NCBI GenBank assembly: GCA_040766645.1
Contig: JAXGQA010000002.1
Span: 37,424-101,423 of the forward strand
Length of the DNA: 64,000 nucleotides
Direction: 5' to 3'
From: Christensenellales bacterium
Lineage (GTDB): Bacteria > Bacillota > Clostridia > Christensenellales > UBA1431
Under the pieces are notes generated by a model that had not been told where the DNA came from, ran no database searches, and was given only the letters and a program-made list of their open reading frames with translations. How positions within the stretch are numbered: the stretch's first letter is position 1; each line of letters starts with the position of its first letter. Positions 1-64,000 of this stretch are shown here, piece by piece. The translations under genes were made by a program, and so were the position numbers.

Positions 1-2
1 TG

Positions 3-3000
3 TCGGGAGGCAGGCTGTCAGAGCCGGAGGCCCCTTCGCGGGACGGGTTCGCGTTCACAGGGTGGTACAGGACGGCGGACTGCGCGGGCACAGCCTTTGA
101 TTTCGCGTCGGATACGGTGGACGGCGATATCACGCTGTTCGCGGGATGGGAGCTGCATTCGCTGGGCGCGCCGCAGGGCCTTTCGGTAGCCGGCGTCACC
201 TACGATTCCGTGCGCCTGCGTTGGAACGCGGTCGCGAACGCCGATTCTTACAGGGTGCTGCGGGCCGTGGCTGCGGCCGGGCCGTATGAGGAAGCGGGGA
301 CGGTCACGGATACGGAGTTCGATGACAGGGGCCTTGCGACCGGAACCAGCTATTATTACAAGGTACAAGCCTGTCATAACGGGCAGACACTGCCCGAGGC
401 GCTGTCCGGCGCAATTGCGGCCACGCCGCGGCTGTCCGCGCCGGGGAGCCTGAAAGCCGCGTCAAGCCGCTACGACAGGATAAAGCTGACGTGGGGCGCG
501 GTGCCGGGCGCCAACGGGTACAGGATATACAGGGCCGCGTCGGCGACCGGGACGTACGCGCAGGTCGGGACCGTGACCGGGACCGCGTACGAGAACACGG
601 GGCTTGCGACCGGTGTCAGATACTATTACAAGGTGCTGGCCTACAGGACAGTGGGCGCGAATACGGTCACCGGGCCGCTGACCGGCGCCGTATCGGCGGC
701 GCCCGTATTTTCGGCGCCGGGGAACCTGAAGGCGGCGTCGGTGCGCTACGACAGTATAAAGCTGACGTGGAACGCGGTGCCGGGCGCGCGGTACGCGGTA
801 TACAGGGCTGCGTCGGCGAACGGTCCGTACACGCGCCTCGTTTTCACCACATCGACCAGCTATACCAGCACCGGCTCTTGCGACCGGGAAAACGTATTAC
901 TATAAGGTGCGGTCCTACCGCTGGGCCGGGAGACCCGCGTATACGGGAACACGACGGCGGCCGTTTCGGCAAAGCCGGTATTTTCGGCGCCGGGGAACGT
1001 GAAGGCGGCGTCGGTGCGCTACGACAGTATAAAGCTGACGTGGAGCGCGGTGACGGGCGCGCGGTATGCGGTATACAGGGCCGCGTCGGCGAACGGTCCG
1101 TACACACGCCTCGTTTTCACCACGTCGACCAGCTATACCAGCACCGGCCTTGCGACCGGGAGGACGTATTACTATAAGGTGCGGTCCTACCGCTGGGCAG
1201 GGAGCACGCGCGTATACGGGAACACGACGGCGGCCGTTTCGGCAAAGCCGGTATTTTCGGCGCCGGGGAACGTGAAGGCGGCGTCGGCGCGCTACGACCA
1301 AATCAAACTGACCTGGAACGCGGTGCCGGGCGCGGGAGGGTATTCGGTGTACCGGGCCACCTCGTCCGCCGGCGCGTACACGCCATTGGGCAGCACTCCG
1401 TCCCTGAGCTATACCAACACCGGCCTGACCACCGGGCAAACCTATTACTATAAGATAAAGCCCTACCGGATGGCGGGCAAAACCCCCGTGTATGGCAATG
1501 CTTCGGGCGCCATAACGGGTGTGCCCGTGTTCGCCGCCCCGACCGGTTTCACCGCCTCCAGCGGGGGTTTTGACCGCATCAACCTCGCGTGGAACGCGGT
1601 GCCGGGCGCGGAAGGATATTCGGTGTACCGGGCCACCTCGTCCGCCGGCGCGTACACGCATTGGGCGGATACCACGTCCACCAGAGCAACCAACTATGGG
1701 GTCACGCTGAATAAAGCTTATTATTATAAAATAAAGCCTTATCGTACCGCGGGCGGCACGCGCGTATACGGAAACGGCACGTCCGTGAAGGGGGCCGCTG
1801 CCAAAGCCACCGTGCCCGGATCGATATCAGCCAAGGCGGGGTCGGACAGGGAAATCGTGGTGACGTGGAGCGCGGTGGGCGGCGCGACCGGGTACGAGCT
1901 CTACCGGAAGAAGACGTCCGCCGGCACCTATGCGCTGATCAGGGAGTTAACGGCGAACTGCGGCGCGGACACCGGCCTCGAAATGGGCGCGCAGTACTAT
2001 TACAAGGTGCGCGCATTCCGGGTGGTGGACGGCCGCCGCTATTACAGCGGGTGCACCAGGGAAGTCACGGCCAGGCCCGGCGCAAACGGCGTGCTGGACA
2101 GGATGATGACCATAGCGGCGGGCGAGCTGGGGTACGAGGAAATAAAGACCTCCCCCGGCCAGGAAGACGGCTGGACCAAATACGCGATAGACTACGGCAT
2201 CGACAAATACAGCGCGTGGTGCGCGTGCTTCGTTTCGTGGTGCGCCAAGCAGGTGGGTGTGCGGGACACGCTGATACCCAAGTACGCCTGGGTGCTGAGC
2301 GGGAAGGCCTGGTACCAGTCCAGGGGGCGCTATCAGTCGGTCAGTTCGAGCTATGTGCCCCGCAAGGGGGACGTCATCTTCTTCCATTCGGTGGGCGCCA
2401 GCACGACCTCCGGCAACCACACCGGGCTGGTGGAGGCCTACGACCCTGAGGCGCAGATCATCTACACCATTGAGGGCAACATCGGCGACAAGGTGAACCG
2501 GGACACACACGACCGCCACAGCGGCTACGTGGTCGGATTCGGCGTGAACGGCGGGTACAGCCTCGGCGAGGTCCCCACGCCCGCCCCGAGGAATCTCCAG
2601 GCCGCGTCGGCATCCTACGACAGCATACGGCTGAGCTGGGCGTCGGCCGGCACGGGCTGCACCTACGAGGTCTACAGGGCCACGTCCTTCCAGGGGACCT
2701 ATTCGCGCGTCGCGACGACCACGTCGCTGAATTACACCAACACCGGCCTTAAGACCGGTACGACGTATTATTACAAGCTGCGCGCGTACAGGACGGTGGG
2801 AAGCCAGAAAAAGTACAGCGCTTACACCTCGTATGTATCCGCGTACGCGCGGCCGGCGACGCCGTCCAACGTCAGAGCAGCGGGGGACGAAAGCGGCATC
2901 ACCGTGTCCTGGAACGCGGTGGCCGGCGCCACGGGATACGAGGTCAGCCGCGCGACGGCCGCGAACGGGACGTTCACGCTGATAAAGGACGTGGCGGCCA

Positions 3001-3134
3001 TCAGCTATACGGATGCCGCCTGCGCCCCCGGCACGGCATATTATTACAGGGTGCGCGCATATCATACCGAGGACGGCAAGAAGATATACGGGAGCTATTC
3101 GCCGGCCGCCGCCGGTCAAAGGCCGGAGTCCTGA
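3..3134 (+). pseudogene. Secreted peptidoglycan hydrolase, 5' end outside window. Architecture: Listeria-Bacteroides (InlB B-type) repeat + 7 FN3 modules + CHAP amidase/peptidase domain + 2 FN3 modules. Frame broken between ~877 and ~930 as assembled.
   Basis: Frame 3 is open from base 3 (DGFAFTGWYRTADCAGTAFDFASDTVDGDITLFAGW, List_Bact-type repeat). Nine ~91-aa units carry YDSI.L.W..V.GA.GY.VYRA.S..G.Y...T.YT.TGL.TG..YYYKV.AY (FN3-like). CHAP signature KYSAWCACFVSWC ... GDVIFFH ... GNHTGLV ... TIEGN lies at ~2200-2480. ORFs 117..905 and 999..3134 share one frame. Comparison with the next repeat copy shows a +1 indel (ggctcttgc vs ggccttgc, ~875) and a -1 indel (~925). Confidence 0.8.
712..1257 (+). 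repeat. Two near-identical tandem copies of a 273-bp (91-aa) FN3-encoding unit inside the hydrolase gene
   Basis: gtgcgctacgacagtataaagctgacgtgg occurs at 741 and 1014 (offset 273 bp). Flanking sequence is almost identical across the whole unit. The other FN3 units are much more diverged. Confidence 0.8.
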
Positions 3135-3238
3135 CCCGGGCCGCTGGAGAAAAAATTAACACAAATCCCGTATCCAAACAGGGCGATCTGTGTTTTAATA
3201 GATTTGTATATCGACCCTGAACATGGAGGGAAACGGGA

Positions 3239-3841
3239 ATGAAAACCAGAGCCGAGATAAAATTTGAGGCCAAAATGGCCTTTATGACGCAGTATGGCAA
3301 CGCGGTGGCCGTATGCCTGCTGGCCACGCTCCTGCCGTCCGCGGGATCGGCGATGGTCATCGGGCTGCTCCTGCTGCCCCTCATCGTGGGGCACGCCTGC
3401 TTTTCGATGCGGGTGTACAGGCGGGAGCAGGCCACGGTGGGGGAGTTCTTTACGGCGGGGTTCGCGGATTACGGGCGGAACCTGTTGGGGACCATCTGGA
3501 TGTACCTGTTCATCTTCCTTTGGTCGCTGCTTTTCATCGTTCCCGGCATCGTCAAGGCGTTCTCCTACTGGATGACGCCGTACCTGCTGGCCGACTGTCC
3601 CAACGTCGACCCGCAGGAGGCGCTCAAGCTATCCATGCGGATGACGGACGGGCGCAAGGGCGAGATATTCGTCATGTACCTGAGCTTTCTGGGATGGATG
3701 ATACTGTCGGCGTGCACTGCCATGATTCTGTATGTGCTCTATGTCGGACCGTACATGCACACCAGCATGGCCGGGCTGTATCTCAAGCTCAAGCAGGAGG
3801 CGCTGGACCGCGGCGTTGTGCGCCCGGAGGAGCTTGCGTAG
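3239..3841 (+). CDS. DUF975 family integral membrane protein
   Basis: The N-terminal MKTRAEIKFEAKMAF motif, several hydrophobic spans and LWSLLFIVPGIVKAFSYWMTPYLLADCP ... ALKLSMRMTDGRKGEIFVMYLSFLGW match my recollection of the DUF975 pattern. Confidence 0.65.
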   Translation: MKTRAEIKFEAKMAFMTQYGNAVAVCLLATLLPSAGSAMVIGLLLLPLIVGHACFSMRVYRREQATVGEFFTAGFADYGRNLLGTIWMYLFIFLWSLLFIVPGIVKAFSYWMTPYLLADCPNVDPQEALKLSMRMTDGRKGEIFVMYLSFLGWMILSACTAMILYVLYVGPYMHTSMAGLYLKLKQEALDRGVVRPEELA

Positions 3842-3932
3842 AACGAAAGCGCATGAAACGCGGAAGGGTATGCCGGCAGAATGTTGAGGCATGCCCTTTG
3901 TTTTCATTAAAATGGATAAGGGCCTATTAACA

Positions 3933-4466
3933 ATGGAAATCAGACCGGTCAACGAACACGATGACAGACTGGCCATAAGCCATGTTTATGAGGCAAGCTG
4001 GAAAAGCGCCTATAAAGGCATTATCCCGCAGGCATACCTGGATGGTATTCCTCAAGGCCGCTGGGCGCAAGCTGTTGACCATCCCGCGTGGCGCACGCTG
4101 GTCATGCTGGATGGCGGCAGGATAATAGGTACGTCTTCGTATTGCGCGTCCAGATGTGCAGATATGGACGGCTATGGCGAAATCGTATCGCTCTATCTTT
4201 TGCCCGAATATTTTGGGAAAGGCCATGGAAAGCGATTGCTGCAGGCCGCGGTCGACGGTCTGACGCAAATGGGATATACGGACATTTTTCTGTGGGTATT
4301 GGAAGACAACGCGAAAGCAAGGCGTTTTTATGAATGTTTTGGGTTTAAAGCCAGCGGCGCGTATCTGGATGACGATATCGGCGGGAAAAAACTGCGGGAA
4401 ATACAGTATATTTACCATGTCAGGCAGCCTGTAATCCCCGATTTGCCACCCGGTTCACAAGCTTAG
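3933..4466 (+). CDS. GNAT family N-acetyltransferase
   Basis: MEIRPVNEHDD ... GEIVSLYLLPEYFGKGHGKRLLQAAV ... LWVLEDNAKARRFYECFGFK (acetyl-CoA binding Q/RxxGxG/A-type motif). The ATG at 3933 is preferred over 3891 because homologues start at this point. Confidence 0.8.
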   Translation: MEIRPVNEHDDRLAISHVYEASWKSAYKGIIPQAYLDGIPQGRWAQAVDHPAWRTLVMLDGGRIIGTSSYCASRCADMDGYGEIVSLYLLPEYFGKGHGKRLLQAAVDGLTQMGYTDIFLWVLEDNAKARRFYECFGFKASGAYLDDDIGGKKLREIQYIYHVRQPVIPDLPPGSQA

Positions 4467-4586
4467 CGCCTGGCGTCAGAACGCGCTTGCCGGGCAGCTC
4501 CCAACCGGCCCCGCACGTGCGCTTTTTATATGCCGTGACAGCATACATGGGTATGCGGTATAATCGCTTTTAAGGGGATGGGGCCG

Positions 4587-5261
4587 ATGAGAAGAAGACG
4601 GAGAAAAGGCGGGATACTGCGGCGCGCGCTGGCCGCCGTCGCGGCGGTGGCGGTGCTGGCGGTCGGGTTCGCAGTGTTCTGCAGGCTGCATGTGGACGCG
4701 GCGCGCGCGGACGGCGTGTATCCGATAACCGATGTCGCGTCGGTGCCTTCCGCGGACTACGCGATAGTGCCCGGCGCGGCTATCTACGAGAACCGCGTCA
4801 TGAGCCGGCATATGCAGGACCGCCTGGACACCGCGATCCGGCTGTACGAGGCGGGCAAGGTGCGGACCATCCTCCTTTCGGGCGGGTTTTCGGCCGTCAA
4901 CGGGGAATACGAGGCCCGCATGATGCGCGATTACGCGCTCCAAAAGGGCGTACCCGTAAAGGACATCGTGGTGGACAACGCGGGGGCGGATACTCTGGAC
5001 ACGCTGCTGCGCGCAAAGGAGTATTTCGGGGACAAGAAAGCGCTCATCTGCACGCAGTACATGTTCGCCGCCCGCACGCTGTACCTCGCGCGCGCCGCGG
5101 GGCTGAAATCCAGCGTGGCGGCGGCCGACATACAGGAATACGCGTGGAACCCGTTGAACGACGTCCGCGAATTCTTCGCGCCGACCAAAGCGTTTTTGGA
5201 TGTGCAGTTGGGCGCGAAGGCCGCGCAGACCATCGGACAGTTTCCGTATGAAACGAGATAA
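4587..5261 (+). CDS. SanA/YdcF (DUF218) family membrane-anchored protein
   Basis: Arg-rich N-terminus plus a TM helix, then DYAIVPGAAIYENRVMSRHMQDRLDTAIRLYEAGKVRTILLSGG, typical of SanA/DUF218. RBS aagggg at 4572-4577 favours the ATG at 4587 over 4578. Confidence 0.75.
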   Translation: MRRRRRKGGILRRALAAVAAVAVLAVGFAVFCRLHVDAARADGVYPITDVASVPSADYAIVPGAAIYENRVMSRHMQDRLDTAIRLYEAGKVRTILLSGGFSAVNGEYEARMMRDYALQKGVPVKDIVVDNAGADTLDTLLRAKEYFGDKKALICTQYMFAARTLYLARAAGLKSSVAAADIQEYAWNPLNDVREFFAPTKAFLDVQLGAKAAQTIGQFPYETR

Positions 5262-5340
5262 CGACGCCACCCGTTACAGCAATGCAAAGATTGTGAACGG
5301 GATCAGGGAACCTTGGTATTGCATAATAAGGAGGCAGCAC

Positions 5341-5958
5341 TTGCGAAAAAAACACATCGGCCTCTGCGCCGTACTCATAATCGTTCTGCTGGCCGGGGGG
5401 TGCGGCGGAGCGCCGGTATCCATCGACCCGCTGGGGCTGATGGACGACCAGCGCCTGTGGGAATACGCCGACGGCGACATCCAGGCGCTGGGGGCGCGGG
5501 CCGCGGCGCCGGCCGACCTTCAGGGAGACGAGGCCTTCGACTATATCAAGGAAAACGTTTCCTTCTGCGGCGCGAACGGCAGGGCCGTATTCCTGCTGGA
5601 CGGCGGGACGCTGTTTTTGTATGCGTACAGCGCGCCGTTGGACTTTGACGCGGGCGCGTTCGTGGAAACCTTCGAGGAGGCTTACGCAGCGCTTACCGAA
5701 AAGCTGGGCGGACAGGCGCGGACGGACGGCACGCGGGCGGCGGAGGACGGTCAGAGCACGGCCTGCGGCCCGGACGCCGTGCGCGCGGACTTCGAAGGCG
5801 GAGCCGTCGGCAGGATCGATTATACCTTCTCGTTTTTCAGGCAGGATGTGACGCCCTGGCAGTCGGTGCAGTTGGCGCTGCACGTGTCCTACGCGGACCG
5901 GACGGCAGGCATCGAGCTGGTGCACGCGTGCTACGGATACAGTGATATTCCGGAATAA
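5341..5958 (+). CDS. Putative lipoprotein, function unknown
   Basis: RBS aggagg at 5328-5333, then TTG at 5341. Product begins (M)RKKHIGLCAVLIIVLLAGGCGG, a signal peptide with lipobox LAGGC. The upstream part of ORF 5200..5958 overlaps sanA and is rejected. Confidence 0.6.
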   Translation: MRKKHIGLCAVLIIVLLAGGCGGAPVSIDPLGLMDDQRLWEYADGDIQALGARAAAPADLQGDEAFDYIKENVSFCGANGRAVFLLDGGTLFLYAYSAPLDFDAGAFVETFEEAYAALTEKLGGQARTDGTRAAEDGQSTACGPDAVRADFEGGAVGRIDYTFSFFRQDVTPWQSVQLALHVSYADRTAGIELVHACYGYSDIPE

Positions 5959-5972
5959 GGATCGAATACATC

Positions 5973-5996
5973 AAAAAGGCCTGTACGGCCTTTTTT
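5973..5996 (+). terminator. Rho-independent terminator after the lipoprotein gene
   Basis: aaaaaggcc-tgtac-ggccttttt hairpin with a T-run. Confidence 0.6.
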
Positions 5997-6001
5997 ATAA
6001 C

Positions 6002-6030
6002 AAAAGCCGGCATGCGGGATGCCGGCTTTT
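6002..6030 (-). terminator. Rho-independent terminator of deoC (minus strand)
   Basis: aaaagccggcat-gcggg-atgccggctttt: 8-bp GC-rich stem flanked by A/T runs. Confidence 0.65.
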
Positions 6031-6047
6031 CGGGGAGGGGGACGTTG

Positions 6048-6776
6048 TTACGAATCGGAAATGTTCAGCCCCTTATAATAGGTGTCTATCTCGTCGATGA
6101 TCTCCGGGGCGCGGCGCGTGCCCAACCGGGTGGCACCGGCCGCGATGGCCATGATGGTCAGCTGCGCGGGGTTGAACCCGCCGTAACCCGAGAACTTCAC
6201 GCCCACGTTTGCCGGGACGTTGGCGCGCATGATCTTGACCGACTTGACGTTGGGGCTGCCGTTGCGCCCCGACGAGGTCTTCACGAAGTCCACGCCCGCC
6301 TCCACCGCGCATTTGCAGCCGTCGGCCAGCTCCGCGTCGGTCAGCAGGGCTGTCTCCATGATGGATTTCACCTCGTAGCCGGCCGCGTGTCCCAGTTCGA
6401 CGATGGTGCGGATGTCGTCGGTGTAGGTCTTGAAGTCGCCGCCCTTGAGCGCGCCGACGTTGGTGACAAAGTCGATGCAGGCCGGGCGGCCGCGCAGGGC
6501 CTTTATCATCTGCTCTACCTCGTGGGCCTTGTACGCGGTGGGGATGGCGCCGAAGGGGAAACCGGCGACGATTGCCGCCTCCATGCCCGTGCCCTCCAGC
6601 AGGTCGGCCACAAGCTCCATCCACAGGGGGTTGGTGTGCACGCCCTTGACCTTGTACTTCTTGGCGATCTCGACGGAATCGCGCACCTGCTTTTCGGTGG
6701 TGTTCGGATCCAGTACGGCAAAGTCGATCATGCCGGCTATTTTGTCTCGGTCGTAGGTGATGCCATTGATAATCAT
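6048..6776 (-). CDS. deoC: Deoxyribose-phosphate aldolase family protein (DeoC/LacD class I aldolase fold)
   Basis: IDFAVLDPNTTEKQV ... ACIDFVTNVGALKGGD ... GVDFVKTSSG (Schiff-base Lys context) ... GATRLGT. Confidence 0.75.
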   Translation of the reverse strand: MIINGITYDRDKIAGMIDFAVLDPNTTEKQVRDSVEIAKKYKVKGVHTNPLWMELVADLLEGTGMEAAIVAGFPFGAIPTAYKAHEVEQMIKALRGRPACIDFVTNVGALKGGDFKTYTDDIRTIVELGHAAGYEVKSIMETALLTDAELADGCKCAVEAGVDFVKTSSGRNGSPNVKSVKIMRANVPANVGVKFSGYGGFNPAQLTIMAIAAGATRLGTRRAPEIIDEIDTYYKGLNISDS

Positions 6777-6970
6777 CTGTTCATCCTCCGGTCGTAAATA
6801 GATAAGGTTTTATAGAAAGCCTGCAGGCTTTGCATCAACAAAGGTTACAACATGAGTATACAGGTAAACGCCAATAAAAGCAAGAGCCTGTACACCACAA
6901 AACGCATGACGGAGAACGGAAAACGGAAATCGCCGGAAGCCCAGGGCGATGGGAAAAAGGAGCAGTCCCT

Positions 6971-8437
6971 TCAACCGGGTTGCTCGCCTGTGTCCCTGTT
7001 CAGCTCGAACCAGAAGGTGGCGCCCCCGTTGGGTTCGTTGAGGGCGCCGAAGGCCGTGCCGTGCATCTGCATAATGGCCTTGACGATGGAAAGGCCGAGC
7101 CCCTGGTTCATGGCCGATCCGCCGCTGCCCTTGTAATACCGGTCCCAGATGTGGTCGATGTCGGTGGCCTGTATCCCCGGACCGGTGTCGGTCACGCGCA
7201 CCCGCACCGAGGATTCCGTTTCCTCCATCGACACGAACACCGTCTTGTCCTTGCCGGTGTGCCGGACGGCGTTGTTGAGGAGGTTGAACAACACCTGTTC
7301 GACGCGTTTTTTATCTGCGAATACGTACGCGGGCGCGTTCTGCGTAAAGACGAAACTGTAGCCGTGCTGAGCGTGCAGGGCGTAGCGGGACAGCACGCTT
7401 TGGATGGTTTCGGTGAGGTCGAAGTCGGAGGGGTAGAACTCGGCGGCCCCGGCCTGCATTTTGGAAACGTCCATCATGTTTTCCACCAGGCCGGCCAGCC
7501 GCTCGCATTCCTCGATAATGATCTGCAGGTGAACGTCGCGCTTTTCGGCGCTGTCGCCCGATATGTCCCGAACCATCTCGGCGTAGGCCCGGATCATGGT
7601 CAGCGGAGTGCGCAGGTCGTGGGATACGTTGGCGATAAGCTCGCGGCGCAGGGTTTCCACCTTATTGAGGCCCTCGGCGGCGTAGTTCAGCGCGGAGGCG
7701 AGCTGGTCGATCTCGTCGTAGCTCCCGGCAGGGAAGGCAACGTCGTAGTTTCCCGCGGCCAGCTTCGCGGCGGTCCCGGTGATGCGCCGTATCGGCCGCG
7801 CTATCCGGGTGGCGATAAGCAGGGAGATGCCGAGGCCCAGCGCCAGGACGATGAAGGTGACGATGACCAGCTGGTTGCTCAGGATGTTCACGGTCTCGTT
7901 CAGCGGCGCGAGCTGCGAACTGACCAGGAGGGCGGAGGTTTCGCCGCTTTGGGAGCGGACCACCTTGCCATACAGGAGCATGGGCGTGTTCTGCACGTCC
8001 CGGAAGTACTCGATGAAGGCGCCGTCCGGGTTTTGGAACACCTGCTCCACCACGTCGGCGCGCAGGTTGTCTCCGACCGGTCCGCCGGGCTTCGCGTTCC
8101 TGCCCCCTTCCATATACGTCCGGACCGGCGTCATGAAATCCCGGCCCACGGGGTTGACGGAATAGAGCGCGCTGCCGCCGGAATCGAGTATGGCGATGAA
8201 GACGTCGCTCTGGTTCGCGATTTCGTCCAGCCCGGTCTGCAGCTCCGTCCCCGATGTTCCCGCGTACAGGGCCGAGACCCTGTCGGCCGCGGCCGAGATG
8301 CTCTGCTCCTTCATCTGCTTGTAGTACGTGTTTATAAATACCGTCTGCAAAAACCAGAGCAGGCAGAGTATGATAAGCGAGAAAAGCATGAAATACAGCC
8401 AGAGCTTGAATTTTATGCCGTTTGTTCTAAGCTTCAA
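6971..8437 (-). CDS. Sensor histidine kinase (2 TM, HAMP, HisKA, HATPase_c)
   Basis: H-box NVSHDLRTPLT, N-box LLNNAVRHT, G-boxes DTGPGI and GLGLSIVK. N-terminal TM plus a second TM before the HAMP-like region. Overlaps the response-regulator stop. Confidence 0.9.
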   Translation of the reverse strand: MKLRTNGIKFKLWLYFMLFSLIILCLLWFLQTVFINTYYKQMKEQSISAAADRVSALYAGTSGTELQTGLDEIANQSDVFIAILDSGGSALYSVNPVGRDFMTPVRTYMEGGRNAKPGGPVGDNLRADVVEQVFQNPDGAFIEYFRDVQNTPMLLYGKVVRSQSGETSALLVSSQLAPLNETVNILSNQLVIVTFIVLALGLGISLLIATRIARPIRRITGTAAKLAAGNYDVAFPAGSYDEIDQLASALNYAAEGLNKVETLRRELIANVSHDLRTPLTMIRAYAEMVRDISGDSAEKRDVHLQIIIEECERLAGLVENMMDVSKMQAGAAEFYPSDFDLTETIQSVLSRYALHAQHGYSFVFTQNAPAYVFADKKRVEQVLFNLLNNAVRHTGKDKTVFVSMEETESSVRVRVTDTGPGIQATDIDHIWDRYYKGSGGSAMNQGLGLSIVKAIMQMHGTAFGALNEPNGGATFWFELNRDTGEQPG

Positions 8438-9098
8438 ACTTATACCCCGTCCCCCGCAGCGTGATAATGAATTTACGGTACGGACCCAGTTTGGCCCGGA
8501 GCATCTTTATATGGGTATCCACGGTCCTGTAATCACCGAAGAACGTATATCCCCAAACGCCGCAGAGCAGGTTATCGCGCGTGAGAGCGGTGTTCTCGCG
8601 CTGGGCCATGTAAAACAGAAGGTCGTATTCCTTGGGGGTGAGGGCCACGGCTTCGCCGTCCACCACCACTTTCTTGCCCTTGAAATCGATTTCCAGGCCC
8701 TCAAAAGTCTTTTTTGCCACCGAGGAGTACGCAGGGTTTCCGTTGCGCTGAAGGATGGCCTTTATGCGGGCCATCAGCTCCTTGGGGCTGAACGGCTTGA
8801 CCACGTAATCGTCGATGCCCAGCTCGAAGCCGAAGAGCTTGTCGAACTCCTCGCCCCGCGCCGACAGCATCAGGACGGGGATGTAGCTGTTTTTGCGGAT
8901 GGCCTTGCATGCGAGAAAGCCGTCCAGCCTGGGCATCATGATGTCGAGTATGATAAGGTCGAAATCCTGCGCCTCGCACAGCGCGACGGCCTGCATGCCG
9001 TCCTCCGCCTCGACCACTTCATGCCCCTCGAATTCCGCGTATTCCCTGATGACCGAGCGTATGCGCGCCTCGTCGTCCGCAATAAGGATGCGTGCCAT
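8427..9098 (-). CDS. OmpR-family response regulator
   Basis: MARILIADDE ... DLIILDIMMPRLDG ... VLMLSARGEE ... DDYVVKPFSPKEL, with a winged-helix C-terminus (LTPKEYDLLFYMAQ ... TVDTHIKMLRAKL). Confidence 0.9.
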   Translation of the reverse strand: MARILIADDEARIRSVIREYAEFEGHEVVEAEDGMQAVALCEAQDFDLIILDIMMPRLDGFLACKAIRKNSYIPVLMLSARGEEFDKLFGFELGIDDYVVKPFSPKELMARIKAILQRNGNPAYSSVAKKTFEGLEIDFKGKKVVVDGEAVALTPKEYDLLFYMAQRENTALTRDNLLCGVWGYTFFGDYRTVDTHIKMLRAKLGPYRKFIITLRGTGYKFEA

Positions 9099-9167
9099 AG
9101 AAGGATACCTCCCGGTCGTCGTTTTTATTATACCCCCGGACCGAGCGCCGTAAAAGGGTGCTCCGTC

Positions 9168-10397
9168 CTATCCGTCATAGCGCAGCGCCTCTATGGGGTG
9201 GAGCTTGGAGGCCTTGCTGGCCGGATACAGGCCGAACAGCAGCCCGATGGCCAGAGAAAAGCCGAGGGCCAGCCCGGCAACGCTCCCCGAAAGCACCGGC
9301 GTCATATCGAGTATCGGCCCGAGCACCTGTATGAGTACGAAGGAGAGCGCCAGCCCCAGCACGCCGCCCAGCAGGCATACGGCCAGCGCCTCGATGAGGA
9401 ACTGCAGGAGGATGTCCCTGCGCCTGGCCCCGATGGCCTTGCGTATGCCGATCTCGCGCGTGCGCTCGCTTACCGAGACCAGCATGATGTTCATGATGCC
9501 GATGCCGCCCACCAGCAGGGAGATGGCCGCTATGCCGCCCAGCATGTAGGTGAGCGTGCTGGTGGCCGAGTCCAGCGTATCCAGCATGTCGGTCTGGTTG
9601 TAGATGGTGTAATTCTCCGAGGTGCCGTCGCCGGAAGCGTTCCGGCCGTACGCCCGGCTGCTGGCGGTGACCAAAGCGAATTTTTGGTCGAGGTACCGGG
9701 TGAGCACGGCCTGGGCGGTAGTCACCTGGTCGGCCGAGGAGGCCGAGGCGTAGAACGTGCTGATGCCGGGCGTGAAAAATATCCGTTCGGCCAGCGTGAA
9801 GGGGATGATGATCTGGTTGTCGTTGGTTCCGGCCGTGCTCGAACCCTGTTCGTCCAAAAGGCCGACGACGGTAAAGGCGTACCCGTCCATGCGGAAGGTC
9901 TGCCCGAGCACGTCCCGCGAATCGAAAAGTTCGTCGGCAACGTCCACGCCGATAACGGCCACAAAGCTCCGGTTGTCCAGGTCGGGCTGTTTAAGGAAGC
10001 GGCCGTCCGAAACGCCGAGGTCGCGGATCGCGTCGTACCCCGGCACCGTACCGATGACCAAGCCTTCGTCGTATTCGTTGGTCCCGGCCTTGGCCGTAGC
10101 CGAGGAGGTGACGGCCGGCGCGATGCCCGAAATGACGTCGCTGTTGTTGGCGAGTTCGTTCAGCTCGTCTACGGTCAGGGAGACGTCGCGGGCGGAGAGG
10201 AGATTGACCGTCAGAAGGTTCGTGCCCAGGCTCTCGATGCTGGACGCGACCGAGTCGTTGGCGCCCTGGCCGATGGCCACCAGCACCGTCACGGCTATAA
10301 CGCCGATGATGATGCCGAGTATGGTCAGGAACGAGCGCAGCTTGTTCCCGGCGATGGATTTTACGGCCATGCGGAGCGATTGCCCGATCATGCGCAT
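9168..10397 (-). CDS. ABC transporter permease, MacB/FtsX type (YknZ-like)
   Basis: MacB_PCD-like N-terminus ([23 protein letters not shown]), a large extracytoplasmic loop, and a C-terminal FtsX domain ([29 protein letters not shown]). Confidence 0.85.
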
Positions 10398-11069
10398 ACC
10401 TCCTTTGAATCCCGGACGATTCTGCCGTCCTCCATATACAGCTGGCGTTCAGCCTGCTCGGCTATCGAAGCGTCGTGCGTGATAAGGACGATGGTGTTGC
10501 CGCCCTGGTGGAGCGTGTGGAACATGGCCAGAAGCTCCCTGCCTGTTTTGGAGTCGAGGTTCCCGGTAGGTTCATCGGCCAGTATGAGGGAAGGGCCGCT
10601 GACCAGCGCCCGGGCGATGGCCACGCGCTGCTGCTGTCCGCCCGAAAGCTGGGGCCGGCCGGTGGCCGGTGCGGTGCTCCAGGCCCACGCGCCCCAGCGC
10701 CGCCAGCGCGCGCTCCTGCGCTGGGCGGGGGGCACGTTCTGATAAACGAGGGAAGCTCCACGTTCTCCAGCGCGGAAAGCCGTCCCAGGAGATTGAAATT
10801 CTGGAATATGAAGCCGATTTTCCGGCTGCGGATGTGGGCCAGCTCGTCGTCGCCGCGTCCGGCGACCGGGAGGTCCTCCAGTTCGTATACGCCCCTGTCC
10901 GGGATGTCCAGGCAGCCGATGATGTTCATCAGGGTGGATTTCAGCTGCCCGAGGGGCCGACGATGGCCACAAACTCGTTTTTCTCCACACGGAAGGATAC
11001 GCCGTCCAGCGCGTGCACCAGTTCGTCGCCCATCTTATATGTTTTGCCTATGTCCCGCATCGTGATCAT
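10388..11069 (-). pseudogene. ABC transporter ATP-binding protein (MacB/YknY-like), frameshifted as assembled
   Basis: RBS aggagg, then ATG (rc) at 11069: [42 protein letters not shown], then the frame is lost inside Walker A (ggcagc-tg-aaatccaccctg, one nt missing). Later pieces appear in other frames: [22 protein letters not shown] ... [11 protein letters not shown], then [15 protein letters not shown] ... [12 protein letters not shown] ... ITHD. Length 682 nt is not a multiple of 3. Confidence 0.85.
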
Positions 11070-11190
11070 GCTCAGGCCTCCTTATATCAGTTCCCCGGCG
11101 CGTTGCCGCCGCTGTTGCCTCCGCCGCTGTCGTTGCCCATGTCCGGCGGGGCTCCGCCCTGGTTCATCATCCTGTTTCCCATGCCGCCGC

Positions 11191-12768
11191 TCATGCCCGA
11201 AGGCCGCCGAAGTTCATTCCGGCCGATTCGGACGATTCGGATTCCGAAGAGGCCACGGTCACGATGACCACTTTATCGTCGGCGGTCAGGCCGCTCTTGA
11301 CCTCGGCATAGGCGTCGTTGCTCAGGCCGGTGGTCACCGTGGTTTTGGTGCCGGGGTCCTGCGAAGCGTCGCCGGGCAGCGAGCCGGTGTACACATAGAC
11401 ATATTGTTCGCCGCCCTGGCTCTGAAGCGCGGCCAGGGGCACCATCAGCACGTCGGTTGCCTCCTCTATGACGATGGTTGCGGTGGCGTTCATGCCGATG
11501 CGCAGCGTGTCGTCCGCGTCGGTCAGCGTGAGGGACACGTCGTAGGTGGTCACGCCGTTGGAGGATGTGCCCACCTGCGAGATGGATTTTACGGTGGCGT
11601 TATAGGTCTTGCCGGTAACCGCGTCCACCGACACGGTCGCCTTCTGTCCCACGGCCACGCTGTTGATGTCCAGTTCGTCCACGGCCACCGTCATGGCCAG
11701 CGTGCCCGACGACGAAAGCGTGAACATGGAGGAGCCGGACTTTGCGGTCGTGTTGGCCTGCAGTGCCATCTCGGTGATGATGCCGTCCCTGGGCGCGACG
11801 ATGGCGCCGGCTTCCTGTATCTGTTGGGCGTAGACCAGCAGTTCGGCCTTGGCCGCGCGCTGGGACACCGTGCTCTGGTATTCCTCGGAATCGGGCAGGC
11901 CGGTGACCTTGACCAGCGAGGTCCCGCTGTACACCTTGTCGTTCTCCTCGACGTAGACCTTGCTTACCGTCCCGCCGGGAGTGGTGACGGCGGCCGGGCT
12001 GCTTATGGAAAGCTGTCCGGTGCCCAGCGTCTTGCCGTCCAGTTTGGCCGTTGCCTTGGCCCCGACCTTCGGACCGTTGTCGGTAACGGTAACGGTGACC
12101 GTCTTTTTATCGTCGGATACCTTTCGGACCGTACCCGTGTATGTGCCGTCCTCCACGACCGAGACGCTGACCGTGTCGCCGACCGAAAGGGAGGTTTCCT
12201 TTTCGGTGGTGAAGCTGAACTTGAGCCTGCCGTCGGTGGAGATTACCAGCAGGCCGCCCTTTTCGGCCTGGACCGCGCCCACGCTGTCCCCCGCCTGGGC
12301 GTAAACGGCCTTGACGCGCCCGGCCAGCGTGGATGTGATGACGTCGTACGAATCCGAGTCCGAACTCAGGCTGTTGATGGTCCTGTCCAGCGATTTGATT
12401 TCGGACCGCAGCGCCGAAATGGAGGACGCCAGCGTGGAGGCGTCGATATTCGCTATAACGTCGCCGGTCTTAACGCTGTCCCCGGCGGCGGCGGTCACAG
12501 AGGTGACGCCGAGATCCACCGGCGCCAGCACGGCGGTGTCCGACCCCGACCGCAGCGTGCCCGACCCGGAAACGGTCTTTTGCAGCGTTCCGGTGGTCAG
12601 CGAGACCACCTCGTATGTAACGCCGGCGCCCGCCGCCCGGCTGCCGGTGAGCTCGATCACGCCCACCACGGCAACGGCGACGGCCACGACGCCGATGACA
12701 ATAAACTTGACGGACTTCCTGCCCCGGATGCGGCCCCATAAAACGCCGGCCTTTTCCCTGATTTTCAT
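11191..12768 (-). CDS. Efflux transporter periplasmic-adaptor (HlyD/MacA/YknX-like membrane fusion protein)
   Basis: MKIREKAGVLWGRIRGRKSVKFIVIGVVAVAV (N-terminal TM anchor), then barrel-sandwich/lipoyl-like segments (GDSVKTGDVIANID ... GAIVAPRDGIITEM ... ATVSVDAV ... YNATVKSISQ). A Gly/Met/Asn-rich tail continues in another frame to a stop at 11088, so a further indel near 11195 is possible. Confidence 0.8.
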   Translation of the reverse strand: MKIREKAGVLWGRIRGRKSVKFIVIGVVAVAVAVVGVIELTGSRAAGAGVTYEVVSLTTGTLQKTVSGSGTLRSGSDTAVLAPVDLGVTSVTAAAGDSVKTGDVIANIDASTLASSISALRSEIKSLDRTINSLSSDSDSYDVITSTLAGRVKAVYAQAGDSVGAVQAEKGGLLVISTDGRLKFSFTTEKETSLSVGDTVSVSVVEDGTYTGTVRKVSDDKKTVTVTVTDNGPKVGAKATAKLDGKTLGTGQLSISSPAAVTTPGGTVSKVYVEENDKVYSGTSLVKVTGLPDSEEYQSTVSQRAAKAELLVYAQQIQEAGAIVAPRDGIITEMALQANTTAKSGSSMFTLSSSGTLAMTVAVDELDINSVAVGQKATVSVDAVTGKTYNATVKSISQVGTSSNGVTTYDVSLTLTDADDTLRIGMNATATIVIEEATDVLMVPLAALQSQGGEQYVYVYTGSLPGDASQDPGTKTTVTTGLSNDAYAEVKSGLTADDKVVIVTVASSESESSESAGMNFGGLRA

Positions 12769-12840
12769 ATTGTTCCTCCGATCCCTGTTTGAGTTTATGC
12801 AAAATCCCGCACCCACGCCTTGCGGGGCGGGTCTGCGCCC

Positions 12841-12854
12841 GGTATCATGATACC
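12841..12854. promoter_or_regulatory. Perfect 14-bp palindrome upstream of the efflux operon (candidate operator)
   Basis: GGTATCATGATACC lies ~75 nt upstream of the adaptor start codon (minus strand), in the divergent region shared with amt. Confidence 0.3.
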
Positions 12855-12973
12855 CCTGCAATGTGATGAACAGGTGAAGGGCAGCCGAGCGTTTGATGAA
12901 AAGGGGCGCCGCTCGGGAAAAGTCCGGGGCAGGCCCTGGAATGAAAGCGGCTTAATCTTTTCCTGCAAAATAG

Positions 12974-13002
12974 TTGACTTTTTCTTAAACGCTACATATA
13001 AT
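12974..13002 (+). promoter_or_regulatory. Sigma-A type promoter of amt
   Basis: TTGACT (12974-12979), 17-nt spacer, TATAAT (12997-13002). Confidence 0.7.
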
Positions 13003-13026
13003 TTTAACCAACCAATGAGCGAAGGT

Positions 13027-13058
13027 GCTGTGGGGGTCCCCCCATCAGCGCTTTTTTT
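13027..13058 (+). terminator. Intrinsic-terminator-like hairpin inside the amt 5' leader (possible attenuator)
   Basis: GCTGTGGGGG-t-CCCCCCATCAGC stem with one bulge, followed by gc + TTTTTTT. It lies ~25 nt downstream of the -10 and ~100 nt upstream of the amt ATG. Confidence 0.5.
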
Positions 13059-13158
13059 ATTTGGTAAAAACATGGCGATGTGGCCAATGGCGTGTCCTCA
13101 GCCCTGTTTTTTTTGTTTTTATTTATTAATTGTTCGGGAAGGGAAGAGGGTTTGTTTT

Positions 13159-14424
13159 ATGGGAATCAATTCGGGTGATACTGCGTGGATCATCGTAGCG
13201 ACAGCACTGGTGCTTATCATGACGCCCGGACTCGCGTTTTTCTATGGCGGTATGGTTCGGCAGAAGAACGTGCTCAACACGATGATGATGTCGTACGGGA
13301 CCATCGGACTCGCTATTGTAATGTGGGTGCTTATCGGGTACTCTATCTCGTTCGGGCCGGATATCGCCGGACTGTTCGGCAGCCTTGACTGGTTGGGCCT
13401 GAACGGCGTGGGGCAGGAAGCAAGCGCGACCTATGCGACGACCATACCGCACATGCTGTTCGCGGCGTTCCAGATGATGTTCGCGGTGATAACGCCGGCG
13501 CTTATCACCGGCGCCTTGGCCGAAAGGATAAAGTTCGGCCCGCTGCTCCTGTTCGTCGGCCTGTGGTCCATCATCGTTTATTACCCTCTGGCCCACATGC
13601 AGTGGTCGGCGACGGTCGGCGCTGACGGCAATCTGATTTTCGGCTTGCTGGGCAACCTGGGGGCTATCGACTTTGCGGGCGGGAACGTGGTCCACATCAG
13701 CTCGGGCGTGTCCGGCCTCGTTGCCTGCATACTGCTTGGGAAGCGCAAAAACCACCAGAGCATCGTGCCGCACAACATTCCTTACGTGCTCATCGGGGCG
13801 GCGCTCCTGCTCTTTGGATGGATCGGCTTCAACGCCGGAAGCGCGGTGGCCGCCAACGGCCTTGCCGCCCACGCGCTGGTTACCACGGTGACGTCCGCCG
13901 CCATGGCCATGCTGTCCTGGATGCTGGTCGAAACGTTTGTCAGCAAGAAGCCTACCGCGCTGGGCGCCGCTACCGGCATCGTGGTCGGCCTGGTCGCGAT
14001 AACGCCGGCCGCGGGGTTCGTGCCCGTTTGGGCGTCCATTGTTATCGGTCTTATGGTCAGCCCGCTGTGCTGGATGGGCGTCAGCCTGCTCAAGAGAAAG
14101 CTTGGATACGACGACGCGCTGGATGCGTTCGGCTGCCATGGCATCGGCGGCATCTGGGGAGGCATCGCTACCGGCCTGTTCGCAACGACGGCCGTCAACT
14201 CCGCGGTGCCGTCTGAGGGCCTGTTTTTCGGCGGCGGCCTGCTGGGGCCCCAGTGCCTTGCGATTCTCATAACCATGGCACTGGCGGCGGTGGGCACGTT
14301 CATTATCTTCAAGGTCATTTCGATGTTCATGAAGGTGCGGGTGGACGACGCCAGTGAGACCATCGGTCTGGATCAGACGGAGCATGGAGAGGCGGCCTAT
14401 CCTTCCTCCACCGAGGTCGCGTAA
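13159..14424 (+). CDS. amt: Ammonium transporter (Amt family)
   Basis: MGINSGDTAWIIVATALVLIMTPGLAFFYGGMVRQKNVLNT ... AIDFAGGNVVHISSG ... DDALDAFGCHGIGGIWG. The upstream 113 codons of ORF 12820..14424 cover the promoter and leader and are rejected. Confidence 0.9.
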   Translation: MGINSGDTAWIIVATALVLIMTPGLAFFYGGMVRQKNVLNTMMMSYGTIGLAIVMWVLIGYSISFGPDIAGLFGSLDWLGLNGVGQEASATYATTIPHMLFAAFQMMFAVITPALITGALAERIKFGPLLLFVGLWSIIVYYPLAHMQWSATVGADGNLIFGLLGNLGAIDFAGGNVVHISSGVSGLVACILLGKRKNHQSIVPHNIPYVLIGAALLLFGWIGFNAGSAVAANGLAAHALVTTVTSAAMAMLSWMLVETFVSKKPTALGAATGIVVGLVAITPAAGFVPVWASIVIGLMVSPLCWMGVSLLKRKLGYDDALDAFGCHGIGGIWGGIATGLFATTAVNSAVPSEGLFFGGGLLGPQCLAILITMALAAVGTFIIFKVISMFMKVRVDDASETIGLDQTEHGEAAYPSSTEVA

Positions 14425-14444
14425 GCATACGGATAAGAAAACAA

Positions 14445-14476
14445 GGAGCACGGCCTTGCCGTGCCCCTCTGTTTTT
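14445..14476 (+). terminator. Rho-independent terminator of amt
   Basis: ggagcacggc-ctt-gccgtgcccc stem, then tctgttttt. Confidence 0.65.
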
Positions 14477-14488
14477 GGCTGTTTATGC

Positions 14489-14517
14489 TTGACAAAGCAG
14501 GCGGCATACCGTACAAT
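14489..14517 (+). promoter_or_regulatory. Near-consensus sigma-A promoter driving the tRNA-Glu gene
   Basis: TTGACA (14489-14494), 17-nt spacer, TACAAT (14512-14517), ~18 nt before the tRNA 5' end. Confidence 0.7.
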
Positions 14518-14535
14518 GTTAAACGTTCACGACAT

Positions 14536-14607
14536 GCCTCCTTAGTCTAGCGGTTAGGACGCCGCCCTCTCACGGCGGTATCAGGGGTTCGAGTCCCCTA
14601 GAGCCAC
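14536..14607 (+). tRNA. tRNA-Glu (anticodon CUC), no encoded CCA, acceptor stem imperfect as assembled
   Basis: D arm GTC-TAGCGGTTA-GGAC. Anticodon arm CCGCC-CTCTCAC-GGCGG (loop C-U-CUC-A-C). T arm AGGGG-TTCGAGT-CCCCT. Body is closely similar to the canonical bacterial tRNA-Glu that I recall. 5' GCCTCCT versus 3' AGAGCCA do not pair fully. Confidence 0.75.
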
Positions 14608-14630
14608 GTCGCGGCGGACTCCGCGACTTC

Positions 14631-14660
14631 AATCCCGCAAGCACAGCTTGCGGGATTTTT
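14631..14660 (+). terminator. Rho-independent terminator after the tRNA
   Basis: aatcccgcaagc-aca-gcttgcgggatt followed by ttt. Confidence 0.75.
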
Positions 14661-14861
14661 CGTGCTCCGTCACCGCTCCTCTTCCGAAAAAGTCACGGGC
14701 TTGTCAGCTAAGCGCTGTCAAACGCGCGCTTTATCGTTGATATGTTATTGACGATGCTGTCGTCATACGGCTCTCCGTCAAACGTCGCACGCACCTTGAC
14801 GCACCCTTTGGGGTGTGCCGTAAAGCAGGCAGCATCTTCGCCCTTCGTCAAGCCGTTTCAA

Positions 14862-14898
14862 CCACACAAAAAACCCGGTATCCGGGCTTTTTGTGTGG
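14862..14898. terminator. Long palindromic hairpin, terminator of the minus-strand Cys-rich protein gene (potentially bidirectional)
   Basis: ccacacaaaaaacccgg-ta-tccgggctttttgtgtgg: 16 of 18 positions pair, with A/T runs on both arms. Confidence 0.65.
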
Positions 14899-14915
14899 CG
14901 GCCTGCTTTCCGGAT

Positions 14916-15362
14916 TCATTTCGCGGGCGTTGTTATCAGGACCTCGCAGCGGTCGCCCTCCATCAGCGTGCATTGGACCGAAACGACGGCTTGGCCCCCG
15001 GCGACGGCCTGTATCATGGCGGTCATGGGGTCGAGGCACCAGCCGCGGCAGGGGGCGGCCCCGCCCAGCTTTTTGCAGAGCGCGCAGAGCTTGCAGGCGG
15101 TTGCGGTGGCGGCATAGCCGTCTGCCATTTTTTCGACCGTCCAGTTCGCGCAGCCGAAAGTATCGGCCAGCTTCACAAAGACTTCCTCCGGCGACCGCAC
15201 GCCCAGCTGCGCGTTCATGTACGGGGCTGTCCGGGCCTGCCCTTCTTTCTTCTTTTCCACGACATGGTCCAGTACCTTCAGGCGCGCGTAGGTGTTGACC
15301 GTTTCCGCGACGGCGGCGGCATAGGTGTTCTGCATAAGCGTTAGCTTTTCCGCGAGTTCCAT
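14916..15362 (-). CDS. Small Cys-rich protein, ATC-hydrolase (PF14196)-like or V4R-like
   Basis: 148 aa. Contains ACKLCALCKKLGGAAPCRGWCLDPMTAMI ... VQCTLMEGDRCEVLI. The C..C/C..D pattern and terminal G-D-x-C motif resemble ATC_hydrolase and V4R small ligand-binding proteins from memory. The family assignment is not secure. Confidence 0.45.
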   Translation of the reverse strand: MELAEKLTLMQNTYAAAVAETVNTYARLKVLDHVVEKKKEGQARTAPYMNAQLGVRSPEEVFVKLADTFGCANWTVEKMADGYAATATACKLCALCKKLGGAAPCRGWCLDPMTAMIQAVAGGQAVVSVQCTLMEGDRCEVLITTPAK

Positions 15363-15390
15363 AAAAATCTTCCTTTCCTAAGGCATTATA

Positions 15391-15406
15391 TCTAACGTAC
15401 GTTAGA
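15391..15406. promoter_or_regulatory. Perfect 16-bp palindrome (candidate TetR operator) between tetR and the Cys-rich protein gene
   Basis: TCTAACGTACGTTAGA lies 29 nt upstream of the start of the 14916..15362 gene. A second copy is at 16005. Confidence 0.6.
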
Positions 15407-15423
15407 ATTTGGGGGCAAAAAAA

Positions 15424-15984
15424 TTACTGTATGTTGGCCAGAACGATGGACAGTTCCTCCCGTATCTCCTCCTCGGGCAGGAACCGGCCCTTGACCACGA
15501 TGCTCTCCACCAGATTCTCCAGCAGATGCACCAGCGCCCGGACGATGACGGCGCCGTCTTTCGCGTCCTTGACATGAGGCAGCACCAGTTTGCAGTGGCG
15601 GGGGAGTATGGACTTTTCCCATTGGTCCAGCAATTCCATCAGCGCGCTGTCCCCGTCGAATCCGAGATATACCTTGATGCCCAGCCGGTAGACCTTTTTT
15701 TCGTGCGCGGACAAATGGTTGAGCCCGAACACGAATTGGGTGTAAGATTCCAGCAGGTCCCCGGCCCTGAAGCCGGCGGCCTGCCTCTCCACAAGCTCGA
15801 AATAGTCCCGCTTGATGATCTCGTGAAAAAGCTCCTGCTTGCTTTTGAAATAGTAATTGACCATGGGCAGCGAGCACCCCGCGTCCCGCGCGATGTTGCG
15901 GACGGTGGCGCCGTGGTAGCCGTCGCGGTTGAAATGATCCACGGCCACGCTTTTGATTTTGGCTTTCATATCCGAATCGGCCAT
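15424..15984 (-). CDS. TetR/AcrR family transcriptional regulator
   Basis: N-terminal HTH AVDHFNRDGYHGATVRNIARDAGCSLPMVNYYFKSKQELF, with a helical C-terminal ligand domain. Confidence 0.9.
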   Translation of the reverse strand: MADSDMKAKIKSVAVDHFNRDGYHGATVRNIARDAGCSLPMVNYYFKSKQELFHEIIKRDYFELVERQAAGFRAGDLLESYTQFVFGLNHLSAHEKKVYRLGIKVYLGFDGDSALMELLDQWEKSILPRHCKLVLPHVKDAKDGAVIVRALVHLLENLVESIVVKGRFLPEEEIREELSIVLANIQ

Positions 15985-16004
15985 CGCTGCAGTCCCGCCT
16001 TTTA

Positions 16005-16020
16005 TCTAACGTACGTTAAA
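16005..16020. promoter_or_regulatory. Second copy of the palindromic operator, upstream of tetR
   Basis: TCTAACGTACGTTAAA (15 of 16 identical to the 15391 copy) lies 21 nt upstream of the tetR start codon. Confidence 0.55.
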
Positions 16021-16196
16021 TTATATGCTGTTCTTTGGGAATATGCAATACCCGTTCCAAATTTTTTCGCACGGAGATTCCCTAATGCCGCCGGGACGGA
16101 TATAATTTAGGTGCGGGCAGGAAAATAAAGGAATACGCGCCCGGCCGGAAAACTCTATGAAAAAGCCTGCGGGCACGGCGGGCGGGAAAGCAGGCG

Positions 16197-16922
16197 GTGC
16201 AGGGCATGGGAACGGAATTCCTGAGGGATGTCGGGACCCCGGAAGAACTGCGCGCGTATCTGACGGCGCGGGGCAGAAGCCATACGAAGTATATGCATTA
16301 CACCAACTTCGACGGGCTGATCGGCATGGTGCGGGACGGCTTTTTCCGCCTTTCCAAGGGCGACCGGATGAACGACAGGCAGGAGCCCAAGATGGGGGAC
16401 CGGGCCGCGTGGGCGCACACGTTCATCGGGAGCTTCGCCTTCGGGCAGAGCGAGAACATGGCGCTGTGGGGCCTGTACGGCCTGCCCTGGGAGGACGCGG
16501 TCTGCATCAGCATCCCGAAAAAATACATGAACCGATGGCTGGATGGCATCATAGAGGTTTATAATATGGGCATCGACGGGACATATTCCCTGTTGGACGC
16601 CCAGGCGGAGGTCCTGTTGAACGACGTGGCCTACCTCAGCGAGGAGCCGGGAAAGCCGCCGGAGCTGCGCAACAGCCACCAGCACGGCTTCAAAAAGCTG
16701 GATGAGGCAGGCGGCCTGGGGGATGTGAAACGGGACCCGCGGCTGACCGGGTTCGTCAAGCACGACGCCTGGCGCTATGAAAAGGAGGTTCGGCTACACG
16801 TCCGGTGCCCCGCCGCCAGCCATTTAGACCGGCTGGCGGTGAAACTCCCTGACGATGTGATAGACGGCATGACCGTGGTGTTCGGGCCGTGGGCCAAAGC
16901 GGACGTGCCATGGAAAGGCTGA
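16197..16922 (+). CDS. DUF2971-like protein of unknown function
   Basis: YMHYTNFDGLIGMVRDGFFRLSKGDRMNDRQE ... FIGSFAFGQSENMALWGLYG ... AVCISI ... KHDAWRYEKEVRL matches the DUF2971 pattern I recall (HYT...L.S...lND..E / FS.s......mW..Y / W..E.E.R). GTG start at 16197; ATG at 16206 is an alternative. Confidence 0.55.
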   Translation: MQGMGTEFLRDVGTPEELRAYLTARGRSHTKYMHYTNFDGLIGMVRDGFFRLSKGDRMNDRQEPKMGDRAAWAHTFIGSFAFGQSENMALWGLYGLPWEDAVCISIPKKYMNRWLDGIIEVYNMGIDGTYSLLDAQAEVLLNDVAYLSEEPGKPPELRNSHQHGFKKLDEAGGLGDVKRDPRLTGFVKHDAWRYEKEVRLHVRCPAASHLDRLAVKLPDDVIDGMTVVFGPWAKADVPWKG

Positions 16923-17056
16923 AGGCCCGGATAAAAGAGTTGCGGGGGAAACCACCCGAAAGCGCGCAAAGCGGGTACGCCGGGCTGGTGGACTATAAAA
17001 CGGCCTGCGGATACTGCGTACAGGGCCAATACAAACGCAGGGAAGAAGCGATATGA
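16910..17056 (+). CDS. Unannotated 48-codon small ORF bridging the DUF2971 and HD genes
   Basis: ATG at 16910 overlaps the end of the DUF2971 gene by 13 nt. Its TGA (17054-17056) overlaps the ATG (17053) of the HD gene as ATGA. Product: MERLKARIKELRGKPPESAQSGYAGLVDYKTACGYCVQGQYKRREEAI. Not in the supplied track (under 60 aa). Confidence 0.35.
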   Translation: MERLKARIKELRGKPPESAQSGYAGLVDYKTACGYCVQGQYKRREEAI

Positions 17057-17625
17057 AGTACGATACCCCGGACCAAAACACCATACTGACCTATACGGGC
17101 GTCCGGTTCAATCCGCTGGAGGCGGAAACGCGGGACATCCGCGTCGAGGACATCGCGCACGCGCTGTCCCTGATGACGCGGGCCAACGGGCATCTCCCGC
17201 ATTTTTACTCGGTGGCGCAGCACTCGCTGAACTGCGCTGCCGAGGCGCTGGCGCGCGGGTACCCGGCGCGCGTACAGCTGGGATTGTTGCTGCACGACGC
17301 CAGCGAAAGCTATATCTCCGATATTACCCGCCCGGTCAAGCGCAACCTGCCCGAATACGTGCTGATAGAGGCGCGCCTGCAGGAGACCATCTACGCACGG
17401 TTCGGCCTTGGCGATCTGGCCGGCGAGGAGCTTATGCGCATAGAGGAAGTGGACGACGCGCTTTTGTACCACGAGTTCCTGACGCTGATGGGCTGCGTGC
17501 TGTGGCCCGACCCGCCCAAACTTCGGGCCGAACACGATCTGGGGTTCAGGCTGCCCAGGGACGTGGAGCGGGCGTACATCGAGCGCTTTGACGCGCTCTA
17601 CCGGGAGGCTTGTGAGAAAGCATGA
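17053..17625 (+). CDS. HD-domain phosphohydrolase (YfbR/YfdR-like nucleotidase family)
   Basis: IRVEDIAHALSLMTRANGHLPHFYSVAQHSL ... LGLLLHDASESYISDITRPVK: H...HD...D metal-binding pattern of HD hydrolases. Confidence 0.7.
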   Translation: MKYDTPDQNTILTYTGVRFNPLEAETRDIRVEDIAHALSLMTRANGHLPHFYSVAQHSLNCAAEALARGYPARVQLGLLLHDASESYISDITRPVKRNLPEYVLIEARLQETIYARFGLGDLAGEELMRIEEVDDALLYHEFLTLMGCVLWPDPPKLRAEHDLGFRLPRDVERAYIERFDALYREACEKA

Positions 17626-18155
17626 TGCGCCTTTTCATCGCCCTGTGCTTCGACGAGGCCGTGAAGGCCGCGCTGGAAGAGGGCATCGCGCGGCTGCAGG
17701 CGACGGCGCTCAAGGGAAATTTCACGCGCGTGGGGAACCTCCACCTGACGCTGGTGTTCATCGGGGAGACCGACAGGCGGGCCGACATCGAGCGGGCGAT
17801 GGACAGCGTGGACGCGCCGGCGTTTGAGGTCGCCGTACAGGGGTTCGGGCGGTTCAGGCGGGGCGGCCGGGACATCTGCTGGGCCGGCGTGCGCGGCGGG
17901 CCGGCGCTCAGCAGCCTGCACGACGCGCTGTGCGCCGCGCTCACAGCCGAAAGGTTCGCCATTGAGAAGCGCCCGTTCAAACCCCATATAACGCTGGGCC
18001 GGGACGTTGAGCTTCCGCGAAGCTTTGACGAGCGCGCGTTCGCGGAGGGGATGCCCGCGGCAAGCATGCGCGCCGGGCATATCAGCCTGATGTGGTCCCA
18101 CCGCGTGGACGGGGTCCTGACCTACACCGAGATACACAAAAGAGCGCTGCGCTGA
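17622..18155 (+). CDS. thpR: RNA 2',3'-cyclic phosphodiesterase (2H phosphoesterase, LigT/ThpR)
   Basis: MRLFIAL ... two HxT/Sx motifs (NLHLTLVFIGE and KPHITLGR). ATG overlaps the stop of the HD gene (ATGA). Confidence 0.85.
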   Translation: MMRLFIALCFDEAVKAALEEGIARLQATALKGNFTRVGNLHLTLVFIGETDRRADIERAMDSVDAPAFEVAVQGFGRFRRGGRDICWAGVRGGPALSSLHDALCAALTAERFAIEKRPFKPHITLGRDVELPRSFDERAFAEGMPAASMRAGHISLMWSHRVDGVLTYTEIHKRALR

Positions 18156-18170
18156 AAAAAGGAGGGCACT

Positions 18171-18650
18171 ATGCTTAAAGAAGGGGACAGGGCGCCGGAC
18201 TTCGCGCTTATGGATCAATATGGGCGGGAGGTACGCCTCAGTGATTTCGCCGGAAAGCCGGTGGTCGTCTATTTTTATTCGCGGGACAATACGTCGGGGT
18301 GCACGCGGCAGGCGCTTGCGTTCCGGGACGCGCATGAAAGGCTGAAGGAGTTGGGCGCCGTCCTCCTTGGCATCAGCAGGGACAGCGTACTTTCGCATAA
18401 GAGGTTCGCTGACAAAAACACGCTGCCCTTCCCGCTGCTTTCGGATCCGGAGATTACTTCCATACAGGCGTTCGGGGTGTGGCAGGAGAAAAAGCTCTAC
18501 GGGAAGACGTCCATGGGCGTGGCCCGCTCGGTTTTCGTCATCGGAGGGGATGGGCGCGTCCTTAAGGTCTTCAAACGGGTGAAGCCGGACACCGGCGCGG
18601 CGGAGGTCCTTGCGTATCTGGAAGGCATAAACGGCCAGAAACCGGAATAA
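18171..18650 (+). CDS. bcp: Thioredoxin-dependent thiol peroxidase (Bcp-type peroxiredoxin)
   Basis: LKEGDRAPDFALMDQYGREVRLSDFAGKPVVVYFYSRDNTSGCTRQA (peroxidatic Cys in the T-x-x-C context). Confidence 0.9.
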   Translation: MLKEGDRAPDFALMDQYGREVRLSDFAGKPVVVYFYSRDNTSGCTRQALAFRDAHERLKELGAVLLGISRDSVLSHKRFADKNTLPFPLLSDPEITSIQAFGVWQEKKLYGKTSMGVARSVFVIGGDGRVLKVFKRVKPDTGAAEVLAYLEGINGQKPE

Positions 18651-18680
18651 ATAAATCGTGTATAATTGCAGGAGGAAATC

Positions 18681-19190
18681 ATGACGGGATTCAAGGAGAT
18701 ACCGGCCGAACAGCTCGGCATCAACCCCTTTGCGGCCATCGGCTCGGAGTGGATGCTTATAACCGCGCAGATGGGCGAAAGGGTCAACGCCATGACCGCC
18801 TCGTGGGGCGGACTGGGCCGTATGTGGAACAGGAACGTCGCCTTCACGGTCATCCGGCCGCAGCGGTTCACCAAAACGCTGGTGGATGGCTCGGACACCT
18901 TCTCGCTCGCGTTTTTCGGCGGCGGGGAAAAGGAGACGCTGGGGTACATGGGGTCCGCGTCGGGCTGGAACGAGGATAAGATTGCGGGCTCGGGGCTGAC
19001 CGTCCTGCACGACGGGGAGATCCCGTACTTTGCGGAGGCCAGGGTGGTGCTTCTTTGCAAAAAGCTGTTCGCGCAGCCGTACCGCCCGGAGTCCTTCATC
19101 GCGGAGGAGCTCAACGCCGAATTCTACCCGAAATCGGACCACCATACCCTCTATATATCCGAGATACTTAAGGTATTGGTCAGGGAGTAA
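18681..19190 (+). CDS. Flavin reductase-like (FMN-binding split barrel) protein
   Basis: RBS aggagg at 18671-18676, then ATG at 18681. INPFAAIGSEWMLITAQMGERVNAMTASWGGLG ... AFTVIRPQRFT is typical of the flavin reductase family. Confidence 0.75.
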   Translation: MTGFKEIPAEQLGINPFAAIGSEWMLITAQMGERVNAMTASWGGLGRMWNRNVAFTVIRPQRFTKTLVDGSDTFSLAFFGGGEKETLGYMGSASGWNEDKIAGSGLTVLHDGEIPYFAEARVVLLCKKLFAQPYRPESFIAEELNAEFYPKSDHHTLYISEILKVLVRE

Positions 19191-19205
19191 CCTTCCGGGA
19201 AATCC

Positions 19206-19244
19206 AAAAGGCGCGCGCCCCTGCATTGGGCGGGCGCCTTTTGG
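19206..19244 (+). terminator. Rho-independent terminator ending the DUF2971...flavin reductase gene string
   Basis: aaaaggcgcgcgcc-cctgcattg-ggcgggcgcctttt: 13 of 14 positions pair, with a T-run. Confidence 0.75.
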
Positions 19245-19419
19245 AGGTTGCGCAAAGAGAAATTCAGCAATACCGGCTTTCAAAGTGTGAAAAACCATAT
19301 ACATTTTTAGTAATGTATGCTATCATATGCGTGTATGAATTGAGAGGTAAGACAGCAGGAATCGCTAAGATTTGTGCAGGGGACAATGACGAATCTTTCC
19401 GTTTCTGCAACACTGAGGA

Positions 19420-19500
19420 TAAAAGGCAACCCGCGCGAAAGCGCGGGCTCGCAAAGCCAGGAGTCTAAAGCGCGATGACGCGCCATGATTGTCCGGTTGC
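19420..19500 (+). promoter_or_regulatory. c-di-GMP-I (GEMM-I) riboswitch aptamer in the adhesin 5' leader
   Basis: AAAAGGCAACC (19421-19431). CCGCGC-GAAA-GCGCGG hairpin (19431-19446). CUCGCAAAGCC (19448-19458). Second hairpin capped by GCGCG-AUGA-CGCGC (19470-19483). 3' GGUUGC (19495-19500) pairs back to GCAACC (19427-19432). The layout parallels the GGCAAACC..GAAA..GGGACGCAAAGCC core of GEMM-I that I recall. Confidence 0.75.
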
Positions 19501-19538
19501 TGTCCTGAAAAGAGGATGCAACCGGGCGTTTTGTTTTG
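19493..19538 (+). terminator. Riboswitch expression-platform terminator
   Basis: CCGGTTGC (19493-19500) ... GCAACCGG (19518-19525), followed by gcgTTTTgTTTTg. The 5' arm is shared with the aptamer closing helix. Confidence 0.7.
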
Positions 19539-19580
19539 CAAAACAGGCACTTGGCTATATCGAAAAGGAGGGTATTGAGT

Positions 19581-22500
19581 ATGAAGCTGATAACGAAAAA
19601 AACGGGGAGAAAAGGACTGGCGCTGCTGATTGCGGTGCTGATGGTGCTGGCCCTGCTGCCGGTGAGCGCGCTGGCGGCTGCGGAGCCGACATGGCCCAGC
19701 CCGGGTTCCGTCAAGATCGATAAAATCAAAACGGACACCAGCGATCCGGGTCAGTGGAAGATCAAGCTGACGGTAGAGGGCAAAAACGTTACCAAGACAT
19801 CGGACGTAGTCTTGGTGATGGATTGCTCGTACAGCATGAGCCAGAACCTCGGCGGTTCCTCAAAGATCAGCCAGGCAAGAAACGCGGCAAACAGTTTCGT
19901 GAACAGCCTGCTTCCTACAGGCAACACGACAAACAGGATAGCAGTGGTCAAATTCAGTACGAACGCAACCCGCGTGATTGGTCTGACAGGGGCCTCAAAC
20001 AGAAGCGCTGTGATATCAGCCATCAACGGGCTCACGGCGGACAGCTACACGAACATCGGAGCGGGGTTGGATGAGGCCCGGTCCATTTTAAATGCAAGCC
20101 CGGCGGACGACAAGGTCATCGTGCTGTTGAGCGATGGCCTGCCCAACCGGCCGGGCAGCGGAACGAATCCGACCACTCAGGGAAGGACCGCGGCAATCAA
20201 CGCAGCGACCGCAGCGAAAAACGCAGGGTGCGGCATCTACGCCATAGGCTATGATGTCGCCAGCGACCCGGGAGCGGGAGAACTGCTCAACGAGATACAG
20301 AGCGAGGGCTATTATCCGGCGGGGGCGGATCTCCAGTCTGTTTTTCAGCAGATTGCCGGGAGCATAGCCAATGCGGGGACGCTGGCTAAAGTCATCGACC
20401 TGATGGAAGATGAGTTCGATTACGTGCCGGGCAGTGCTGTAGTATCTCCTTCAGATACGTCGGTAACACATGACCCGGCCACGGACACGCTGACTTGGAC
20501 CATCGGCAACATAGTGGAAGGCACGACCTACACACTGGAATACCTTATCCAGTTTACGCCGGACATTACTCTCTCGCCTGGCGATTATCCTACCAATAAG
20601 GACAATACGCGGTTAGAATACAAAAACGCCGGTGGGGCCAGCGTGACCAAGTATTTCCCGATCCCCAAGGTGACCGTGGCCGCCCAGAAGTATACGGTGC
20701 ACCATTATCTGTGGAACGGCGGGCCGACGACCACACAGGTTTCGGGGTCTGAAACCAAGGACACGGTTCGCGGCGCCAGGATAACCTCGGCGAACCAGCA
20801 AAGGTTGCTACAGGGGTACACCTACAATTCGGCCACTCCGACGATTCTGACAGTGGGGCAAAACAACAGCCAGAACGTCATCAAAGTATACTATACGCAG
20901 AACGAATACACGGTGAAGTACCAGCCGGGCACGCAGGGAACGTTTGCGGAACAGAGCGCCTCAGGCCTGCACTACGGCGACGCCACACCGGACTTTGACG
21001 GGACGCCGACGGGGAACCCGGGGTGGTCGTTCGCGGGCTGGAGCCCGGCGGTGGCCGACACTGTGACAGGCGACGCGACGTATGTGGCACAGTGGACGCA
21101 GAACGAGTACACGGTGAAGTATCAGCCGGGCATCAGGGAACGTTTGCGGAACAGAGCACCTCAGGCCTGCACTACGGCGACGCCACACCGACTTGACGGG
21201 ACGCCTGCCGGGAACCCGGGGTGGTCGTTCGCGGCTGGAGCCCGGCAGTGGCCGACACCGTAACAGGCGACGCGACGTATGTGGCGCAGTGGACGCAGAA
21301 CGAGTACACGGTGAAGTATCAGCCGGGCACGCATGGAACGTTTGCGGAACAGAGCAACTCGGGACTGCACTACAACGACGACACCCCGGCCTTCATCGGG
21401 GAAAAGACGGCGCAGCCGGGCTGGGCGTTCACGTGGGCTGGAGTCCGGCGGTGGCTGATACAACAGGCGACGCGACGTACGTGGCGCAGTGGGCACAGAT
21501 ACCGTACACGGTAACGTATATGCCGGGCGAACACGGGACGTTTACACCGCAGAGCACATTAGAGCTGCACTACAACGACAATACACCGGGCTTCGTGGAA
21601 AAGACCGGGCAACCGGGTTGGACATTCAGTGGCTGGAGTCCGGCGGTGGCCGAAAAGGTGACCGGCAACGCGGTATACGTAGCGCAGTGGACGCAGAAAA
21701 CGAATATACGTGAAGTATCAGCCGGGCACGCAGGGAATGCTCGCGGAGCAGAGCACAGGAAGCCTGCACTACGGCGACGCCACACCGGGACTTTGACGGG
21801 ACGCCGACGGGAACCCGGGTGGCGTCGTTCGCGGGCTGGAGCCCCGGAAGTGGCCGACACTGTAACAGGCGACGACGTATGTGGCGCAGTGGACGCAGAA
21901 CGAGTACACGGTGAAGTACCAGCCGGGCATACAGGGAACGTTTGCTGAACAGAGCACCTCAGGCCTGCACTACGGCGACGCCACACCGGACTTTGACGGG
22001 ACGCCGACGGGGAACCCGGGGTGGTCGTTCGCGGGCTGGAGCCCCGAAGTGGCCGACACTGTAACAGGCGACGCGACGTATGTGGCGCAGTGGACGCAGA
22101 ACGAGTACACGGTGGCGCACGCCGGGCACGCATGGAACGTTTGCGGAACAGAGCAACTCGGGACTGCACTACAACGACGACACCCCGGCCTTCATCGGGG
22201 AAAAGACGGCGCAGCCGGGCTGGGCGTTCACGGGCTGGAGTCCGGCGGTGGCTGATAAGGTAACAGGCGACGCGACGTACGTGGCGCAGTGGGCACAGAT
22301 ACCGTACACGGTAACGTATATGCCGGGCGAACACGGGACGTTTACACCGCAGAGCACATTAGAGCTGCACTACAACGACAATACACCGGGCTTCGTAGGA
22401 GAAAAGACCGGGCAACCGGGTTGGACATTCAGCGGCTGGAGTCCGGCGGTGGCCGAAAAGGTGACCGGCAACGCGGTATACGTAGCGCAGTGGACGCAGA

Positions 22501-24352
22501 ACGAATATACGGTGAAGTATCAGCCGGGCACGCAGGGAACGTTTGCGGAGCAGAGCACAGGAAGCCTGCACTACGGCGACGCCACACCGGACTTTGACGG
22601 GACGCCGACGGGGAACCCGGGGTGGTCGTTCGCGGGCTGGAGCCCCGAAGTGGCCGACACTGTAACAGGCGACGCGACGTATGTGGCGCAGTGGACGCAG
22701 AACGAGTACACGGTGAAGTACCAGCCGGGCATACAGGGAACGTTTGCTGAACAGAGCACCTCAGGCTCGTAATTGAAGGCGACGCCACACCGGACTTTGA
22801 CGGGACGCCGACGGGGAACCGGGGTGGTCGTTCGGCGGGCTGGAGCCCCGAAGTGGCCGGACACTGTGACCGGCGACGCGACGTATGTGCACAGTGGACG
22901 CAGAACGAGTACACGGTGAAGTATCAGCCGGGCACGCAGGGAACGTTTGCGGAGCAGAGCACTTCGGGACTGCACTACGGCGACGCCACGCCGGACTTTG
23001 ACGGGACGCCGACGGGGAACCCGGGGTGGTCGTTCGCGGGCTGGAGCCCGGCGGTGGCTGATAAGGTAACAGGCGACGCGGTATACGTAGCGCAGTGGAC
23101 GCAGAACGAATATACGGTGAAGTATCAGCCGGGCACGCAGGGAACGTTTGCGGAGCAGAGCACAGGAAGCCTGCACTACGGCGACGCCACGCCGGACTTT
23201 GACGGGACGCCGACGGGGAACCCGGGGTGGTCGTTCGCGGGCTGGAGTCCGGCGGTGGCCGAAAAGGTGACCGGCAACGCGGTATACGTAGCGCAGTGGA
23301 CGCAGAACGAATATACGGTGAAGTATCAGCCGGGCAATGCAGCAGGGAACGTTTGTGGAGCAGAGCACAGGAAATTGCACTACGGCGACGCCACACCGGA
23401 CTTTGACGGGATGCCGATGGGGAACCCGGGGTGGTCGTTCGCGGGCTGGAGTCCGGCGGTGGCCGACAAGGCAACAGGCGACGCGACGTACGTGGCGCAG
23501 TGGGCGCAGATACCGTACACGGTAACGTATATGCCGGGCGAACACGGGACGTTTACACCGCAGAGCACATTAGAGCTGCACTACAACGACAATACACCGG
23601 CCAGGAGAAAGACCGCAACCGGGTTGACATTCAGCGGCTGGAGTCCGGCGGTGGCCGAAAAGGTGACCGGCAACGCGGTATACGTAGCGCAGTGGACGCA
23701 GAACGAATATACGGTGAAGTATCAGCCGGGCGCGCAGGGAACGTTTGTGGAGCAGAGCACAGGAAATCTGCACTACGGCGACGCCACACCGGACTTTGAC
23801 GGGACGCCGACGGGGAACCCGGGGTGGTCGTTCGCGGGCTGGAGTCCGGCGGTGGCCGAAAAGGTGACAGGCGACGCGACGTATGTGGCGCAGTGGAAAC
23901 AGAACGAGTACACGGTGACATACGCGCCGGGCGAGCACGGGGCCTTTGAAGAGCAGAAGACCGAAGGCCTGCATTATGGCGACGATACGCCCGGATTCAA
24001 TGGTGAGCCGGAGGGCAACGACGGCTGGCTCTTCGCGGGCTGGAGCCCCGAAGTGGCCGAAACGGTGACCGGCGATATCATCTATGAGGCGCAGTGGGAA
24101 GAGATCGTTATAGTGCCCACGCCGACGGTGCCTTTGGGCCCGGTGGTGACGCCCACGCCGGGGGCGACGCAGACGCCGGCGCCGACGCTCTCGCCCGAGC
24201 CTACGGTGCAGGTGCCCGAGGAATCCGTTCCGGCGGCATTGCCGGTAACTGGCGAGCAATCCCAGGATTGGATGTTCCTGGCCGGCGCGCTGGTGCTGGC
24301 GGCAGGGGCCATACTCCTCGTCTTCCGCAAGCGGAAGCCAGGCGTAAAGTAA
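19581..24352 (+). pseudogene. Large LPXTG-anchored surface adhesin: signal peptide, vWA (MIDAS) domain, Ig-like stalk, 16 Listeria-Bacteroides-type repeats, sortase signal. Multiple frameshifts as assembled.
   Basis: RBS ggaggg, then ATG at 19581: MKLITKKTGRKGLALLIAVLMVLALLPVSALA. MIDAS motif VVLVMDCSYSMS, then NRIAVVKFS ... VIVLLSDGLPN. Repeat units NEYTVKYQPGTQGTFAEQS..LHYGDATPDFDGTPTGNPGWSFAGWSPAVADTVTGDATYVAQWTQ. C-terminus LPVTG (24239-24253) + hydrophobic helix + RKRKPGVK. Pieces appear as ORFs 19536..21263, 21221..21514, 21193..21948, 21881..22255, 22080..22772 and 22853..24352. Confidence 0.85.
20901..24102 (+). repeat. Coding tandem array: 16 units of ~200 bp (~66 aa) with an ~800-bp higher-order period
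   Basis: Unit starts (NEYTVKY / IPYTVTY) fall near 20901, 21100, 21300, 21500, 21700, 21900, 22100, 22300, 22500, 22700, 22905, 23105, 23305, 23510, 23705 and 23900. Three unit flavours occur: GDATPDFDGTPTGNPGWSFAGW, NDDTPAFIGEKTAQPGWAFTGW and IPYTVTYMPGEHGTF..NDNTPGFVGEKTGQPGWTFSGW. The block ~21100-21900 recurs at ~21900-22700. Confidence 0.85.
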
Positions 24353-24367
24353 ATCATATCGGATAAT

Positions 24368-24403
24368 AAAAGATGCGGGGCTTTGACAGCCTCGCATCTT
24401 TTT
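24368..24403. terminator. Bidirectional terminator between the adhesin gene and the convergent SDR gene
   Basis: aaaagatgcggggc-tttgaca-gcctcgcatctttt: 13 of 14 positions pair, with A/T runs on both sides. Confidence 0.7.
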
Positions 24404-24415
24404 CGCTTGCGGAGA

Positions 24416-25303
24416 TCAGGAGTCGGTGATGGTGCCGCCGTTGACGTGCAGCACCTGGCCGGTGACGTACCCCGAATCGTCGGAAGCCAGAAAGACGTAG
24501 GTCGGAGCCAGCTCAAAGGGTTGCGCGGCGCGCCCGAGCGGCGTGTCCTTCCCGAACTGTGCCACCTCCTGCGGGGAAAAGCTTGAAGGGATGAGAGGCG
24601 TCCATACCGGGCCGGGCGCCACCGCGTTCACGCGGATGCCGTTGGGGGCAAGGGAAAGCGAGAGCGAGCGCGTGAAGGAGACAATGGCCCCCTTGGTGGC
24701 CGAATAGTCGATGAGCGTTTCCTTGCCCTTGTACGCGGTCACCGACGTGGTGTTGATGATGGACGCGCCGGCGTGCAGGTGGGGGAGGGCGGCCTTGACC
24801 ATGTGGAAATAGCTCAATACGTTGGTGGAGAACGTGATGCCCAGGTGCTCGGGCGTGATGTCCCTGATGCTGTTCTGCGGATACTGCACGCCGATGTTGT
24901 TGACCAGTATGTCGATGTACCCGAAGGCGTCCATGGTCGTCTTGATGACGTCCTCCGCCGCCGTGTGGTTTTTCAGGTCGCAGGGGATGAGCAGGCAGCG
25001 GCGGCCCAATGCTTCTACGGCCGTTTGCGTCTGCCGCGCGTCCTCGGTTTCGGAAAGATAGGCCACGGCAACGTCCGCGCCCTCCTTGGCAAAGGCGATG
25101 GCCACGGCCTGACCAATGCCGCTGTCCCCGCCGGTGATGACGGCCACACGGTCCTGCAGCTTCCCCGCGGCGCGGTACTGGGGGTTGTCGGTCATGGGCA
25201 TGGGCTGCATCTGGCCGGCGGTCCCGGGCTGGACGTTCTGGTGCTGGGGCGGGAAGGTGCCGGGCAGGGGGATGGTCGGGTTGGTATAGGTGGATTCGGG
25301 CAA
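24416..25303 (-). CDS. SDR family oxidoreductase (YhdF/YghA, general-stress-protein-39 type)
   Basis: RBS aggagg + 9 nt + TTG (rc of 25301-25303). PESTYTNPTIPLPGTFPPQHQNVQPG ... GKLQDRVAVITGGDSGIGQAVA ... NNIG ... YSATKGAI ... PGPVWTPL. The upstream 176 codons of ORF 24416..25831 overlap the opposite-strand LysM gene and are rejected. Confidence 0.85.
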   Translation of the reverse strand: MPESTYTNPTIPLPGTFPPQHQNVQPGTAGQMQPMPMTDNPQYRAAGKLQDRVAVITGGDSGIGQAVAIAFAKEGADVAVAYLSETEDARQTQTAVEALGRRCLLIPCDLKNHTAAEDVIKTTMDAFGYIDILVNNIGVQYPQNSIRDITPEHLGITFSTNVLSYFHMVKAALPHLHAGASIINTTSVTAYKGKETLIDYSATKGAIVSFTRSLSLSLAPNGIRVNAVAPGPVWTPLIPSSFSPQEVAQFGKDTPLGRAAQPFELAPTYVFLASDDSGYVTGQVLHVNGGTITDS

Positions 25304-25442
25304 TTGTATGCGCCTCCTTTTTGGGTTAGGATAGCCGCCGCTTTCGCGCTTTATTCCGAGGGGGAATTTATAAAACGGGTACGCCCAGGTTGCGTCTTTG
25401 AATATAATGGAGCATTCCGACAAGTAAGGAAGTGAGGGAAAA

Positions 25443-26727
25443 GTGCAGATACATGTGGTGCAGCCGGGGGACTCGGTATGGAGCATCGCGCAGAGGTACG
25501 GCGCGGACCCGCAAAGGATCGCGGAGCTGAACGGGCTTGATGCGCTGCCGTATCTCGTGGTGGGGCAGGCCCTTGTTATTGAGCCGCAGCCGCAGGTGTA
25601 CACGGTGCAGCGCGGCGACTCGCTGTATGCCATCGCACGGCGCTTCGGGGTGACGGTGGAAAGCATCGCGCAGGCCAATGGCACGAAGACCCAAACCGAA
25701 TTCAGCCGGGGATGCGGTTCAATATCCCCCGTGCAGTCCAAACAATACGGGTACATCGAAACGAACGGGTACATAGAGCCGTCGACGCCCCAGCGGGACG
25801 CGGGAATCGTCAACATGGGGCGGTTCCTCACCTACGTCTCGCCGTTCAGCTATCAGGTGCGCGAGGACGGGAGCCTGACGCCCATCGCCGATGAACTCCA
25901 TCATCACCGCCGCCTATCCGAACCGGGTGGCGCCGATGATGGTCATAACCAACTTCAGGAACGGGAACTTCGACACCGGCCTTGTGAACATCATCCTTAA
26001 CGACGAAAGCGTTTCGGACGCGCTGATCCGCAACGTCATCGCCACCCTGCGCCAGAAGGGGTATTACGGGCTGAACGTCGATTTCGAGCGCATCGCCCCG
26101 GAGAACCGGGAAGCCTACAACAACTTTCTGCGCAAGGCGGTGGCCGCGCTGCACCCGCTCGGGTACGTCGTCTCCACCGCGCTCGCGCCCAAACCGGAGG
26201 ACTACACGGGCGGCGCGTGGCACGGCGCACACGATTACAGGACGCACGGCGAGATAGTGGATTTCGTCATCATAATGACCTACGAGTGGGGATGGTCGGG
26301 CGGCCCGCCTTACGCGGTCGCGCCCATCGACCTGGTCGAGGACGTGGTGCGCTACGCCGTGTCGGTGATACCTCCCGAAAAGATCATCATCGGCGTGCCC
26401 CTTTACGGCTACGACTGGACGCTGCCCTACATGCCGGGCGGGCCGTGGGCGCGGCGGGTCAGCCCGCAGCAGGCCCTGCAGCTGGCGGCGCAGTACGGCG
26501 CGCAGATACAGTTCGACCAGCAGACACAGTCGCCGTATTTCAATTACCTCGACGTCAACGGCGTGGAGCACGTCGTCTGGTTTGAGGACGCGCGGAGCGT
26601 GGAGGCAAAGTATCTTCTTGTGAACAAATACGGCCTCCGGGGAGTGAGCTATTGGCTGCTGGGACTCGAGTTCCCGCAGAACTGGGCGGTGCTCAATAAC
26701 ATGTTCAACATCGTGAAGGTGGTTTAG
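25443..26727 (+). pseudogene. Spore-cortex-type glycoside hydrolase, 2 LysM + GH18 domains (YaaH/SleL-like), frameshifted as assembled
   Basis: LysM 1: IHVVQPGDSVWSIAQRYGADPQRIAELNGL. LysM 2: YTVQRGDSLYAIARRFGVTVESIAQANG. GH18: GLNVDFERI ... FVIIMTYEWGW ... IIGVPLYGYDW. Frame switches near ~25695, ~25740 and ~25888 (ORFs 25443.., 25712.., 25891..26727). Confidence 0.8.
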
Positions 26728-27028
26728 AAAGGCAAGCGAAAAGGAAAGGCCCCATCTTTTCAGCGGAGCCGCACGCAATCTATAAATGGGGAAAACGGAA
26801 GGGTCCTGATGGCGGGAGCAAAACAGGGCTTGCGGGACCCTTCCGTAATCCCGGCTGCGCAAAGGGGAGGCGTTCCTGTTTGAGGAGGGACAAGCCATCC
26901 GGGGCCGCCGCAATCTTTGAATTGCGCAAACGGGCCGTCCCCCTGTGTTTTACCAAACGTCAACATACTGTTGCGGCAGGGTAAAATTGGATTATATAAT
27001 AAGTATGAGGTAAGGAGGCTTTGTTACG

Positions 27029-28258
27029 GTGGAGATGGCGCTGTCAAAACCGCTCAAATCCCTTGTCCGACTGCCGCGGTTTGGTGCTCGGATTCTTCGG
27101 CGCAGCGCCTGTTTATCTCTTCATCGCTTTCGGACTGGGCCTCAACCTCTTCGAGCACAGCGTGTACGATTCCTACGCGCTGCAGGCAAAGACCTGGCTG
27201 AGCGGCAGCATTGCCCTGACCAGGACTATTCCTGGCTGGAGATAGCACGCTATAACGGACAGTTCTTCATCAGCTTCCCGCCCTTCCCGGCCGTCGTCAT
27301 GATTCCCTTCGTGCTGGTGTTCGGGGAGCAGACCCCCAGCATGTTCATCGTATTCGCTCTGTTTATGGCCAGCTACGTCGTCGGTTACGCGCTCGCGCGG
27401 CGCCATGGGTACAGCGACGCGCTTTCCGCCTGCCTAGGGGCATTCCTGGTCCTCGGATGCAACATGCTGGAAGCGTCCCATTACGGCGGGGTGTGGAACA
27501 TGGCCCAGATGATGGCGTTCCTGCTCACGCTCCTTTCATTCTGGTATATATCGTCAAAGAACAGGCGGCACTGGTACGCCTCCCTTATCTGTCTCGCGCT
27601 GGCCGTGGGCTGCCGCCCCTTCCAGCTGGTATACGCCCCCGTCCTTTTGTGCATGCTCTACGGCCGCCTGTGGGAGGAAAAGCCGGAGATCAACGGCATT
27701 TGGCCGGCCATTCGCGCGATGCTGCCCTTCGCGGCCGCGCCCGCCGCCATACTGCTGGGGTACGCCGCGTACAACTTTGTTCGCTTCGGCGACATATTCG
27801 AGTTCGGGCACAACTACCTCCCCGAGTTCACGGATTCGGTGTACGGACAGTTCAGCGTACATTACATGCGGGAAAACATGGCCAACATACTGCGCCTGCC
27901 GTATTTTCAGGAAGCGATGCTGGTGTTCCCGATATTCTCCGGATTCGCGTTCTTCATTGCGAATCCCATCTATCTCATTTGGGGGGAACGGGCGCTGGTG
28001 ACCGCTGTCCGGCGCAGGCTCATACTGGACGAGGGCCTGCTGCTGGCCGCGTTTTTCGTCCACTTCGCGCTCCTTCTGATGCACAAGTCGTTCGGCGGCT
28101 GGCAGTTCGGCACGCGCTACCTGTGCGACCTGATACCCGCCATGTACTTTTTTATCGTGTCGCAAAGGCACAGGGTAGGGATGGGGACGGCCGCGGTGAT
28201 GATATTTGCCGTGGTTTTCAATATTTACGGGAGCGTCGTGTTCCATGTTTTATCCTGA
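27029..28258 (+). pseudogene. Polytopic membrane glycosyltransferase, GT39/ArnT-like (PMT_2-type), frameshifted near the N-terminus as assembled
   Basis: RBS aggagg (27013-27018) + GTG at 27029. Best N-terminal reading shifts to the 27021 frame (LVLGFFGAAPVYLFIAFGLGLNLFEHSVYDSYALQAKTWLSGSIAL). It returns at ~27208, where ctgac should read ctggac, giving DQDYSWLEIARYNGQFFISFPPFPAVVMIPF. More than 8 further TM helices follow. Confidence 0.6.
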
Positions 28259-28372
28259 CGGCGCGGATCGGCTGATAATTTCGCGCATTATGGCAGATAC
28301 TGGATTATATGGTACCTGATGGGTCGGCTATGGTACAATGACTGATAAACCGTAGGAATGTGGTGAAAGCTC

Positions 28373-28810
28373 GTGGGCAGCAGACAAGACAACAACAGAA
28401 GGCTTTTACTCCTGCAAAACTGGATCGTCGAAGAGGACGGCGATGCGCGTACCGTCATTGCCGAAATGCTCGAAAGCTTGAAAAATGTCATGCCTCTTTC
28501 GGAAGAGAACGTGTTTAATTTCAGGGTCGTGATGAGCGAACTGGTTAACAACGAATTCAGGCACGGAACAGGCAGGAACGTGCATATATCCATCTCGGCG
28601 TTCTCCAATCGGCAGGTCGAAATGTACGTGTACGGCTCCCCCAAGGGTTTCGATCTGGACGGCGTGCTCAAAAGGAAAGAGCGCAAGGACTCCAAATGGG
28701 ACGAAAGCGGGCGAGGCCTGCTGCTGGCCGAGGCGTTGTGCGAAAGCCTGCGGATAGACTATACCTCCGACGGGAGCGTCATGCGCGCCCGCATGCACAT
28801 GCAGAGCTGA
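28373..28810 (+). CDS. Stand-alone HATPase_c protein, anti-sigma-factor (SpoIIAB/RsbW)-like serine kinase fold
   Basis: 145 aa. N-box-like VVMSELVNNEFRHG and G-box-like DESGRGLLLAEAL. No adjacent STAS/anti-anti-sigma or sigma factor gene. Confidence 0.55.
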   Translation: MGSRQDNNRRLLLLQNWIVEEDGDARTVIAEMLESLKNVMPLSEENVFNFRVVMSELVNNEFRHGTGRNVHISISAFSNRQVEMYVYGSPKGFDLDGVLKRKERKDSKWDESGRGLLLAEALCESLRIDYTSDGSVMRARMHMQS

Positions 28811-28942
28811 GCGGGCGCGAAAATCCTTTTCTTTACGGCGCCTCCTGTGCTATAATAAAAAATATGAAGGAGCCGTGCGGCATAAGATGTATTAACGTGT
28901 CGATACATCCGCCGCTCAAGTCATTTAAGGAGGCAGATTTTC

Positions 28943-29662
28943 ATGGTGGATCTTTCCAAAATGGACAAGAAAGCGTTGGGGAAATGTTTTGACCATTCCG
29001 TGCTGCCCAAGAACACGCAGGAGAAGGACATCCGCGAGGGCTGCCGGGAGGCGGTCGCCTACAACTGCGCCGCGTTCTACAGCGCGTCCATCTACTGGAC
29101 GCCCATCGTTCTGGAGGAGCTGGCGGGCACCGACGTCCTTCCCGCGACCGGCATCGACTTCCCGTTCGGCGCAAACCCCGCCTATCTGAAGGCCGTCGAG
29201 ACCGAGCAGGCGGTCAAGGCCGGCTGCAAGGCGCTGGACATCGTCATCAACGTCGGCGCGCTCAAGGACAGGAAGCACGACGTCGTCCTCGCTGAGCTCA
29301 AGGATTTTGTCACGGCCGCGCAGGGGAACCTGACCAAGTGCATCCTTGAAACCTGCTACCTGACCGACGAGGAGATCGCCACCGGCTGCAAGCTCATTGC
29401 CGAGGCCGGCATCGCATACGCCAAGACGGCGACCGGGCAGTTTGAAGGGCCGACGCTGGAGCAGTTCCTGGTCATGAAGGAGACGCTCAAGGGCACGGAC
29501 GTCAAGCTGAAGGTGGCCGGGGTCAAGTATCCCCGCCCGCAGAACGCCTACGTCTTCCTGATGGCCGGAGCCGACCTCATCGGCACGCGCGCGGCGCCCG
29601 CCATCATCGACGCGCTGGACCAGATGCGTGAGATCGGCATCGTCCCGCCCTACAAGCCGTAA
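28943..29662 (+). CDS. DeoC/class I aldolase family protein (second paralogue)
   Basis: RBS aggagg + 9 nt + ATG. CFDHSVLPKNTQEKDI ... TGIDFPFGANP ... ALDIVINVGALKD ... GIAYAKTATG (Lys) ... GADLIGT. Confidence 0.7.
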   Translation: MVDLSKMDKKALGKCFDHSVLPKNTQEKDIREGCREAVAYNCAAFYSASIYWTPIVLEELAGTDVLPATGIDFPFGANPAYLKAVETEQAVKAGCKALDIVINVGALKDRKHDVVLAELKDFVTAAQGNLTKCILETCYLTDEEIATGCKLIAEAGIAYAKTATGQFEGPTLEQFLVMKETLKGTDVKLKVAGVKYPRPQNAYVFLMAGADLIGTRAAPAIIDALDQMREIGIVPPYKP

Positions 29663-29757
29663 TACGGCGCGCGGGGATTGCCGGAGAACCAGCGAAAGCA
29701 GCCCTCTGCCGCCCCAACGCGGCGGGGGGCTTCAGCGTATGAACGGAGGATGAAAAA

Positions 29758-30528
29758 GTGGTGAGCGAGCGTTTGAAAGGGGACGTGGCCGTGGTGACCG
29801 GGGCCGCGTCCGGGCTGGACAGGGGGATAGCGCTGGAGCTTTCCCGGCACGGCGCGATGGTGGCCTGTCTGGACATCACCGACGCCGAGAACAGAAAAAG
29901 ACCGCGCAGCTGATTCGCGACGCGGGCGGCGAGGCGTTCGCGGTGCACGTCGACACGTCGGATTCGGCTTCGGTGAAGGCGGCCATGCGGGAGGTCTTTA
30001 CGCGCGCCGGGAAGATAACCATACTGGTCAACGGCGCGGGCATCGTTCGCTTCAACCCGATAGAAGAGTGCAGCGACGAGGAATGGGAGGCGGTGCTGCG
30101 CGTCAACCTCACCGGGTATTTTTATGCGCCTGCGGGAGGTTTACCCCTACATGAAGCAGTCGGGCGGCGGACGCATCGTGCAGTTGTCGTCCACCTCGGC
30201 CAAGAGCGGGAGCAACTTCGGCGGCCCGCATTACACGGCGGCCAAGGGCGGCATCATCAGCCTGACCAAGTACGCCGCGCGCAGGTGGTGCCGCGACAAC
30301 ATCCGCGTGAACACCATCTGCCCGGGCATCTCGAACACCCCGATGGCCGTGGAGCCGGACGCGCCGGAGGGGGCGCTTCAGAGCATGCTGAACAACATAC
30401 CCATGGGCCGCCTGTGCGAGCCGGAGGACATCGCCGGGGGCGTGGTCTTTCTGGTGACCGACGAGAGCCGCTACATCACCGGCATCACGCTGGACATCAC
30501 CGGCGGGCGCTACATGTACGGAAACTGA
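29758..30528 (+). pseudogene. SDR family oxidoreductase (FabG-like), two homopolymer frameshifts as assembled
   Basis: GTG at 29758 after ggagga. LKGDVAVVTGAASGLDRGIALEL ... [A-run indel ~29893] ... TAQLIRDAGGEAFAVHVDTSD ... ILVNGAGI ... [T-run indel ~30118] ... MRLREVYPYMKQSGGGRIVQLSSTS ... YTAAKGG ... NTICPG. Confidence 0.8.
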
Positions 30529-30630
30529 CGCAATTTACCGCAAAAAGGCTTTTGCTTAACCGCGAAAGCCTTTTTTCACGCGCGCCGATGCTGTATAATG
30601 TTGGTTACACATAACCAGCGGAGGAGAAGG

Positions 30631-32286
30631 ATGAACGAAGAAACCGTATTGGTGGAGTACGACGGCAAGCGGAACGAGGTCAAAATAGGGACCACGCTCC
30701 AGTCGCTGGCCGGGCAGGCCAAACCGTCCAAGCGGGGGCCGTATGTGGCCGCCCAGGTGAACGGCGTGCTGGCCGAGCTGACCAATAAGATTTACAAGCC
30801 CTGCACCGTGCAGTTCATTGATTCCATGGACAAGGAAGGGAACCTCATGGTCCTGCGCGGGCTGTGCTTTGTGCTGGTCCGGGCCGCCCGAGAGCTTTTC
30901 ACCGGTGCCCGGGTCACCATCGAGCATTCGCTGGGCGGGGGGCTGTACGCGGAGATCCATACCAAGATGAGCAGCCATGACGTGGAGGCGCTGGAAAAGC
31001 GCATGCGCGAGATCGCAGAGGAGGATTCGCCGTTCGTGCGGCATACCGTTTCCACCGAGGAGGCCATGGCGCTGTTTGAGAAGGACGGCCAGCCCGACAA
31101 GGTCCGCCTGCTTGCCTACCGGCCGTTCGACTTCTTCCGGCTGTATGAAAACGGGGGCATACAGGACTATTTTTACGGGCTGATGGTCCCGTCCACCGGC
31201 TATCTCAAGGAGTTCAGGCTGTTCAGCCACTATCCCGGCGTGGTCCTTTGCTACCCGCGCCCCGACCGGGGGCAGGTGCCCGAAGAACTGAAAAAGGAGC
31301 CGAAGCTCTCCGCCGTATACCGCGAGGCCAAGCACTGGGCCAGCATACTCAATTGCGAGAACGTGTGCGACCTCAACGATCTGGTCAAAACGGGGGAGAT
31401 CGGGGACTTCATCCGCGTGAACGAGGCGCTGCACGAGAAAAAGATTATCGAGGCGGCAGAGGAGATAACCAGGGAGGGGAAGGAAAAGCGGCTGATTCTC
31501 ATTGCCGGCCCGTCCTCCTCCGGCAAGACCACCTTTGCGCAGCGGCTGTCCATCCATTTGCGGGTGCTGGGCAAGCGCCCCGTGTCCATTTCGGTGGACA
31601 ACTACTACCGGAGCCGGGAGGAGATTCCGCGCGACGCCTTCGGCATGCCCGACCTCGAGCATATCGACGCCATAGACGTGTCTCTTTTCAACGAACAGAT
31701 ATTTGCGCTTTTCCAGGGCGCGGAGGTGGAGCTTCCGCGGTTCGATTTCCAGCTCGGGCGCCGGGTACCCGGCCCGAAGCTCCAGATAAGCAGCCAGCAG
31801 CCCATCATCGTGGAGGGGATACACGGACTCAACCCCGCGCTGACCCCCATCATACCCGATGACATCAAGTACAGGATCTACGTAAGCGCGCTGACCCAAC
31901 TGAACCTCGACGACCACAACCGCATTCCTGGGACCGACTGCAGGCTCCTGCGGCGGCTGGTGCGCGACCAGAAGTTCAGGAACTCGAGCGCCGAGCGGAC
32001 GCTGGGGATGTGGGATTCGGTGCGCAGGGGGGAGGAACGGTTCATTTTCCCGTTCCAGGAAGAGGCGGACATGATTTTCAACTCCACGCTGGTGTATGAG
32101 ATCGCCGTGCTGAAAAAGTACGCGGTGCCCATCATCGAGGAGGTACAGGAACAGAGCGAGCACTTCAGCGAGGCCTCGCGCCTTCGGAAGTTTTTGAATT
32201 ACTTCACCGCGCTGGAGGACGAATCCGACATACCAACCACGTCCATACTGCGCGAATTTATCGGAGAAAGCTGCTTTTACAGGTAG
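30631..32286 (+). CDS. Nucleoside/uridine kinase family protein with N-terminal TGS-like and ThrRS/AlaRS second-additional-domain-like region
   Basis: RBS ggaggag, then ATG at 30631. P-loop ILIAGPSSSGKTTFAQRL, SVDNYY, EGIHGLNP, and a C-terminal PRK-type fold. Confidence 0.65.
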   Translation: MNEETVLVEYDGKRNEVKIGTTLQSLAGQAKPSKRGPYVAAQVNGVLAELTNKIYKPCTVQFIDSMDKEGNLMVLRGLCFVLVRAARELFTGARVTIEHSLGGGLYAEIHTKMSSHDVEALEKRMREIAEEDSPFVRHTVSTEEAMALFEKDGQPDKVRLLAYRPFDFFRLYENGGIQDYFYGLMVPSTGYLKEFRLFSHYPGVVLCYPRPDRGQVPEELKKEPKLSAVYREAKHWASILNCENVCDLNDLVKTGEIGDFIRVNEALHEKKIIEAAEEITREGKEKRLILIAGPSSSGKTTFAQRLSIHLRVLGKRPVSISVDNYYRSREEIPRDAFGMPDLEHIDAIDVSLFNEQIFALFQGAEVELPRFDFQLGRRVPGPKLQISSQQPIIVEGIHGLNPALTPIIPDDIKYRIYVSALTQLNLDDHNRIPGTDCRLLRRLVRDQKFRNSSAERTLGMWDSVRRGEERFIFPFQEEADMIFNSTLVYEIAVLKKYAVPIIEEVQEQSEHFSEASRLRKFLNYFTALEDESDIPTTSILREFIGESCFYR

Positions 32287-32307
32287 GCGGCAAGGAGGAA
32301 AAGACGG

Positions 32308-33120
32308 ATGGTAAGCCCCATAGCGTTCTCATTGGGCGGCATCAACGTACACTGGTACGGCATCATCATCGCGGCGGCCATACTCATTGGCGTGTGGCTG
32401 GCCATGCGCGAAACGAAGCGGCGGGGCATGGACCCGGACATGATCATCGACCTTTGCCTGCTGGCCGTCCCGCTGGCCGTCATCGGCGCGCGACTCTATT
32501 ACGTCATCTTTTTTGTCCCCCAGCCGGGGCAGATAAACCCGTTTGCCGCCGACCCCCTGAGCATCCTCTACATATGGGACGGCGGGCTGGCCATCTACGG
32601 CGCCGTCATCGGCGGGCTTATCGCGGTGCTCATATTCTGCAGATGGCGAAAGCTCAGGACCGGCACGTTTGTGGACTTTCTGGACATACTCGCCCCCAGC
32701 CTGATACTGGGGCAGGCGATGGGACGGTGGGGGAACTTTTTCAATCAGGAGGCCTACGGCTATATGGTCACCGACCCGGCCATGCAATGGTTTCCGTTCG
32801 CCGTTTTCATACAGCGTGAAAACGCCTGGCACCTCGCCACCTTCTTTTACGAGTCGCTGTGGTGCTTTGTGGTGTTCGGATTTTTGCTATGGTATCAAAA
32901 GCGTCAGAGGACGCGGGGCAACGTCATACTGTGGTATTTTTTCCTGTACGGTATCGAGCGCGCCTTTGTGGAAGGCCTGCGCACCGACAGCCTGTGGCTG
33001 ATACCCGACGCTGTGCGCGTGTCGCAGGCGCTGAGCCTGGTGCTCGCGCTGGCGGCAGGCGCGCTGCTGTGGTATAACAACCGCAGGAAAAAGCCGCTGG
33101 AGCAAGCCCCGCCGGAGTGA
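32308..33120 (+). CDS. lgt: Prolipoprotein diacylglyceryl transferase
   Basis: INVHWYGIIIAAAILIG ... YIWDGGLAIYGAVIGG ... LGQAMGRWGNFFNQEAYG ... ESLWCF. Confidence 0.92.
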   Translation: MVSPIAFSLGGINVHWYGIIIAAAILIGVWLAMRETKRRGMDPDMIIDLCLLAVPLAVIGARLYYVIFFVPQPGQINPFAADPLSILYIWDGGLAIYGAVIGGLIAVLIFCRWRKLRTGTFVDFLDILAPSLILGQAMGRWGNFFNQEAYGYMVTDPAMQWFPFAVFIQRENAWHLATFFYESLWCFVVFGFLLWYQKRQRTRGNVILWYFFLYGIERAFVEGLRTDSLWLIPDAVRVSQALSLVLALAAGALLWYNNRRKKPLEQAPPE

Positions 33121-33288
33121 GAGGGGGAACCACGGCCACATCTTGGGGCAGCCGCAAACGGATGATTGGCGCATGCCGGCGAGCGGCTTGGCCCGGGAGA
33201 ACAAATGGATTCGCCTGTTTGGCTGGATAATTGCGAAATACCCCATTATAATGAACATATTGTGAAAAATATCAATGGGGGTGTTTTG

Positions 33289-34830
33289 ATGGGTATTGGC
33301 GGAACAACAGAGATCGCGATAGCAATGGTGCTGTACATCACGATGATGGTCGTGATCGGCGTCCTGTACTACAAGCGCAACAAGGGCGCTGACGACTATT
33401 TTCTGGGCGGACGGTCTCTGGGACCGTGGGTCTGCGCGATGAGCGCGGAAGCATCGGACATGTCCAGCTGGCTGCTGATGGGACTGCCCGGCGTAGCCTA
33501 CGCCATTGGCATGGGCGAGGCCTTCTGGACGGCGGTGGGCCTCGCGCTGGGCACATATCTCAACTGGCTCCTCGTGGCCAGGCGCCTGCGCAGCTATACC
33601 AGGGTAGCGGGCGATTCCATCACGCTGCCGGACTTTTTTTCCAACCGTTTTCATGACAAATATAAGATCCTTATGATATTCTCCGGACTTGTCATCGTCA
33701 TATTCTTTACAATCTATACGGCTACCGGCTTTATTGCTTGCGGCACACTGTTCCAGAGCATCTTCGGGCTGGACAGTTCGGCCTATCCGTGGCTGGTCAT
33801 CGGCAGTGCGGCGGTCATCGTGATCTACACGGGGCTGGGCGGGTTTCTGGCCGAGAGCGTGACCGACCTCATCCAGGGTACGCTGATGTTCATCGCCCTG
33901 GTGACCGTGCTGGTGGTGGGCGTCATCGCCGTGGGAGGCATCGCGCAGGTCGGCGCGAACGTGAGCGGGATGGAAAACTTCCTGAGCGTCGCGGGCGTGC
34001 AGGACCTGACAAACGGCGGCTTCAAGGCGTACTCGGTGCTGGATATCGTATCCAACCTCTCCTGGGGGCTGGGATACTTTGGCATGCCGCACGTGCTGCT
34101 GCGCTTCATGGCTATCCGGAGCAGCCGCGAGCTGAACCGGTCTAGGCGCATCGCGATGATATGGGTGGTGATATCCCTGTTCGCCGCCGTGGCCATCGGC
34201 ATCGTGGGCCGCGCGCTGCTGGGCGGCGCCATACTGCCTACCGAGACGCAGGCCACGCTGCACGAAACGGTCTTTATCCAGATGGTGGTCAAGCTCATGC
34301 CCGCGTTTATTGCAGGCATCATGCTCTCCGGAATACTGGCCGCAACCATGAGTACGTCGGACTCCCAGCTCCTGGTGACATCCTCGGCCGTGGCCAACAA
34401 CTTCTACAAGAATTTTGTCCGTAAAAAGGCGTCCTCCAGGGAGATCATGTGGGTGGGACGCGGGGTGGTCGTGCTGGTCGCCATCATAGCCGCCATTATG
34501 GCCATGGACACCTCCAGCACTATCTTCGGGCTGGTCAAATACGCATGGGGCGGATTCGGCGCGGCCTTTGGTCCGGTGATCCTGTTCTCGCTGTTCTGGA
34601 AGCGGATGAACATGCCGGGGGCGCTGGCCGGCATGATCGTCGGCGGCGGGACCGTCATCTTCTGGAAGGAAGTGCTTTCCCCGATGGGCGGCATCTTCAG
34701 CGTGTACGAGCTGCTCCCGGCGTTCATACTGGCCTCGCTGGCTATCGTCACGGTCAGCCTGATAACCAGGGCGCCGTCTGAGGAGGTCCGGCAGGAATTC
34801 GAGCAGGCCAAGCGCTACGCGCTGGACTGA
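33289..34830 (+). CDS. putP: Sodium:proline symporter (SSF family)
   Basis: YFLGGRSLGPWVCAMSAEASDMSSWLLMGLPGVAY ... 13-TM layout ... GFGAAFGPVILFSLFWKRMN. Confidence 0.85.
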   Translation: MGIGGTTEIAIAMVLYITMMVVIGVLYYKRNKGADDYFLGGRSLGPWVCAMSAEASDMSSWLLMGLPGVAYAIGMGEAFWTAVGLALGTYLNWLLVARRLRSYTRVAGDSITLPDFFSNRFHDKYKILMIFSGLVIVIFFTIYTATGFIACGTLFQSIFGLDSSAYPWLVIGSAAVIVIYTGLGGFLAESVTDLIQGTLMFIALVTVLVVGVIAVGGIAQVGANVSGMENFLSVAGVQDLTNGGFKAYSVLDIVSNLSWGLGYFGMPHVLLRFMAIRSSRELNRSRRIAMIWVVISLFAAVAIGIVGRALLGGAILPTETQATLHETVFIQMVVKLMPAFIAGIMLSGILAATMSTSDSQLLVTSSAVANNFYKNFVRKKASSREIMWVGRGVVVLVAIIAAIMAMDTSSTIFGLVKYAWGGFGAAFGPVILFSLFWKRMNMPGALAGMIVGGGTVIFWKEVLSPMGGIFSVYELLPAFILASLAIVTVSLITRAPSEEVRQEFEQAKRYALD

Positions 34831-34842
34831 TTAAAGGACAAT

Positions 34843-34873
34843 AAAAAAAGACCGCGTACGCGGTCTTTTTTTA
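34843..34873. terminator. Bidirectional terminator between putP and groEL
   Basis: aaaaaaagaccgcg-ta-cgcggtcttttttt. Confidence 0.85.
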
Positions 34874-34882
34874 TGTCAGTTT

Positions 34883-36544
<1,662 letters not shown>

Positions 36545-36832
36545 TTATTCTTCGATGATTGCGAGGATGTCGCTCTGGCTGAGCACAATGTATTCGTTCT
36601 CCTCGAACTTGACTTCCGTGCCCGCGTACTTGCGGTACAGCACCACGTCGCCGGGTTTGACGTGCATGGTGATCTCCTTGCCGTCCACGTTCCCGCCGGG
36701 GCCCACGGCGATGACTTCAGCGGTCTGCGGCTTTTCCTTGGCAGTGCCGGGCAGCACGATGCCGCTTTGGGTCACTTCTTCTGCAGGCTTGTTCACGATG
36801 ACGACTTTGTCGCCCAAAGGGATGATTTTCAT
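36545..36832 (-). CDS. groS: Co-chaperonin GroES
   Basis: MKIIPLGDKVVIVNKPAEEVTQSGIVLPGTAKEKPQTAEVIAVGPG. Confidence 0.97.
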   Translation of the reverse strand: MKIIPLGDKVVIVNKPAEEVTQSGIVLPGTAKEKPQTAEVIAVGPGGNVDGKEITMHVKPGDVVLYRKYAGTEVKFEENEYIVLSQSDILAIIEE

Positions 36833-36897
36833 GGGTCGGTTTCCTCCTTTTGCTCCTTATCATTATGTTTTGGAAATATTGTTACCCGGAATGCTTG

Positions 36898-36924
36898 TTA
36901 GCACTCTACGCTAATGAGTGCTAA
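36898..36924 (-). promoter_or_regulatory. CIRCE operator (HrcA binding site) upstream of groES
   Basis: Perfect consensus TTAGCACTC-N9-GAGTGCTAA. Confidence 0.95.
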
Positions 36925-37158
36925 TCTCAAGACATAGTTTATGCAAAAACGGGTGGCGAGGCAAACGGGTGAATCGACGAAAAACGGACTGCTATAACGG
37001 AAATAGATGCGATATAATCAATTAACTTACAAATGCGGCAAATTGCACGCAAATACAAAGAAAAACGCAAATAATGCCCAAACGGGAAGGAAAAAGGGAA
37101 AAGATGTGGAATGAGTTGGGAAACCCGGGATAAATGTAATGCAAGGAGAAAGCCAGGT

Positions 37159-37623
37159 ATGAACAAATGGGACAAGCGCATGATGGAGCTTACGCGCTAC
37201 ATCGCACAATGGTCCAGCTGCTATCAGCATAACCGCCACGTCGGCGCGGTCATAGTGCGGGACAAGCGCATCCTGACCACAGGCTACAACGGCGCGCCGG
37301 AGGGCGTTAAAAGCTGCGCGGAAAAGGGCGAGTGCCTCCGCCGCACCCTGGACATTCCATCCGGCACGCGGCACGAGCTGTGCTACGCCATCCACGCCGA
37401 ACAGAACGCCATAATACAGGCGGCCCGCATGGGCATATCCATACAAGGCGCGACGCTTTATTGCACGCACCAGCCCTGCGTCATCTGTACCAAGATGATC
37501 GTCAACGCCGGCATCGCCCGCATCGTATACGACGAGCCGTATCCGGACGATTTTTCGCTGCGTATACTGAAGGAAGCGGGCGTTATATCCGAGCGGTACG
37601 CAGACCTCGGCCCGGAGGAGTAA
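37159..37623 (+). CDS. comEB: dCMP deaminase (ComEB/cytidine-deoxycytidylate deaminase family)
   Basis: RBS aaggag, then ATG at 37159. [18 protein letters not shown] ... [11 protein letters not shown] ... [20 protein letters not shown] (HAE and PCxxC zinc motifs). Confidence 0.85.
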
Positions 37624-37725
37624 ATCCCTGTCAGCGCCGGCGCAACCGAATAAATGTATGCATTCCCGCCTCATATTTGTCGGGTTGTCCACATAGAGAT
37701 GAAGTAACAAACTTCAATCGGAGGG

Positions 37726-38627
37726 ATGATGATGCGGCGGGGCAGGAGAAGGCGCAGGCCGTCCGCGAGAAGAAAACACGGCGGGCGCGGTGCTGGTTGC
37801 GATGGTCATCCGGGTTGGCCTGGCGTTCCGCTCGGCGGGCGTGGCCGGGAAATGGATGCAGGACAACGTCATTGCGCCTATTTTCGAGGCGTTTTTGGGG
37901 GAGGGACGACGGCGTCGCCCACAGGCCGACCGCGGCGAACAGACCGGCGCAGCAGGTGGCGTGGAAGAGCTTTACGCTCCACTGCGTGCAGATGGGCGTT
38001 TTTTTCCAGCGAGGACAACGCCCGAGCTGGTTTGCTCGGCTGAAAGGCAGGGCGCGGCGGGATACCGGATGACCGCCAGCGGGAACGTGCGCGTACTGGT
38101 CTCGGCCTACCCCGATAAGCAGGATGCCCCGGATACGTGCGCGACCGGCTCATCGACGAGGGCATGGGACTGCACCGTGTATACGTTCACCTGCCTGGCG
38201 CTCGAGATAACGGTCACGGCCGACAAGACGCGCATCCCCGAGATACGCTCCTCGGCATCGACCGCTACCAGACCGCGATGGAGCGTTGCGGAGAGCTGGC
38301 TGTCGCGGTGGATGACGGCTCAATGTCGCAGACGTGGCGGTGCTGGAGGCGCGAACGCTGGCCCGGCGGATGGAGGCCGACGCCCAGAGCATTGATAGAG
38401 CGGCTGCGGCCAGCAACGAAGTCGTCCGGCTGATGCTCGAACTGTGCACACAGGCGGAGCGCTGGACGTGGTGGCCGAGGGGACGAATTTGAGCGCTGCC
38501 GGCGCGGCTGCGGTACGCGAGCCTCGCGCTGGCTGACGGGGCAGTCGGGTTCGTCCGGGACGCGCAGGTCTACTATCAGGCCAATGACGGTGTTGGGACA
38601 ACAGATAGACAATATGATATAATATAG
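37726..38627 (+). pseudogene. Fragmented ORF, possible SPOR-domain membrane protein; at least 5 frame switches as assembled
   Basis: RBS ggaggg + ATGATGATG at 37726. Arg-rich N-terminus. TM-like LVAMVIRVGLAF in a second frame. VQMGVF / FSSEDNARAG / GYRMTASGNVRVLVSAYPDKQDA / DRLIDEGMD..TVYTF are spread over three frames (SPOR-like beta-alpha-beta pattern). The reconstruction is tentative. Confidence 0.35.
38615..38623 (+). promoter_or_regulatory. Extended -10 element (TGaTATAAT), candidate promoter of the hydrogenase-linked regulatory cluster
   Basis: tgatataat lies ~100 nt upstream of the 38723 start. Weak -35 TTGGGA at 38593. Followed by a perfect 8-bp hairpin TATAGCCG-aacggga-CGGCTATA (38623-38645). 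Confidence 0.4.
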
Positions 38628-38722
38628 CCGAACGGGACGGCTATAGGGGAACCGGCGGAAACGGCTGAGGCTGTTCGTATGGTTTATGCTGCCGACCCTC
38701 TGATGATGAAGGGAGACAGACT

Positions 38723-39067
38723 ATGAAGGTGCGGGACATTGCCAGATCGTATCCGCGAGCATTCTCGTCGGGGAGGACAAGCTGGACTCGGGAGGCTCGC
38801 GGCCTGCGGGTCCGACCTCATGAGCACGTTGCCTATGTGAACGGAAAGGGACCTGTCCTTCTGACAGGGCTTGCGAACATCCTGTACGTATCCGACGGCC
38901 GAGGTGGCATAGATCTGCGGTGCATCCTGTTCGTGCGCGGGTCTGCAAAACGTTCTGACCTTGCCGAAGAACGTGGCATGGTGGTGATGCAGACCACGGA
39001 ATATCGATATACGAGGCCAGCGGGCTCCTGTTTGCCAACGCCCTGCCGCCCATCACTTTGAGTTGAA
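38723..39067 (+). pseudogene. DRTGG-domain protein (first copy), frameshifted as assembled
   Basis: MKVRDIA, then best reading across frames: ILVGEDKLD ... ACGSDLMS ... YVNGKGPVLLTGLAN ... CILFVRG ... AEERGMVVMQT ... YEASGLLFANALPPITLS. Same family pattern as the intact copy at 40867. Confidence 0.55.
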
Positions 39068-39079
39068 CGGAGCAAAAAG

Positions 39080-39501
39080 GTGACTGAATCCGCAGTCCTG
39101 TACAAGGAATATGCTATCGAACAGGGGAATTTTATCAAGGCGGGCGAGGCCTCCAGCGCTATAAAGCAGGATACCCGGCACCTCGGCGTCGACTCGGGCG
39201 TGATGCGCAGGGTGTCCATCGCGGCGTATGAGGCGGAGCCGGAACACATATCCACAGCTACGGCGGGACGCTCAGGGCGACCATATCCCCGAGGGACATA
39301 CTCGCTGCGTTTGAAGACACCGGCCCTGGGATAGAGGACGTGGAGCCGGGCCATGCAGGACGGCTACTCGACGGCCAGCGAAGAGGTGAAATATGGGCTG
39401 GGGGCTGGCTGGGGATGAGCAACATCAAGCGCTGCAGCGACGAGATGGATATACAGTCCTCGCCGGCCGGCACCATACTCACGCTCACCTTCGCGGTCTG
39501 A
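39080..39501 (+). pseudogene. Anti-sigma-factor-like serine kinase / HATPase_c protein, frameshifted as assembled
   Basis: YAIEQGNFIKAGEASSAIKQDTRHLGVDSGVMRRVSIAAYEAE ... GGTLRATISPRDILAAFEDTGPGIEDVE ... AMQDGYSTASEEVK ... GMSNIKRCSDEMDIQSSPAGTILTLTF, read across three frames. Confidence 0.7.
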
Positions 39502-39531
39502 ACCCAACGCGGCACTGAAAGGTGAAACGGA

Positions 39532-40870
39532 ATGAAAGATTATCCACACCCGTGCGGCTGGACCGGATGGGTGCAAGGGCTGCACAAACTGCATAGTATT
39601 GTCCCACGCAAGCCATACGTCAGCGTGGGGCAAGGCCTGCATCATCGCGGGCGAGCGCTGCAATGATCGCGGCGAATGCGCGGCAAATCTCCACCACGCC
39701 AAGATAGCCGTGACCGACGGGATGGAGAGCATGGAGCGTTTCCGGTACCGCATCGCGCTGCCGGCGCCGTCGCTGTACGGGCAGTTCAAGAACCTCCAGT
39801 CCATCGACCGGCTGCTGGACGCGCTTATTAACATCGGGTTCGACGACGTGTTCGAGGTCGCGCGCGGGGCCGACATGGTGACCGAGGCCACGCGCAGGCT
39901 TTGCCGCCTGGTGCGACAAGCGGCCGCTGATATCCTCTGCCTGCCCGGCGGTGTGCGGCTTATCCGCGTGCGTTTCCCCGCTTCTGCAGCACATATCCAA
40001 CATCGACTCGCCCATGGAGGTGGCGGCCACCATCGCCCGGCGAGTTCGCTGCGCGGCGTCAGCCCCGACGAGATAGGCGTTTTCTTCATCACGCCCTGCG
40101 CGGCCAAGATGACCAGCGTGATGAATCCCCTGGGACGGCCCACCACCGGCGTGGACGGGACCATATCCATCGTAGACATTTTCGGGGTTCTCAACGCGCA
40201 GCTCGGGCAGGCGGATATGAAGCGGCACGGCCTGAAGGCGCACGCGCTGCCCGCCGGCGTCGGATGGGCGGCGACCGGCGGCGAGGGCGAGGCGCTGGGG
40301 CGGGACAGCCACCTGTCGGTGGACGGGATACACAACATCATCCGGATGTTCGAGGAAGTGGAGAACGGGAAGTTCTCGGACCTGAAGTTTATCGAGGCGC
40401 TGGCCTGCACCGGCGGGTGTCTGGGCGGGCCGCTCACGTTTGAGAACAGCTACGTCGCCAAGATGCGGCTGGCGGGGCTCATCGCCAACATGCCCCGCGG
40501 ACAGGGGATGTCCGAGGCGGACATCGCGTTCGCGCACAGCGACAGGATGTATCTCAGCGAGCCGATAGAGCCTCTGCCCGTCGAGCGGCTGGACAGCGAT
40601 ATCGGGGAGGCCATCAAAAAGCTGGAGCGGGTCAATGCGCTCAGCGAGATACTGCCCGGGCTGGACTGCGGCTCCTGCGGCTCCCCCAACTGCCGGACGC
40701 TGGCCGAGGACATCGTGCGCGGGGACGCCGTGGAGCTGGACTGCATATTCCTGCTGAAAAACAAGGTCGCCTACCTCGCCAACGAGATGGTGAAGCTCGC
40801 GAGCGTGGACCATGCCTTCGACCAGCCGGAGCAGGCGGAGGGCGGCCCCAAACCAAAGGAAAGAGGTTGA
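39532..40870 (+). pseudogene. [FeFe]-hydrogenase-like protein (2x[4Fe-4S] ferredoxin N-terminus + Fe_hyd_lg_C-type domain + C-terminal CxxCxxxxC Fe-S motif), putative redox/H2 sensor; frameshifted as assembled
   Basis: ATG at 39532. CKGCTNC and CIDCGEC-type motifs are recoverable around 39560-39690 after frame correction. IALPAPSLYGQFKNL ... FDDVFEVARGAD. H-cluster-like Cys contexts: SSACPAVVRLIRVRFP (other frame, ~39930), FFITPCAAKMTS, IEALACTGGCLGGP. C-terminal LDCGSCGSPNCRTLAEDIV. Confidence 0.75.
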
Positions 40871-41214
40871 GGGACTTGACGGTAGCACAGCTTATGGAGC
40901 TTATCGACGGGACGCTTTTGACACAGGCCGGGACCGACAAAGAAATTTCCTCGGGGTGCGTGTGCGACCTTCTGAGCTGGGTGATGGCCCACGCCAGGCC
41001 GGGCGGGGTGTGGGTCACCGTGCAGACCCACTTGAACGTGGTGGCGGTCGCCGAGCTTAGTGACCTTGCCTGCGTGGTCCTGCCCTGCGGCATGGAGATG
41101 GAGCAGGCGGCCCTGGAAAAGGCGGGGGAGACGGGGCTTGCCGTCCTGTCCAGCCCGATGAGCGCTTTCGACATTGCCGGCATCCTGTACGCGCAGAACG
41201 TCAGGGGTGCCTGA
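40867..41214 (+). CDS. DRTGG-domain protein (second copy)
   Basis: LTVAQLMELIDGTLLTQAGTDKEISSGCVCDLLSWVMAHARPGGVWVTVQTHLNVVAVAELSDLACVVL ... AGETGLAVLSSPMSAFDIAGILY. TTG start overlaps the preceding stop. Confidence 0.7.
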   Translation: MRDLTVAQLMELIDGTLLTQAGTDKEISSGCVCDLLSWVMAHARPGGVWVTVQTHLNVVAVAELSDLACVVLPCGMEMEQAALEKAGETGLAVLSSPMSAFDIAGILYAQNVRGA

Positions 41215-41217
41215 AAA

Positions 41218-41937
41218 ATGAAGCTGGCGGCGGACCTGCACATACACAGTTGCCTGTCCCCCTGCGGGGACGACGACATGACGCCCAACAACATCGTGAA
41301 CATGGCCTATATCAAGCAACTGGGCGCCATAGCCGTTACCGACCACAACAGCGCGAAGAACCTCCCCGCCGTCGCGGAGGTTGCCAAAGCGCGCGGGCTG
41401 GTGCTGGTGCCCGGGCTGGAGGTGCAGACGCGGGAGGAAGTGCACCTTCTGTGCTATTTTGGGGAGTTGGAGGACGCGCTCCGGTTCGGCGACGTTCTAT
41501 ACGCGCATCTTCCCGGACTGCCGGCCAGCCCGGACGTGTTCGGCGAACAGCGCATCCTTAATGAAAATGACGAGCTTATCGGGACGGAACCCAGGCTTTT
41601 GATACAGTCGCTGGACCTGAGCATCGAACAGGTGGCCGCGTTGACCCGGGAGTACGGCGGGCTGGTGGTGCCCGCCCACGTTAACAAATCCGCAAACTCC
41701 ATTTTCTGCAACCTTGGTTTCATACCGCCGGGACTCGACTTTCCCGCGCTGGAAGTGTACAGAAAGGCGCCGCTTCCCGACGCCGACCTTTCCGGATACC
41801 ACCTTATCTACGCGTCGGACGCTCACTGCCTTTCGCAGATACTTGAGGCCGAGTTTTTCGTCGATGTAGAAACCTGCTCGGCCCGGGGCGTGCTGCGCGC
41901 ACTCCGGCGCTCTGACGGCCCGGAGGGCCTGCCCTAA
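41218..41937 (+). CDS. PHP-domain (polymerase/histidinol-phosphatase-like) metal-dependent phosphoesterase
   Basis: MKLAADLHIHSCLSPCGDDDMTPNNIVNMA ... AVTDHNS ... GLEVQTREEVHLLCYF ... PAHVNK ... ASDAH. Confidence 0.8.
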   Translation: MKLAADLHIHSCLSPCGDDDMTPNNIVNMAYIKQLGAIAVTDHNSAKNLPAVAEVAKARGLVLVPGLEVQTREEVHLLCYFGELEDALRFGDVLYAHLPGLPASPDVFGEQRILNENDELIGTEPRLLIQSLDLSIEQVAALTREYGGLVVPAHVNKSANSIFCNLGFIPPGLDFPALEVYRKAPLPDADLSGYHLIYASDAHCLSQILEAEFFVDVETCSARGVLRALRRSDGPEGLP

Positions 41938-42075
41938 AATGGTTATACAACAATCCTGAATAATTAGTGCATTTTTTGACGATGTATGATAAAATACAAA
42001 AGGTTGTGAAGGTCTTTTTGGTGTATTCATATAAAGTGGTTCATTTTTGCTTTGTTTAAGGAGGTTGTTCAAGGA

Positions 42076-42543
42076 ATGAGTCAGGACAAATTCGACCAAC
42101 TCCAGGCTGTGATCGACCAGTACAAGGACGCCAACGGCCCGCTGATGCCTATCATGCAGAAAGCGCAGGACATCTTCGGGGCGGTCACGTTCGAAGTGCA
42201 GCACTTCATAGCGGAGAAGATGGGCATCCCCATGACCGACGTATATGGCGTGGCGACGTTCTACTCGCAGTTTGCGCTCGAACCCAAGGGCGAGTATCTG
42301 GTGAGCGTCTGTCTGGGCACCGCATGCTACGTCAAGGGCGTGCAGAACGTGATGGAGCGCCTGAAGGAAAAGCTGGGCGTGGACGTCGGCCGGACTACCA
42401 AGGATGGCAAGTTCACGCTGGAAGCGACGCGCTGCCTCGGCTGCTGCGGCCTTGCGCCGGTCATGACCATAAACGAGAACGTTTACGGGCGTCTGGTTCC
42501 TGAAGACGTGGATCGCATCCTCGCTGAGTACGCGAAGAACTAG
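42076..42543 (+). CDS. NuoE-type [2Fe-2S] subunit (HydC-like) of an NADH-linked electron-bifurcating-type complex
   Basis: GPLMPIMQKAQDIFG ... VATFYSQF ... VCLGTACYVKG ... ATRCLGCCGLAPVMTIN. Confidence 0.85.
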   Translation: MSQDKFDQLQAVIDQYKDANGPLMPIMQKAQDIFGAVTFEVQHFIAEKMGIPMTDVYGVATFYSQFALEPKGEYLVSVCLGTACYVKGVQNVMERLKEKLGVDVGRTTKDGKFTLEATRCLGCCGLAPVMTINENVYGRLVPEDVDRILAEYAKN

Positions 42544-42558
42544 GGACCGGTCAGGGCC

Positions 42559-43116
42559 GTGGAAGAGATCTCGCTGCATGTGCTGGATATCGTCGAGAAC
42601 GCGATAGGCGCCTTAGCCACGTTTATACAAATCGAGATAGATGAGCAGGAAGCGGACGATACGCTCTGCGTGCAGGTGACCGACAACGGCAGGGGCATGC
42701 CGGCCGAATTCGCGGAAAAGGCCGACGACCCCTTCGTGACCACCCGGACGACGCGCAGAGTCGGGCTGGGGCTGCCGCTCTTCAAGCAGGGGGCCGTGGC
42801 CACCGGGGGCACGTTCGAGATACATTCCGAAATGGGCGCGGGGACGCGCGTCCGCGCGGTCTACCGGCGGTCGCACATCGACCGGCCGCCGCTGGGGGAC
42901 ATGGCGGGCACGGTGTTGGCCCTGATAGCCGTGAATCCCGATATCGATTTTGAATACGCACACCGGTACGGTGACAGGTCGTTCACGCTGGACACGCGGG
43001 AAGTCCGCGAAAAGCTGGGGGACGACGTTCCCCTGAGCGCGCCGATGGTTCAGGCATGGCTCAGGGACTACCTTCACGAGGGTGAAGCAGAACTTTATGG
43101 AGGTGTTGGCAAATGA
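42559..43116 (+). CDS. Histidine-kinase-like ATPase (HATPase_c only) embedded in the hyd operon
   Basis: HVLDIVENAIGA ... VTDNGRGMPAEF ... RRVGLGLPLFKQ ... GAGTRV. There is no HisKA or phospho-acceptor region. Confidence 0.75.
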   Translation: MEEISLHVLDIVENAIGALATFIQIEIDEQEADDTLCVQVTDNGRGMPAEFAEKADDPFVTTRTTRRVGLGLPLFKQGAVATGGTFEIHSEMGAGTRVRAVYRRSHIDRPPLGDMAGTVLALIAVNPDIDFEYAHRYGDRSFTLDTREVREKLGDDVPLSAPMVQAWLRDYLHEGEAELYGGVGK

Positions 43117-43481
43117 AATCTTTGCAAGAGCTTGAAGCTATCCGAAATGAAACGCTGGATTCCATGAACCTGAGGAAAGAGCACGACGGGACCCGCATCG
43201 TGGTCGGCATGGCCACCTGCGGCATCGCGGCCGGCGCCCGCCCCGTGCTTTTGAAGATTATGGAAGAGGTGCAGAAGCGCAACCTTTCCCACGTCGTCGT
43301 GGCCCAGACCGGCTGTATCGGCCTGTGCCGGCTCGAACCCATCGTCGAGGTGTTCAAGCCGGGACAGGAGAAGGTCACCTATGTGAAGATGACCCCCGAG
43401 CTTGCCTCAAAAGTGGTCGCCGAGCACATTGTCAACGACAATGTTGTGGAGTCGCAGACCATAGGCAAGTTCCAGGCATAA
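43113..43481 (+). CDS. Thioredoxin-like [2Fe-2S] ferredoxin
   Basis: IVVGMATCGIAAGARPV ... VAQTGCIGLCRLEPIVEV. ATG overlaps the preceding stop (ATGA). Confidence 0.8.
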   Translation: MKSLQELEAIRNETLDSMNLRKEHDGTRIVVGMATCGIAAGARPVLLKIMEEVQKRNLSHVVVAQTGCIGLCRLEPIVEVFKPGQEKVTYVKMTPELASKVVAEHIVNDNVVESQTIGKFQA

Positions 43482-43525
43482 CGGCAGCGTAAGGTTCATT
43501 TTCTTGTGTGTTAGGAGGATATGAC

Positions 43526-45320
43526 ATGGATTTCTATCGTTCACACGTTTTGGTATGCCATGGTACGGGGTGTACGTCTTCGGATTCGCCGGGCATAAAA
43601 AAACAGTTTGAAGAAGCTATAGCGGCAAAAGGGCTGGACAAAGAGGTGCAGGTGGTCATGACGGGGTGTTTCGGCCTCTGCGCGTTGGGTCCGGTGGTCA
43701 TCATATACCCTGAAGGCTCGTTTTACAGCCGCGTGACCGTTGACGACGTCGACGAAATCGTGGAGGAGCATCTGGTCAAGGGCCGTATCGTATCGAGGCT
43801 CCTCTATCAGGAGAGCATCGCTCCCGACGCCTCCATTCGCTCCCTTGAGGAAGTGGATTTCTATAAAAAGCAAAAGCGCGTGGCGCTGCGCAACTGCGGC
43901 GTCATCAACCCCGAAAAGATTGAGGAATACATCGCGATGGACGGCTACAAGGCGCTGGGTAAGGTCCTTACCGAGATGAAGCCGCAGGAAGTCATCGACA
44001 TCATCAAGGCTTCGGGCCTGCGCGGCCGCGGCGGCGGCGGTTCCCCACCGGCGTCAAGTGGAGTTTTGCGAGCAACAGCACCGGCCAGAAATACGTCATC
44101 TGCAACGCGGACGAGGGCGACCCCGGCGCGTTCATGGACAGGTCCGTGCTGGAGGGCGACCCCAACGTCGTGCTGGAGGCCATGGCCATCGCGGGCTATG
44201 CCATCGGCGCGTCCCAGGGGTACATCTATGTGCGCGCCGAGTACCCCATCGCGGTCAAACGCCTGGAGATCGCTCTCGGTCAGGCGCGCGAGATGGGCCT
44301 TTGGGCAAGGATATCTTCGGCACCGGCTTTGATTTCGACATCGAGATACGCCTCGGGTCGGGCGCGTTCGTGTGCGGCGAGGAGACCGCGCTGATGGCGT
44401 CCATCGAGGGCGAGCGCGGCGAGCCGCGGCCCCGCCCGCCGTTCCCGGCCATCAAGGGGCTTTTCGGCAAGCCGACCATCATCAACAACGTCGAAACCTA
44501 CGCCAACATACCGCAGATCATCCTGAACGGGGCCGAGTGGTTCGCTTCCATGGGCACCGAGAAGAGCAAGGGCACCAAGGTGTTCGCGCTGGGCGGCAAG
44601 ATAGAGAACACCGGACTTGTTGAGATTCCCATGGGCACCACCCTGCGTGAGATCATTTATGAGATAGGCGGCGGCATCCCGGGCGGCAAGGCCTTCAAGG
44701 CCGTGCAGACCGGCGGCCCCTCCGGCGGCTGCATCACCACCGAGAACCTCGATATCCCCATCGACTATGACAACCTCATCTCCATAGGCTCCATGATGGG
44801 GTCGGGCGGGATGATCGTCATGGACGAGGACAACTGCATGGTGGACATCGCCCGCTTCTTCCTCGACTTCACTGTCGACGAGTCCTGCGGGAAGTGCCCC
44901 ACCTGCCGCATAGGCACCAAGCGCATGATCGAGATGCTGGATAAGATCTGCTCCGGCAAGGGCGAAGACGGCGACCTCGAGCGCCTCGAAGACCTCGCGG
45001 CGACCATCAAGAGCACCGCTCTGTGCGCGCTTGGGCAGACGGCCCCCAACCCCGTGCTGTCCACCATCCGCTACTTCCGCGACGAGTACGAGGCGCACAT
45101 CAAGGAGAAGCGCTGCCCCGCGGGCGTATGCAAGCACCTCCTGCAGGTTATAATCGACAAGGAGAAATGCAAAAAGTGCTCGCTGTGCTCAAAGGTGTGT
45201 CCGGTGTCGGCCATCTCCGGTGTGGTCAAGGAAACGCCGTTTGAGATCGACCAAACCAAGTGTATCAAGTGCGGCGCCTGCATAGAGAAGTGCCCGTTCG
45301 GCGCCATTAGCAAGAAGTAA
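43526..45320 (+). pseudogene. NuoF-type NADH-binding flavoprotein subunit (HydB-like) with N-terminal [2Fe-2S] and C-terminal 2x[4Fe-4S]; two T-run frameshifts as assembled
   Basis: MDFYRSHVLVCHGTGCTSS ... GLRGRGGGG[F]PTGVKW (ggtttcccc reads ggttcccc at ~44041) ... [13 protein letters not shown] ... REMGL[L]GKDIFG (ccttttggg reads cctttggg at ~44300) ... [15 protein letters not shown] ... [10 protein letters not shown] ... [12 protein letters not shown] / [12 protein letters not shown]. Confidence 0.88.
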
Positions 45321-45335
45321 GCCCACAGGGCCGAG

Positions 45336-45370
45336 AAAAAGCCCTCCTGTCTTGCGGGAGGGCTTTTTTT
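45336..45370 (+). terminator. Strong rho-independent terminator directly after the NuoF-like gene
   Basis: aaaaagccctcc-tgtcttgc-gggagggcttttttt. Confidence 0.85.
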
Positions 45371-45392
45371 CCCATACAGGAGCGATAGAGCC

Positions 45393-46061
45393 ATGGACCT
45401 TGCTTTTGAACACGCCATAAAACACCCCGAGCGCCTCTGCGTCCGGATGGAGGACGGCAGCACATCCTTTGGCATCAGCCAGGACTGGCTGCCCAGCCGC
45501 TGGATGCGCAGGGCCGGCTGCGGGCCGTGCACGGCGTCCGGCATCTTCTTCTATCTTTCGAGGAAGGACCCGGCGCTGGAGCCGCTGTGCCCGTTTGCCG
45601 ACCCGGAAGCGCAGACGCTCACCCGCGAGCAGAGCGTCTGTCTGGTGTCGGCGGTGTGGAAGCACCTCACGCCCGGCAACAAGGGCGTGAACACGGTGCA
45701 GATGTTTTTGAGCGGGGCCATGGGCTACGCGCACCAGTCCGGCGTGGCGCTCACGCCGATGGATATGCATATACCCGGCATCGCGTCCCGCTACAGGCCG
45801 ATTTCGGAGTATGTGGATTTCATTCAGCAGGGGCTGGAGGACGACTGCCCGGTTGCCTTTCTGAACCTCTCCAACGGCGCCGAGACCAACCTCGACGGCT
45901 GGCACTGGGTCACCGTGGTCAGCCTGCGCCGCGATCCGGGCGATGCGAAGGTCCTGCTGGAGATTGCGGACGACACGAAGAAAAAGACGGTGGACTTCAA
46001 AAATGGTTTGGCTCCACCTTCTGGGCGGCGCGCTCGCGTGGTTCAAGGGTTGAGAGGATAG
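45393..46061 (+). CDS. Hypothetical protein, possible papain-fold (C39-like) cysteine peptidase
   Basis: ISQDWLPSRWMRRAGCGPCTASGIFFY (Q...GCGP Cys context) ... NLDGWHWVTVV (His). The C-terminus may continue in another frame (MWLHLLGGALAWFKG) after the A-run at ~46003. Confidence 0.35.
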   Translation: MDLAFEHAIKHPERLCVRMEDGSTSFGISQDWLPSRWMRRAGCGPCTASGIFFYLSRKDPALEPLCPFADPEAQTLTREQSVCLVSAVWKHLTPGNKGVNTVQMFLSGAMGYAHQSGVALTPMDMHIPGIASRYRPISEYVDFIQQGLEDDCPVAFLNLSNGAETNLDGWHWVTVVSLRRDPGDAKVLLEIADDTKKKTVDFKNGLAPPSGRRARVVQGLRG

Positions 46062-46311
46062 TCCTGACTCTGCACATCTTCTAAGGCAATACCGCGCAAA
46101 AGATCCGCCAGGACGGTACCCACGACTTAGTGCGGTGTTGCCCTAGTAAAATATGGTGTGCGTCCTCGTTTTTAACCCGGATGTTCCTCCAGCGCGTGCG
46201 CACAATCAACAAAACAGCCGTAAGCCGCTTCTGCGGCTTTTTCGTTTCAGCAGGCCTGCGTTTGTGGTATAGTATTACAGAAAATGGAAGGCATCTCAGG
46301 GGGATAAGCAT

Positions 46312-48264
46312 TTGGCCAAGGGCTACGAAGCAAGCGATTTGATGGTCCTGGAGGGAGGCCGTGCGCCTCCGGCCGGGCATACATCGGCTCGACCGGCGCG
46401 CGGGGCCTGCACCACCTGATATGGGAAATCGTGGACAACGCGGTGGACGAGGCCGCCAACGGCCACGCGACCCTGGTGGAGGTCACGCTGAACGGCGACG
46501 GCTCGGTCAGCGTGGTGGACGACGGTCGGGGCATACCGGTCAGCGTGCACCCCGACTACGGGGTTACCGGAGTGGAGCTGGTGTTCACCCGCCTGCACGC
46601 GGGCGGGAAGTTCAACAACGAGAATTACGCGTATTCGGGCGGGCTGCACGGCGTGGGCGCCGCGGTGGTCAACGCCCTTTCCGAATGGGTCGAGGTCGAG
46701 GTCGCCGTCGGCGGCTTTTTATACAGCCAGCGTTTCGAGAGCGTATACGACGAAAAGACGCGGAAGATTGAGCCGGGACGGCCGGCCGGGCCGCTTCAAA
46801 ACCGTGGGCGCACGCGCAGGAAGGGCACGAAGGTGACCTTTCTGCCCGACGCGGACGTCTTTACTTCAATAGATTATCACTACGAAACCGTGACCCACCG
46901 CCTGCGGGAGCTGGCCTTTTTGAACGGCGGCGTGCGGTTCTCCATTAAGGACGCGCGGGTGCGCGGCGCGGCGCGGGAGGACGCCTTCGTGTACGAGGGA
47001 GGCATCGCCGACTTCGTGCGCTACCTCAATCAGGACAAGACCGCGCTGCACGACGCGCCCATCACCATCGAGGGCGTCCGCGACGGCATACATGTCATGG
47101 CCGCCATCCAGTACAACGACACCTACACCGAAAACGTCGTTTCCTACGTCAACAACATCCCCACCGCCGAGGGCGGCATGCACGAAACCGGCTTCAAGGC
47201 CGCGCTGACCAGGGTGATGAACGAATACCTCCGCCGCACCGGCGTGCTCAAGGAAAAGGACGGGAACCTCGCGGGCGAGGATTTCCGCGAGGGCCTGTGC
47301 GCGGTGCTGGCGCTGAAGATGCAGAACGTTCAGTTCGAGGGGCAGACCAAGGGGAAACTGGGGAACCCCGAGGCGCGGCCGGCGGTGGAAGCATTGGTGG
47401 CCGAGCAGCTGGGGGCGTATCTCGAGGACCTCAGGAACGCTGACGCCGCAGCCAGAATAGCGGGCAAGGCCGTGCAGGCGGCCAAGGTCCGCGAGGCGGC
47501 GCGCAAGGCCAAGCACATGGCCCGCGAGCGCACCAAGCTGGAGAACGCGCCGCTTATCGGGAAACTGGCGAGCTGTACCGGGCGCAAAGCGGCCGAGAAC
47601 GAGCTTTTCATTGTAGAGGGGGACAGTGCGGGCGGCAGCGCCAAGCAGGGGCGCGACCGGCGGTTTCAGGCCATACTGCCCCTGCGCGGAAAGCCGCTGA
47701 ACGCCGAGAAAAAACGGCTGGACCAGGTGCTGTCCAACGAAGAATTCCGCGTCATCATCGCCGCGCTGGGGACAGGCATCGACGAGGATTTCAGCCTCTC
47801 GTCCCTGAAATACGGCAAGATCATCATACTCTCTGACGCCGACCAGGACGGCGCGCACATCCGTGCCATACTGCTCACCTTCTTTTTCCGGTATATGCGC
47901 GGGCTGATAGCCGGCGGGCATCGGTGTTCACCGGCATGCCGCTGTATAAAATAACCCGATAGCGACCGTGCAGTACGCCTATACCGATGCCGAGCTGGAG
48001 CGTCTCTACCCGCGACAAAAAGGGTACACGCTCCAGCGCTACAAGGGCCTTGGCGAGATGAATCCGCAGCAGCTTTGGGAAACGACCATGGACCCGATGC
48101 GCCGCTCGCTGATACGCGGGGATAGAGGACGCGGCCGAGGCCGAGCGGCGGTGATCGTGCTGATGGGCGACCAGGTGGAGAAGCGCAAGCAGTACATCGC
48201 CGACCACGCCGATTTCAACCGGCAGGACACGTTTGCAGCAAAGGAGGGCAGGGACGGTGACTAA
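46312..48264 (+). pseudogene. gyrB: DNA gyrase subunit B, several frameshifts as assembled
   Basis: TTG at 46312: (M)AKGYEASDLMVLEG..EAVRLRPG.YIGSTGARGLHHLIWEIVDNAVDEA, with indels at ~46345 and ~46375. Intact middle (ORF 46431..47954): HAGGKF ... EGDSAGGSAKQGRDR ... LPLRGK ... ILSDADQDGAHI. Tail: LQRYKGLGEMNPQQLWETTMDP ... LMGDQVEKRKQYI, with more indels at ~47910-47965 and ~48125. Confidence 0.93.
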
Positions 48265-50673
48265 AGGCTCGGATCAGCTGAAATTTGGGGATAACATCAT
48301 AGACATGCCCATGGAAGAGGTTCGGCGCACAACTCCATGATGCTCTACGCGGAGTACGTCATCAGCGGAGTGCGCCTCCCGCGCGTCGAGGACGGCCTCA
48401 AGCCTGCAAGCGGCGCATACTCTACACGATGATGGAGCTCGGGCTGACGCCGATAAGCGAAGAAAAAGGCGGCCCGCATCGTGGGGGACACGCCGGACGC
48501 TACCACCCGCACGGGGATACGTCGGTTTACGACACGATGGTGCGCATGGCGCAGGACTTCAACATGCGCGCGCCGCTTGTCGACGGGCATCGGAACTTCG
48601 GCTCGGTGACGGCGACCTCGGCCGCGGCCATGTACACCGAGGCGCGGCTGACACCCCATCTCGCTGGAACTTCTGCGCGACATCGACCGGGAAACGGTCA
48701 CCTTCGGGCTGAACTTCGACGATTCCATGAAGGAGCCGGATATGCTCCCCGGCCGATACCCCAACCTGCTGGTCAACGGGGCGTCGGGCATCGCGGTGGG
48801 CTTGGCGACCAACATCCCTCCGCACAACCTCGGGGAGGCCATCGACGCGGTGATAAAACGGCTGGACGCGCCGGGCTGCGCGCTGGCCGACATAATGGCC
48901 GTTTTGCCCTGCCCGGATTTCCCGACCGGCGGGAGCTTATCAGGAGCGATGATTGCGCAGGTTTACGCGACCGGCCGCTGCAAACTTACGTTGCGCGCCC
49001 GGACGCAGATAGAACGGGACAGGAACGGGAAGAGCCGCATCGTGATAACCGAAATTCCCTATCAGGTGAACAAGGCGGCCATGCTGGAAAAGGTATTGAA
49101 GGTCAGCGAGGAAAAAAAGGCGCTGTTTGCGGGCATCTCGGACATACGCGACGAGTCCGACCGCGAGGGCATGCGGGCGGTGATTGAGCTGCGCAAGGAA
49201 ACAGACCCCGAAAAGGTGCTGACCGCCCTGTACCGCTACACGGATTTGCAAATAACCTTCGGAGTGAACATGGTGGCCATCGCCGACGGCAAGCCGCGCA
49301 CGCTGGGGCTGCTGGAACTGCTCGACCACTACATCGCGCACCAGCGGCGGGTGGTGCTGAACCGTACCCGGCACGACCTGGAGGCAGCGTCCCGCCGCGC
49401 GCACATACTTGAGGGGATGATGGCCGCGCTGGATGACATCGACCGCGCCATCGCCATCATACGCGGCGCGCAGAAGGTGGAGGAGGCCCGGCAGGGGCTG
49501 ATGGACGCCTTTAACCTCGACCGCGAGCAGGCGCAGGCCATACTCGACATGCGCCTCCAGCGGCTGACCGGCCTTGAGCGCCTGTTCCTGCGGGACGAAC
49601 ACAAAAAGCTGATGGCGGAGATTAGAAAGCTGGAAGGCATTGTGAAGAGCGGCAGGAAGCTGGACGCGGTCATCCGCGCGGAGCTTTCGGAGATTCGGGA
49701 AAAGTACGCGGACGCGCGCCGTACCCGCCTGGTCCAGGCCGACGCGAAGGCCGCCGCACCCGAGCCCGAGCCGGTCGCCGTGGAGGACGCGTATGTCACG
49801 CTGAGCCGGCATGGCGTCATCCGGCGGATAAACGCCGCCGACCGCTTAAAGGCGCAGCCCGAACCCAACGGCGACCCGCCGATGCAGGGCATCGAATGCA
49901 CCACGGCTGACAAACTGCACATTTTCACCAGCCTCGGAAACGTGTTTCTGCTGCCCTGCGCGCAGATACCCGAGGCCAAAGGAAAGGAAAAGGGCGTTTC
50001 CATATTCGGCCTGTTGCAGGGCCTGCAGAATGGCGAGCATCCTGTCGTAATGCTCAGCCTGGGCGCGGGCGAGGGGGAGCTGCTGTTCTTCACGCGCAAT
50101 GGGATGGTCAAGCGCACCCGGGCGGCCGAATACGTCATCAAAAAGGCGCGGGCGCAGGCCGTTTCGCTTAGGGAGGGGGACGCGTTGATAGGCGTGGAGC
50201 CGGTGTATGAGGAAACGGTGCTGATGGTCACCCGGCAGGGCATGAGCATCCGTTTTGCGACGACTGAGGTTCCGGCCACCGGACGCGTGACGGCGGGCGT
50301 GCGGGGCATCGCGCTGGAATCGGAGGACGAGGTCCTGTACGCGGCGCAGGCCGGGGACGAGGGAGAGGTGCTGGTGGTCACTGACCGGGGCTACGCCAAG
50401 CGCAGCCTGATATTCGACTACGAGCCGCAGAAACGCAACGGAAAGGGCGCCAGAACGATAGAGTTTGCCAGGAGCGGCGCCAACGGTCAGACGCTGGCTG
50501 CGGCTTTCCACGTGACCGAGCCGTTCACGGTCGAGATGGTCTGTGGCGACGGTACGGCGCAGCGCTTCAACACCGACGAGGTGCGCATCGAAAAGCGGTT
50601 CTCCAAGGGGAGCGTGCTTTTGCCGGTAACCGGGGGACAGCGGTTCGAGAAGGGATACGCGCTGCCTGGGTGA
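48257..50673 (+). pseudogene. gyrA: DNA gyrase subunit A, several frameshifts in the first ~470 nt as assembled
   Basis: RBS aaggaggg + GTG at 48257. [11 protein letters not shown] ... [10 protein letters not shown] ... [11 protein letters not shown] ... AARIVGD ... [33 protein letters not shown] are spread over three frames. Then the intact ORF 48727..50673: [26 protein letters not shown] plus C-terminal beta-pinwheel repeats. Confidence 0.93.
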
Positions 50674-50688
50674 GAACAGGAGGGAGCC

Positions 50689-51363
50689 ATGTCGTTTTCC
50701 AGAGGATTGAAAGAAAAAGCGAAGGACGTGTGGGAGGACGGGTACCGCCATCCGTTCGTGCAGGAGCTGGGGCAGGGCGCCTTGGACAAGGAAACGTTTA
50801 AGTTTTACCTGCTGCAGGACTATCAGTTTCTTTTGGCCTACGCGAAGGTGTTCGCGCTGGGCGCGCTCAAGGCGGACACCGAGGAGCTGATGACGCTCTT
50901 CACCGCCACGCAGCACGCCATCCTGCACGAGGAGATGGGCGTGCACCGCGAATACATGCGCAGGTTCGGCGTAACGCCGGAGGAGATGGCCTCCGTGAAG
51001 GCGTCCCTGTACAACAGGACGTATACGGTCAACATGCTGGCGGCCGGGCAGAACGAGGGTCTGGCCGAGCTTCTGACCGCCGTTTTTCCCTGTTCGTGGA
51101 CGTATTACGACTACGCCTGCCGGCTGAAGGAGGATTATGCGGACAGGCTGGAAACGAATTTCTACCGGTCGTGGATCGAGATGTACTCCGGCGACGAATA
51201 CCTGCAGTCGTTCGAGTGGTTTTTTGACGCGCTGGACCGCCTCGCCGAAAACAAGACCGCGCGTGAAAAAGCGAAACTTGAGGAGATATTCGTATCCAGC
51301 GTGGAGTTTGAGTATCTGTTTTGGGACATGGCTTATAAGCGCGAGATGTCGTATAGGTTGTAA
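50689..51363 (+). CDS. tenA: TenA family thiaminase II / aminopyrimidine aminohydrolase
   Basis: HPFVQELGQGALDKETFKFYLLQDYQFLLAYAKVFA ... FPCSWTYYDY ... EFEYLFWDMAY. Confidence 0.85.
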   Translation: MSFSRGLKEKAKDVWEDGYRHPFVQELGQGALDKETFKFYLLQDYQFLLAYAKVFALGALKADTEELMTLFTATQHAILHEEMGVHREYMRRFGVTPEEMASVKASLYNRTYTVNMLAAGQNEGLAELLTAVFPCSWTYYDYACRLKEDYADRLETNFYRSWIEMYSGDEYLQSFEWFFDALDRLAENKTAREKAKLEEIFVSSVEFEYLFWDMAYKREMSYRL

Positions 51364-51496
51364 ATCGGCATGAACAGGGGGCGCAAAGCGCCCCATCTCT
51401 CTTTCTGCGACTTTCTCTGCCGTTTTTTTCTCCCTCCAACATCAGTTTATCATTTGGCCCTGATGTTAAACAAGAACGCCAGTCGTACATTAGATT

Positions 51497-51519
51497 AAAC
51501 CCGGCGCAAGCCGGGTTTT
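51497..51519 (+). terminator. Rho-independent terminator downstream of tenA
   Basis: aaacccggc-gcaa-gccgggtttt. A weaker hairpin ggggcgc-aaa-gcgcccc lies at 51376-51392. Confidence 0.6.
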
Positions 51520-51607
51520 CCATTTCCCTATCCTGCTTTGTGCATGCGTATAGGTTTTCCGTCATAAACCATTGTATGAAGGATTCTAAAACCGAGGGGT
51601 GAGGCGC

Positions 51608-52420
51608 ATGCACATCCATGTGGTGGATATAAGGAACTGGAAGTGGGTATTCCTGGTGGCCGTGCTGGCGTTGCTGTCCGTCCTGTACGGATCGATGGTC
51701 AACAACACGGCCATCGAGGCGATGGCGCCCGGCAAGCGTGAACTGCCGGTATACAGCGTGGAGACCGATAAAAAGGTCGTTGCCCTCACCATGGACACGG
51801 CAAACGGCAGCGTGTCGTTCGAGCGCATCTTCGATATACTCGACGAATATAACGTCAAGGTGACCTTCTTCGTAACCGGGAACTGGGCCAGGGACCACGC
51901 GGAGATCGTGAACGAAGCGGTTAGGCGCGGGCATGAGGTGGGGAACCACTCGACGACCCACCCGCACATGTCCGGCATGTCCCGTGCGCAAATAAAAAAG
52001 GAGCTGACCGAGACGACAGAGTTCCTCGAGTCGGTGACCGGGAAGCGTACCATGCTATTCAGGCCGCCCTATGGCGATTATGATTCCAACCTCGTGAACG
52101 TGTGCCGCGAGCTGGGGTATCAGGTGGTGCAGTGGGACGTGGATTCCATCGACTGGCGGGACCTCTCGGTCCAGAGATACTCAGCCGCGTGGAAAAACTG
52201 ACGAAAAACGGCTCCATACTCCTTTTCACACCAACGCCTCGCAGATAACCGAATCCATACCGGCGGTGATAAAGAGCCTCAAGTCCAAGGGATACGGGTT
52301 CGTGAAGGCGTCCGAGCTGGTACTGTACAAAGATTACACAATAGACCACACGGGGCGCCAGTTCCCGCTTGAAAAGCCCAAACCGACCGGTGAAGGTATA
52401 AACAAATTGCTGAATGAATA
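51608..52420 (+). pseudogene. Polysaccharide deacetylase (NodB homology domain, PdaB-like sporulation type), one frameshift as assembled
   Basis: N-terminal TM, then VALTMDTANG ... VKVTFFVTGNWA ... GHEVGNHSTTHPHM ... LFRPPYGDYD ... VQWDVDSIDW. Frame changes at ~52180 and continues (..SRVEKLTKNGSILLFHTNA...AVIKSLKSKGYGFVKASEL...) to the TAA at 52418-52420. Confidence 0.8.
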
Positions 52421-52460
52421 AAATGGAAGCAGCCAAACGTCAGGAACGGTGGAGGGAAAC

Positions 52461-53087
52461 ATGCACAACTCCAACCAAAACAATAACTGCTGCTTTTTAT
52501 GCGGACGGGTGTGCACGCCGCCCGCGCCCAGCCACAGCATCTACGGCGAAAGGTTCTACAGGATGGAGATGGAGGTCCCGCGCCTGAGCAGACAGGTGGA
52601 TGTGCTGCCGCTGACGGTGTCCGGGCGGGTGCTGACCCGGGAAACGGGCGCCTGCGGGGCGCTGGTGGCCGTGGAGGGCCAGATACGCTCCTACAACAAG
52701 ATGCAGGACGGAAAGAGCCGCCTCATCATCTCGGTGTTCGCGCGCTCCATCCAGTGCATCGACCGTTATCCGGACGACCCCAACCGCATCACGCTCGAAG
52801 GGTATGTCTGCAAGCCGCCCATATACAGGACCACGCCCTTCAACCGGGAGATCACCGACCTTTTGTTAGCCGTCAACCGCTCCTACGACAAGTCCGACTA
52901 TATCCCCTGCATCTGCTGGGGCCAGAGCGCGCGCATGGCCGGGCGGTTCACGGTGGGCGCGCGGGTGTGCGTGCAGGGCCGCATCCAGAGCCGGGACTAC
53001 GACAAGGACCTTGGGAACGGGCAGACCCAAAGGAGGCGCGTGTACGAGGTTTCTGTGCGCCGCATCGCTCTCTCCGCCGAGCCGTAA
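52461..53087 (+). CDS. OB-fold single-stranded-DNA-binding-like protein
   Basis: RBS ggaggg, then ATG at 52461. ITLEGYVCKPPIYRTTPFNREITDLLLAVNRSYDKSDYIPCICWGQSARMA ... VQGRIQSRDY ... RRVYEVSV resembles the SSB-like proteins commonly annotated in Clostridia. Confidence 0.55.
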   Translation: MHNSNQNNNCCFLCGRVCTPPAPSHSIYGERFYRMEMEVPRLSRQVDVLPLTVSGRVLTRETGACGALVAVEGQIRSYNKMQDGKSRLIISVFARSIQCIDRYPDDPNRITLEGYVCKPPIYRTTPFNREITDLLLAVNRSYDKSDYIPCICWGQSARMAGRFTVGARVCVQGRIQSRDYDKDLGNGQTQRRRVYEVSVRRIALSAEP

Positions 53088-53163
53088 GCTTTGCTTTCAC
53101 GCTATGATGTGATAAAATGTACGAAGCGGGGGAGCACAATTCGACGTACGGAGGGAACGGGAT

Positions 53164-53469
53164 ATGCAGTACGAGTCCAGGCTGGCTTCCGAGCAGGCGG
53201 ACAAGCTGTTTGCCGGTATTCTGGAGCTTAAGACCATAGAGGAATGCTACCGGTTTTTCGAGGACCTCTGCACCATCAGGGAACTGCAGGCCCTCGCGCA
53301 GCGCTTCGCCGTGGCCGGGCAGTTAAGGGCCGGCGTAACCTATCACGAGATCGCGCAGAAGACCGGGGCCAGCACGGCGACCATAAGCCGCGTGAACCGC
53401 TGCCTGCTTTACGGGGCGGGCGGCTACCGGCTGGCGCTTGAAAGGCTGGACGAAAGTGGCAAGCTATGA
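53164..53469 (+). CDS. yerC: YerC/YecD family TrpR-like DNA-binding protein
   Basis: LKTIEECYRFFEDLCTIRELQALAQRFAVAGQLRAGVTYHEIAQKTGASTATISRVNRCLLYG. Confidence 0.85.
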   Translation: MQYESRLASEQADKLFAGILELKTIEECYRFFEDLCTIRELQALAQRFAVAGQLRAGVTYHEIAQKTGASTATISRVNRCLLYGAGGYRLALERLDESGKL

Positions 53470-55649
53470 CGCATTGAACGAGGTACAACTGGAGGCGGTG
53501 CGGCACACCGAGGGACCCTGCCTGATCTTCGCGGGCGCGGGATCGGGCAAGACGCGCGTGCTGACCCACCGCATCGCGCATATTCTGGAAACGCGGGACG
53601 TGCTCCCGCGAAACATACTGGCCCTCACCTTCACCAACAGGGCGGCGCGCGAGATGAAAAGCCGTATTGAGGGGCTTATCGGCGGCGACGTGCAGGGGAT
53701 GTTCGTGGGGACCTTCCACAGCCTGTGCGCGTATCTTTTGCGCGTGGACGGGGCCGCCATCGGCATCGAAAAAAACTTTTCCATATTCGACGCGTCCGAC
53801 CAGGATACGGTGATAAAAGAATGCATCCGCCACCTGAACGTGGACGAAAAACAATTTCCCAAACGCTTTTTCCGCGCGCGCATTTCCGAGGCCAAGAACC
53901 TCGCCCTCGGGCCGGCCGAATACGCGCGCGAATTCGGCCTTTCGGCGAGCGACATGGTGCTCCAGGTCTATCGGCGGTATCAGGCGCGGCTTATGGAGTG
54001 CGGCGCGCTGGATTTTGATGACCTTCTGATAAAGGGCGTGGAGCTTTTCGAGAAATCCAAGGAAACGCTGGAAAAGTGTCAGGCGCGGTTCCGCTACATC
54101 CACGTGGACGAGTATCAGGACACCAACGCCGCGCAGTACCGACTGCTCAAGCATCTCGCGGCGGCGCACCGCAACATCTGCGTGGTGGGCGACGACGACC
54201 AGAGCATATACAGCTGGAGGGGCGCGGACATCACCAACATACTCAGCTTTGAAAAGGACTACCCGGACGCGGCGGTGTTTTTCCTCGAGCAGAACTACCG
54301 CTCCACCGAGCACATACTCAACACGGCCAACGCCGTCATATCCAACAACTGCGGCCGCCGGCAGAAAAAGCTCTGGTCCAATATCGGCCGGGGCGAGCGC
54401 GTCAAAGTCTATACGGCCGACGACGAATACGATGAGGCCCGCTTCGTGTGCGCAGAGGTCATGCGCCTTAATCAGGAGGAAGGCATACCGCTGGAGAACA
54501 TGGCCGTGCTTTACCGCACCAACGCGCAGTCTCGCGTGTTCGAGGAAAAGTGCATGCGCTTCTCGCTTCCCTACCGCGTGTACGGCGGCCTGAAGTTCTA
54601 CGACCGCCGGGAGATACGCGATTTAATAGCCTATCTGCGCGTGCTGGGGAACCCTCGGGACGACGTCAGCCTTTTGCGCATCATCAACACGCCCAGGCGG
54701 GGCATCGGCGCGTCCACGGTCGAGCGGCTGGCGGCAGAGGCGGCCGGGCGGGGGGAATCGGTGATGGACGTGCTTTTAGACATCGAATCCTCCGGGCTGG
54801 ATGCGCGCACGCAGAAGAAGCTGGAAGGCTTCTGTTCGCTTATCACGCGGCTGATGGCCATGGCGCAGATAACGCCGCCGGCGGCGCTGACCGAGGAGAT
54901 CATTGAGGCGGTCGGGTATATCGCTCACCTTGAAAACGGAGAGGACGAGAACCTCCAGAGCCGGCTGGAGAATATCGACGAGTTCATCGCGTCGGTGGCC
55001 GAGTACGAGCAGAACGCCGAGCATCCGACGCTGCAGGGGTTTTTGGAAACTGTCTCGCTTTCCAGCGACCTTGATGAGGAGAAACCGCAGGACCGGGGCG
55101 CGCTGACGCTGATGACGCTGCACAGCGCCAAGGGCCTCGAGTTCGAGGTAGTATTTTTGGCGGGGCTTGAGGACAACCTGTTCCCACACGCCTCGGCGCA
55201 GCTTGACCCCGGACAGATGGAGGAGGAGCGGCGGCTTTGCTACGTGGGCATCACGCGGGCCAAGCGCAGGCTCTACCTCACCCACGCGCTGGAGCGCCGG
55301 TCGCGCAGCGAGCGCCTGCGTTGCCGCGTTTCGCGGTTCCTGTCCGAGATGCCCAGAGACTGCCTGTATATCCTGCGGCCCCATTCGTTCGAGCGGCAGC
55401 CGGGGACGCCCGGCGGCAGCGGGCATAAGCGCCCGTGGGACACGCCCGCGTCCCATGCGAAAAAGGCCGGGGGGACGGACACTTACGCCGTCGCCGACCG
55501 CGTGGAGCACGACCGGTTCGGGACGGGGACGGTTATCGGCGTGACCGGCAGGGGCGAGAACGCGATTCTTACCATTGCCTTCGAGGGGCAGGGCATCAAG
55601 AAGCTGTCGGTGGCCTACGCGCCCATACGCAGGCTGGAGGTGAACGCGC

Positions 55650-55657
<8 letters not shown>
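53438..55657 (+). CDS. pcrA: ATP-dependent DNA helicase PcrA (UvrD/Rep family)
   Basis: LNEVQLEAVRHTEGPCLIFAGAGSGKTRVLTHRIA ... HVDEYQDTN ... VVGDDDQSIYSWRGA ... LEQNYRS ... TLHSAKGLEF ... YVGITRAKRRL. The start is uncertain (ATG 53438 overlaps yerC; GTG 53456 is an alternative). Confidence 0.9.
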
Positions 55658-57619
<1,962 letters not shown>

Positions 57620-57685
57620 AAACGCCCGAATAACGGGGAATATGCATTATTTGACCGGTTATGGTCTTTCATTCTCAGCAAAATA

Positions 57686-57694
57686 TGGTATAAT
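57686..57694 (+). promoter_or_regulatory. Extended -10 promoter element (TGgTATAAT) upstream of yicC
   Basis: tggtataat at 57686-57694, ~50 nt upstream of the yicC start, in the only sizeable gap after ligA. Confidence 0.4.
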
Positions 57695-57744
57695 CAGATA
57701 GTATTTGAGCGACAAGGTCTACAAACAGGACGGGAGGCATCGGT

Positions 57745-58626
57745 TTGGCAAACAGCATGACCGGGTTCGGCCGGGGCATCGCCATGGACGAGGGCAGGGA
57801 ACTGCAGGTCGAATTGAAGGCCGTGAACCATCGCTACCTCGACATTTCGCTCCGGATGTCCAAAGCGTTGGGCGCCTTTGAGGACAGGATACGCAAGACT
57901 CTCTCTCAAAAGCTTGCCCGCGGCCATGTGGATGTGTATGTCTCGTACAGGAATTTCGGGCTTACCGGCCGGGAGGTCCGCGCGGACCTGCAGTTGGCTG
58001 CGGCCTACATGGAAGCGCTCGCTCAGATAAAGGAGCGCTTTCCCGCGTTGCACGACGATGTCACGCTCCTGGGCGTCAGCCGCCTTCCCGACGTCCTGGC
58101 CGTGACCGACGGGCCGGAGGACGAGGAAGCCGTCGCCGCGCTTTTGGATGCGGCGCTGGGGCAGGCTCTGGAGAGCATGACGGCCATGCGCGCCGCCGAA
58201 GGGGAAAACCTTGTCGCCGACGTGCTGGTGCGCATCGGGCTTATCGCCGAGCGGCTCAGGGTGGTGGAGGAGCAGGCGCCGGCCGTGGTCACCGACTACC
58301 GGGACCGGCTGGCCGAGCGCATCGCCGCGTTGAACCCGGGCACGCAACTGGACGAGGCGCGGCTGGCGACCGAGGTTGCCCTGTTCGCCGACCGGTGCAG
58401 CGTCACCGAGGAGATCGTGCGCTTAAAAAGCCATCTGGCGCAGTTTGAAAAGACCGCCCGCGCGGAGGGCGCCGTGGGTCGCAAGCTCGATTTCATGGTG
58501 CAGGAGATGAACCGCGAAACCAACACCATCGGCTCCAAGGCCAACGACCTGACCATCACCAACGCCGTTCTGGAGATCAAGGGGGAGATCGAGAAGATTC
58601 GCGAGCAAATCCAGAACATCGAATAG
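57745..58626 (+). CDS. yicC: YicC/YloC family stress-induced protein (endoribonuclease-like)
   Basis: SMTGFGRG ... ELKAVNHRYLDISLRM ... C-terminal DFMVQEMNRETNTIGSKAND ... IEKIREQIQNIE. Confidence 0.9.
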   Translation: MANSMTGFGRGIAMDEGRELQVELKAVNHRYLDISLRMSKALGAFEDRIRKTLSQKLARGHVDVYVSYRNFGLTGREVRADLQLAAAYMEALAQIKERFPALHDDVTLLGVSRLPDVLAVTDGPEDEEAVAALLDAALGQALESMTAMRAAEGENLVADVLVRIGLIAERLRVVEEQAPAVVTDYRDRLAERIAALNPGTQLDEARLATEVALFADRCSVTEEIVRLKSHLAQFEKTARAEGAVGRKLDFMVQEMNRETNTIGSKANDLTITNAVLEIKGEIEKIREQIQNIE

Positions 58627-58665
58627 AAGTCCATAATTCTATAATACGACGGAGGATACAAAAGC

Positions 58666-58935
58666 ATGGGTATCAAGCTCATCAACATCGGTTTTGGCAA
58701 CATCGTGAACGCGAACAGGCTCATCGCCATCGTCAGCCCCGAGTCCGCGCCCATCAAGCGCATCATACAGGAAGCGCGCGAGCGGGGCATGCTTATCGAC
58801 GCGACGTACGGGCGCAGAACGCGTGCGGTCATCGTCACCGACAGCTACCACGTCGTCCTCTCGGCCGTGCAGCCCGAAACCGTGGCCCACAGGCTGGATA
58901 CCAAGGACCAGCACGCGGACATGCTGGACGAGTAG
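58666..58935 (+). CDS. remA: RemA/YlzA (DUF370) extracellular-matrix regulatory protein
   Basis: [60 protein letters not shown]. Confidence 0.92.
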
Positions 58936-58942
58936 GCCGGTC

Positions 58943-59584
58943 ATGCACGCCCGAAAAAAAACGGAGCAGGGGATGCTCATCGTGCTTTCCGGCCCGTCGG
59001 GGGCCGGAAAGGGCAGGGTGACCCGGCTGCTTTTGGAAACCATGCCGGAGCTGGTGCTTTCGGTGTCGGTTACAACGCGATGTCCCCGCGCGGGCGAGCG
59101 CGAGGGCGCCGACTATTTCTTCGCGACCCCGGAGGCGTTCGACGCACTTATTGAAACGGACGGCTTTTTGGAGCATAAGTGCGTGTTCGGACAGAACCGC
59201 TACGGCACCCCGCGGGCGTTCGTGGAGGAGCAGCGCGCGCTGGGAAAAGACGTGCTTTTGGAGATAGACGTAAAGGGCGCTCTGGACGTTAAAAACAGGG
59301 TCCCGGACGCCGTGATGATTTTTTTGATGCCTCCGTCCTTCGCCGTGCTGGAGAGCCGGCTCAGGCAGCGGGGTACGGAGAGCGACGCGGACATAGCCGC
59401 GCGGCTGGATACGGCCCGCGAGGAACTGAAAAGCGCCCATCTATACGATTATTTCATCATAAACGACAGGCTGGAGCAGGCGGCGGAGGAAACACGGCTG
59501 GCCATCATGGCAGCGCGCCTGCAGGCGTCGCGCAGGCTGGATGTCATACGCGCGATCATGGAAGGAGAAAAGAAGACATGTTGA
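58943..59584 (+). CDS. gmk: Guanylate kinase
   Basis: LIVLSGPSGAGKGRV ... SVSVTTRCPRAGEREGADYFF ... LLEIDVKGA ... RLRQRGTES. Confidence 0.92.
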   Translation: MHARKKTEQGMLIVLSGPSGAGKGRVTRLLLETMPELVLSVSVTTRCPRAGEREGADYFFATPEAFDALIETDGFLEHKCVFGQNRYGTPRAFVEEQRALGKDVLLEIDVKGALDVKNRVPDAVMIFLMPPSFAVLESRLRQRGTESDADIAARLDTAREELKSAHLYDYFIINDRLEQAAEETRLAIMAARLQASRRLDVIRAIMEGEKKTC

Positions 59585-59787
59585 ATCAGCCCCCGCTGAA
59601 TGAGCTTTTGGAGAAGGTGGACTGCCGTTACACGCTGGTGGTGGAGGTGGCCAAGCGCGCCCGCCAGCTGGTCGACCACGCGCGTCCTTTGGTGGATACC
59701 AGATCGAACAAGCCGGTGACCATCGCCGTGGAGGAGATTGCCGCCGGGAAGGTCGATTATCAGCGCACCTCGGAGGGAGTCAAGTAA
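59578..59787 (+). CDS. rpoZ: DNA-directed RNA polymerase subunit omega
   Basis: MLNQPPLNELLEKVDCRYTLVVEVAKRARQLVD. Position between gmk and coaBC is conserved. Confidence 0.9.
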   Translation: MLNQPPLNELLEKVDCRYTLVVEVAKRARQLVDHARPLVDTRSNKPVTIAVEEIAAGKVDYQRTSEGVK

Positions 59788-59789
59788 CG

Positions 59790-61001
59790 ATGACCGCACA
59801 AAAGACGGTCGTATTGGGAATAACGGGCGGCATCGCGGCCTACAAGGCCTGCGAACTGATAAGCCGTCTCAAAAAAAAGAGTGTTGAAGTTTACCCCGTA
59901 ATGACCGAGAGCGCGACGCGCTTCATCACGCCGCTGACGCTGCGGACGCTCTGCGCCCGCCCCGTGGCGGTCGATCTTTTTTCACAGGACGCGCCGTTTG
60001 ACGTCGAGCACATCGCTTTGGCGCGGCGGGCCGACGTCCTCGCCGTCGTGCCCGCGACCGCCAACGTCATCGGCAAGGTGGCGAACGGCATCGCCGACGA
60101 CCTTCTGACCACCACCATCATGGCCACCCGCGCGCCGGTCCTGTTCGCGCCCGCGATGAACACGGCCATGTACGAAAACCCCGCCGTGCAGGAGAACATC
60201 GAAAAGCTGAGGAAGCGCGGCTTTCTGTTGGTGGAGCCGGAGTCGGGGATTTTGGCCTGCGGCGAGGAGGGCGCCGGGCGGCTGGCCGAGCTGGACGCGA
60301 TTGAGGCGGCCATCGGGCGGCTTTTGTTTCCGATAAAGGACTTTGAGGGCATATCCGTGCTTATAACGGCCGGGCCGACCCGCGAATATATCGACCCGGT
60401 GCGCTACATCACCAACCGCTCGTCCGGGCGCATGGGCTACGCGCTGGCCGCGGCGGCCGCGCAGCGCGGCGCGCGGGTGGTGCTGGTTACCGGGCCGGTC
60501 AATATCCCGGTGCCGGCCGGAGTGCGGGCGGTGCCGGTGGAAACGGCCAATGAAATGTATGCGGCGGCGCTGGAACACTTCGACGGGTGCGACATCGCGA
60601 TAAAGGCCGCGGCCCCCGCCGATTACGCGCCCGAGGAAAGGTCGGAGCACAAGATAAAAAAGGGCGGAGGGGACGAGCGGCGCACGCTCAGCCTGCGCCC
60701 CAACCCGGACATCGCGGCCGAGCTGGGCCGGCGAAAGGGAGGGCGCGTGCTTATCGGCTTCGCGGCTGAAACCGAGGAACTGGAGCGCAACGCGCTGAAA
60801 AAGCTTGCCGCCAAGAACCTGGACATGATCGTGGCCAACGACGTGCTTCGGAAGGGCGCGGGCTTTGAGGGGCCCACCAACATCGTGACCATGCTGACAG
60901 CCGACGGCGCGCAGGAGGAGACCGGGCTTTTGCCCAAGGAGGCCGTTGCCCACCGCATACTTGACCGGGCGCTCAGCATATACCGCAGGAAACAGGAGTG
61001 A
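59790..61001 (+). CDS. coaBC: Bifunctional phosphopantothenoylcysteine decarboxylase / phosphopantothenate-cysteine ligase
   Basis: VVLGITGGIAAYKACELISRLKK ... PATANVIGKVANGIADDLLTT ... ITAGPTREYIDPVRYITNRSSGRMG ... IVANDV. Confidence 0.93.
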   Translation: MTAQKTVVLGITGGIAAYKACELISRLKKKSVEVYPVMTESATRFITPLTLRTLCARPVAVDLFSQDAPFDVEHIALARRADVLAVVPATANVIGKVANGIADDLLTTTIMATRAPVLFAPAMNTAMYENPAVQENIEKLRKRGFLLVEPESGILACGEEGAGRLAELDAIEAAIGRLLFPIKDFEGISVLITAGPTREYIDPVRYITNRSSGRMGYALAAAAAQRGARVVLVTGPVNIPVPAGVRAVPVETANEMYAAALEHFDGCDIAIKAAAPADYAPEERSEHKIKKGGGDERRTLSLRPNPDIAAELGRRKGGRVLIGFAAETEELERNALKKLAAKNLDMIVANDVLRKGAGFEGPTNIVTMLTADGAQEETGLLPKEAVAHRILDRALSIYRRKQE

Positions 61002-61004
61002 GCT

Positions 61005-63239
61005 GTGGACGCCGTTATCGCGCGGGTGATGGTGGACATTGCCCATACGAATGTGGACAGGACGTTTGATTACCGCATCCCGCCCCATCTTGTACAGGAT
61101 GTTGTGCCGGGGATGCGGGTTTTTGTGCCTTTCGGGCCCCAAAACAGGCGGACGGAGGCGTTCGTGCTGGAGGTCGGGACGGGGTCGGAGGTCGCTGAAG
61201 ACAGGCTGAAGGACGTGCTGTGCCGTATAGACCCTTACCCCGCGCTCTGGCCGGACCAGATCGCGCTGGCGCGGTCCATGGCCGCGCGCTACGGCTGCCT
61301 GCTGGTGGACGCGCTGCGGCTGATGCTGCCCGCGCCGCTGCGGGGCCGGGCGGTGGAGGGGCGCGAACACGTCACCGCCCGCGTGGCCGGGGGCGTAGAC
61401 GCCGCTGAGACCGCCAGGCTTTTGGAGAAGCGCGCGCCGGTGCAGGCCCGCGTGCTCACGCTCCTGTCCGAGGCCGGGCGGATGGGCCTTTCCGATATCG
61501 AAAGCGCTATAAAGGGCGGTACTGCTGCCGTCCGCGCGCTGGAGAAAAAGGGTCTGGTGCAAAAAGAGAGCGTGCGCGCCCTGCGCAGGCCCTATGCCGA
61601 CCTGGATGCGGACGTCCGCCCGCGTCCGGCGCTCAACGCGGGGCAGGCGCGCGCCGCCGGGGCGATAACCGCCGCGGTGAACAGGGGCGGCGAATTCCTG
61701 CTGCACGGGGTCACCGGAAGCGGGAAGACCGAGGTCTACATGCGCGCCGTCGAGGCGTGCCGGGCAATGGGCCGCGGTGCGCTGGTGCTGGTGCCCGAGA
61801 TAGCGCTGACGCCGCAGATCATGGCGCAGTTTATTGCGCGGTTCGGAAAAGAGGTCGCGCTGCTGCACAGCCGCCTGTCTGAGGGCGAACGGATGGACGA
61901 GTGGGAGCGCATCGTGACCGGGCAGGCCGGCGTGGTGGTGGGCGCGCGCTCGGCGGTGTTTGCGCCTTTGCAGGACATCGGCGTCATCGTGATAGATGAG
62001 GAGCAGGAGACGAGTTATCACTCGCAGATACACCCGCGCTACCACGCGGCCGACGTCGCGCGGGAGCGCGCGGCGGCCCAGCGCGGTCATCGTTTGCTGC
62101 AGCGCTACCCCTTCGCTCGAAACGTACCACCGCGCGCTCAAGGGCGAAATGGACATACTGCGCCTGGACGGCTCGGGTGGAGGGGCGGCCCCTGCCCGAA
62201 GTGGAGGTCGTGGACATGCGCGACGAGCTTCGGAGCGGGAACCGCTCGGTGTTCAGCGCCGCGCTGCACGCCCGCATGCGGGAGGCGCTCTCGCGCGGCG
62301 AGCAGATCATGCTGTTCGTCAACCGGCGCGGGCACTCGCGCAGGTGGTCTCGCCTCAACTGCGGCAGGGCGCTCAAGTGCAGGCGGTGCGACGTCACGCT
62401 GACCTACCATAACGGCCCCGGGCGCTCTTGCCACTACTGCCGACGCCGAGTACCCCATCGAGCGCACCTGCAGGCACTGCGGCGGCACGTTCTTCCGCTA
62501 TCAGGGCGTGGGGACGCAGAAGGTGGAGCGGCAGATGCAGGCGCTGTTCCCCGACGTTCCCGTGCTGCGCATGGACCTCAACACCATGCAGAAAAAGGAC
62601 GCGCACGTAAAGGCCCAGCAGGACTTCATGCAGGGCCGCGGGTTCTCATCGGCACGCAAATGATTGCCAAGGGGTTGGACTTCAAAAACGTGGGGCTGGT
62701 AGGCGTGGTTGCGGCGGACGCGACGCTGCTGCTGCCCGGATTACCCGGAGCGCCAGAGCGCACCTTCCAGCTTATCACGCAGGTGGCCGGACGCGCGGGC
62801 CGGGGTGACGTCCCGGCCGGGTGGTGGTGCAGACCTACAATCCTGACCACACCCGGCCATACGCTTCGCCGCCGCGCAGGATTACGAACGGTTCTACGCG
62901 CACGAGATCGCCGCGCGCGAAGCCTGCCTGTCACCGCCGTTCGGGACGTTCGCGCGCTATCTGGTGACCGGCGCGTCCCGGAAGAGGTCGGGCCGGCGCG
63001 TCCGCCCTGTACGCGGCGGTGAAAGGGCTTACGCTCCGGATAACGCCGTGAAGCGCGCTGCTTCTGCGCGCGTCCCCGCCCATCGAAGCGCATACGCGGC
63101 CACTGGCGCTACGAGATCGTCGAAGTTCCGAGCCGAGGACATGGACGCCGTCCTGCCCGCCTTGTGGGACGTGGCGCGCGGCGCAAGGGGCGCCGGCTGC
63201 CGGTTCGATTTGGAGATAAAACCGGAAAACATGATATAA
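61005..63239 (+). pseudogene. priA: Primosomal protein N' (replication restart helicase PriA), multiple frameshifts in the C-terminal half as assembled
   Basis: VDIAHTNVDRTFDYRIP ... LLHGVTGSGKTEVY ... ALVLVPEIALTPQ ... VIDEEQETSY, intact to ~62090. Then pieces in other frames: zinc-binding CRRCDVTLTYH / HYC, ALFPDVPVLRMD, LIGTQMIAKGLDFKNVGLVGVV, ITQVAGRAGR. The start and end frames are identical. Confidence 0.9.
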
Positions 63240-63333
63240 CGAGGCGGGCACAGCCTCCAGGAAATTTTTGAAGTCAAAAAATCCTGCGGATGCGTTATAA
63301 TGAAAATACATGGACGAAAGGAAAGGATTGCTA

Positions 63334-63798
63334 ATGGCGATACGCAACATTCTGACAGATGACGACCCCATGCTGCGCAAGAAGGCGCGGGTGGTGGAAA
63401 GGATAGACCGGCGCCTGCTGGTACTGATAGACGACATGGTCGAGACCATGAAAAAGGCGGACGGCGTTGGGCTGGCGGCGCCGCAGGTCGGGATCCTGAA
63501 AAGGGTGGTGGTGATAGATACGGGGGAGAGCGTCGTCGAGATGATAAACCCTGAGATCATAGAGACCGAGGGCGAGATAACGGGCACCGAGGCCTGCCTG
63601 AGCCTGCCCGGGCAGGTGGGCATGGTTCCGCGGCCCGCCCGCGTGCGCGCGCGGTATCTCGACCGGACAGGCAAGGAGATGGAGATAGAGGGGGAGGATC
63701 TGCTCGCCCGGGCCATCTGCCATGAAACGGACCATCTGAACGGCGTGCTCTTCATCGACCGCGCCGTGGAGATGCTCGAACCGGAGGATGAGGATTGA
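63334..63798 (+). CDS. def: Peptide deformylase
   Basis: [10 protein letters not shown] ... EACLSLPG ... HETDHLNG (the three PDF motifs). Confidence 0.95.
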
Positions 63799-63815
63799 AC
63801 AAAGGAGGCCGCGCC

Positions 63816-64000
63816 ATGCGCATCTGCTTTATGGGCACGCCCGATTTCGGCGTTGCGTCGCTTATGCGGCTGATAAAGGACGGCCGGGACGTCGTGGCCG
63901 TCGTGACCCAGCCCGACCGCCCGGCCGGGCGCGGGAAGAAGCTCATGCCCCCGCCGGTGAAGGCCTGCGCGCTGGAGCACGGCCTGCGTGTCCTGCAGTT
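63816..64000 (+). CDS. fmt: Methionyl-tRNA formyltransferase, 3' end outside window
   Basis: RBS aaaggagg + ATG at 63816: [49 protein letters not shown]. Confidence 0.9.

What the first reader, a model, noticed from the sequence alone, without database searches (positions are those of the whole stretch)
19420..19538. c-di-GMP-I riboswitch with a terminator whose 5' arm is the aptamer closing strand (predicted ON switch) in front of the giant adhesin gene
Seen in the sequence:
- GGCAACC, then a CCGCGC-GAAA-GCGCGG hairpin, then CUCGCAAAGCC.
- A second hairpin capped by GCGCG-AUGA-CGCGC.
- A 3' GGUUGC that can pair back to GCAACC to close the aptamer.
- The same CCGGUUGC (19493-19500) can instead pair with GCAACCGG (19518-19525), followed by a U-rich tract. 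That gives an intrinsic terminator 43 nt before the adhesin start codon.

Established knowledge: GEMM-I aptamers carry the GGCAAACC / GAAA-tetraloop / ACGCAAAGC core and often precede surface-protein, pilus or motility genes in Clostridia.

Inference: ligand binding sequesters the terminator 5' arm, so high c-di-GMP would switch adhesin transcription on. The aptamer has GGCAACC rather than GGCAAACC, which may be one more homopolymer under-call.
Basis: partly seen in the sequence, partly recalled or inferred. Interest (0 to 1): 0.7.

Follow-up and report, generated by a model that had tools for sequence, protein, structure and literature searches.

The report
c-di-GMP riboswitch before an adhesin gene
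This is a genuine but ordinary class I c-di-GMP riboswitch whose built-in terminator should let a large cell-wall-anchored adhesin gene be transcribed only when c-di-GMP is high, a design already proven in Bacillus thuringiensis.

Summary
Window 19415-19504 (+) matches Rfam RF01051 (c-di-GMP-I) at 64.6 bits against a gathering score of 35. All 22 model pairs are standard pairs, and class II gives no hit. The ligand-contact positions are canonical: G19425, A19453, C19500.

A strong hairpin at 19491-19527 (-26 kcal/mol, z -6.05) is followed by GUUUUGUUUUGC and ends 43 nt before the ATG at 19581. Its 5' arm is made entirely of aptamer 3' strands: P3, then C92, then P1. Aptamer and terminator therefore exclude each other, which is the layout of an ON switch.

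- The closing helix P1 is AGGAUA/UGUCCU (19416-21/19501-06). GCAACC/GGUUGC is only a possible ligand-free misfold.
- GGCAACC needs no base-calling error. All 20 such loci I tested in other genomes are family members.

The downstream gene encodes a signal peptide, a VWA domain, a tip-pilin-like Ig domain, about 16 InlB B-repeats and an LPVTG anchor. Its frames are broken by assembly indels.

Among relatives sharing the same P3 base, 38 of 54 have the same overlapping terminator, often ahead of VWA or B-repeat surface proteins. The closest proven case is Bc2/cap of B. thuringiensis. This is a new member of a known kind. Regulation itself is untested.

The parts
19298..19326 (+). Promoter-like site: TATACA, 17-nt spacer, TG-extended TATCAT. 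It would start the leader about 85-90 nt before the aptamer.
   Evidence: the only sigma-70-like match in 18800-19800, 9 of 12 positions with TG. This is a consensus match only. The upstream gene ends at 19190 and is followed by an imperfect GC-rich hairpin plus UUUU at 19210-19243 (read by eye).
19415..19504 (+). c-di-GMP-I (GEMM-I) aptamer as matched by the Rfam model.
   Evidence: RF01051, 64.6 bits against gathering 35, model positions 1-87 of 87; all 22 model pairs are standard pairs.
19416..19421 (+). P1 5' strand, AGGAUA. It pairs with 19501-19506.
   Evidence: Direct reading of the sequence, and the energy evaluation. In relatives, a helix of at least 4 bp starting right after the C92 position occurs in 59% of cognate flank pairs against 14% of non-cognate pairs, with many different sequences.
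19425..19427 (+). G19425 is the equivalent of Vc2 G20, which contacts the ligand. G19426-C19427 pair with G19451-C19452.
   Evidence: alignment and pair list. Roles of G20, A47 and C92 come from PMC4744006 and PMC5888326. Mapping to Vc2 numbering is my inference from the consensus.
19430..19447 (+). P2 hairpin, CCCGCGC-GAAA-GCGCGGG, with a GNRA tetraloop at 19437-19440.
   Evidence: Searches give six model pairs. C19430-G19447 can add a seventh pair.
19450..19453 (+). C19450 is the equivalent of the interhelical C44. G19451-C19452 is the junction pair. A19453 is the equivalent of the intercalating A47.
   Evidence: alignment. PMC4744006 for the conserved interhelical pair and the contact residues.
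19455..19498 (+). P3 hairpin. The base is AGCC-A-GGAGUC (19455-65) paired with GAU-UG-UCCGGUU (19487-98). It carries the CUAA / AUG tetraloop-receptor region and the tip GCGCG-AUGA-CGCGC (19470-83).
19500..19500 (+). C19500, the equivalent of Vc2 C92, which forms a Watson-Crick pair with one guanine of the ligand.
   Evidence: alignment and PMC5888326. The mapping is inferred.
19501..19506 (+). P1 3' strand, UGUCCU. It is also the inner part of the terminator's 5' arm.
19491..19527 (+). Intrinsic terminator hairpin. 19491-19500 pairs with 19518-19527 (10 bp). U19501 is bulged. 19502-19506 pairs with 19513-19517 (5 bp). The loop is GAAAAG.
   Evidence: -26.0 kcal/mol, z -6.05, 0 of 200 shuffles as stable. 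It is present in the minimum-energy fold and centroid of the whole leader. The simple terminator scan missed it because of the bulge.
19528..19539 (+). U-rich tail of the terminator, GUUUUGUUUUGC.
19564..19583 (+). Ribosome-binding site AAAGGAGGG (19564-72) and start codon ATG (19581-83).
   Evidence: The frame is confirmed.
19581..24352 (+). Regulated gene for an LPXTG-anchored surface adhesin: signal peptide, VWA domain, GBS104-like tip-pilin Ig domain, about 16 InlB-type B-repeats of 67 aa (201-nt period, 20907-24110), a Pro/Thr-rich linker, LPVTG, a membrane helix and a basic tail. Many 1-nt indels spread it over three frames.
   Evidence: for the translations. VWA 7.7e-21, GBS104-like_Ig 8.8e-11, Flg_new_2, Gram_pos_anchor; repeat units of 197, 200 and 203 nt, with indels mostly in G, C or T runs.

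Best explanation
The 5' leader of the adhesin mRNA is a transcriptional ON riboswitch of class I for c-di-GMP.

Shown by computation:
- The aptamer is a full, canonical RF01051 member with the G/A/C ligand-contact triad.
- It has a GAAA tetraloop and receptor.
- It has a 6-bp P1.
- A strong terminator hairpin follows directly.
- The hairpin's 16-nt 5' arm (19491-19506) consists of the P3 3' strand, C92 and the P1 3' strand.

Inferred mechanism:
- At low c-di-GMP, the nascent RNA does not lock P1 and P3. The downstream arm (19513-19527) captures the shared strand, the terminator forms, and transcription stops at the U tract, 43 nt before the start codon.
- At high c-di-GMP, ligand binds as soon as the aptamer has been transcribed, up to 19506. 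It bridges G19425, A19453 and C19500 and stabilises P1 and P3, so the shared strand is withheld. Polymerase then reads through into the gene for a sortase-anchored VWA / B-repeat adhesin.
- Only about 7-21 nt separate the end of the aptamer from the competing arm, so the decision is probably kinetic.

The physiological sense is the usual one: high c-di-GMP means a sessile, adherent state.
For: Aptamer:
- RF01051 scores 64.6 bits against gathering 35, and no other family reaches its threshold.
- There is no class II match at E <= 10.
- All 22 model pairs are standard pairs.

Mutual exclusion:
- The minimum-energy fold and centroid of 19405-19545 contain the terminator, not P1 or the P3 base.
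- Canonical aptamer plus P1 scores -38.2 kcal/mol. Terminator plus P2 plus the P3 tip scores -51.0. The best fold with the aptamer enforced scores -46.9, against a free minimum of -58.2.
- The terminator alone is -26.0 kcal/mol, z -6.05.

Recurrence:
- Of 54 distinct class I instances sharing CGCAAAGCCAGGAGTCTA, 38 have a U-tract-flanked hairpin using at least 5 of the last 12 aptamer positions. Pair types vary at several positions, for example U-A or C-G.
- Nine of these loci were confirmed by Rfam.
- The same design precedes homologous or similar surface proteins. Paenibacillus L235 has a VWA adhesin 37% identical over 378 aa, E 1e-58. L114, L214 and L227 have VWA proteins. L147, L241 and L253 have B-repeat proteins.

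Precedent: the class I riboswitch Bc2 of B. thuringiensis is an experimentally shown ON switch that relieves an intrinsic terminator ahead of the LPXTG collagen adhesion protein Cap (PMC4933901; review PMC6366702).
Against: - No binding or termination assay exists for this RNA.
- Nearest-neighbour energies favour the terminator by about 11-13 kcal/mol, so read-through depends on ligand energy and kinetics that folding programs do not model.
- The U tract is interrupted by G.
- The review PMC6366702 stresses that direction cannot be extrapolated. All seven functional class I switches of C. difficile are OFF, and 5 of its 16 c-di-GMP riboswitches appear non-functional.
- The assembly carries many indel errors, so single bases of the leader are not guaranteed.
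- The promoter is only a consensus match.
- The terminator pair counts come from predicted folds, so they lean towards pairing.
Confidence: 0.8

Rival explanations
1. The aptamer is real but is a relic, or too weak a switch. The terminator acts constitutively as an attenuator or is bypassed, and c-di-GMP does not control the adhesin.
For: In C. difficile only 11 of 16 predicted c-di-GMP riboswitches regulate their genes (PMC6366702). The terminator is much more stable than the competing aptamer helices. The downstream gene is frameshifted in this assembly.
Against: The aptamer keeps every conserved feature at 64.6 bits. The frameshifts look like assembly error, because the essential gyrA is split too. 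The same aptamer-terminator overlap is kept in 38 of 54 relatives.
Confidence: 0.1
2. It is an OFF switch, or a translational or dual switch. Ligand binding would promote termination or hide the ribosome-binding site.
For: Class I riboswitches are OFF in C. difficile, and those of V. cholerae do not act through termination (PMC6366702). Bc1 has a complex dual platform (PMC11218506, abstract only).
Against: No separate anti-terminator element lies between aptamer and terminator, because the terminator's 5' arm is the aptamer strand itself. I read no anti-Shine-Dalgarno (CCUCC-type) stretch in the leader 19327-19580, by eye only. With the aptamer enforced, the folded stretch ends at 19540, before the RBS at 19564-72, so RBS accessibility was not modelled.
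Confidence: 0.05
3. The aptamer senses a different cyclic dinucleotide, such as 3'3'-cGAMP as in GEMM-Ib, or the unknown ligand of the GGC or UAU variants.
For: The GEMM-I fold has been re-used for other ligands (PMC5888326). Some relatives found here score best as RF03167 or carry A or C at position 20.
Against: The window has the canonical G, A and C at the three contact positions, and only RF01051 passes its threshold.
Confidence: 0.05

Closest known systems
Bc2 riboswitch upstream of cap (collagen adhesion protein), Bacillus thuringiensis BMB171 (PMC4933901). The related cbpA riboswitch is in PMC7423583.
   Same: It is a class I (GEMM-I) aptamer. An intrinsic terminator lies directly before the ORF. 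Ligand binding gives read-through (ON). The regulated product is a sortase-anchored surface adhesin.
   Different: The organism differs (a 61% GC anaerobic Bacillota lineage) and so does the adhesin architecture (VWA + GBS104-like Ig + InlB B-repeats). I did not align the Bc2 sequence here, so I did not test for detailed equivalence of the expression platforms. Bc2 is proven experimentally. This one is not.
Vc2 riboswitch of Vibrio cholerae, the structural prototype of c-di-GMP-I.
   Same: The same three-helix fold, GNRA tetraloop and receptor, G20/A47/C92 contacts and C-G interhelical pair, by alignment to the family model (PMC4744006; PMC5888326).
   Different: According to PMC6366702, Vc2 does not act through transcription termination. 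The window RNA has C instead of the third junction A (GGCAAC), one extra nucleotide after P2, and U instead of A before the interhelical C.
[quoted passage not shown]
   Same: The same logic: c-di-GMP turns on LPXTG-type adhesins by preventing termination in the leader.
   Different: The aptamer class differs. RF01786 is not detected here. In C. difficile the functional class I switches are all OFF.
Class I riboswitches sharing the P3 base CGCAAAGCCAGGAGUCUA in Bacillota genomes and MAGs: L253 and L215 (MAG Betzabe_MAG021), L235 (Paenibacillus sp.), L114 and L255 (Clostridiaceae and Oscillospiraceae MAGs).
   Same: RF01051 hits of 55-82 bits. The terminator's 5' arm is the aptamer's 3' strand. 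Downstream genes encode secreted VWA and/or InlB-B-repeat proteins. The L235 adhesin is 37% identical to the window's.
   Different: Several are tandem: three aptamers in L253, two in L215 and L244. The window has a single aptamer. None is an exact orthologue, and none has been studied experimentally.

Membership tests
c-di-GMP-I riboswitch (GEMM-I, Rfam RF01051) | Covariance-model score at or above the curated gathering score. | tested here: met
   64.6 bits against 35, E 2.3e-10 for the whole window, full-length match 1-87 of 87. The same hit appears in the sensitive local scan.
c-di-GMP-I riboswitch (GEMM-I, Rfam RF01051) | P2 hairpin capped by a GNRA tetraloop, and a P3 hairpin carrying the tetraloop receptor. 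| tested here: met
   GAAA loop at 19437-40 on a 6-7 bp stem. CUAA (19465-68) and AUG (19485-87) align to the conserved receptor columns. All 22 model pairs are standard pairs. The tertiary contact itself cannot be tested with these tools.
c-di-GMP-I riboswitch (GEMM-I, Rfam RF01051) | Ligand-contacting nucleotides G20, A47 and C92, and the interhelical C44-G83 pair. | tested here: met
   G19425, A19453 and C19500, plus C19450 and G19491, sit in the corresponding consensus columns. Residue roles come from PMC4744006 and PMC5888326. Mapping to Vc2 numbering is my inference.
c-di-GMP-I riboswitch (GEMM-I, Rfam RF01051) | P1 helix closing the three-way junction directly after C92. | tested here: met
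   AGGAUA 19416-21 / UGUCCU 19501-06, 6 bp. In relatives the helix is present with different sequences: 59% cognate against 14% non-cognate for at least 4 bp.
c-di-GMP-I riboswitch (GEMM-I, Rfam RF01051) | Specific, high-affinity binding of c-di-GMP. | not testable with these tools
   This needs in-line probing, gel shift or ITC.
c-di-GMP-I variant families (RF03167 GGC and the related UAU variant) and GEMM-Ib (cGAMP) | Altered nucleotides at the ligand-contact positions. | tested here: not met
   The window has G, A and C. Only RF01051 reaches its gathering score. Variant-clan matches were lower-scoring and were dropped.
c-di-GMP-II riboswitch (RF01786) | A match to the class II model. | tested here: not met
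   No match in 19300-19600 even at E <= 10, and none in the window at gathering.
Transcriptional ON riboswitch (Bc2 / pbuE-type platform) | An intrinsic terminator whose 5' arm overlaps the aptamer's 3' strands, with no separate anti-terminator. | tested here: met
   The terminator's 5' arm, 19491-19506, equals the P3 3' strand (19492-98), G19499, C19500 and the P1 3' strand (19501-06).
Transcriptional ON riboswitch (Bc2 / pbuE-type platform) | Ligand-dependent increase in read-through. | not testable with these tools
   This needs a single-round transcription assay or a reporter fusion.

The most novel reading that the evidence does not exclude
The pairing of an ON-type class I c-di-GMP riboswitch with a VWA / tip-pilin-like / InlB-B-repeat LPXTG adhesin may be a conserved and possibly mobile regulatory cassette. 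It would be shared between Paenibacillus and several uncultured anaerobic Bacillota lineages. In those lineages class I would then be predominantly an activator of adhesion, the opposite of the all-OFF class I picture from C. difficile. The duplicated GCAACC (19427-32 and 19518-23) could give a three-way strand competition among apo misfold, aptamer and terminator that tunes the switch.
Probability: 0.3. Interest if true: 0.35.

Novelty: new member of a known kind. Interest (0 to 1): 0.2.

Why it matters
It annotates the control of a major predicted surface adhesin in an uncultured, high-GC anaerobic Bacillota genome. It also adds one more example, with dozens of relatives, of class I c-di-GMP riboswitches wired as activators of adhesion. 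That is useful for genome annotation and for choosing natural ON-type c-di-GMP sensors. It does not change what is known about riboswitch mechanisms.

Tried and rejected
- Adhesin orthologues by peptide patterns in GTDB genomes: none found.
- Homologue search with the adhesin N-terminus: only 6 distant hits. The best, P0002 at 45% identity over 37% of the query, has no riboswitch upstream.
- The window's own protein could not be traced to a contig record.
- Naming the organism with PcrA: best 48% identity to any species representative. The uncapped scan returned no copy of the window's own leader, so this genome is not among the species representatives.
- Homopolymer under-call for GGCAACC: rejected as unnecessary. 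It cannot be excluded without reads, because the assembly does have such errors, and L253 carries both GGCAAC-C and GGCAAA-C versions.
Kept only as a possible apo-state alternative.
- A second element in the leader 19327-19420: nothing in Rfam and no unusual stability (z -0.93).
- The simple terminator scan missed the terminator and instead flagged the P2 hairpin on the minus strand, which is an artefact of the palindromic stem.

Full report
**Observation**

I read 19200-19700 and scanned the whole window against Rfam. Window 19415-19504 on the + strand matches RF01051, the c-di-GMP-I aptamer, over the full model (positions 1-87 of 87). The score is 64.6 bits against a gathering score of 35, with E 2.3e-10 for 64 kb on both strands.

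The only other family passing its threshold in the window is a tRNA at 14536-14606. A sensitive scan of 19300-19600 at E <= 10 found no class II (RF01786) match. Apart from RF01051 it found only noise hits, most of them on the palindromic P2 stem.

The start codon is ATG 19581, preceded by AAAGGAGGG at 19564-72.

**Anatomy of the aptamer**

I parsed the model alignment into coordinates. All 22 model pairs are standard pairs.
- G19426-C19427 pair with G19451-C19452.
- P2 is 19431-36 / 19441-46 with a GAAA loop. C19430-G19447 can add a seventh pair.
- P3 is AGCC-A-GGAGUC (19455-65) paired with GAU-UG-UCCGGUU (19487-98). Its tip is GCGCG-AUGA-CGCGC.

By position in the consensus, the three ligand-contact nucleotides of the Vc2 prototype are G19425 (G20), A19453 (A47) and C19500 (C92). 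The interhelical pair is C19450-G19491. Their roles come from PMC4744006 and PMC5888326, and the mapping is my inference. This is the canonical triad, so c-di-GMP is the expected ligand rather than cGAMP or the ligand of a variant class.

The helix that closes the junction directly after C92 is AGGAUA (19416-21) with UGUCCU (19501-06). That pairing would consume G19426-C19427 and the base of P2 and P3, so it cannot coexist with the family fold.

It may therefore be a ligand-free alternative.

Relatives support P1. Among 49 distinct related instances, a helix of at least 4 bp beginning at the first nucleotide after C92 is present in 59% of cognate flank pairs against 14% of non-cognate pairs. 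For at least 5 bp the figures are 47% against 6%. The helix sequences differ widely, for example GCATA/TATGC, CCATG/CATGG, TGAGTG/CGCTCG and GAGATA/TGTCTT.

**Expression platform**

The stretch 19491-19527 folds into a 15-bp hairpin: 10 bp, a bulged U19501, 5 bp and a GAAAAG loop. It is followed by GUUUUGUUUUGC.
- Its energy is -26.0 kcal/mol with z -6.05, and none of 200 shuffles folds as well.
- It is in the minimum-energy fold and centroid of the whole leader.
- The simple terminator scan missed it because of the bulge.

Its 5' arm (19491-19506) is made up of G19491, the P3 3' strand, G19499, C19500 and the P1 3' strand. Aptamer and terminator therefore exclude each other completely, and there is no separate anti-terminator.

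Energies for 19410-19540:

| Structure | kcal/mol |
|---|---|
| Canonical aptamer with P1 | -38.2 |
| Terminator plus P2 plus P3 tip | -51.0 |
| Best fold with the aptamer enforced | -46.9 |
| Free minimum-energy fold | -58.2 |

Termination is the default. Read-through needs the ligand's binding energy and a kinetic head start. This is the classic layout of a transcriptional ON riboswitch.

**The GGCAACC question**

The model aligns GGCAAC to the consensus GGCAAA as a substitution, with one inserted nucleotide after P2. About half of them look like full GEMM-I aptamers from many phyla.

All 20 that I submitted to Rfam gave a clan hit at the pattern site. Nineteen were RF01051 at 38-73.6 bits, and one was RF03167. 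They include isolate genomes such as Alicyclobacillus, Thermobacillus xylanilyticus, Bacillus salacetis and Desulfotomaculum copahuensis.

The variant is therefore natural, and no base-calling error needs to be invoked. An error cannot be excluded, though, because this assembly clearly has indel errors (see the next section).

**The regulated gene**

From ATG 19581 the product has a signal peptide, a VWA domain (7.7e-21) and a GBS104-like tip-pilin Ig domain (8.8e-11). Then come InlB-type B-repeats, a Pro/Thr-rich linker, LPVTG, a hydrophobic helix and a basic tail.

The repeats have a 201-nt period from 20907 to 24110. Several units are 197, 200 or 203 nt long, and their alignment shows 1-nt indels mostly in G, C or T runs. 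This is why the gene is spread over three frames.

The essential gyrA is also split between two frames, and gyrB and other genes appear as fragments. These are therefore most likely assembly errors and not pseudogenisation. Repaired, the protein would be about 1590 residues, which is large but not giant.

The leader appears to be its own transcription unit. The upstream flavin-reductase-like gene ends at 19190 and is followed by a hairpin plus UUUU. One promoter-like site with an extended -10 lies at 19298-19326.

**Relatives**

The adhesin has few relatives in the protein database. The nearest one has no riboswitch upstream.

Searching by the riboswitch itself was more productive. The 18-mer CGCAAAGCCAGGAGTCTA, which spans the junction and the P3 base, occurs in 58 stretches of the species-representative genomes, almost all Bacillota. 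The window's own leader was not among them, so this genome is not represented.

The most similar leaders are in a Bacillota MAG (Betzabe_MAG021):
- L253 has three tandem aptamers. The first also reads GGGCAACCCGCAUG and shares the ...GGUUGCUGUCUU... 3' end.
- L215 has two tandem aptamers.

Nine loci checked with Rfam all carry RF01051, or RF03167 in L227, at 55-82 bits.

By an automated criterion, 38 of 54 distinct instances have the same overlapping terminator. The criterion was a hairpin ending within 4 nt of a run of at least 4 U, at -8 kcal/mol or better, using at least 5 of the 12 aptamer positions starting at the P3 3' strand. The pairs change type between instances, for example U-A or C-G at two positions. 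These counts rest on predicted folds, so they lean towards pairing.

Downstream genes are typically secreted surface proteins:
- VWA proteins in L214, L227 and L114.
- B-repeat proteins in L147, L241 and L253.
- In Paenibacillus sp. L235, a VWA adhesin 37% identical to the window's over 378 residues, E 1e-58.

**Comparison with what is known**

Bc2 of B. thuringiensis is a class I riboswitch with an intrinsic terminator adjacent to the cap ORF. c-di-GMP was shown in vitro and in vivo to increase read-through into this collagen adhesion protein gene (PMC4933901).

In C. difficile the sortase-anchored adhesins CD2831 and CD3246 are switched on by class II riboswitches, while its seven functional class I switches are all OFF. 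The review warns that direction must be evaluated case by case (PMC6366702).

The window element works like Bc2 and passes every membership feature of RF01051 that can be tested in silico. Ligand binding and ligand-dependent read-through remain untested.

**Verdict**

The finding is real and correctly interpreted in its main line, with two details corrected. It is a new member of a well-known kind, in an unnamed 61% GC anaerobic Bacillota genome that carries [FeFe]-hydrogenase genes.

Interest is low to moderate. Its value is in annotation, plus the broader hint that ON-type class I switches ahead of VWA and B-repeat adhesins are common in Bacillota.

Noticed in passing
window 19581-24352; 46431-50673; 29943-30614; 44058-45320: The assembly has frequent 1-nt indels. 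The adhesin repeats have units of 197, 200 and 203 nt instead of 201. The essential gyrA is split between frames: 48429-49187 holds Pfam profile positions 39-98, and 48727-50673 holds 122-431. gyrB, an SDR and a NuoF-like gene appear as fragments. Gene calls in this window need frameshift-aware handling.
   Followed up: partly
L253 410-807; L215 6609-6912; L244 306-567: Tandem class I c-di-GMP aptamers occur in related Bacillota MAGs: three in L253, two in L215 and two in L244. They lie ahead of secreted B-repeat or large surface proteins. This resembles the triple-tandem Bc3-5 described in B. thuringiensis (PMC4759541).
   Followed up: partly
L204, L205, L209, L219, L224, L234, L242 (A at position 20); L206, L210, L217, L223, L232 (C at position 20); L227 and L188 (RF03167): Among relatives sharing the same P3 base, the nucleotide at the G20 ligand-contact position is A in several Bacillus, Mesobacillus and Lachnospiraceae loci and C in several Paenibacillus loci. 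Two loci score best as the c-di-GMP-I-GGC variant. Ligand specificity in those relatives may differ from c-di-GMP.
   Followed up: no
L235 4699-8000 (Paenibacillus sp. GCM10027626): An RF01051 aptamer (74.7 bits) with an overlapping terminator precedes a VWA adhesin 37% identical to the window's N-terminal 380 residues. The riboswitch-adhesin pairing therefore spans Bacilli and the window's lineage.
   Followed up: partly
window 19427-19432 and 19518-19523: GCAACC occurs twice, once at the aptamer's 5' junction and once in the terminator's 3' arm. Both copies are complementary to GGUUGC 19495-19500. This allows a three-way competition among apo misfold, aptamer and terminator.
   Followed up: partly
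window 14536-14606 (+): A tRNA gene scores 46.1 bits against Rfam RF00005, with a mismatch and a deletion in the acceptor stem that may be another assembly error.
   Followed up: no
window 39599-45320: [FeFe]-hydrogenase large-subunit, 2Fe-2S thioredoxin-like and NuoF-like genes suggest an anaerobe with an electron-bifurcating hydrogenase.
   Followed up: no
window 999-3134 (+): A 711-aa ORF carries fibronectin type III and CHAP domains plus a weak match to the GH85 C-terminal domain. This could be a secreted cell-wall hydrolase.
   Followed up: no

Follow-up and report, generated by a model that had tools for sequence, protein, structure and literature searches.

The locus at 38723-41937 on the forward strand of the window (the whole 64-kb stretch of DNA that was analysed) holds five tightly packed genes which all run in the same direction, in the order DRTGG–SpoIIAB-like ATPase–HydS–DRTGG–PHP. 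A five-gene module had been predicted here from the sequence alone, and this was borne out by Pfam assignments on both clean orthologues and the window, which confirmed the domain identities (DRTGG, PF07085; HATPase_c_2; two Fer4 with Fe_hyd_lg_C and FeS, PF04060; DRTGG; PHP). The HATPase gene starts at a GTG which overlaps the end of the first DRTGG gene by 8 nt, while the second DRTGG protein would be 115 aa long if its start were the TTG at 40867. The features of the locus and its downstream context are as follows.

38595..38623, + strand: promoter-like site, GGGACA-17-TATAAT with TG, from a consensus scan; same sequence in the clean contig L051
38723..39087, + strand: DRTGG-1, single-domain protein, 125 aa in the clean copy, from frameshift-aware alignment; intact at L051 281-658
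39080..39501, + strand: SpoIIAB/RsbW-like GHKL ATPase or serine kinase, 141 aa, from frameshift alignment with the clean copy
39532..40870, + strand: HydS, group D (M2e) [FeFe] hydrogenase by sequence, 451 aa, from the clean copy
40876..41214, + strand: DRTGG-2, single-domain protein, 112 aa, intact in the window, from DRTGG matches
41218..41937, + strand: PHP-family metal-dependent phosphoesterase of the EndoQ/TrpH-like type, 239 aa, intact in the window (Pfam PHP, 29.9 bits)
41938..42075, + strand: AT-rich spacer of 138 bp between PHP and NuoE; transcripts of the NuoE-NuoF genes appear to start inside it
42076..45320, + strand: downstream hyd-type genes (context), from Pfam assignments and alignment, comprising the next four
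42076-42543, + strand: NuoE/HydC (Pfam, alignment)
42559-43116, + strand: HATPase_c protein (Pfam, alignment)
43113-43481, + strand: 2Fe-2S ferredoxin (Pfam, alignment)
43526-45320, + strand: NuoF/HydB, with two frameshift errors (Pfam, alignment)

Frameshift-aware alignment locates seven frameshifts in DRTGG-1, three in the HATPase gene and nine in HydS, the last all before 40051 (i.e. within the first 520 bp of the gene). Three genes therefore need frame correction, and not four as originally predicted, DRTGG-2 and PHP being intact. The frameshifts come from sequence errors in a noisy block of the window at ~37.66-40.08 kb and are non-biological, because contigs from four unrelated metagenomes concur against the window there and because all five genes are intact in L051, an independent public Logan contig of 4912 bp. 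The window differs from L051 by ~5% substitutions and ~5% indels over 38448-40100 and is essentially identical to it from ~40.1 kb onwards. A decaying pseudogene cluster, as might be read from 19 frameshifts within 1.33 kb and from two ferredoxin cysteines that seem to be missing from the raw window, is extremely improbable and already refuted by these contigs: the module genes are intact with every cysteine kept in L051, L134 and L135, the window matches L051 outside the noisy block, and the housekeeping NuoF and gyrB region carries similar isolated indels which are contradicted by RNA contigs. It is only the sequence errors that make the second ferredoxin motif of HydS seem broken in the raw window.

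HydS and its relatives

HydS has the sequence of a typical member of group D (M2e) of the [FeFe] hydrogenases, an assignment based on identity, motifs and NCBIfam scores. It is ~54% identical over its full length to TamHydS (whose sequence is approximate, being taken from an OCR'd coding sequence) and ~25% identical to HydA. The NCBIfam scores are 120 bits for group A (cut-off 406) and 157 bits for B1 (cut-off 450). As had been proposed, the protein thus lies outside catalytic group A and falls in a class regarded as putative H2 sensors.

The H-cluster cysteines of the clean copy are found in SSAC(140)P, TPC(195)AAK and AC(298)TGGC(302), equivalent to C300, C355, C499 and C503 in the reference numbering of CpI. 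They align residue by residue with the motifs of D. desulfuricans HydAB, and all four are 100% conserved among 122 HydS orthologues. Each of the cysteine contexts quoted in the original prediction for the H-cluster and accessory clusters is present (SSACPAV, ITPCAAK, ALACTGGCLGGP and CGSCGSPNC(x16)C), and the corrected HydS has the full cysteine set. Together with the accessory-cluster motifs CKGCTNCIKGCP, CIDCGECVRVCP and CGSCGSPNC-x16-C (i.e. Cx2Cx4Cx16C), this makes the ligands complete for two N-terminal [4Fe-4S] clusters, the H-cluster and one C-terminal [4Fe-4S] cluster. The proton-relay Cys299 is replaced by Ala139 (Ala in 95% of the 122 orthologues), Met353 by Thr193 (Ser/Thr in 98%) and Met497 by Leu. 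HydS ends ~40 residues past its last Cys, and no PAS domain was found by Pfam in the L001 and L051 orthologues. The absence of PAS is a feature which separates group D from group C/M2f.

This architecture is that of TamHydS, the only characterised group D member. The two proteins have the same domain order (two [4Fe-4S], H-domain, Cx2Cx4Cx16C, no PAS), the same Ala at C299 and Leu at M497, a hydroxyl residue at M353 (Ser in TamHydS, Thr here) and a conserved Asp ahead of the first and last C-terminal Cys. The TamHydS host is a thermophile, whereas the window's organism is of a mesophile type, high in GC and from sludge and sediment communities. H-cluster binding and reaction with H2 have been shown only for TamHydS (PMC8163306), which works at low rates with a disrupted proton pathway (PMC8163306), and besides turning over H2 slowly it has a high affinity for the gas, which induces a structural change in it (PMC8163306, PMC13104023). 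Given a relative with a bound H-cluster and H2 turnover (PMC8163306), the earlier label "hydrogenase-like" was too weak.

The group C (M2f) HydS/HfsB proteins of Thermotoga maritima, Ruminococcus albus and Thermoanaerobacterium (hfsABCD) provide a second comparison. These are similarly slow, without the proton-relay Cys, and similarly combine N-terminal clusters with a C-terminal four-Cys motif. They differ in having a PAS domain and a serine phosphatase, in place of which the module has no PAS and an unrelated PHP family, and the module adds two DRTGG proteins. The serine phosphatase of group C is of the PP2C type. Group C HydS/HfsB adjoins a catalytic hydrogenase, a Ser/Thr kinase and a phosphatase, and is a proposed H2 sensor (PMC8163306, PMC5707799, PMC11837493). 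By analogy, this pairing of a PAS-hydrogenase with a Ser/Thr kinase and phosphatase would favour a sensing role for the module (PMC5707799, PMC11837493).

The four partner proteins

The best PDB matches of the HATPase are to SpoIIAB (1til, 1l0o and 1th8; E = 7e-12), with RsbW after them. Its N, G1 and G2 boxes are invariant (E51, N55, D80-G82-G84, G107-G111-G113) and the predicted ATP site is intact. The protein is therefore like those of the SpoIIAB–SpoIIAA and RsbW–RsbV systems, being a GHKL protein of ~140 aa with SpoIIAB and RsbW as its closest structural relatives, and its neighbours are likewise small alpha/beta proteins with an invariant helix-start Ser, plus a phosphoesterase. Unlike those systems, the module has neither a STAS-fold antagonist nor a sigma factor, its phosphatase is not PP2C, and the SpoIIAB equivalog score is far under the cut-off (45 vs 135 bits; RsbW 17 bits, cut-off 145). 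A STAS domain or sigma factor was found neither in the module nor over ±10 kb around it in L133 and L134, and over the same range in these two members of the window's clade there is no DNA-binding protein, nor is there one in the module.

The two DRTGG proteins of the module are paralogous. Pfam DRTGG scores are 33.6 bits for the L001 orthologue of DRTGG-1, 27.7 for that of DRTGG-2 (cut-off 25.2) and 20.7 for DRTGG-2 of the window itself (cut-off 25.2). The invariant residues are D32, S35, T50, N54 and K75 in DRTGG-1, for which the PDB matches are weak (the CBS-pyrophosphatase DRTGG insert and AF_1212), and D34, S37, W49, T51 and N57 in DRTGG-2. The AlphaFold2 model of DRTGG-2 (pLDDT 96.6) has AF1212 as its best fold match (2ioj, TM 0.80); the CBS-PPase DRTGG insert ranks next, and then the HPr kinase N-domain. 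In this confident model the invariant Ser and Thr sit in beta-strand-to-helix loops, and the invariant residues as a whole appear to gather in beta-to-alpha loops at the C-terminal sheet edge, the usual ligand crevice. Because this is where Rossmann-like folds bind ligands, these residues may form a ligand site instead of a phosphorylation site.

DRTGG-2 homologues are labelled "AraC family transcriptional regulator" at NCBI, and the label is repeated for the gene beside TamHydS (PMC8163306). There is no match to an HTH or AraC domain in DRTGG-2 in Pfam or NCBIfam, and we rejected this identity, all 112 aa being one DRTGG fold without a DNA-binding domain. The "AraC regulator" reported beside TamHydS is the second DRTGG protein, a point which goes beyond the literature.

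In the PHP protein, residues H8, H10, C16, H43, E68, H76, H154, D201 and H203 are invariant; these include the metal ligands, and the predicted metal site is full. A PDB profile search placed EndoQ first (5zb8, 1e-12), then BAD_1165, TM0559 and RNase AM, and Foldseek of the AlphaFold2 model (pLDDT 94.6) also gave EndoQ as the top match (TMq 0.70), so that the closest relatives by sequence and fold are EndoQ, TrpH/RNase AM, TM0559 and pAp phosphatase. Neither the 10 PDB profile hits nor the top 50 Foldseek matches include a protein phosphatase of the CpsB/YwqE type. The PHP barrel and metal-ligand pattern are those of EndoQ and TrpH/RNase AM. Endonuclease Q itself was rejected as an identity: the match spans EndoQ residues 3-229 of 400, and the 239-aa protein is a PHP core only (~230 aa, against ~400 aa for EndoQ), without the Zn-ribbon or the C-terminal DNA-binding domain. 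It also differs in an invariant Cys16 in place of the EndoQ residue, and its gene lies in the setting of a hydrogenase operon instead of one of DNA repair. On these sequence and model comparisons, the PHP protein resembles nucleic-acid/nucleotide phosphoesterases rather than protein phosphatases, which again goes beyond the literature. The phosphatase role given to it in the original prediction of a kinase/phosphatase circuit is weakened accordingly, its relatives being EndoQ, TrpH/RNase AM and pAp phosphatase, not PHP-type protein phosphatases.

Linkage, expression and function

The five-gene order is complete in 174 of the 180 loci with enough flanking sequence, and the count is the same from HydS seeds or from independent DRTGG-1 seeds. 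Because the order recurs so widely chance is not an issue, and the five genes form an almost invariant unit in ~180 species. Of the 78 other loci that extend far enough, 57 have NuoF and HydA, and in 47 loci the module separates hydC from the remaining operon; overall it usually lies next to or within a hydrogenase operon of the HydABC type. The supposed linkage to bifurcating-type hydrogenase operons is thus very strong. The obscurity of the unit had been overstated: group D/M2e upstream of bifurcating hydrogenases, with an adjacent kinase, was described in 2010-2012, with biochemistry since 2019. A module of this kind is already in the literature, both the group D class and its position beside hydrogenase operons being known.

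One ten-gene order is common to the TamHydS locus (L138) and the loci of Caldanaerobacter, Thermoanaerobacterium and Coprothermobacter. The four accessory genes that flank HydS and the downstream NuoE-HATPase-Fd-NuoF are found both in the window and at the TamHydS locus, but HydA, which follows NuoF in the latter, is missing in the window's clade. There is no group A HydA anywhere in the 64-kb window, nor any HydA near the module in the relatives L001, L133 and L134 (±10-25 kb seen); in all four, the module is followed by NuoE-HATPase-Fd-NuoF and then gyrB, or a 220-aa ORF and then gyrB. That this clade keeps NuoE/NuoF without HydA nearby goes beyond the literature. A place upstream of a trimeric bifurcating group A hydrogenase is usual for group D, though it does not strictly define the group. 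With no HydA beside the module, the regulated target in this clade is puzzling, which speaks against a regulatory role.

The expression evidence is soft, coming as it does from related strains and from assembled contigs. Metatranscriptome contigs from three runs start the module at 38642-38646 and none spans 38300-38634; the promoter-like site at 38595..38623 in front of the module is suggestive. Contigs of four metatranscriptomes start at 42012, 42025, 42039 and 42039 and none spans 41366-41998; one of these four contigs has adapter sequence before its start. Contig depth is 2-6 for the module versus 5-15 for NuoE-NuoF. It looks as if the module is expressed at a low level and on a transcript of its own, apart from the NuoE-NuoF message, which is more abundant. 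The spacer at 41938..42075 has no Rex box and no Rfam match.

We consider the locus to be a conserved HydS accessory module and, with confidence about evenly balanced, most likely a regulatory unit that senses H2 or redox state on behalf of the neighbouring NADH/ferredoxin-linked (HydABC-type) hydrogenase genes. The four small partner genes are obvious candidates for passing on the HydS signal, and we infer a kinase/phosphatase partner-switching circuit, against which the absence of a STAS partner, sigma factor and DNA-binding protein counts. Binding of H2 at a slow H-cluster would alter the conformation or redox state of HydS, and the SpoIIAB-like ATPase would read this state and phosphorylate or sequester the DRTGG proteins. 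Helix 2 begins with an invariant Ser (DLMS-D in DRTGG-1; DLLS-W in DRTGG-2), which is a candidate phosphosite. The PHP enzyme would then reset the state through phosphoester hydrolysis. Because the module is without a DNA-binding protein, the output would act on the hydrogenase complex after translation, or else work by capturing a sigma factor or regulator whose gene lies elsewhere. The regulatory role of group D is putative, and the TamHydS literature is taken to remove the simplest signalling model (PMC13104023).

Signalling might instead work through a nucleotide ligand and not through protein phosphorylation, with the DRTGG proteins as small-molecule sensors, PHP degrading that nucleotide or a short RNA, and HydS as the H2/redox input. 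The GHKL protein would then be an ATPase or clamp and not a kinase. The PHP relatives would fit (EndoQ, RNase AM, the pAp phosphatase Cv1693 and the TrpH-like BAD_1165, whose crystals contain AMP), as would the DRTGG fold, which is closest to AF1212, the HPr kinase N-domain and the CBS-PPase insert with its regulation by nucleotides, and the modelled clustering of invariant residues at the usual ligand crevice. By comparison with the CBS-pyrophosphatase regulatory insert, the DRTGG ligand might be an adenylate, a dinucleotide or another phosphorylated metabolite. However, the module is without a nucleotide cyclase or synthetase, the GHKL protein is nearest to true serine kinases (SpoIIAB, then RsbW), and CBS domains, to which nucleotides mainly bind in CBS-PPases, are absent here. 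We regard this reading as unlikely.

It is very unlikely that HydS is a working hydrogenase subunit and not a sensor, the small proteins being modulators of assembly or activity. In the window's clade HydS would then be the sole hydrogenase gene of the operon, with electrons passing via NuoE/NuoF (HydC/HydB). The window, L001, L133 and L134 are without HydA and have intact genes at 60-95% identity, the module lies inside the hyd operon in the 47 loci above, and TamHydS catalyses H2 turnover (PMC8163306). Against this, TamHydS is slow with its proton pathway disrupted (PMC8163306), hydA could lie elsewhere in the genome given a view of ±10-25 kb, and module transcripts seem much rarer than those of NuoE-NuoF. 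Moreover, HydS is without the NuoG-like N-terminal [2Fe-2S]/His-ligated cluster domain of HydABC HydA, a region which aligns within HydA only. That domain has a role in docking to HydB.

Returning to the H2/redox-sensing unit, its most specific form, which we rate as quite unlikely in full, would be a new type of PAS-less H2 signalling device. HydS would gate a SpoIIAB-like kinase that acts on two DRTGG proteins at the helix-start Ser, not on a STAS protein, and the EndoQ/TrpH-like PHP, recruited as a protein phosphatase, would reset them. The output would fall directly on the flavoprotein module HydB/HydC, with HydS itself perhaps its hydrogenase partner in the HydA-less clade.

Sequence quality and layout of the module

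Five co-directional genes fill the module span. Pfam assigns the same order of domains, DRTGG, HATPase_c_2 (SpoIIAB/RsbW type), hydrogenase, DRTGG and PHP, to the window ORFs and to their clean orthologues in the public locus L001, and the hydrogenase (HydS) combines two Fer4 motifs with Fe_hyd_lg_C and the small 'FeS' domain PF04060. Four genes follow on the 3' side, encoding NuoE (2Fe-2S thioredoxin-like), a second HATPase_c protein, a 2Fe-2S ferredoxin (Fd) and NuoF.

38595-38623: promoter-like site, GGGACA-17-TATAAT with TG
38723-41937 (+): five-gene module (DRTGG-1, HATPase, HydS, DRTGG-2, PHP)
42076-45320: intact NuoE-HATPase-Fd-NuoF set
42559-43116 (+): second orphan HATPase_c protein, 185 aa, between NuoE and ferredoxin
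45393-46061 (+): conserved ORF between NuoF and gyrB

The 185-aa HATPase_c protein has a histidine-kinase-type ATP domain and lacks the dimerisation/His-phosphotransfer (DHp) domain. Nearly every linked hyd operon keeps it, and no established function is known to us.

The original prediction held that four of the five module genes need frame correction; frameshift-aware alignment of the window to the L001 proteins reduces this to three. Gene junctions are tight in L051, a clean copy of the module.

Frameshifts in the window (alignment to L001 proteins), with intact product length and 3' junction in the clean copy L051
DRTGG-1: 7 frameshifts; 125 aa; 8-nt overlap with HATPase
HATPase: 3 frameshifts; 141 aa; 29 nt to HydS
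HydS: 9 frameshifts, all before 40051; 451 aa; 5 nt to DRTGG-2
DRTGG-2: 0 frameshifts; 112 aa; 3 nt to PHP
PHP: 0 frameshifts; 239 aa; 138-nt AT-rich spacer to NuoE
NuoE, HATPase-2 and ferredoxin: 0 frameshifts
NuoF: 2 frameshifts

The frameshifts stem from errors in the window sequence. When 37600-42100 was compared with public contigs from four unrelated metagenomes, the match was perfect from about 40.1 kb on, with dozens of substitutions and indels over about 37.66-40.08 kb, where the contigs agree with one another. L051 itself, a 4912-bp Logan contig found by searching for exact copies of the intact PHP protein, differs from the window by about 5% substitutions and about 5% indels over 38448-40100 and by essentially none thereafter. 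At the second ferredoxin motif the raw window reads 'CNDRGECAANL', with two cysteines seemingly missing, and L051 has CIDCGECVRVCP. A decaying pseudogene cluster is ruled out by the public contigs over the window and by L051; the module is also intact in two further public loci, L134 (95% PHP identity) and L135, so the cluster is functional in the organism. The noisy block (37660-40080, about 2.4 kb), flanked by sequence identical to public contigs obtained independently from the same organism, also shreds the upstream SPOR-domain gene (about 37726-38600). Isolated indels at 44039 and 44299 (NuoF) and at about 45998-46209 (near 46.0-46.2 kb) are contradicted by DNA or RNA contigs.

Class of the hydrogenase

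By its sequence features, the HydS of the window is a group D (M2e) [FeFe] hydrogenase, which upholds the sensor-class assignment of the original prediction. The clean protein carries two [4Fe-4S] motifs, CKGCTNCIKGCP and the one restored in L051, followed by motifs L1 (SSACPAV, with Ala at the proton-relay Cys299 and the ligand Cys300 retained), L2 (ITPCAAK, with Thr at Met353 and both Cys355 and Lys358 retained) and L3 (EALACTGGCLGGP, with Leu at Met497 and both Cys499 and Cys503 retained). The set of H-cluster ligands (Cys300, Cys355, Cys499, Cys503) is thus complete. The C-terminus reads LDCGSCGSPNC-x16-DC, and Pfam finds no PAS domain in the L001 and L051 orthologues. Land et al. (PMC8163306) list the same features for group D/M2e enzymes and for TamHydS of Thermoanaerobacter mathranii, the type enzyme of this subclass, and the conserved Asp before the first and the last C-terminal Cys has also been noted (PMC13104023). 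HydS is about 54% identical to TamHydS over its full length, a figure obtained with an approximate query recovered from the machine-read coding sequence in the PMC8163306 supplement, and about 25% identical to group A HydA; it scores far under the cut-offs of the NCBIfam group A and B1 models. The PDB yielded no group D structure, the best match being D. desulfuricans HydAB (1e-22). Among 122 orthologues from the fetched loci, each cluster cysteine is 100% conserved, the Cys299 position is Ala in 95% and the Met353 position is Ser or Thr in 98%.

Group D/M2e hydrogenases that lie upstream of a bifurcating hydrogenase and next to a protein kinase had been catalogued by 2012-2013 (Cthe_0335, Csac_1857 and Teth39_1463; PMC3561251, PMC3608648), and TamHydS has been under detailed study since 2019. 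The HydS locus of the window is therefore a further case of a known kind.

Linkage to hydrogenase operons and transcription

Loci were gathered from species-representative genomes with three independent seeds, HydS (50 loci fetched), DRTGG-1 (80 fetched, of at least 596 matches) and the TamHydS sequence (80 fetched), and all were annotated with family HMMs built for the analysis. The order DRTGG-1, HATPase, HydS, DRTGG-2, PHP is found in 173 of the 180 loci with enough flanking DNA, and a 174th complete locus (L002) misses only through an ORF-start artefact. PHP is missing in three of the 180 (L065, L097, L146) and DRTGG-2 and PHP together in another three (L131, L152, L175). DRTGG-1, HATPase and HydS are always retained in these rare variants, which suggests a module made of a core trio plus a dispensable pair. 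No Rosetta-stone fusions were seen among the best 120 homologues of HydS, PHP and DRTGG-2, all of which have single-protein length and architecture.

In the TamHydS locus, represented by L138 of Thermoanaerobacter thermocopriae (100% identity across the query), all ten genes stand in order, ending NuoE-HATPase-Fd-NuoF-HydA, and the same holds for Caldanaerobacter subterraneus, Thermoanaerobacterium saccharolyticum and Coprothermobacter. Across the first 130 loci, the module lies upstream of the hyd genes in 22, between hydC and the remaining operon in 47, and divergent from the hyd operon in 26. The inserted arrangement is common in Oscillospiraceae, Acutalibacteraceae and Ruminococcus genomes (L016-L023 and 39 other loci), the insertion site lying between hydC (NuoE) and the HATPase-Fd-hydB-hydA genes, so that the 'sensor' genes are embedded in the structural operon rather than preceding it. 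In the 78 loci with 5 kb or more on the upstream side and 6.5 kb or more on the downstream side, NuoF and HydA are both present in 57 and both absent in 17. Together with the near-invariant gene order, these counts bear out the predicted linkage of the five genes to hydrogenase operons; a lack of conserved linkage is clearly not what we find.

The textbook motif L1 of HydA is TSCCPxW. In all 45 HydA neighbours of the module (loci L002-L132, e.g. L002 10505-12250) it reads TSCSPGW, and the solved structure of A. woodii HydA1 (7q4v) shows this form too, in contrast to the TSCCP of T. kivui HydA1.

The window belongs to a clade that departs from the joint occurrence of NuoF and HydA. Together with the loci L001, L133 and L134, to which its module-region proteins are 60-95% identical, it shares the order groEL/ES – dCMP deaminase – SPOR protein – module – NuoE-HATPase-Fd-NuoF – (220-aa ORF) – gyrB-gyrA. 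No HydA occurs elsewhere in the window or in the L001, L133 and L134 loci, and neither HydA nor a NuoG-like subunit lies within 10-25 kb in any of the four; among the 78 comparable loci only this clade has NuoF without HydA. Either hydA lies elsewhere in the genome, or HydS works more closely with HydB/HydC than a pure sensor would. Beyond this one HydA-less variant, the window locus itself adds little. The conserved ORF between NuoF and gyrB encodes 220-222 aa and recurs at 14179-14841 in L133 and 14188-14850 in L134; it is absent in L001. It has no Pfam or NCBIfam match, and its 'GCGPC' and 'GWHWVTV' stretches give the impression of a papain-like Cys/His peptidase.

Expression was read from four metatranscriptomes containing 95-99% identical strains, with module RNA contigs matched to the noisy stretch at lower stringency. 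Contigs over the module are sparse (depth 2-6, starts 38642-38646) and those over NuoE-NuoF deeper (depth 5-15), with starts at 42012-42039, inside the PHP-NuoE spacer; no RNA contig in the four sets covers 41366-41998. The pattern is consistent with a regulatory operon of low abundance and, after it, a structural operon with its own promoter; the depth of assembled contigs is, however, a weak measure. A terminator scan gave nothing convincing between PHP and NuoE, and no Rfam family or riboswitch was found in the leader or spacer. The only match to a Rex operator, at 36779 with 3 mismatches, is not near the module and agrees with a chance expectation of about one. In the window's clade and in Caldanaerobacter, the module has SPOR-domain or similar membrane proteins and housekeeping genes upstream and no DNA-binding regulator beside it.

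Accessory proteins and their possible signalling output

The module HATPase has invariant N (E51, N55), G1 (D80-x-G-x-G) and G2 (G107-F-G-A-G-x-G) boxes. Its best solved relatives are SpoIIAB structures (7e-12), RsbW being weaker, and it scores well under the threshold of the NCBIfam SpoIIAB equivalog; it is thus predicted to work like a SpoIIAB-type ATPase or kinase while standing outside that equivalog. Neither a STAS protein nor a sigma factor lies near the module in the window's clade (L133 and L134).

The paralogues DRTGG-1 and DRTGG-2 share a D-(L/M)-x-S motif that is invariant, as are a Thr and an Asn in the loop after it. In an AlphaFold2 model of DRTGG-2 (pLDDT 96.6), helix 2 has Ser37 in its first turn, and T51-N57 lie in the strand-to-helix loop that comes next. 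The modelled fold matches AF1212 (TM 0.80) as well as the DRTGG insert of CBS-pyrophosphatase and the HPr-kinase N-domain. Many DRTGG-2 homologues (about 112 aa; P0254, P0278, P0282, P0290, P0292, P0360) carry the NCBI label 'AraC family transcriptional regulator', and an 'AraC regulator' is cited beside TamHydS (PMC8163306); this is evidently a mis-annotated DRTGG-2 protein. DRTGG-2 has no HTH domain, and the 'AraC' argument for a transcriptional output is therefore baseless. The mislabel has entered the TamHydS literature as support for transcriptional regulation.

The PHP protein has invariant metal ligands (H8, H10, H43, E68, H76, H154, D201, H203) and an invariant Cys16. Endonuclease Q (EndoQ) was its best match in a profile search of the PDB (1e-12), followed by TrpH-like BAD_1165, TM0559, RNase AM and the pAp phosphatase Cv1693, and an AlphaFold2 model (pLDDT 94.6) gave the same ranking (EndoQ TMq 0.70); PHP-type protein phosphatases are absent from both sets of matches. 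Close homologues are named 'PHP family Zn ribbon phosphoesterase' by JGI. Unlike EndoQ, the module protein lacks the Zn ribbon and the C-terminal domain. The kinase/phosphatase partner-switching circuit proposed in the original prediction is a reasonable inference, weakened because the PHP protein is of the nucleic-acid/nucleotide type. Literature text searches found no paper discussing DRTGG or PHP partners in hydrogenase loci.

A search for group D hydrogenases gave at least 8000 protein clusters, and about 600 or more species-representative genomes contained matches. These enzymes are common among fermentative anaerobes, and in biofuel and gut organisms they adjoin the main enzymes of H2 evolution. 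Biochemical work on them is under way, and the sole published genomic clue to their signalling has been the 'AraC regulator'. The near-invariant four-gene accessory set supplies concrete candidates, namely a pair of DRTGG proteins that keep an invariant Ser, a SpoIIAB-like ATPase and an EndoQ/TrpH-like PHP enzyme. The locus would not surprise a specialist; the comparative result yields defined partner proteins and residues.
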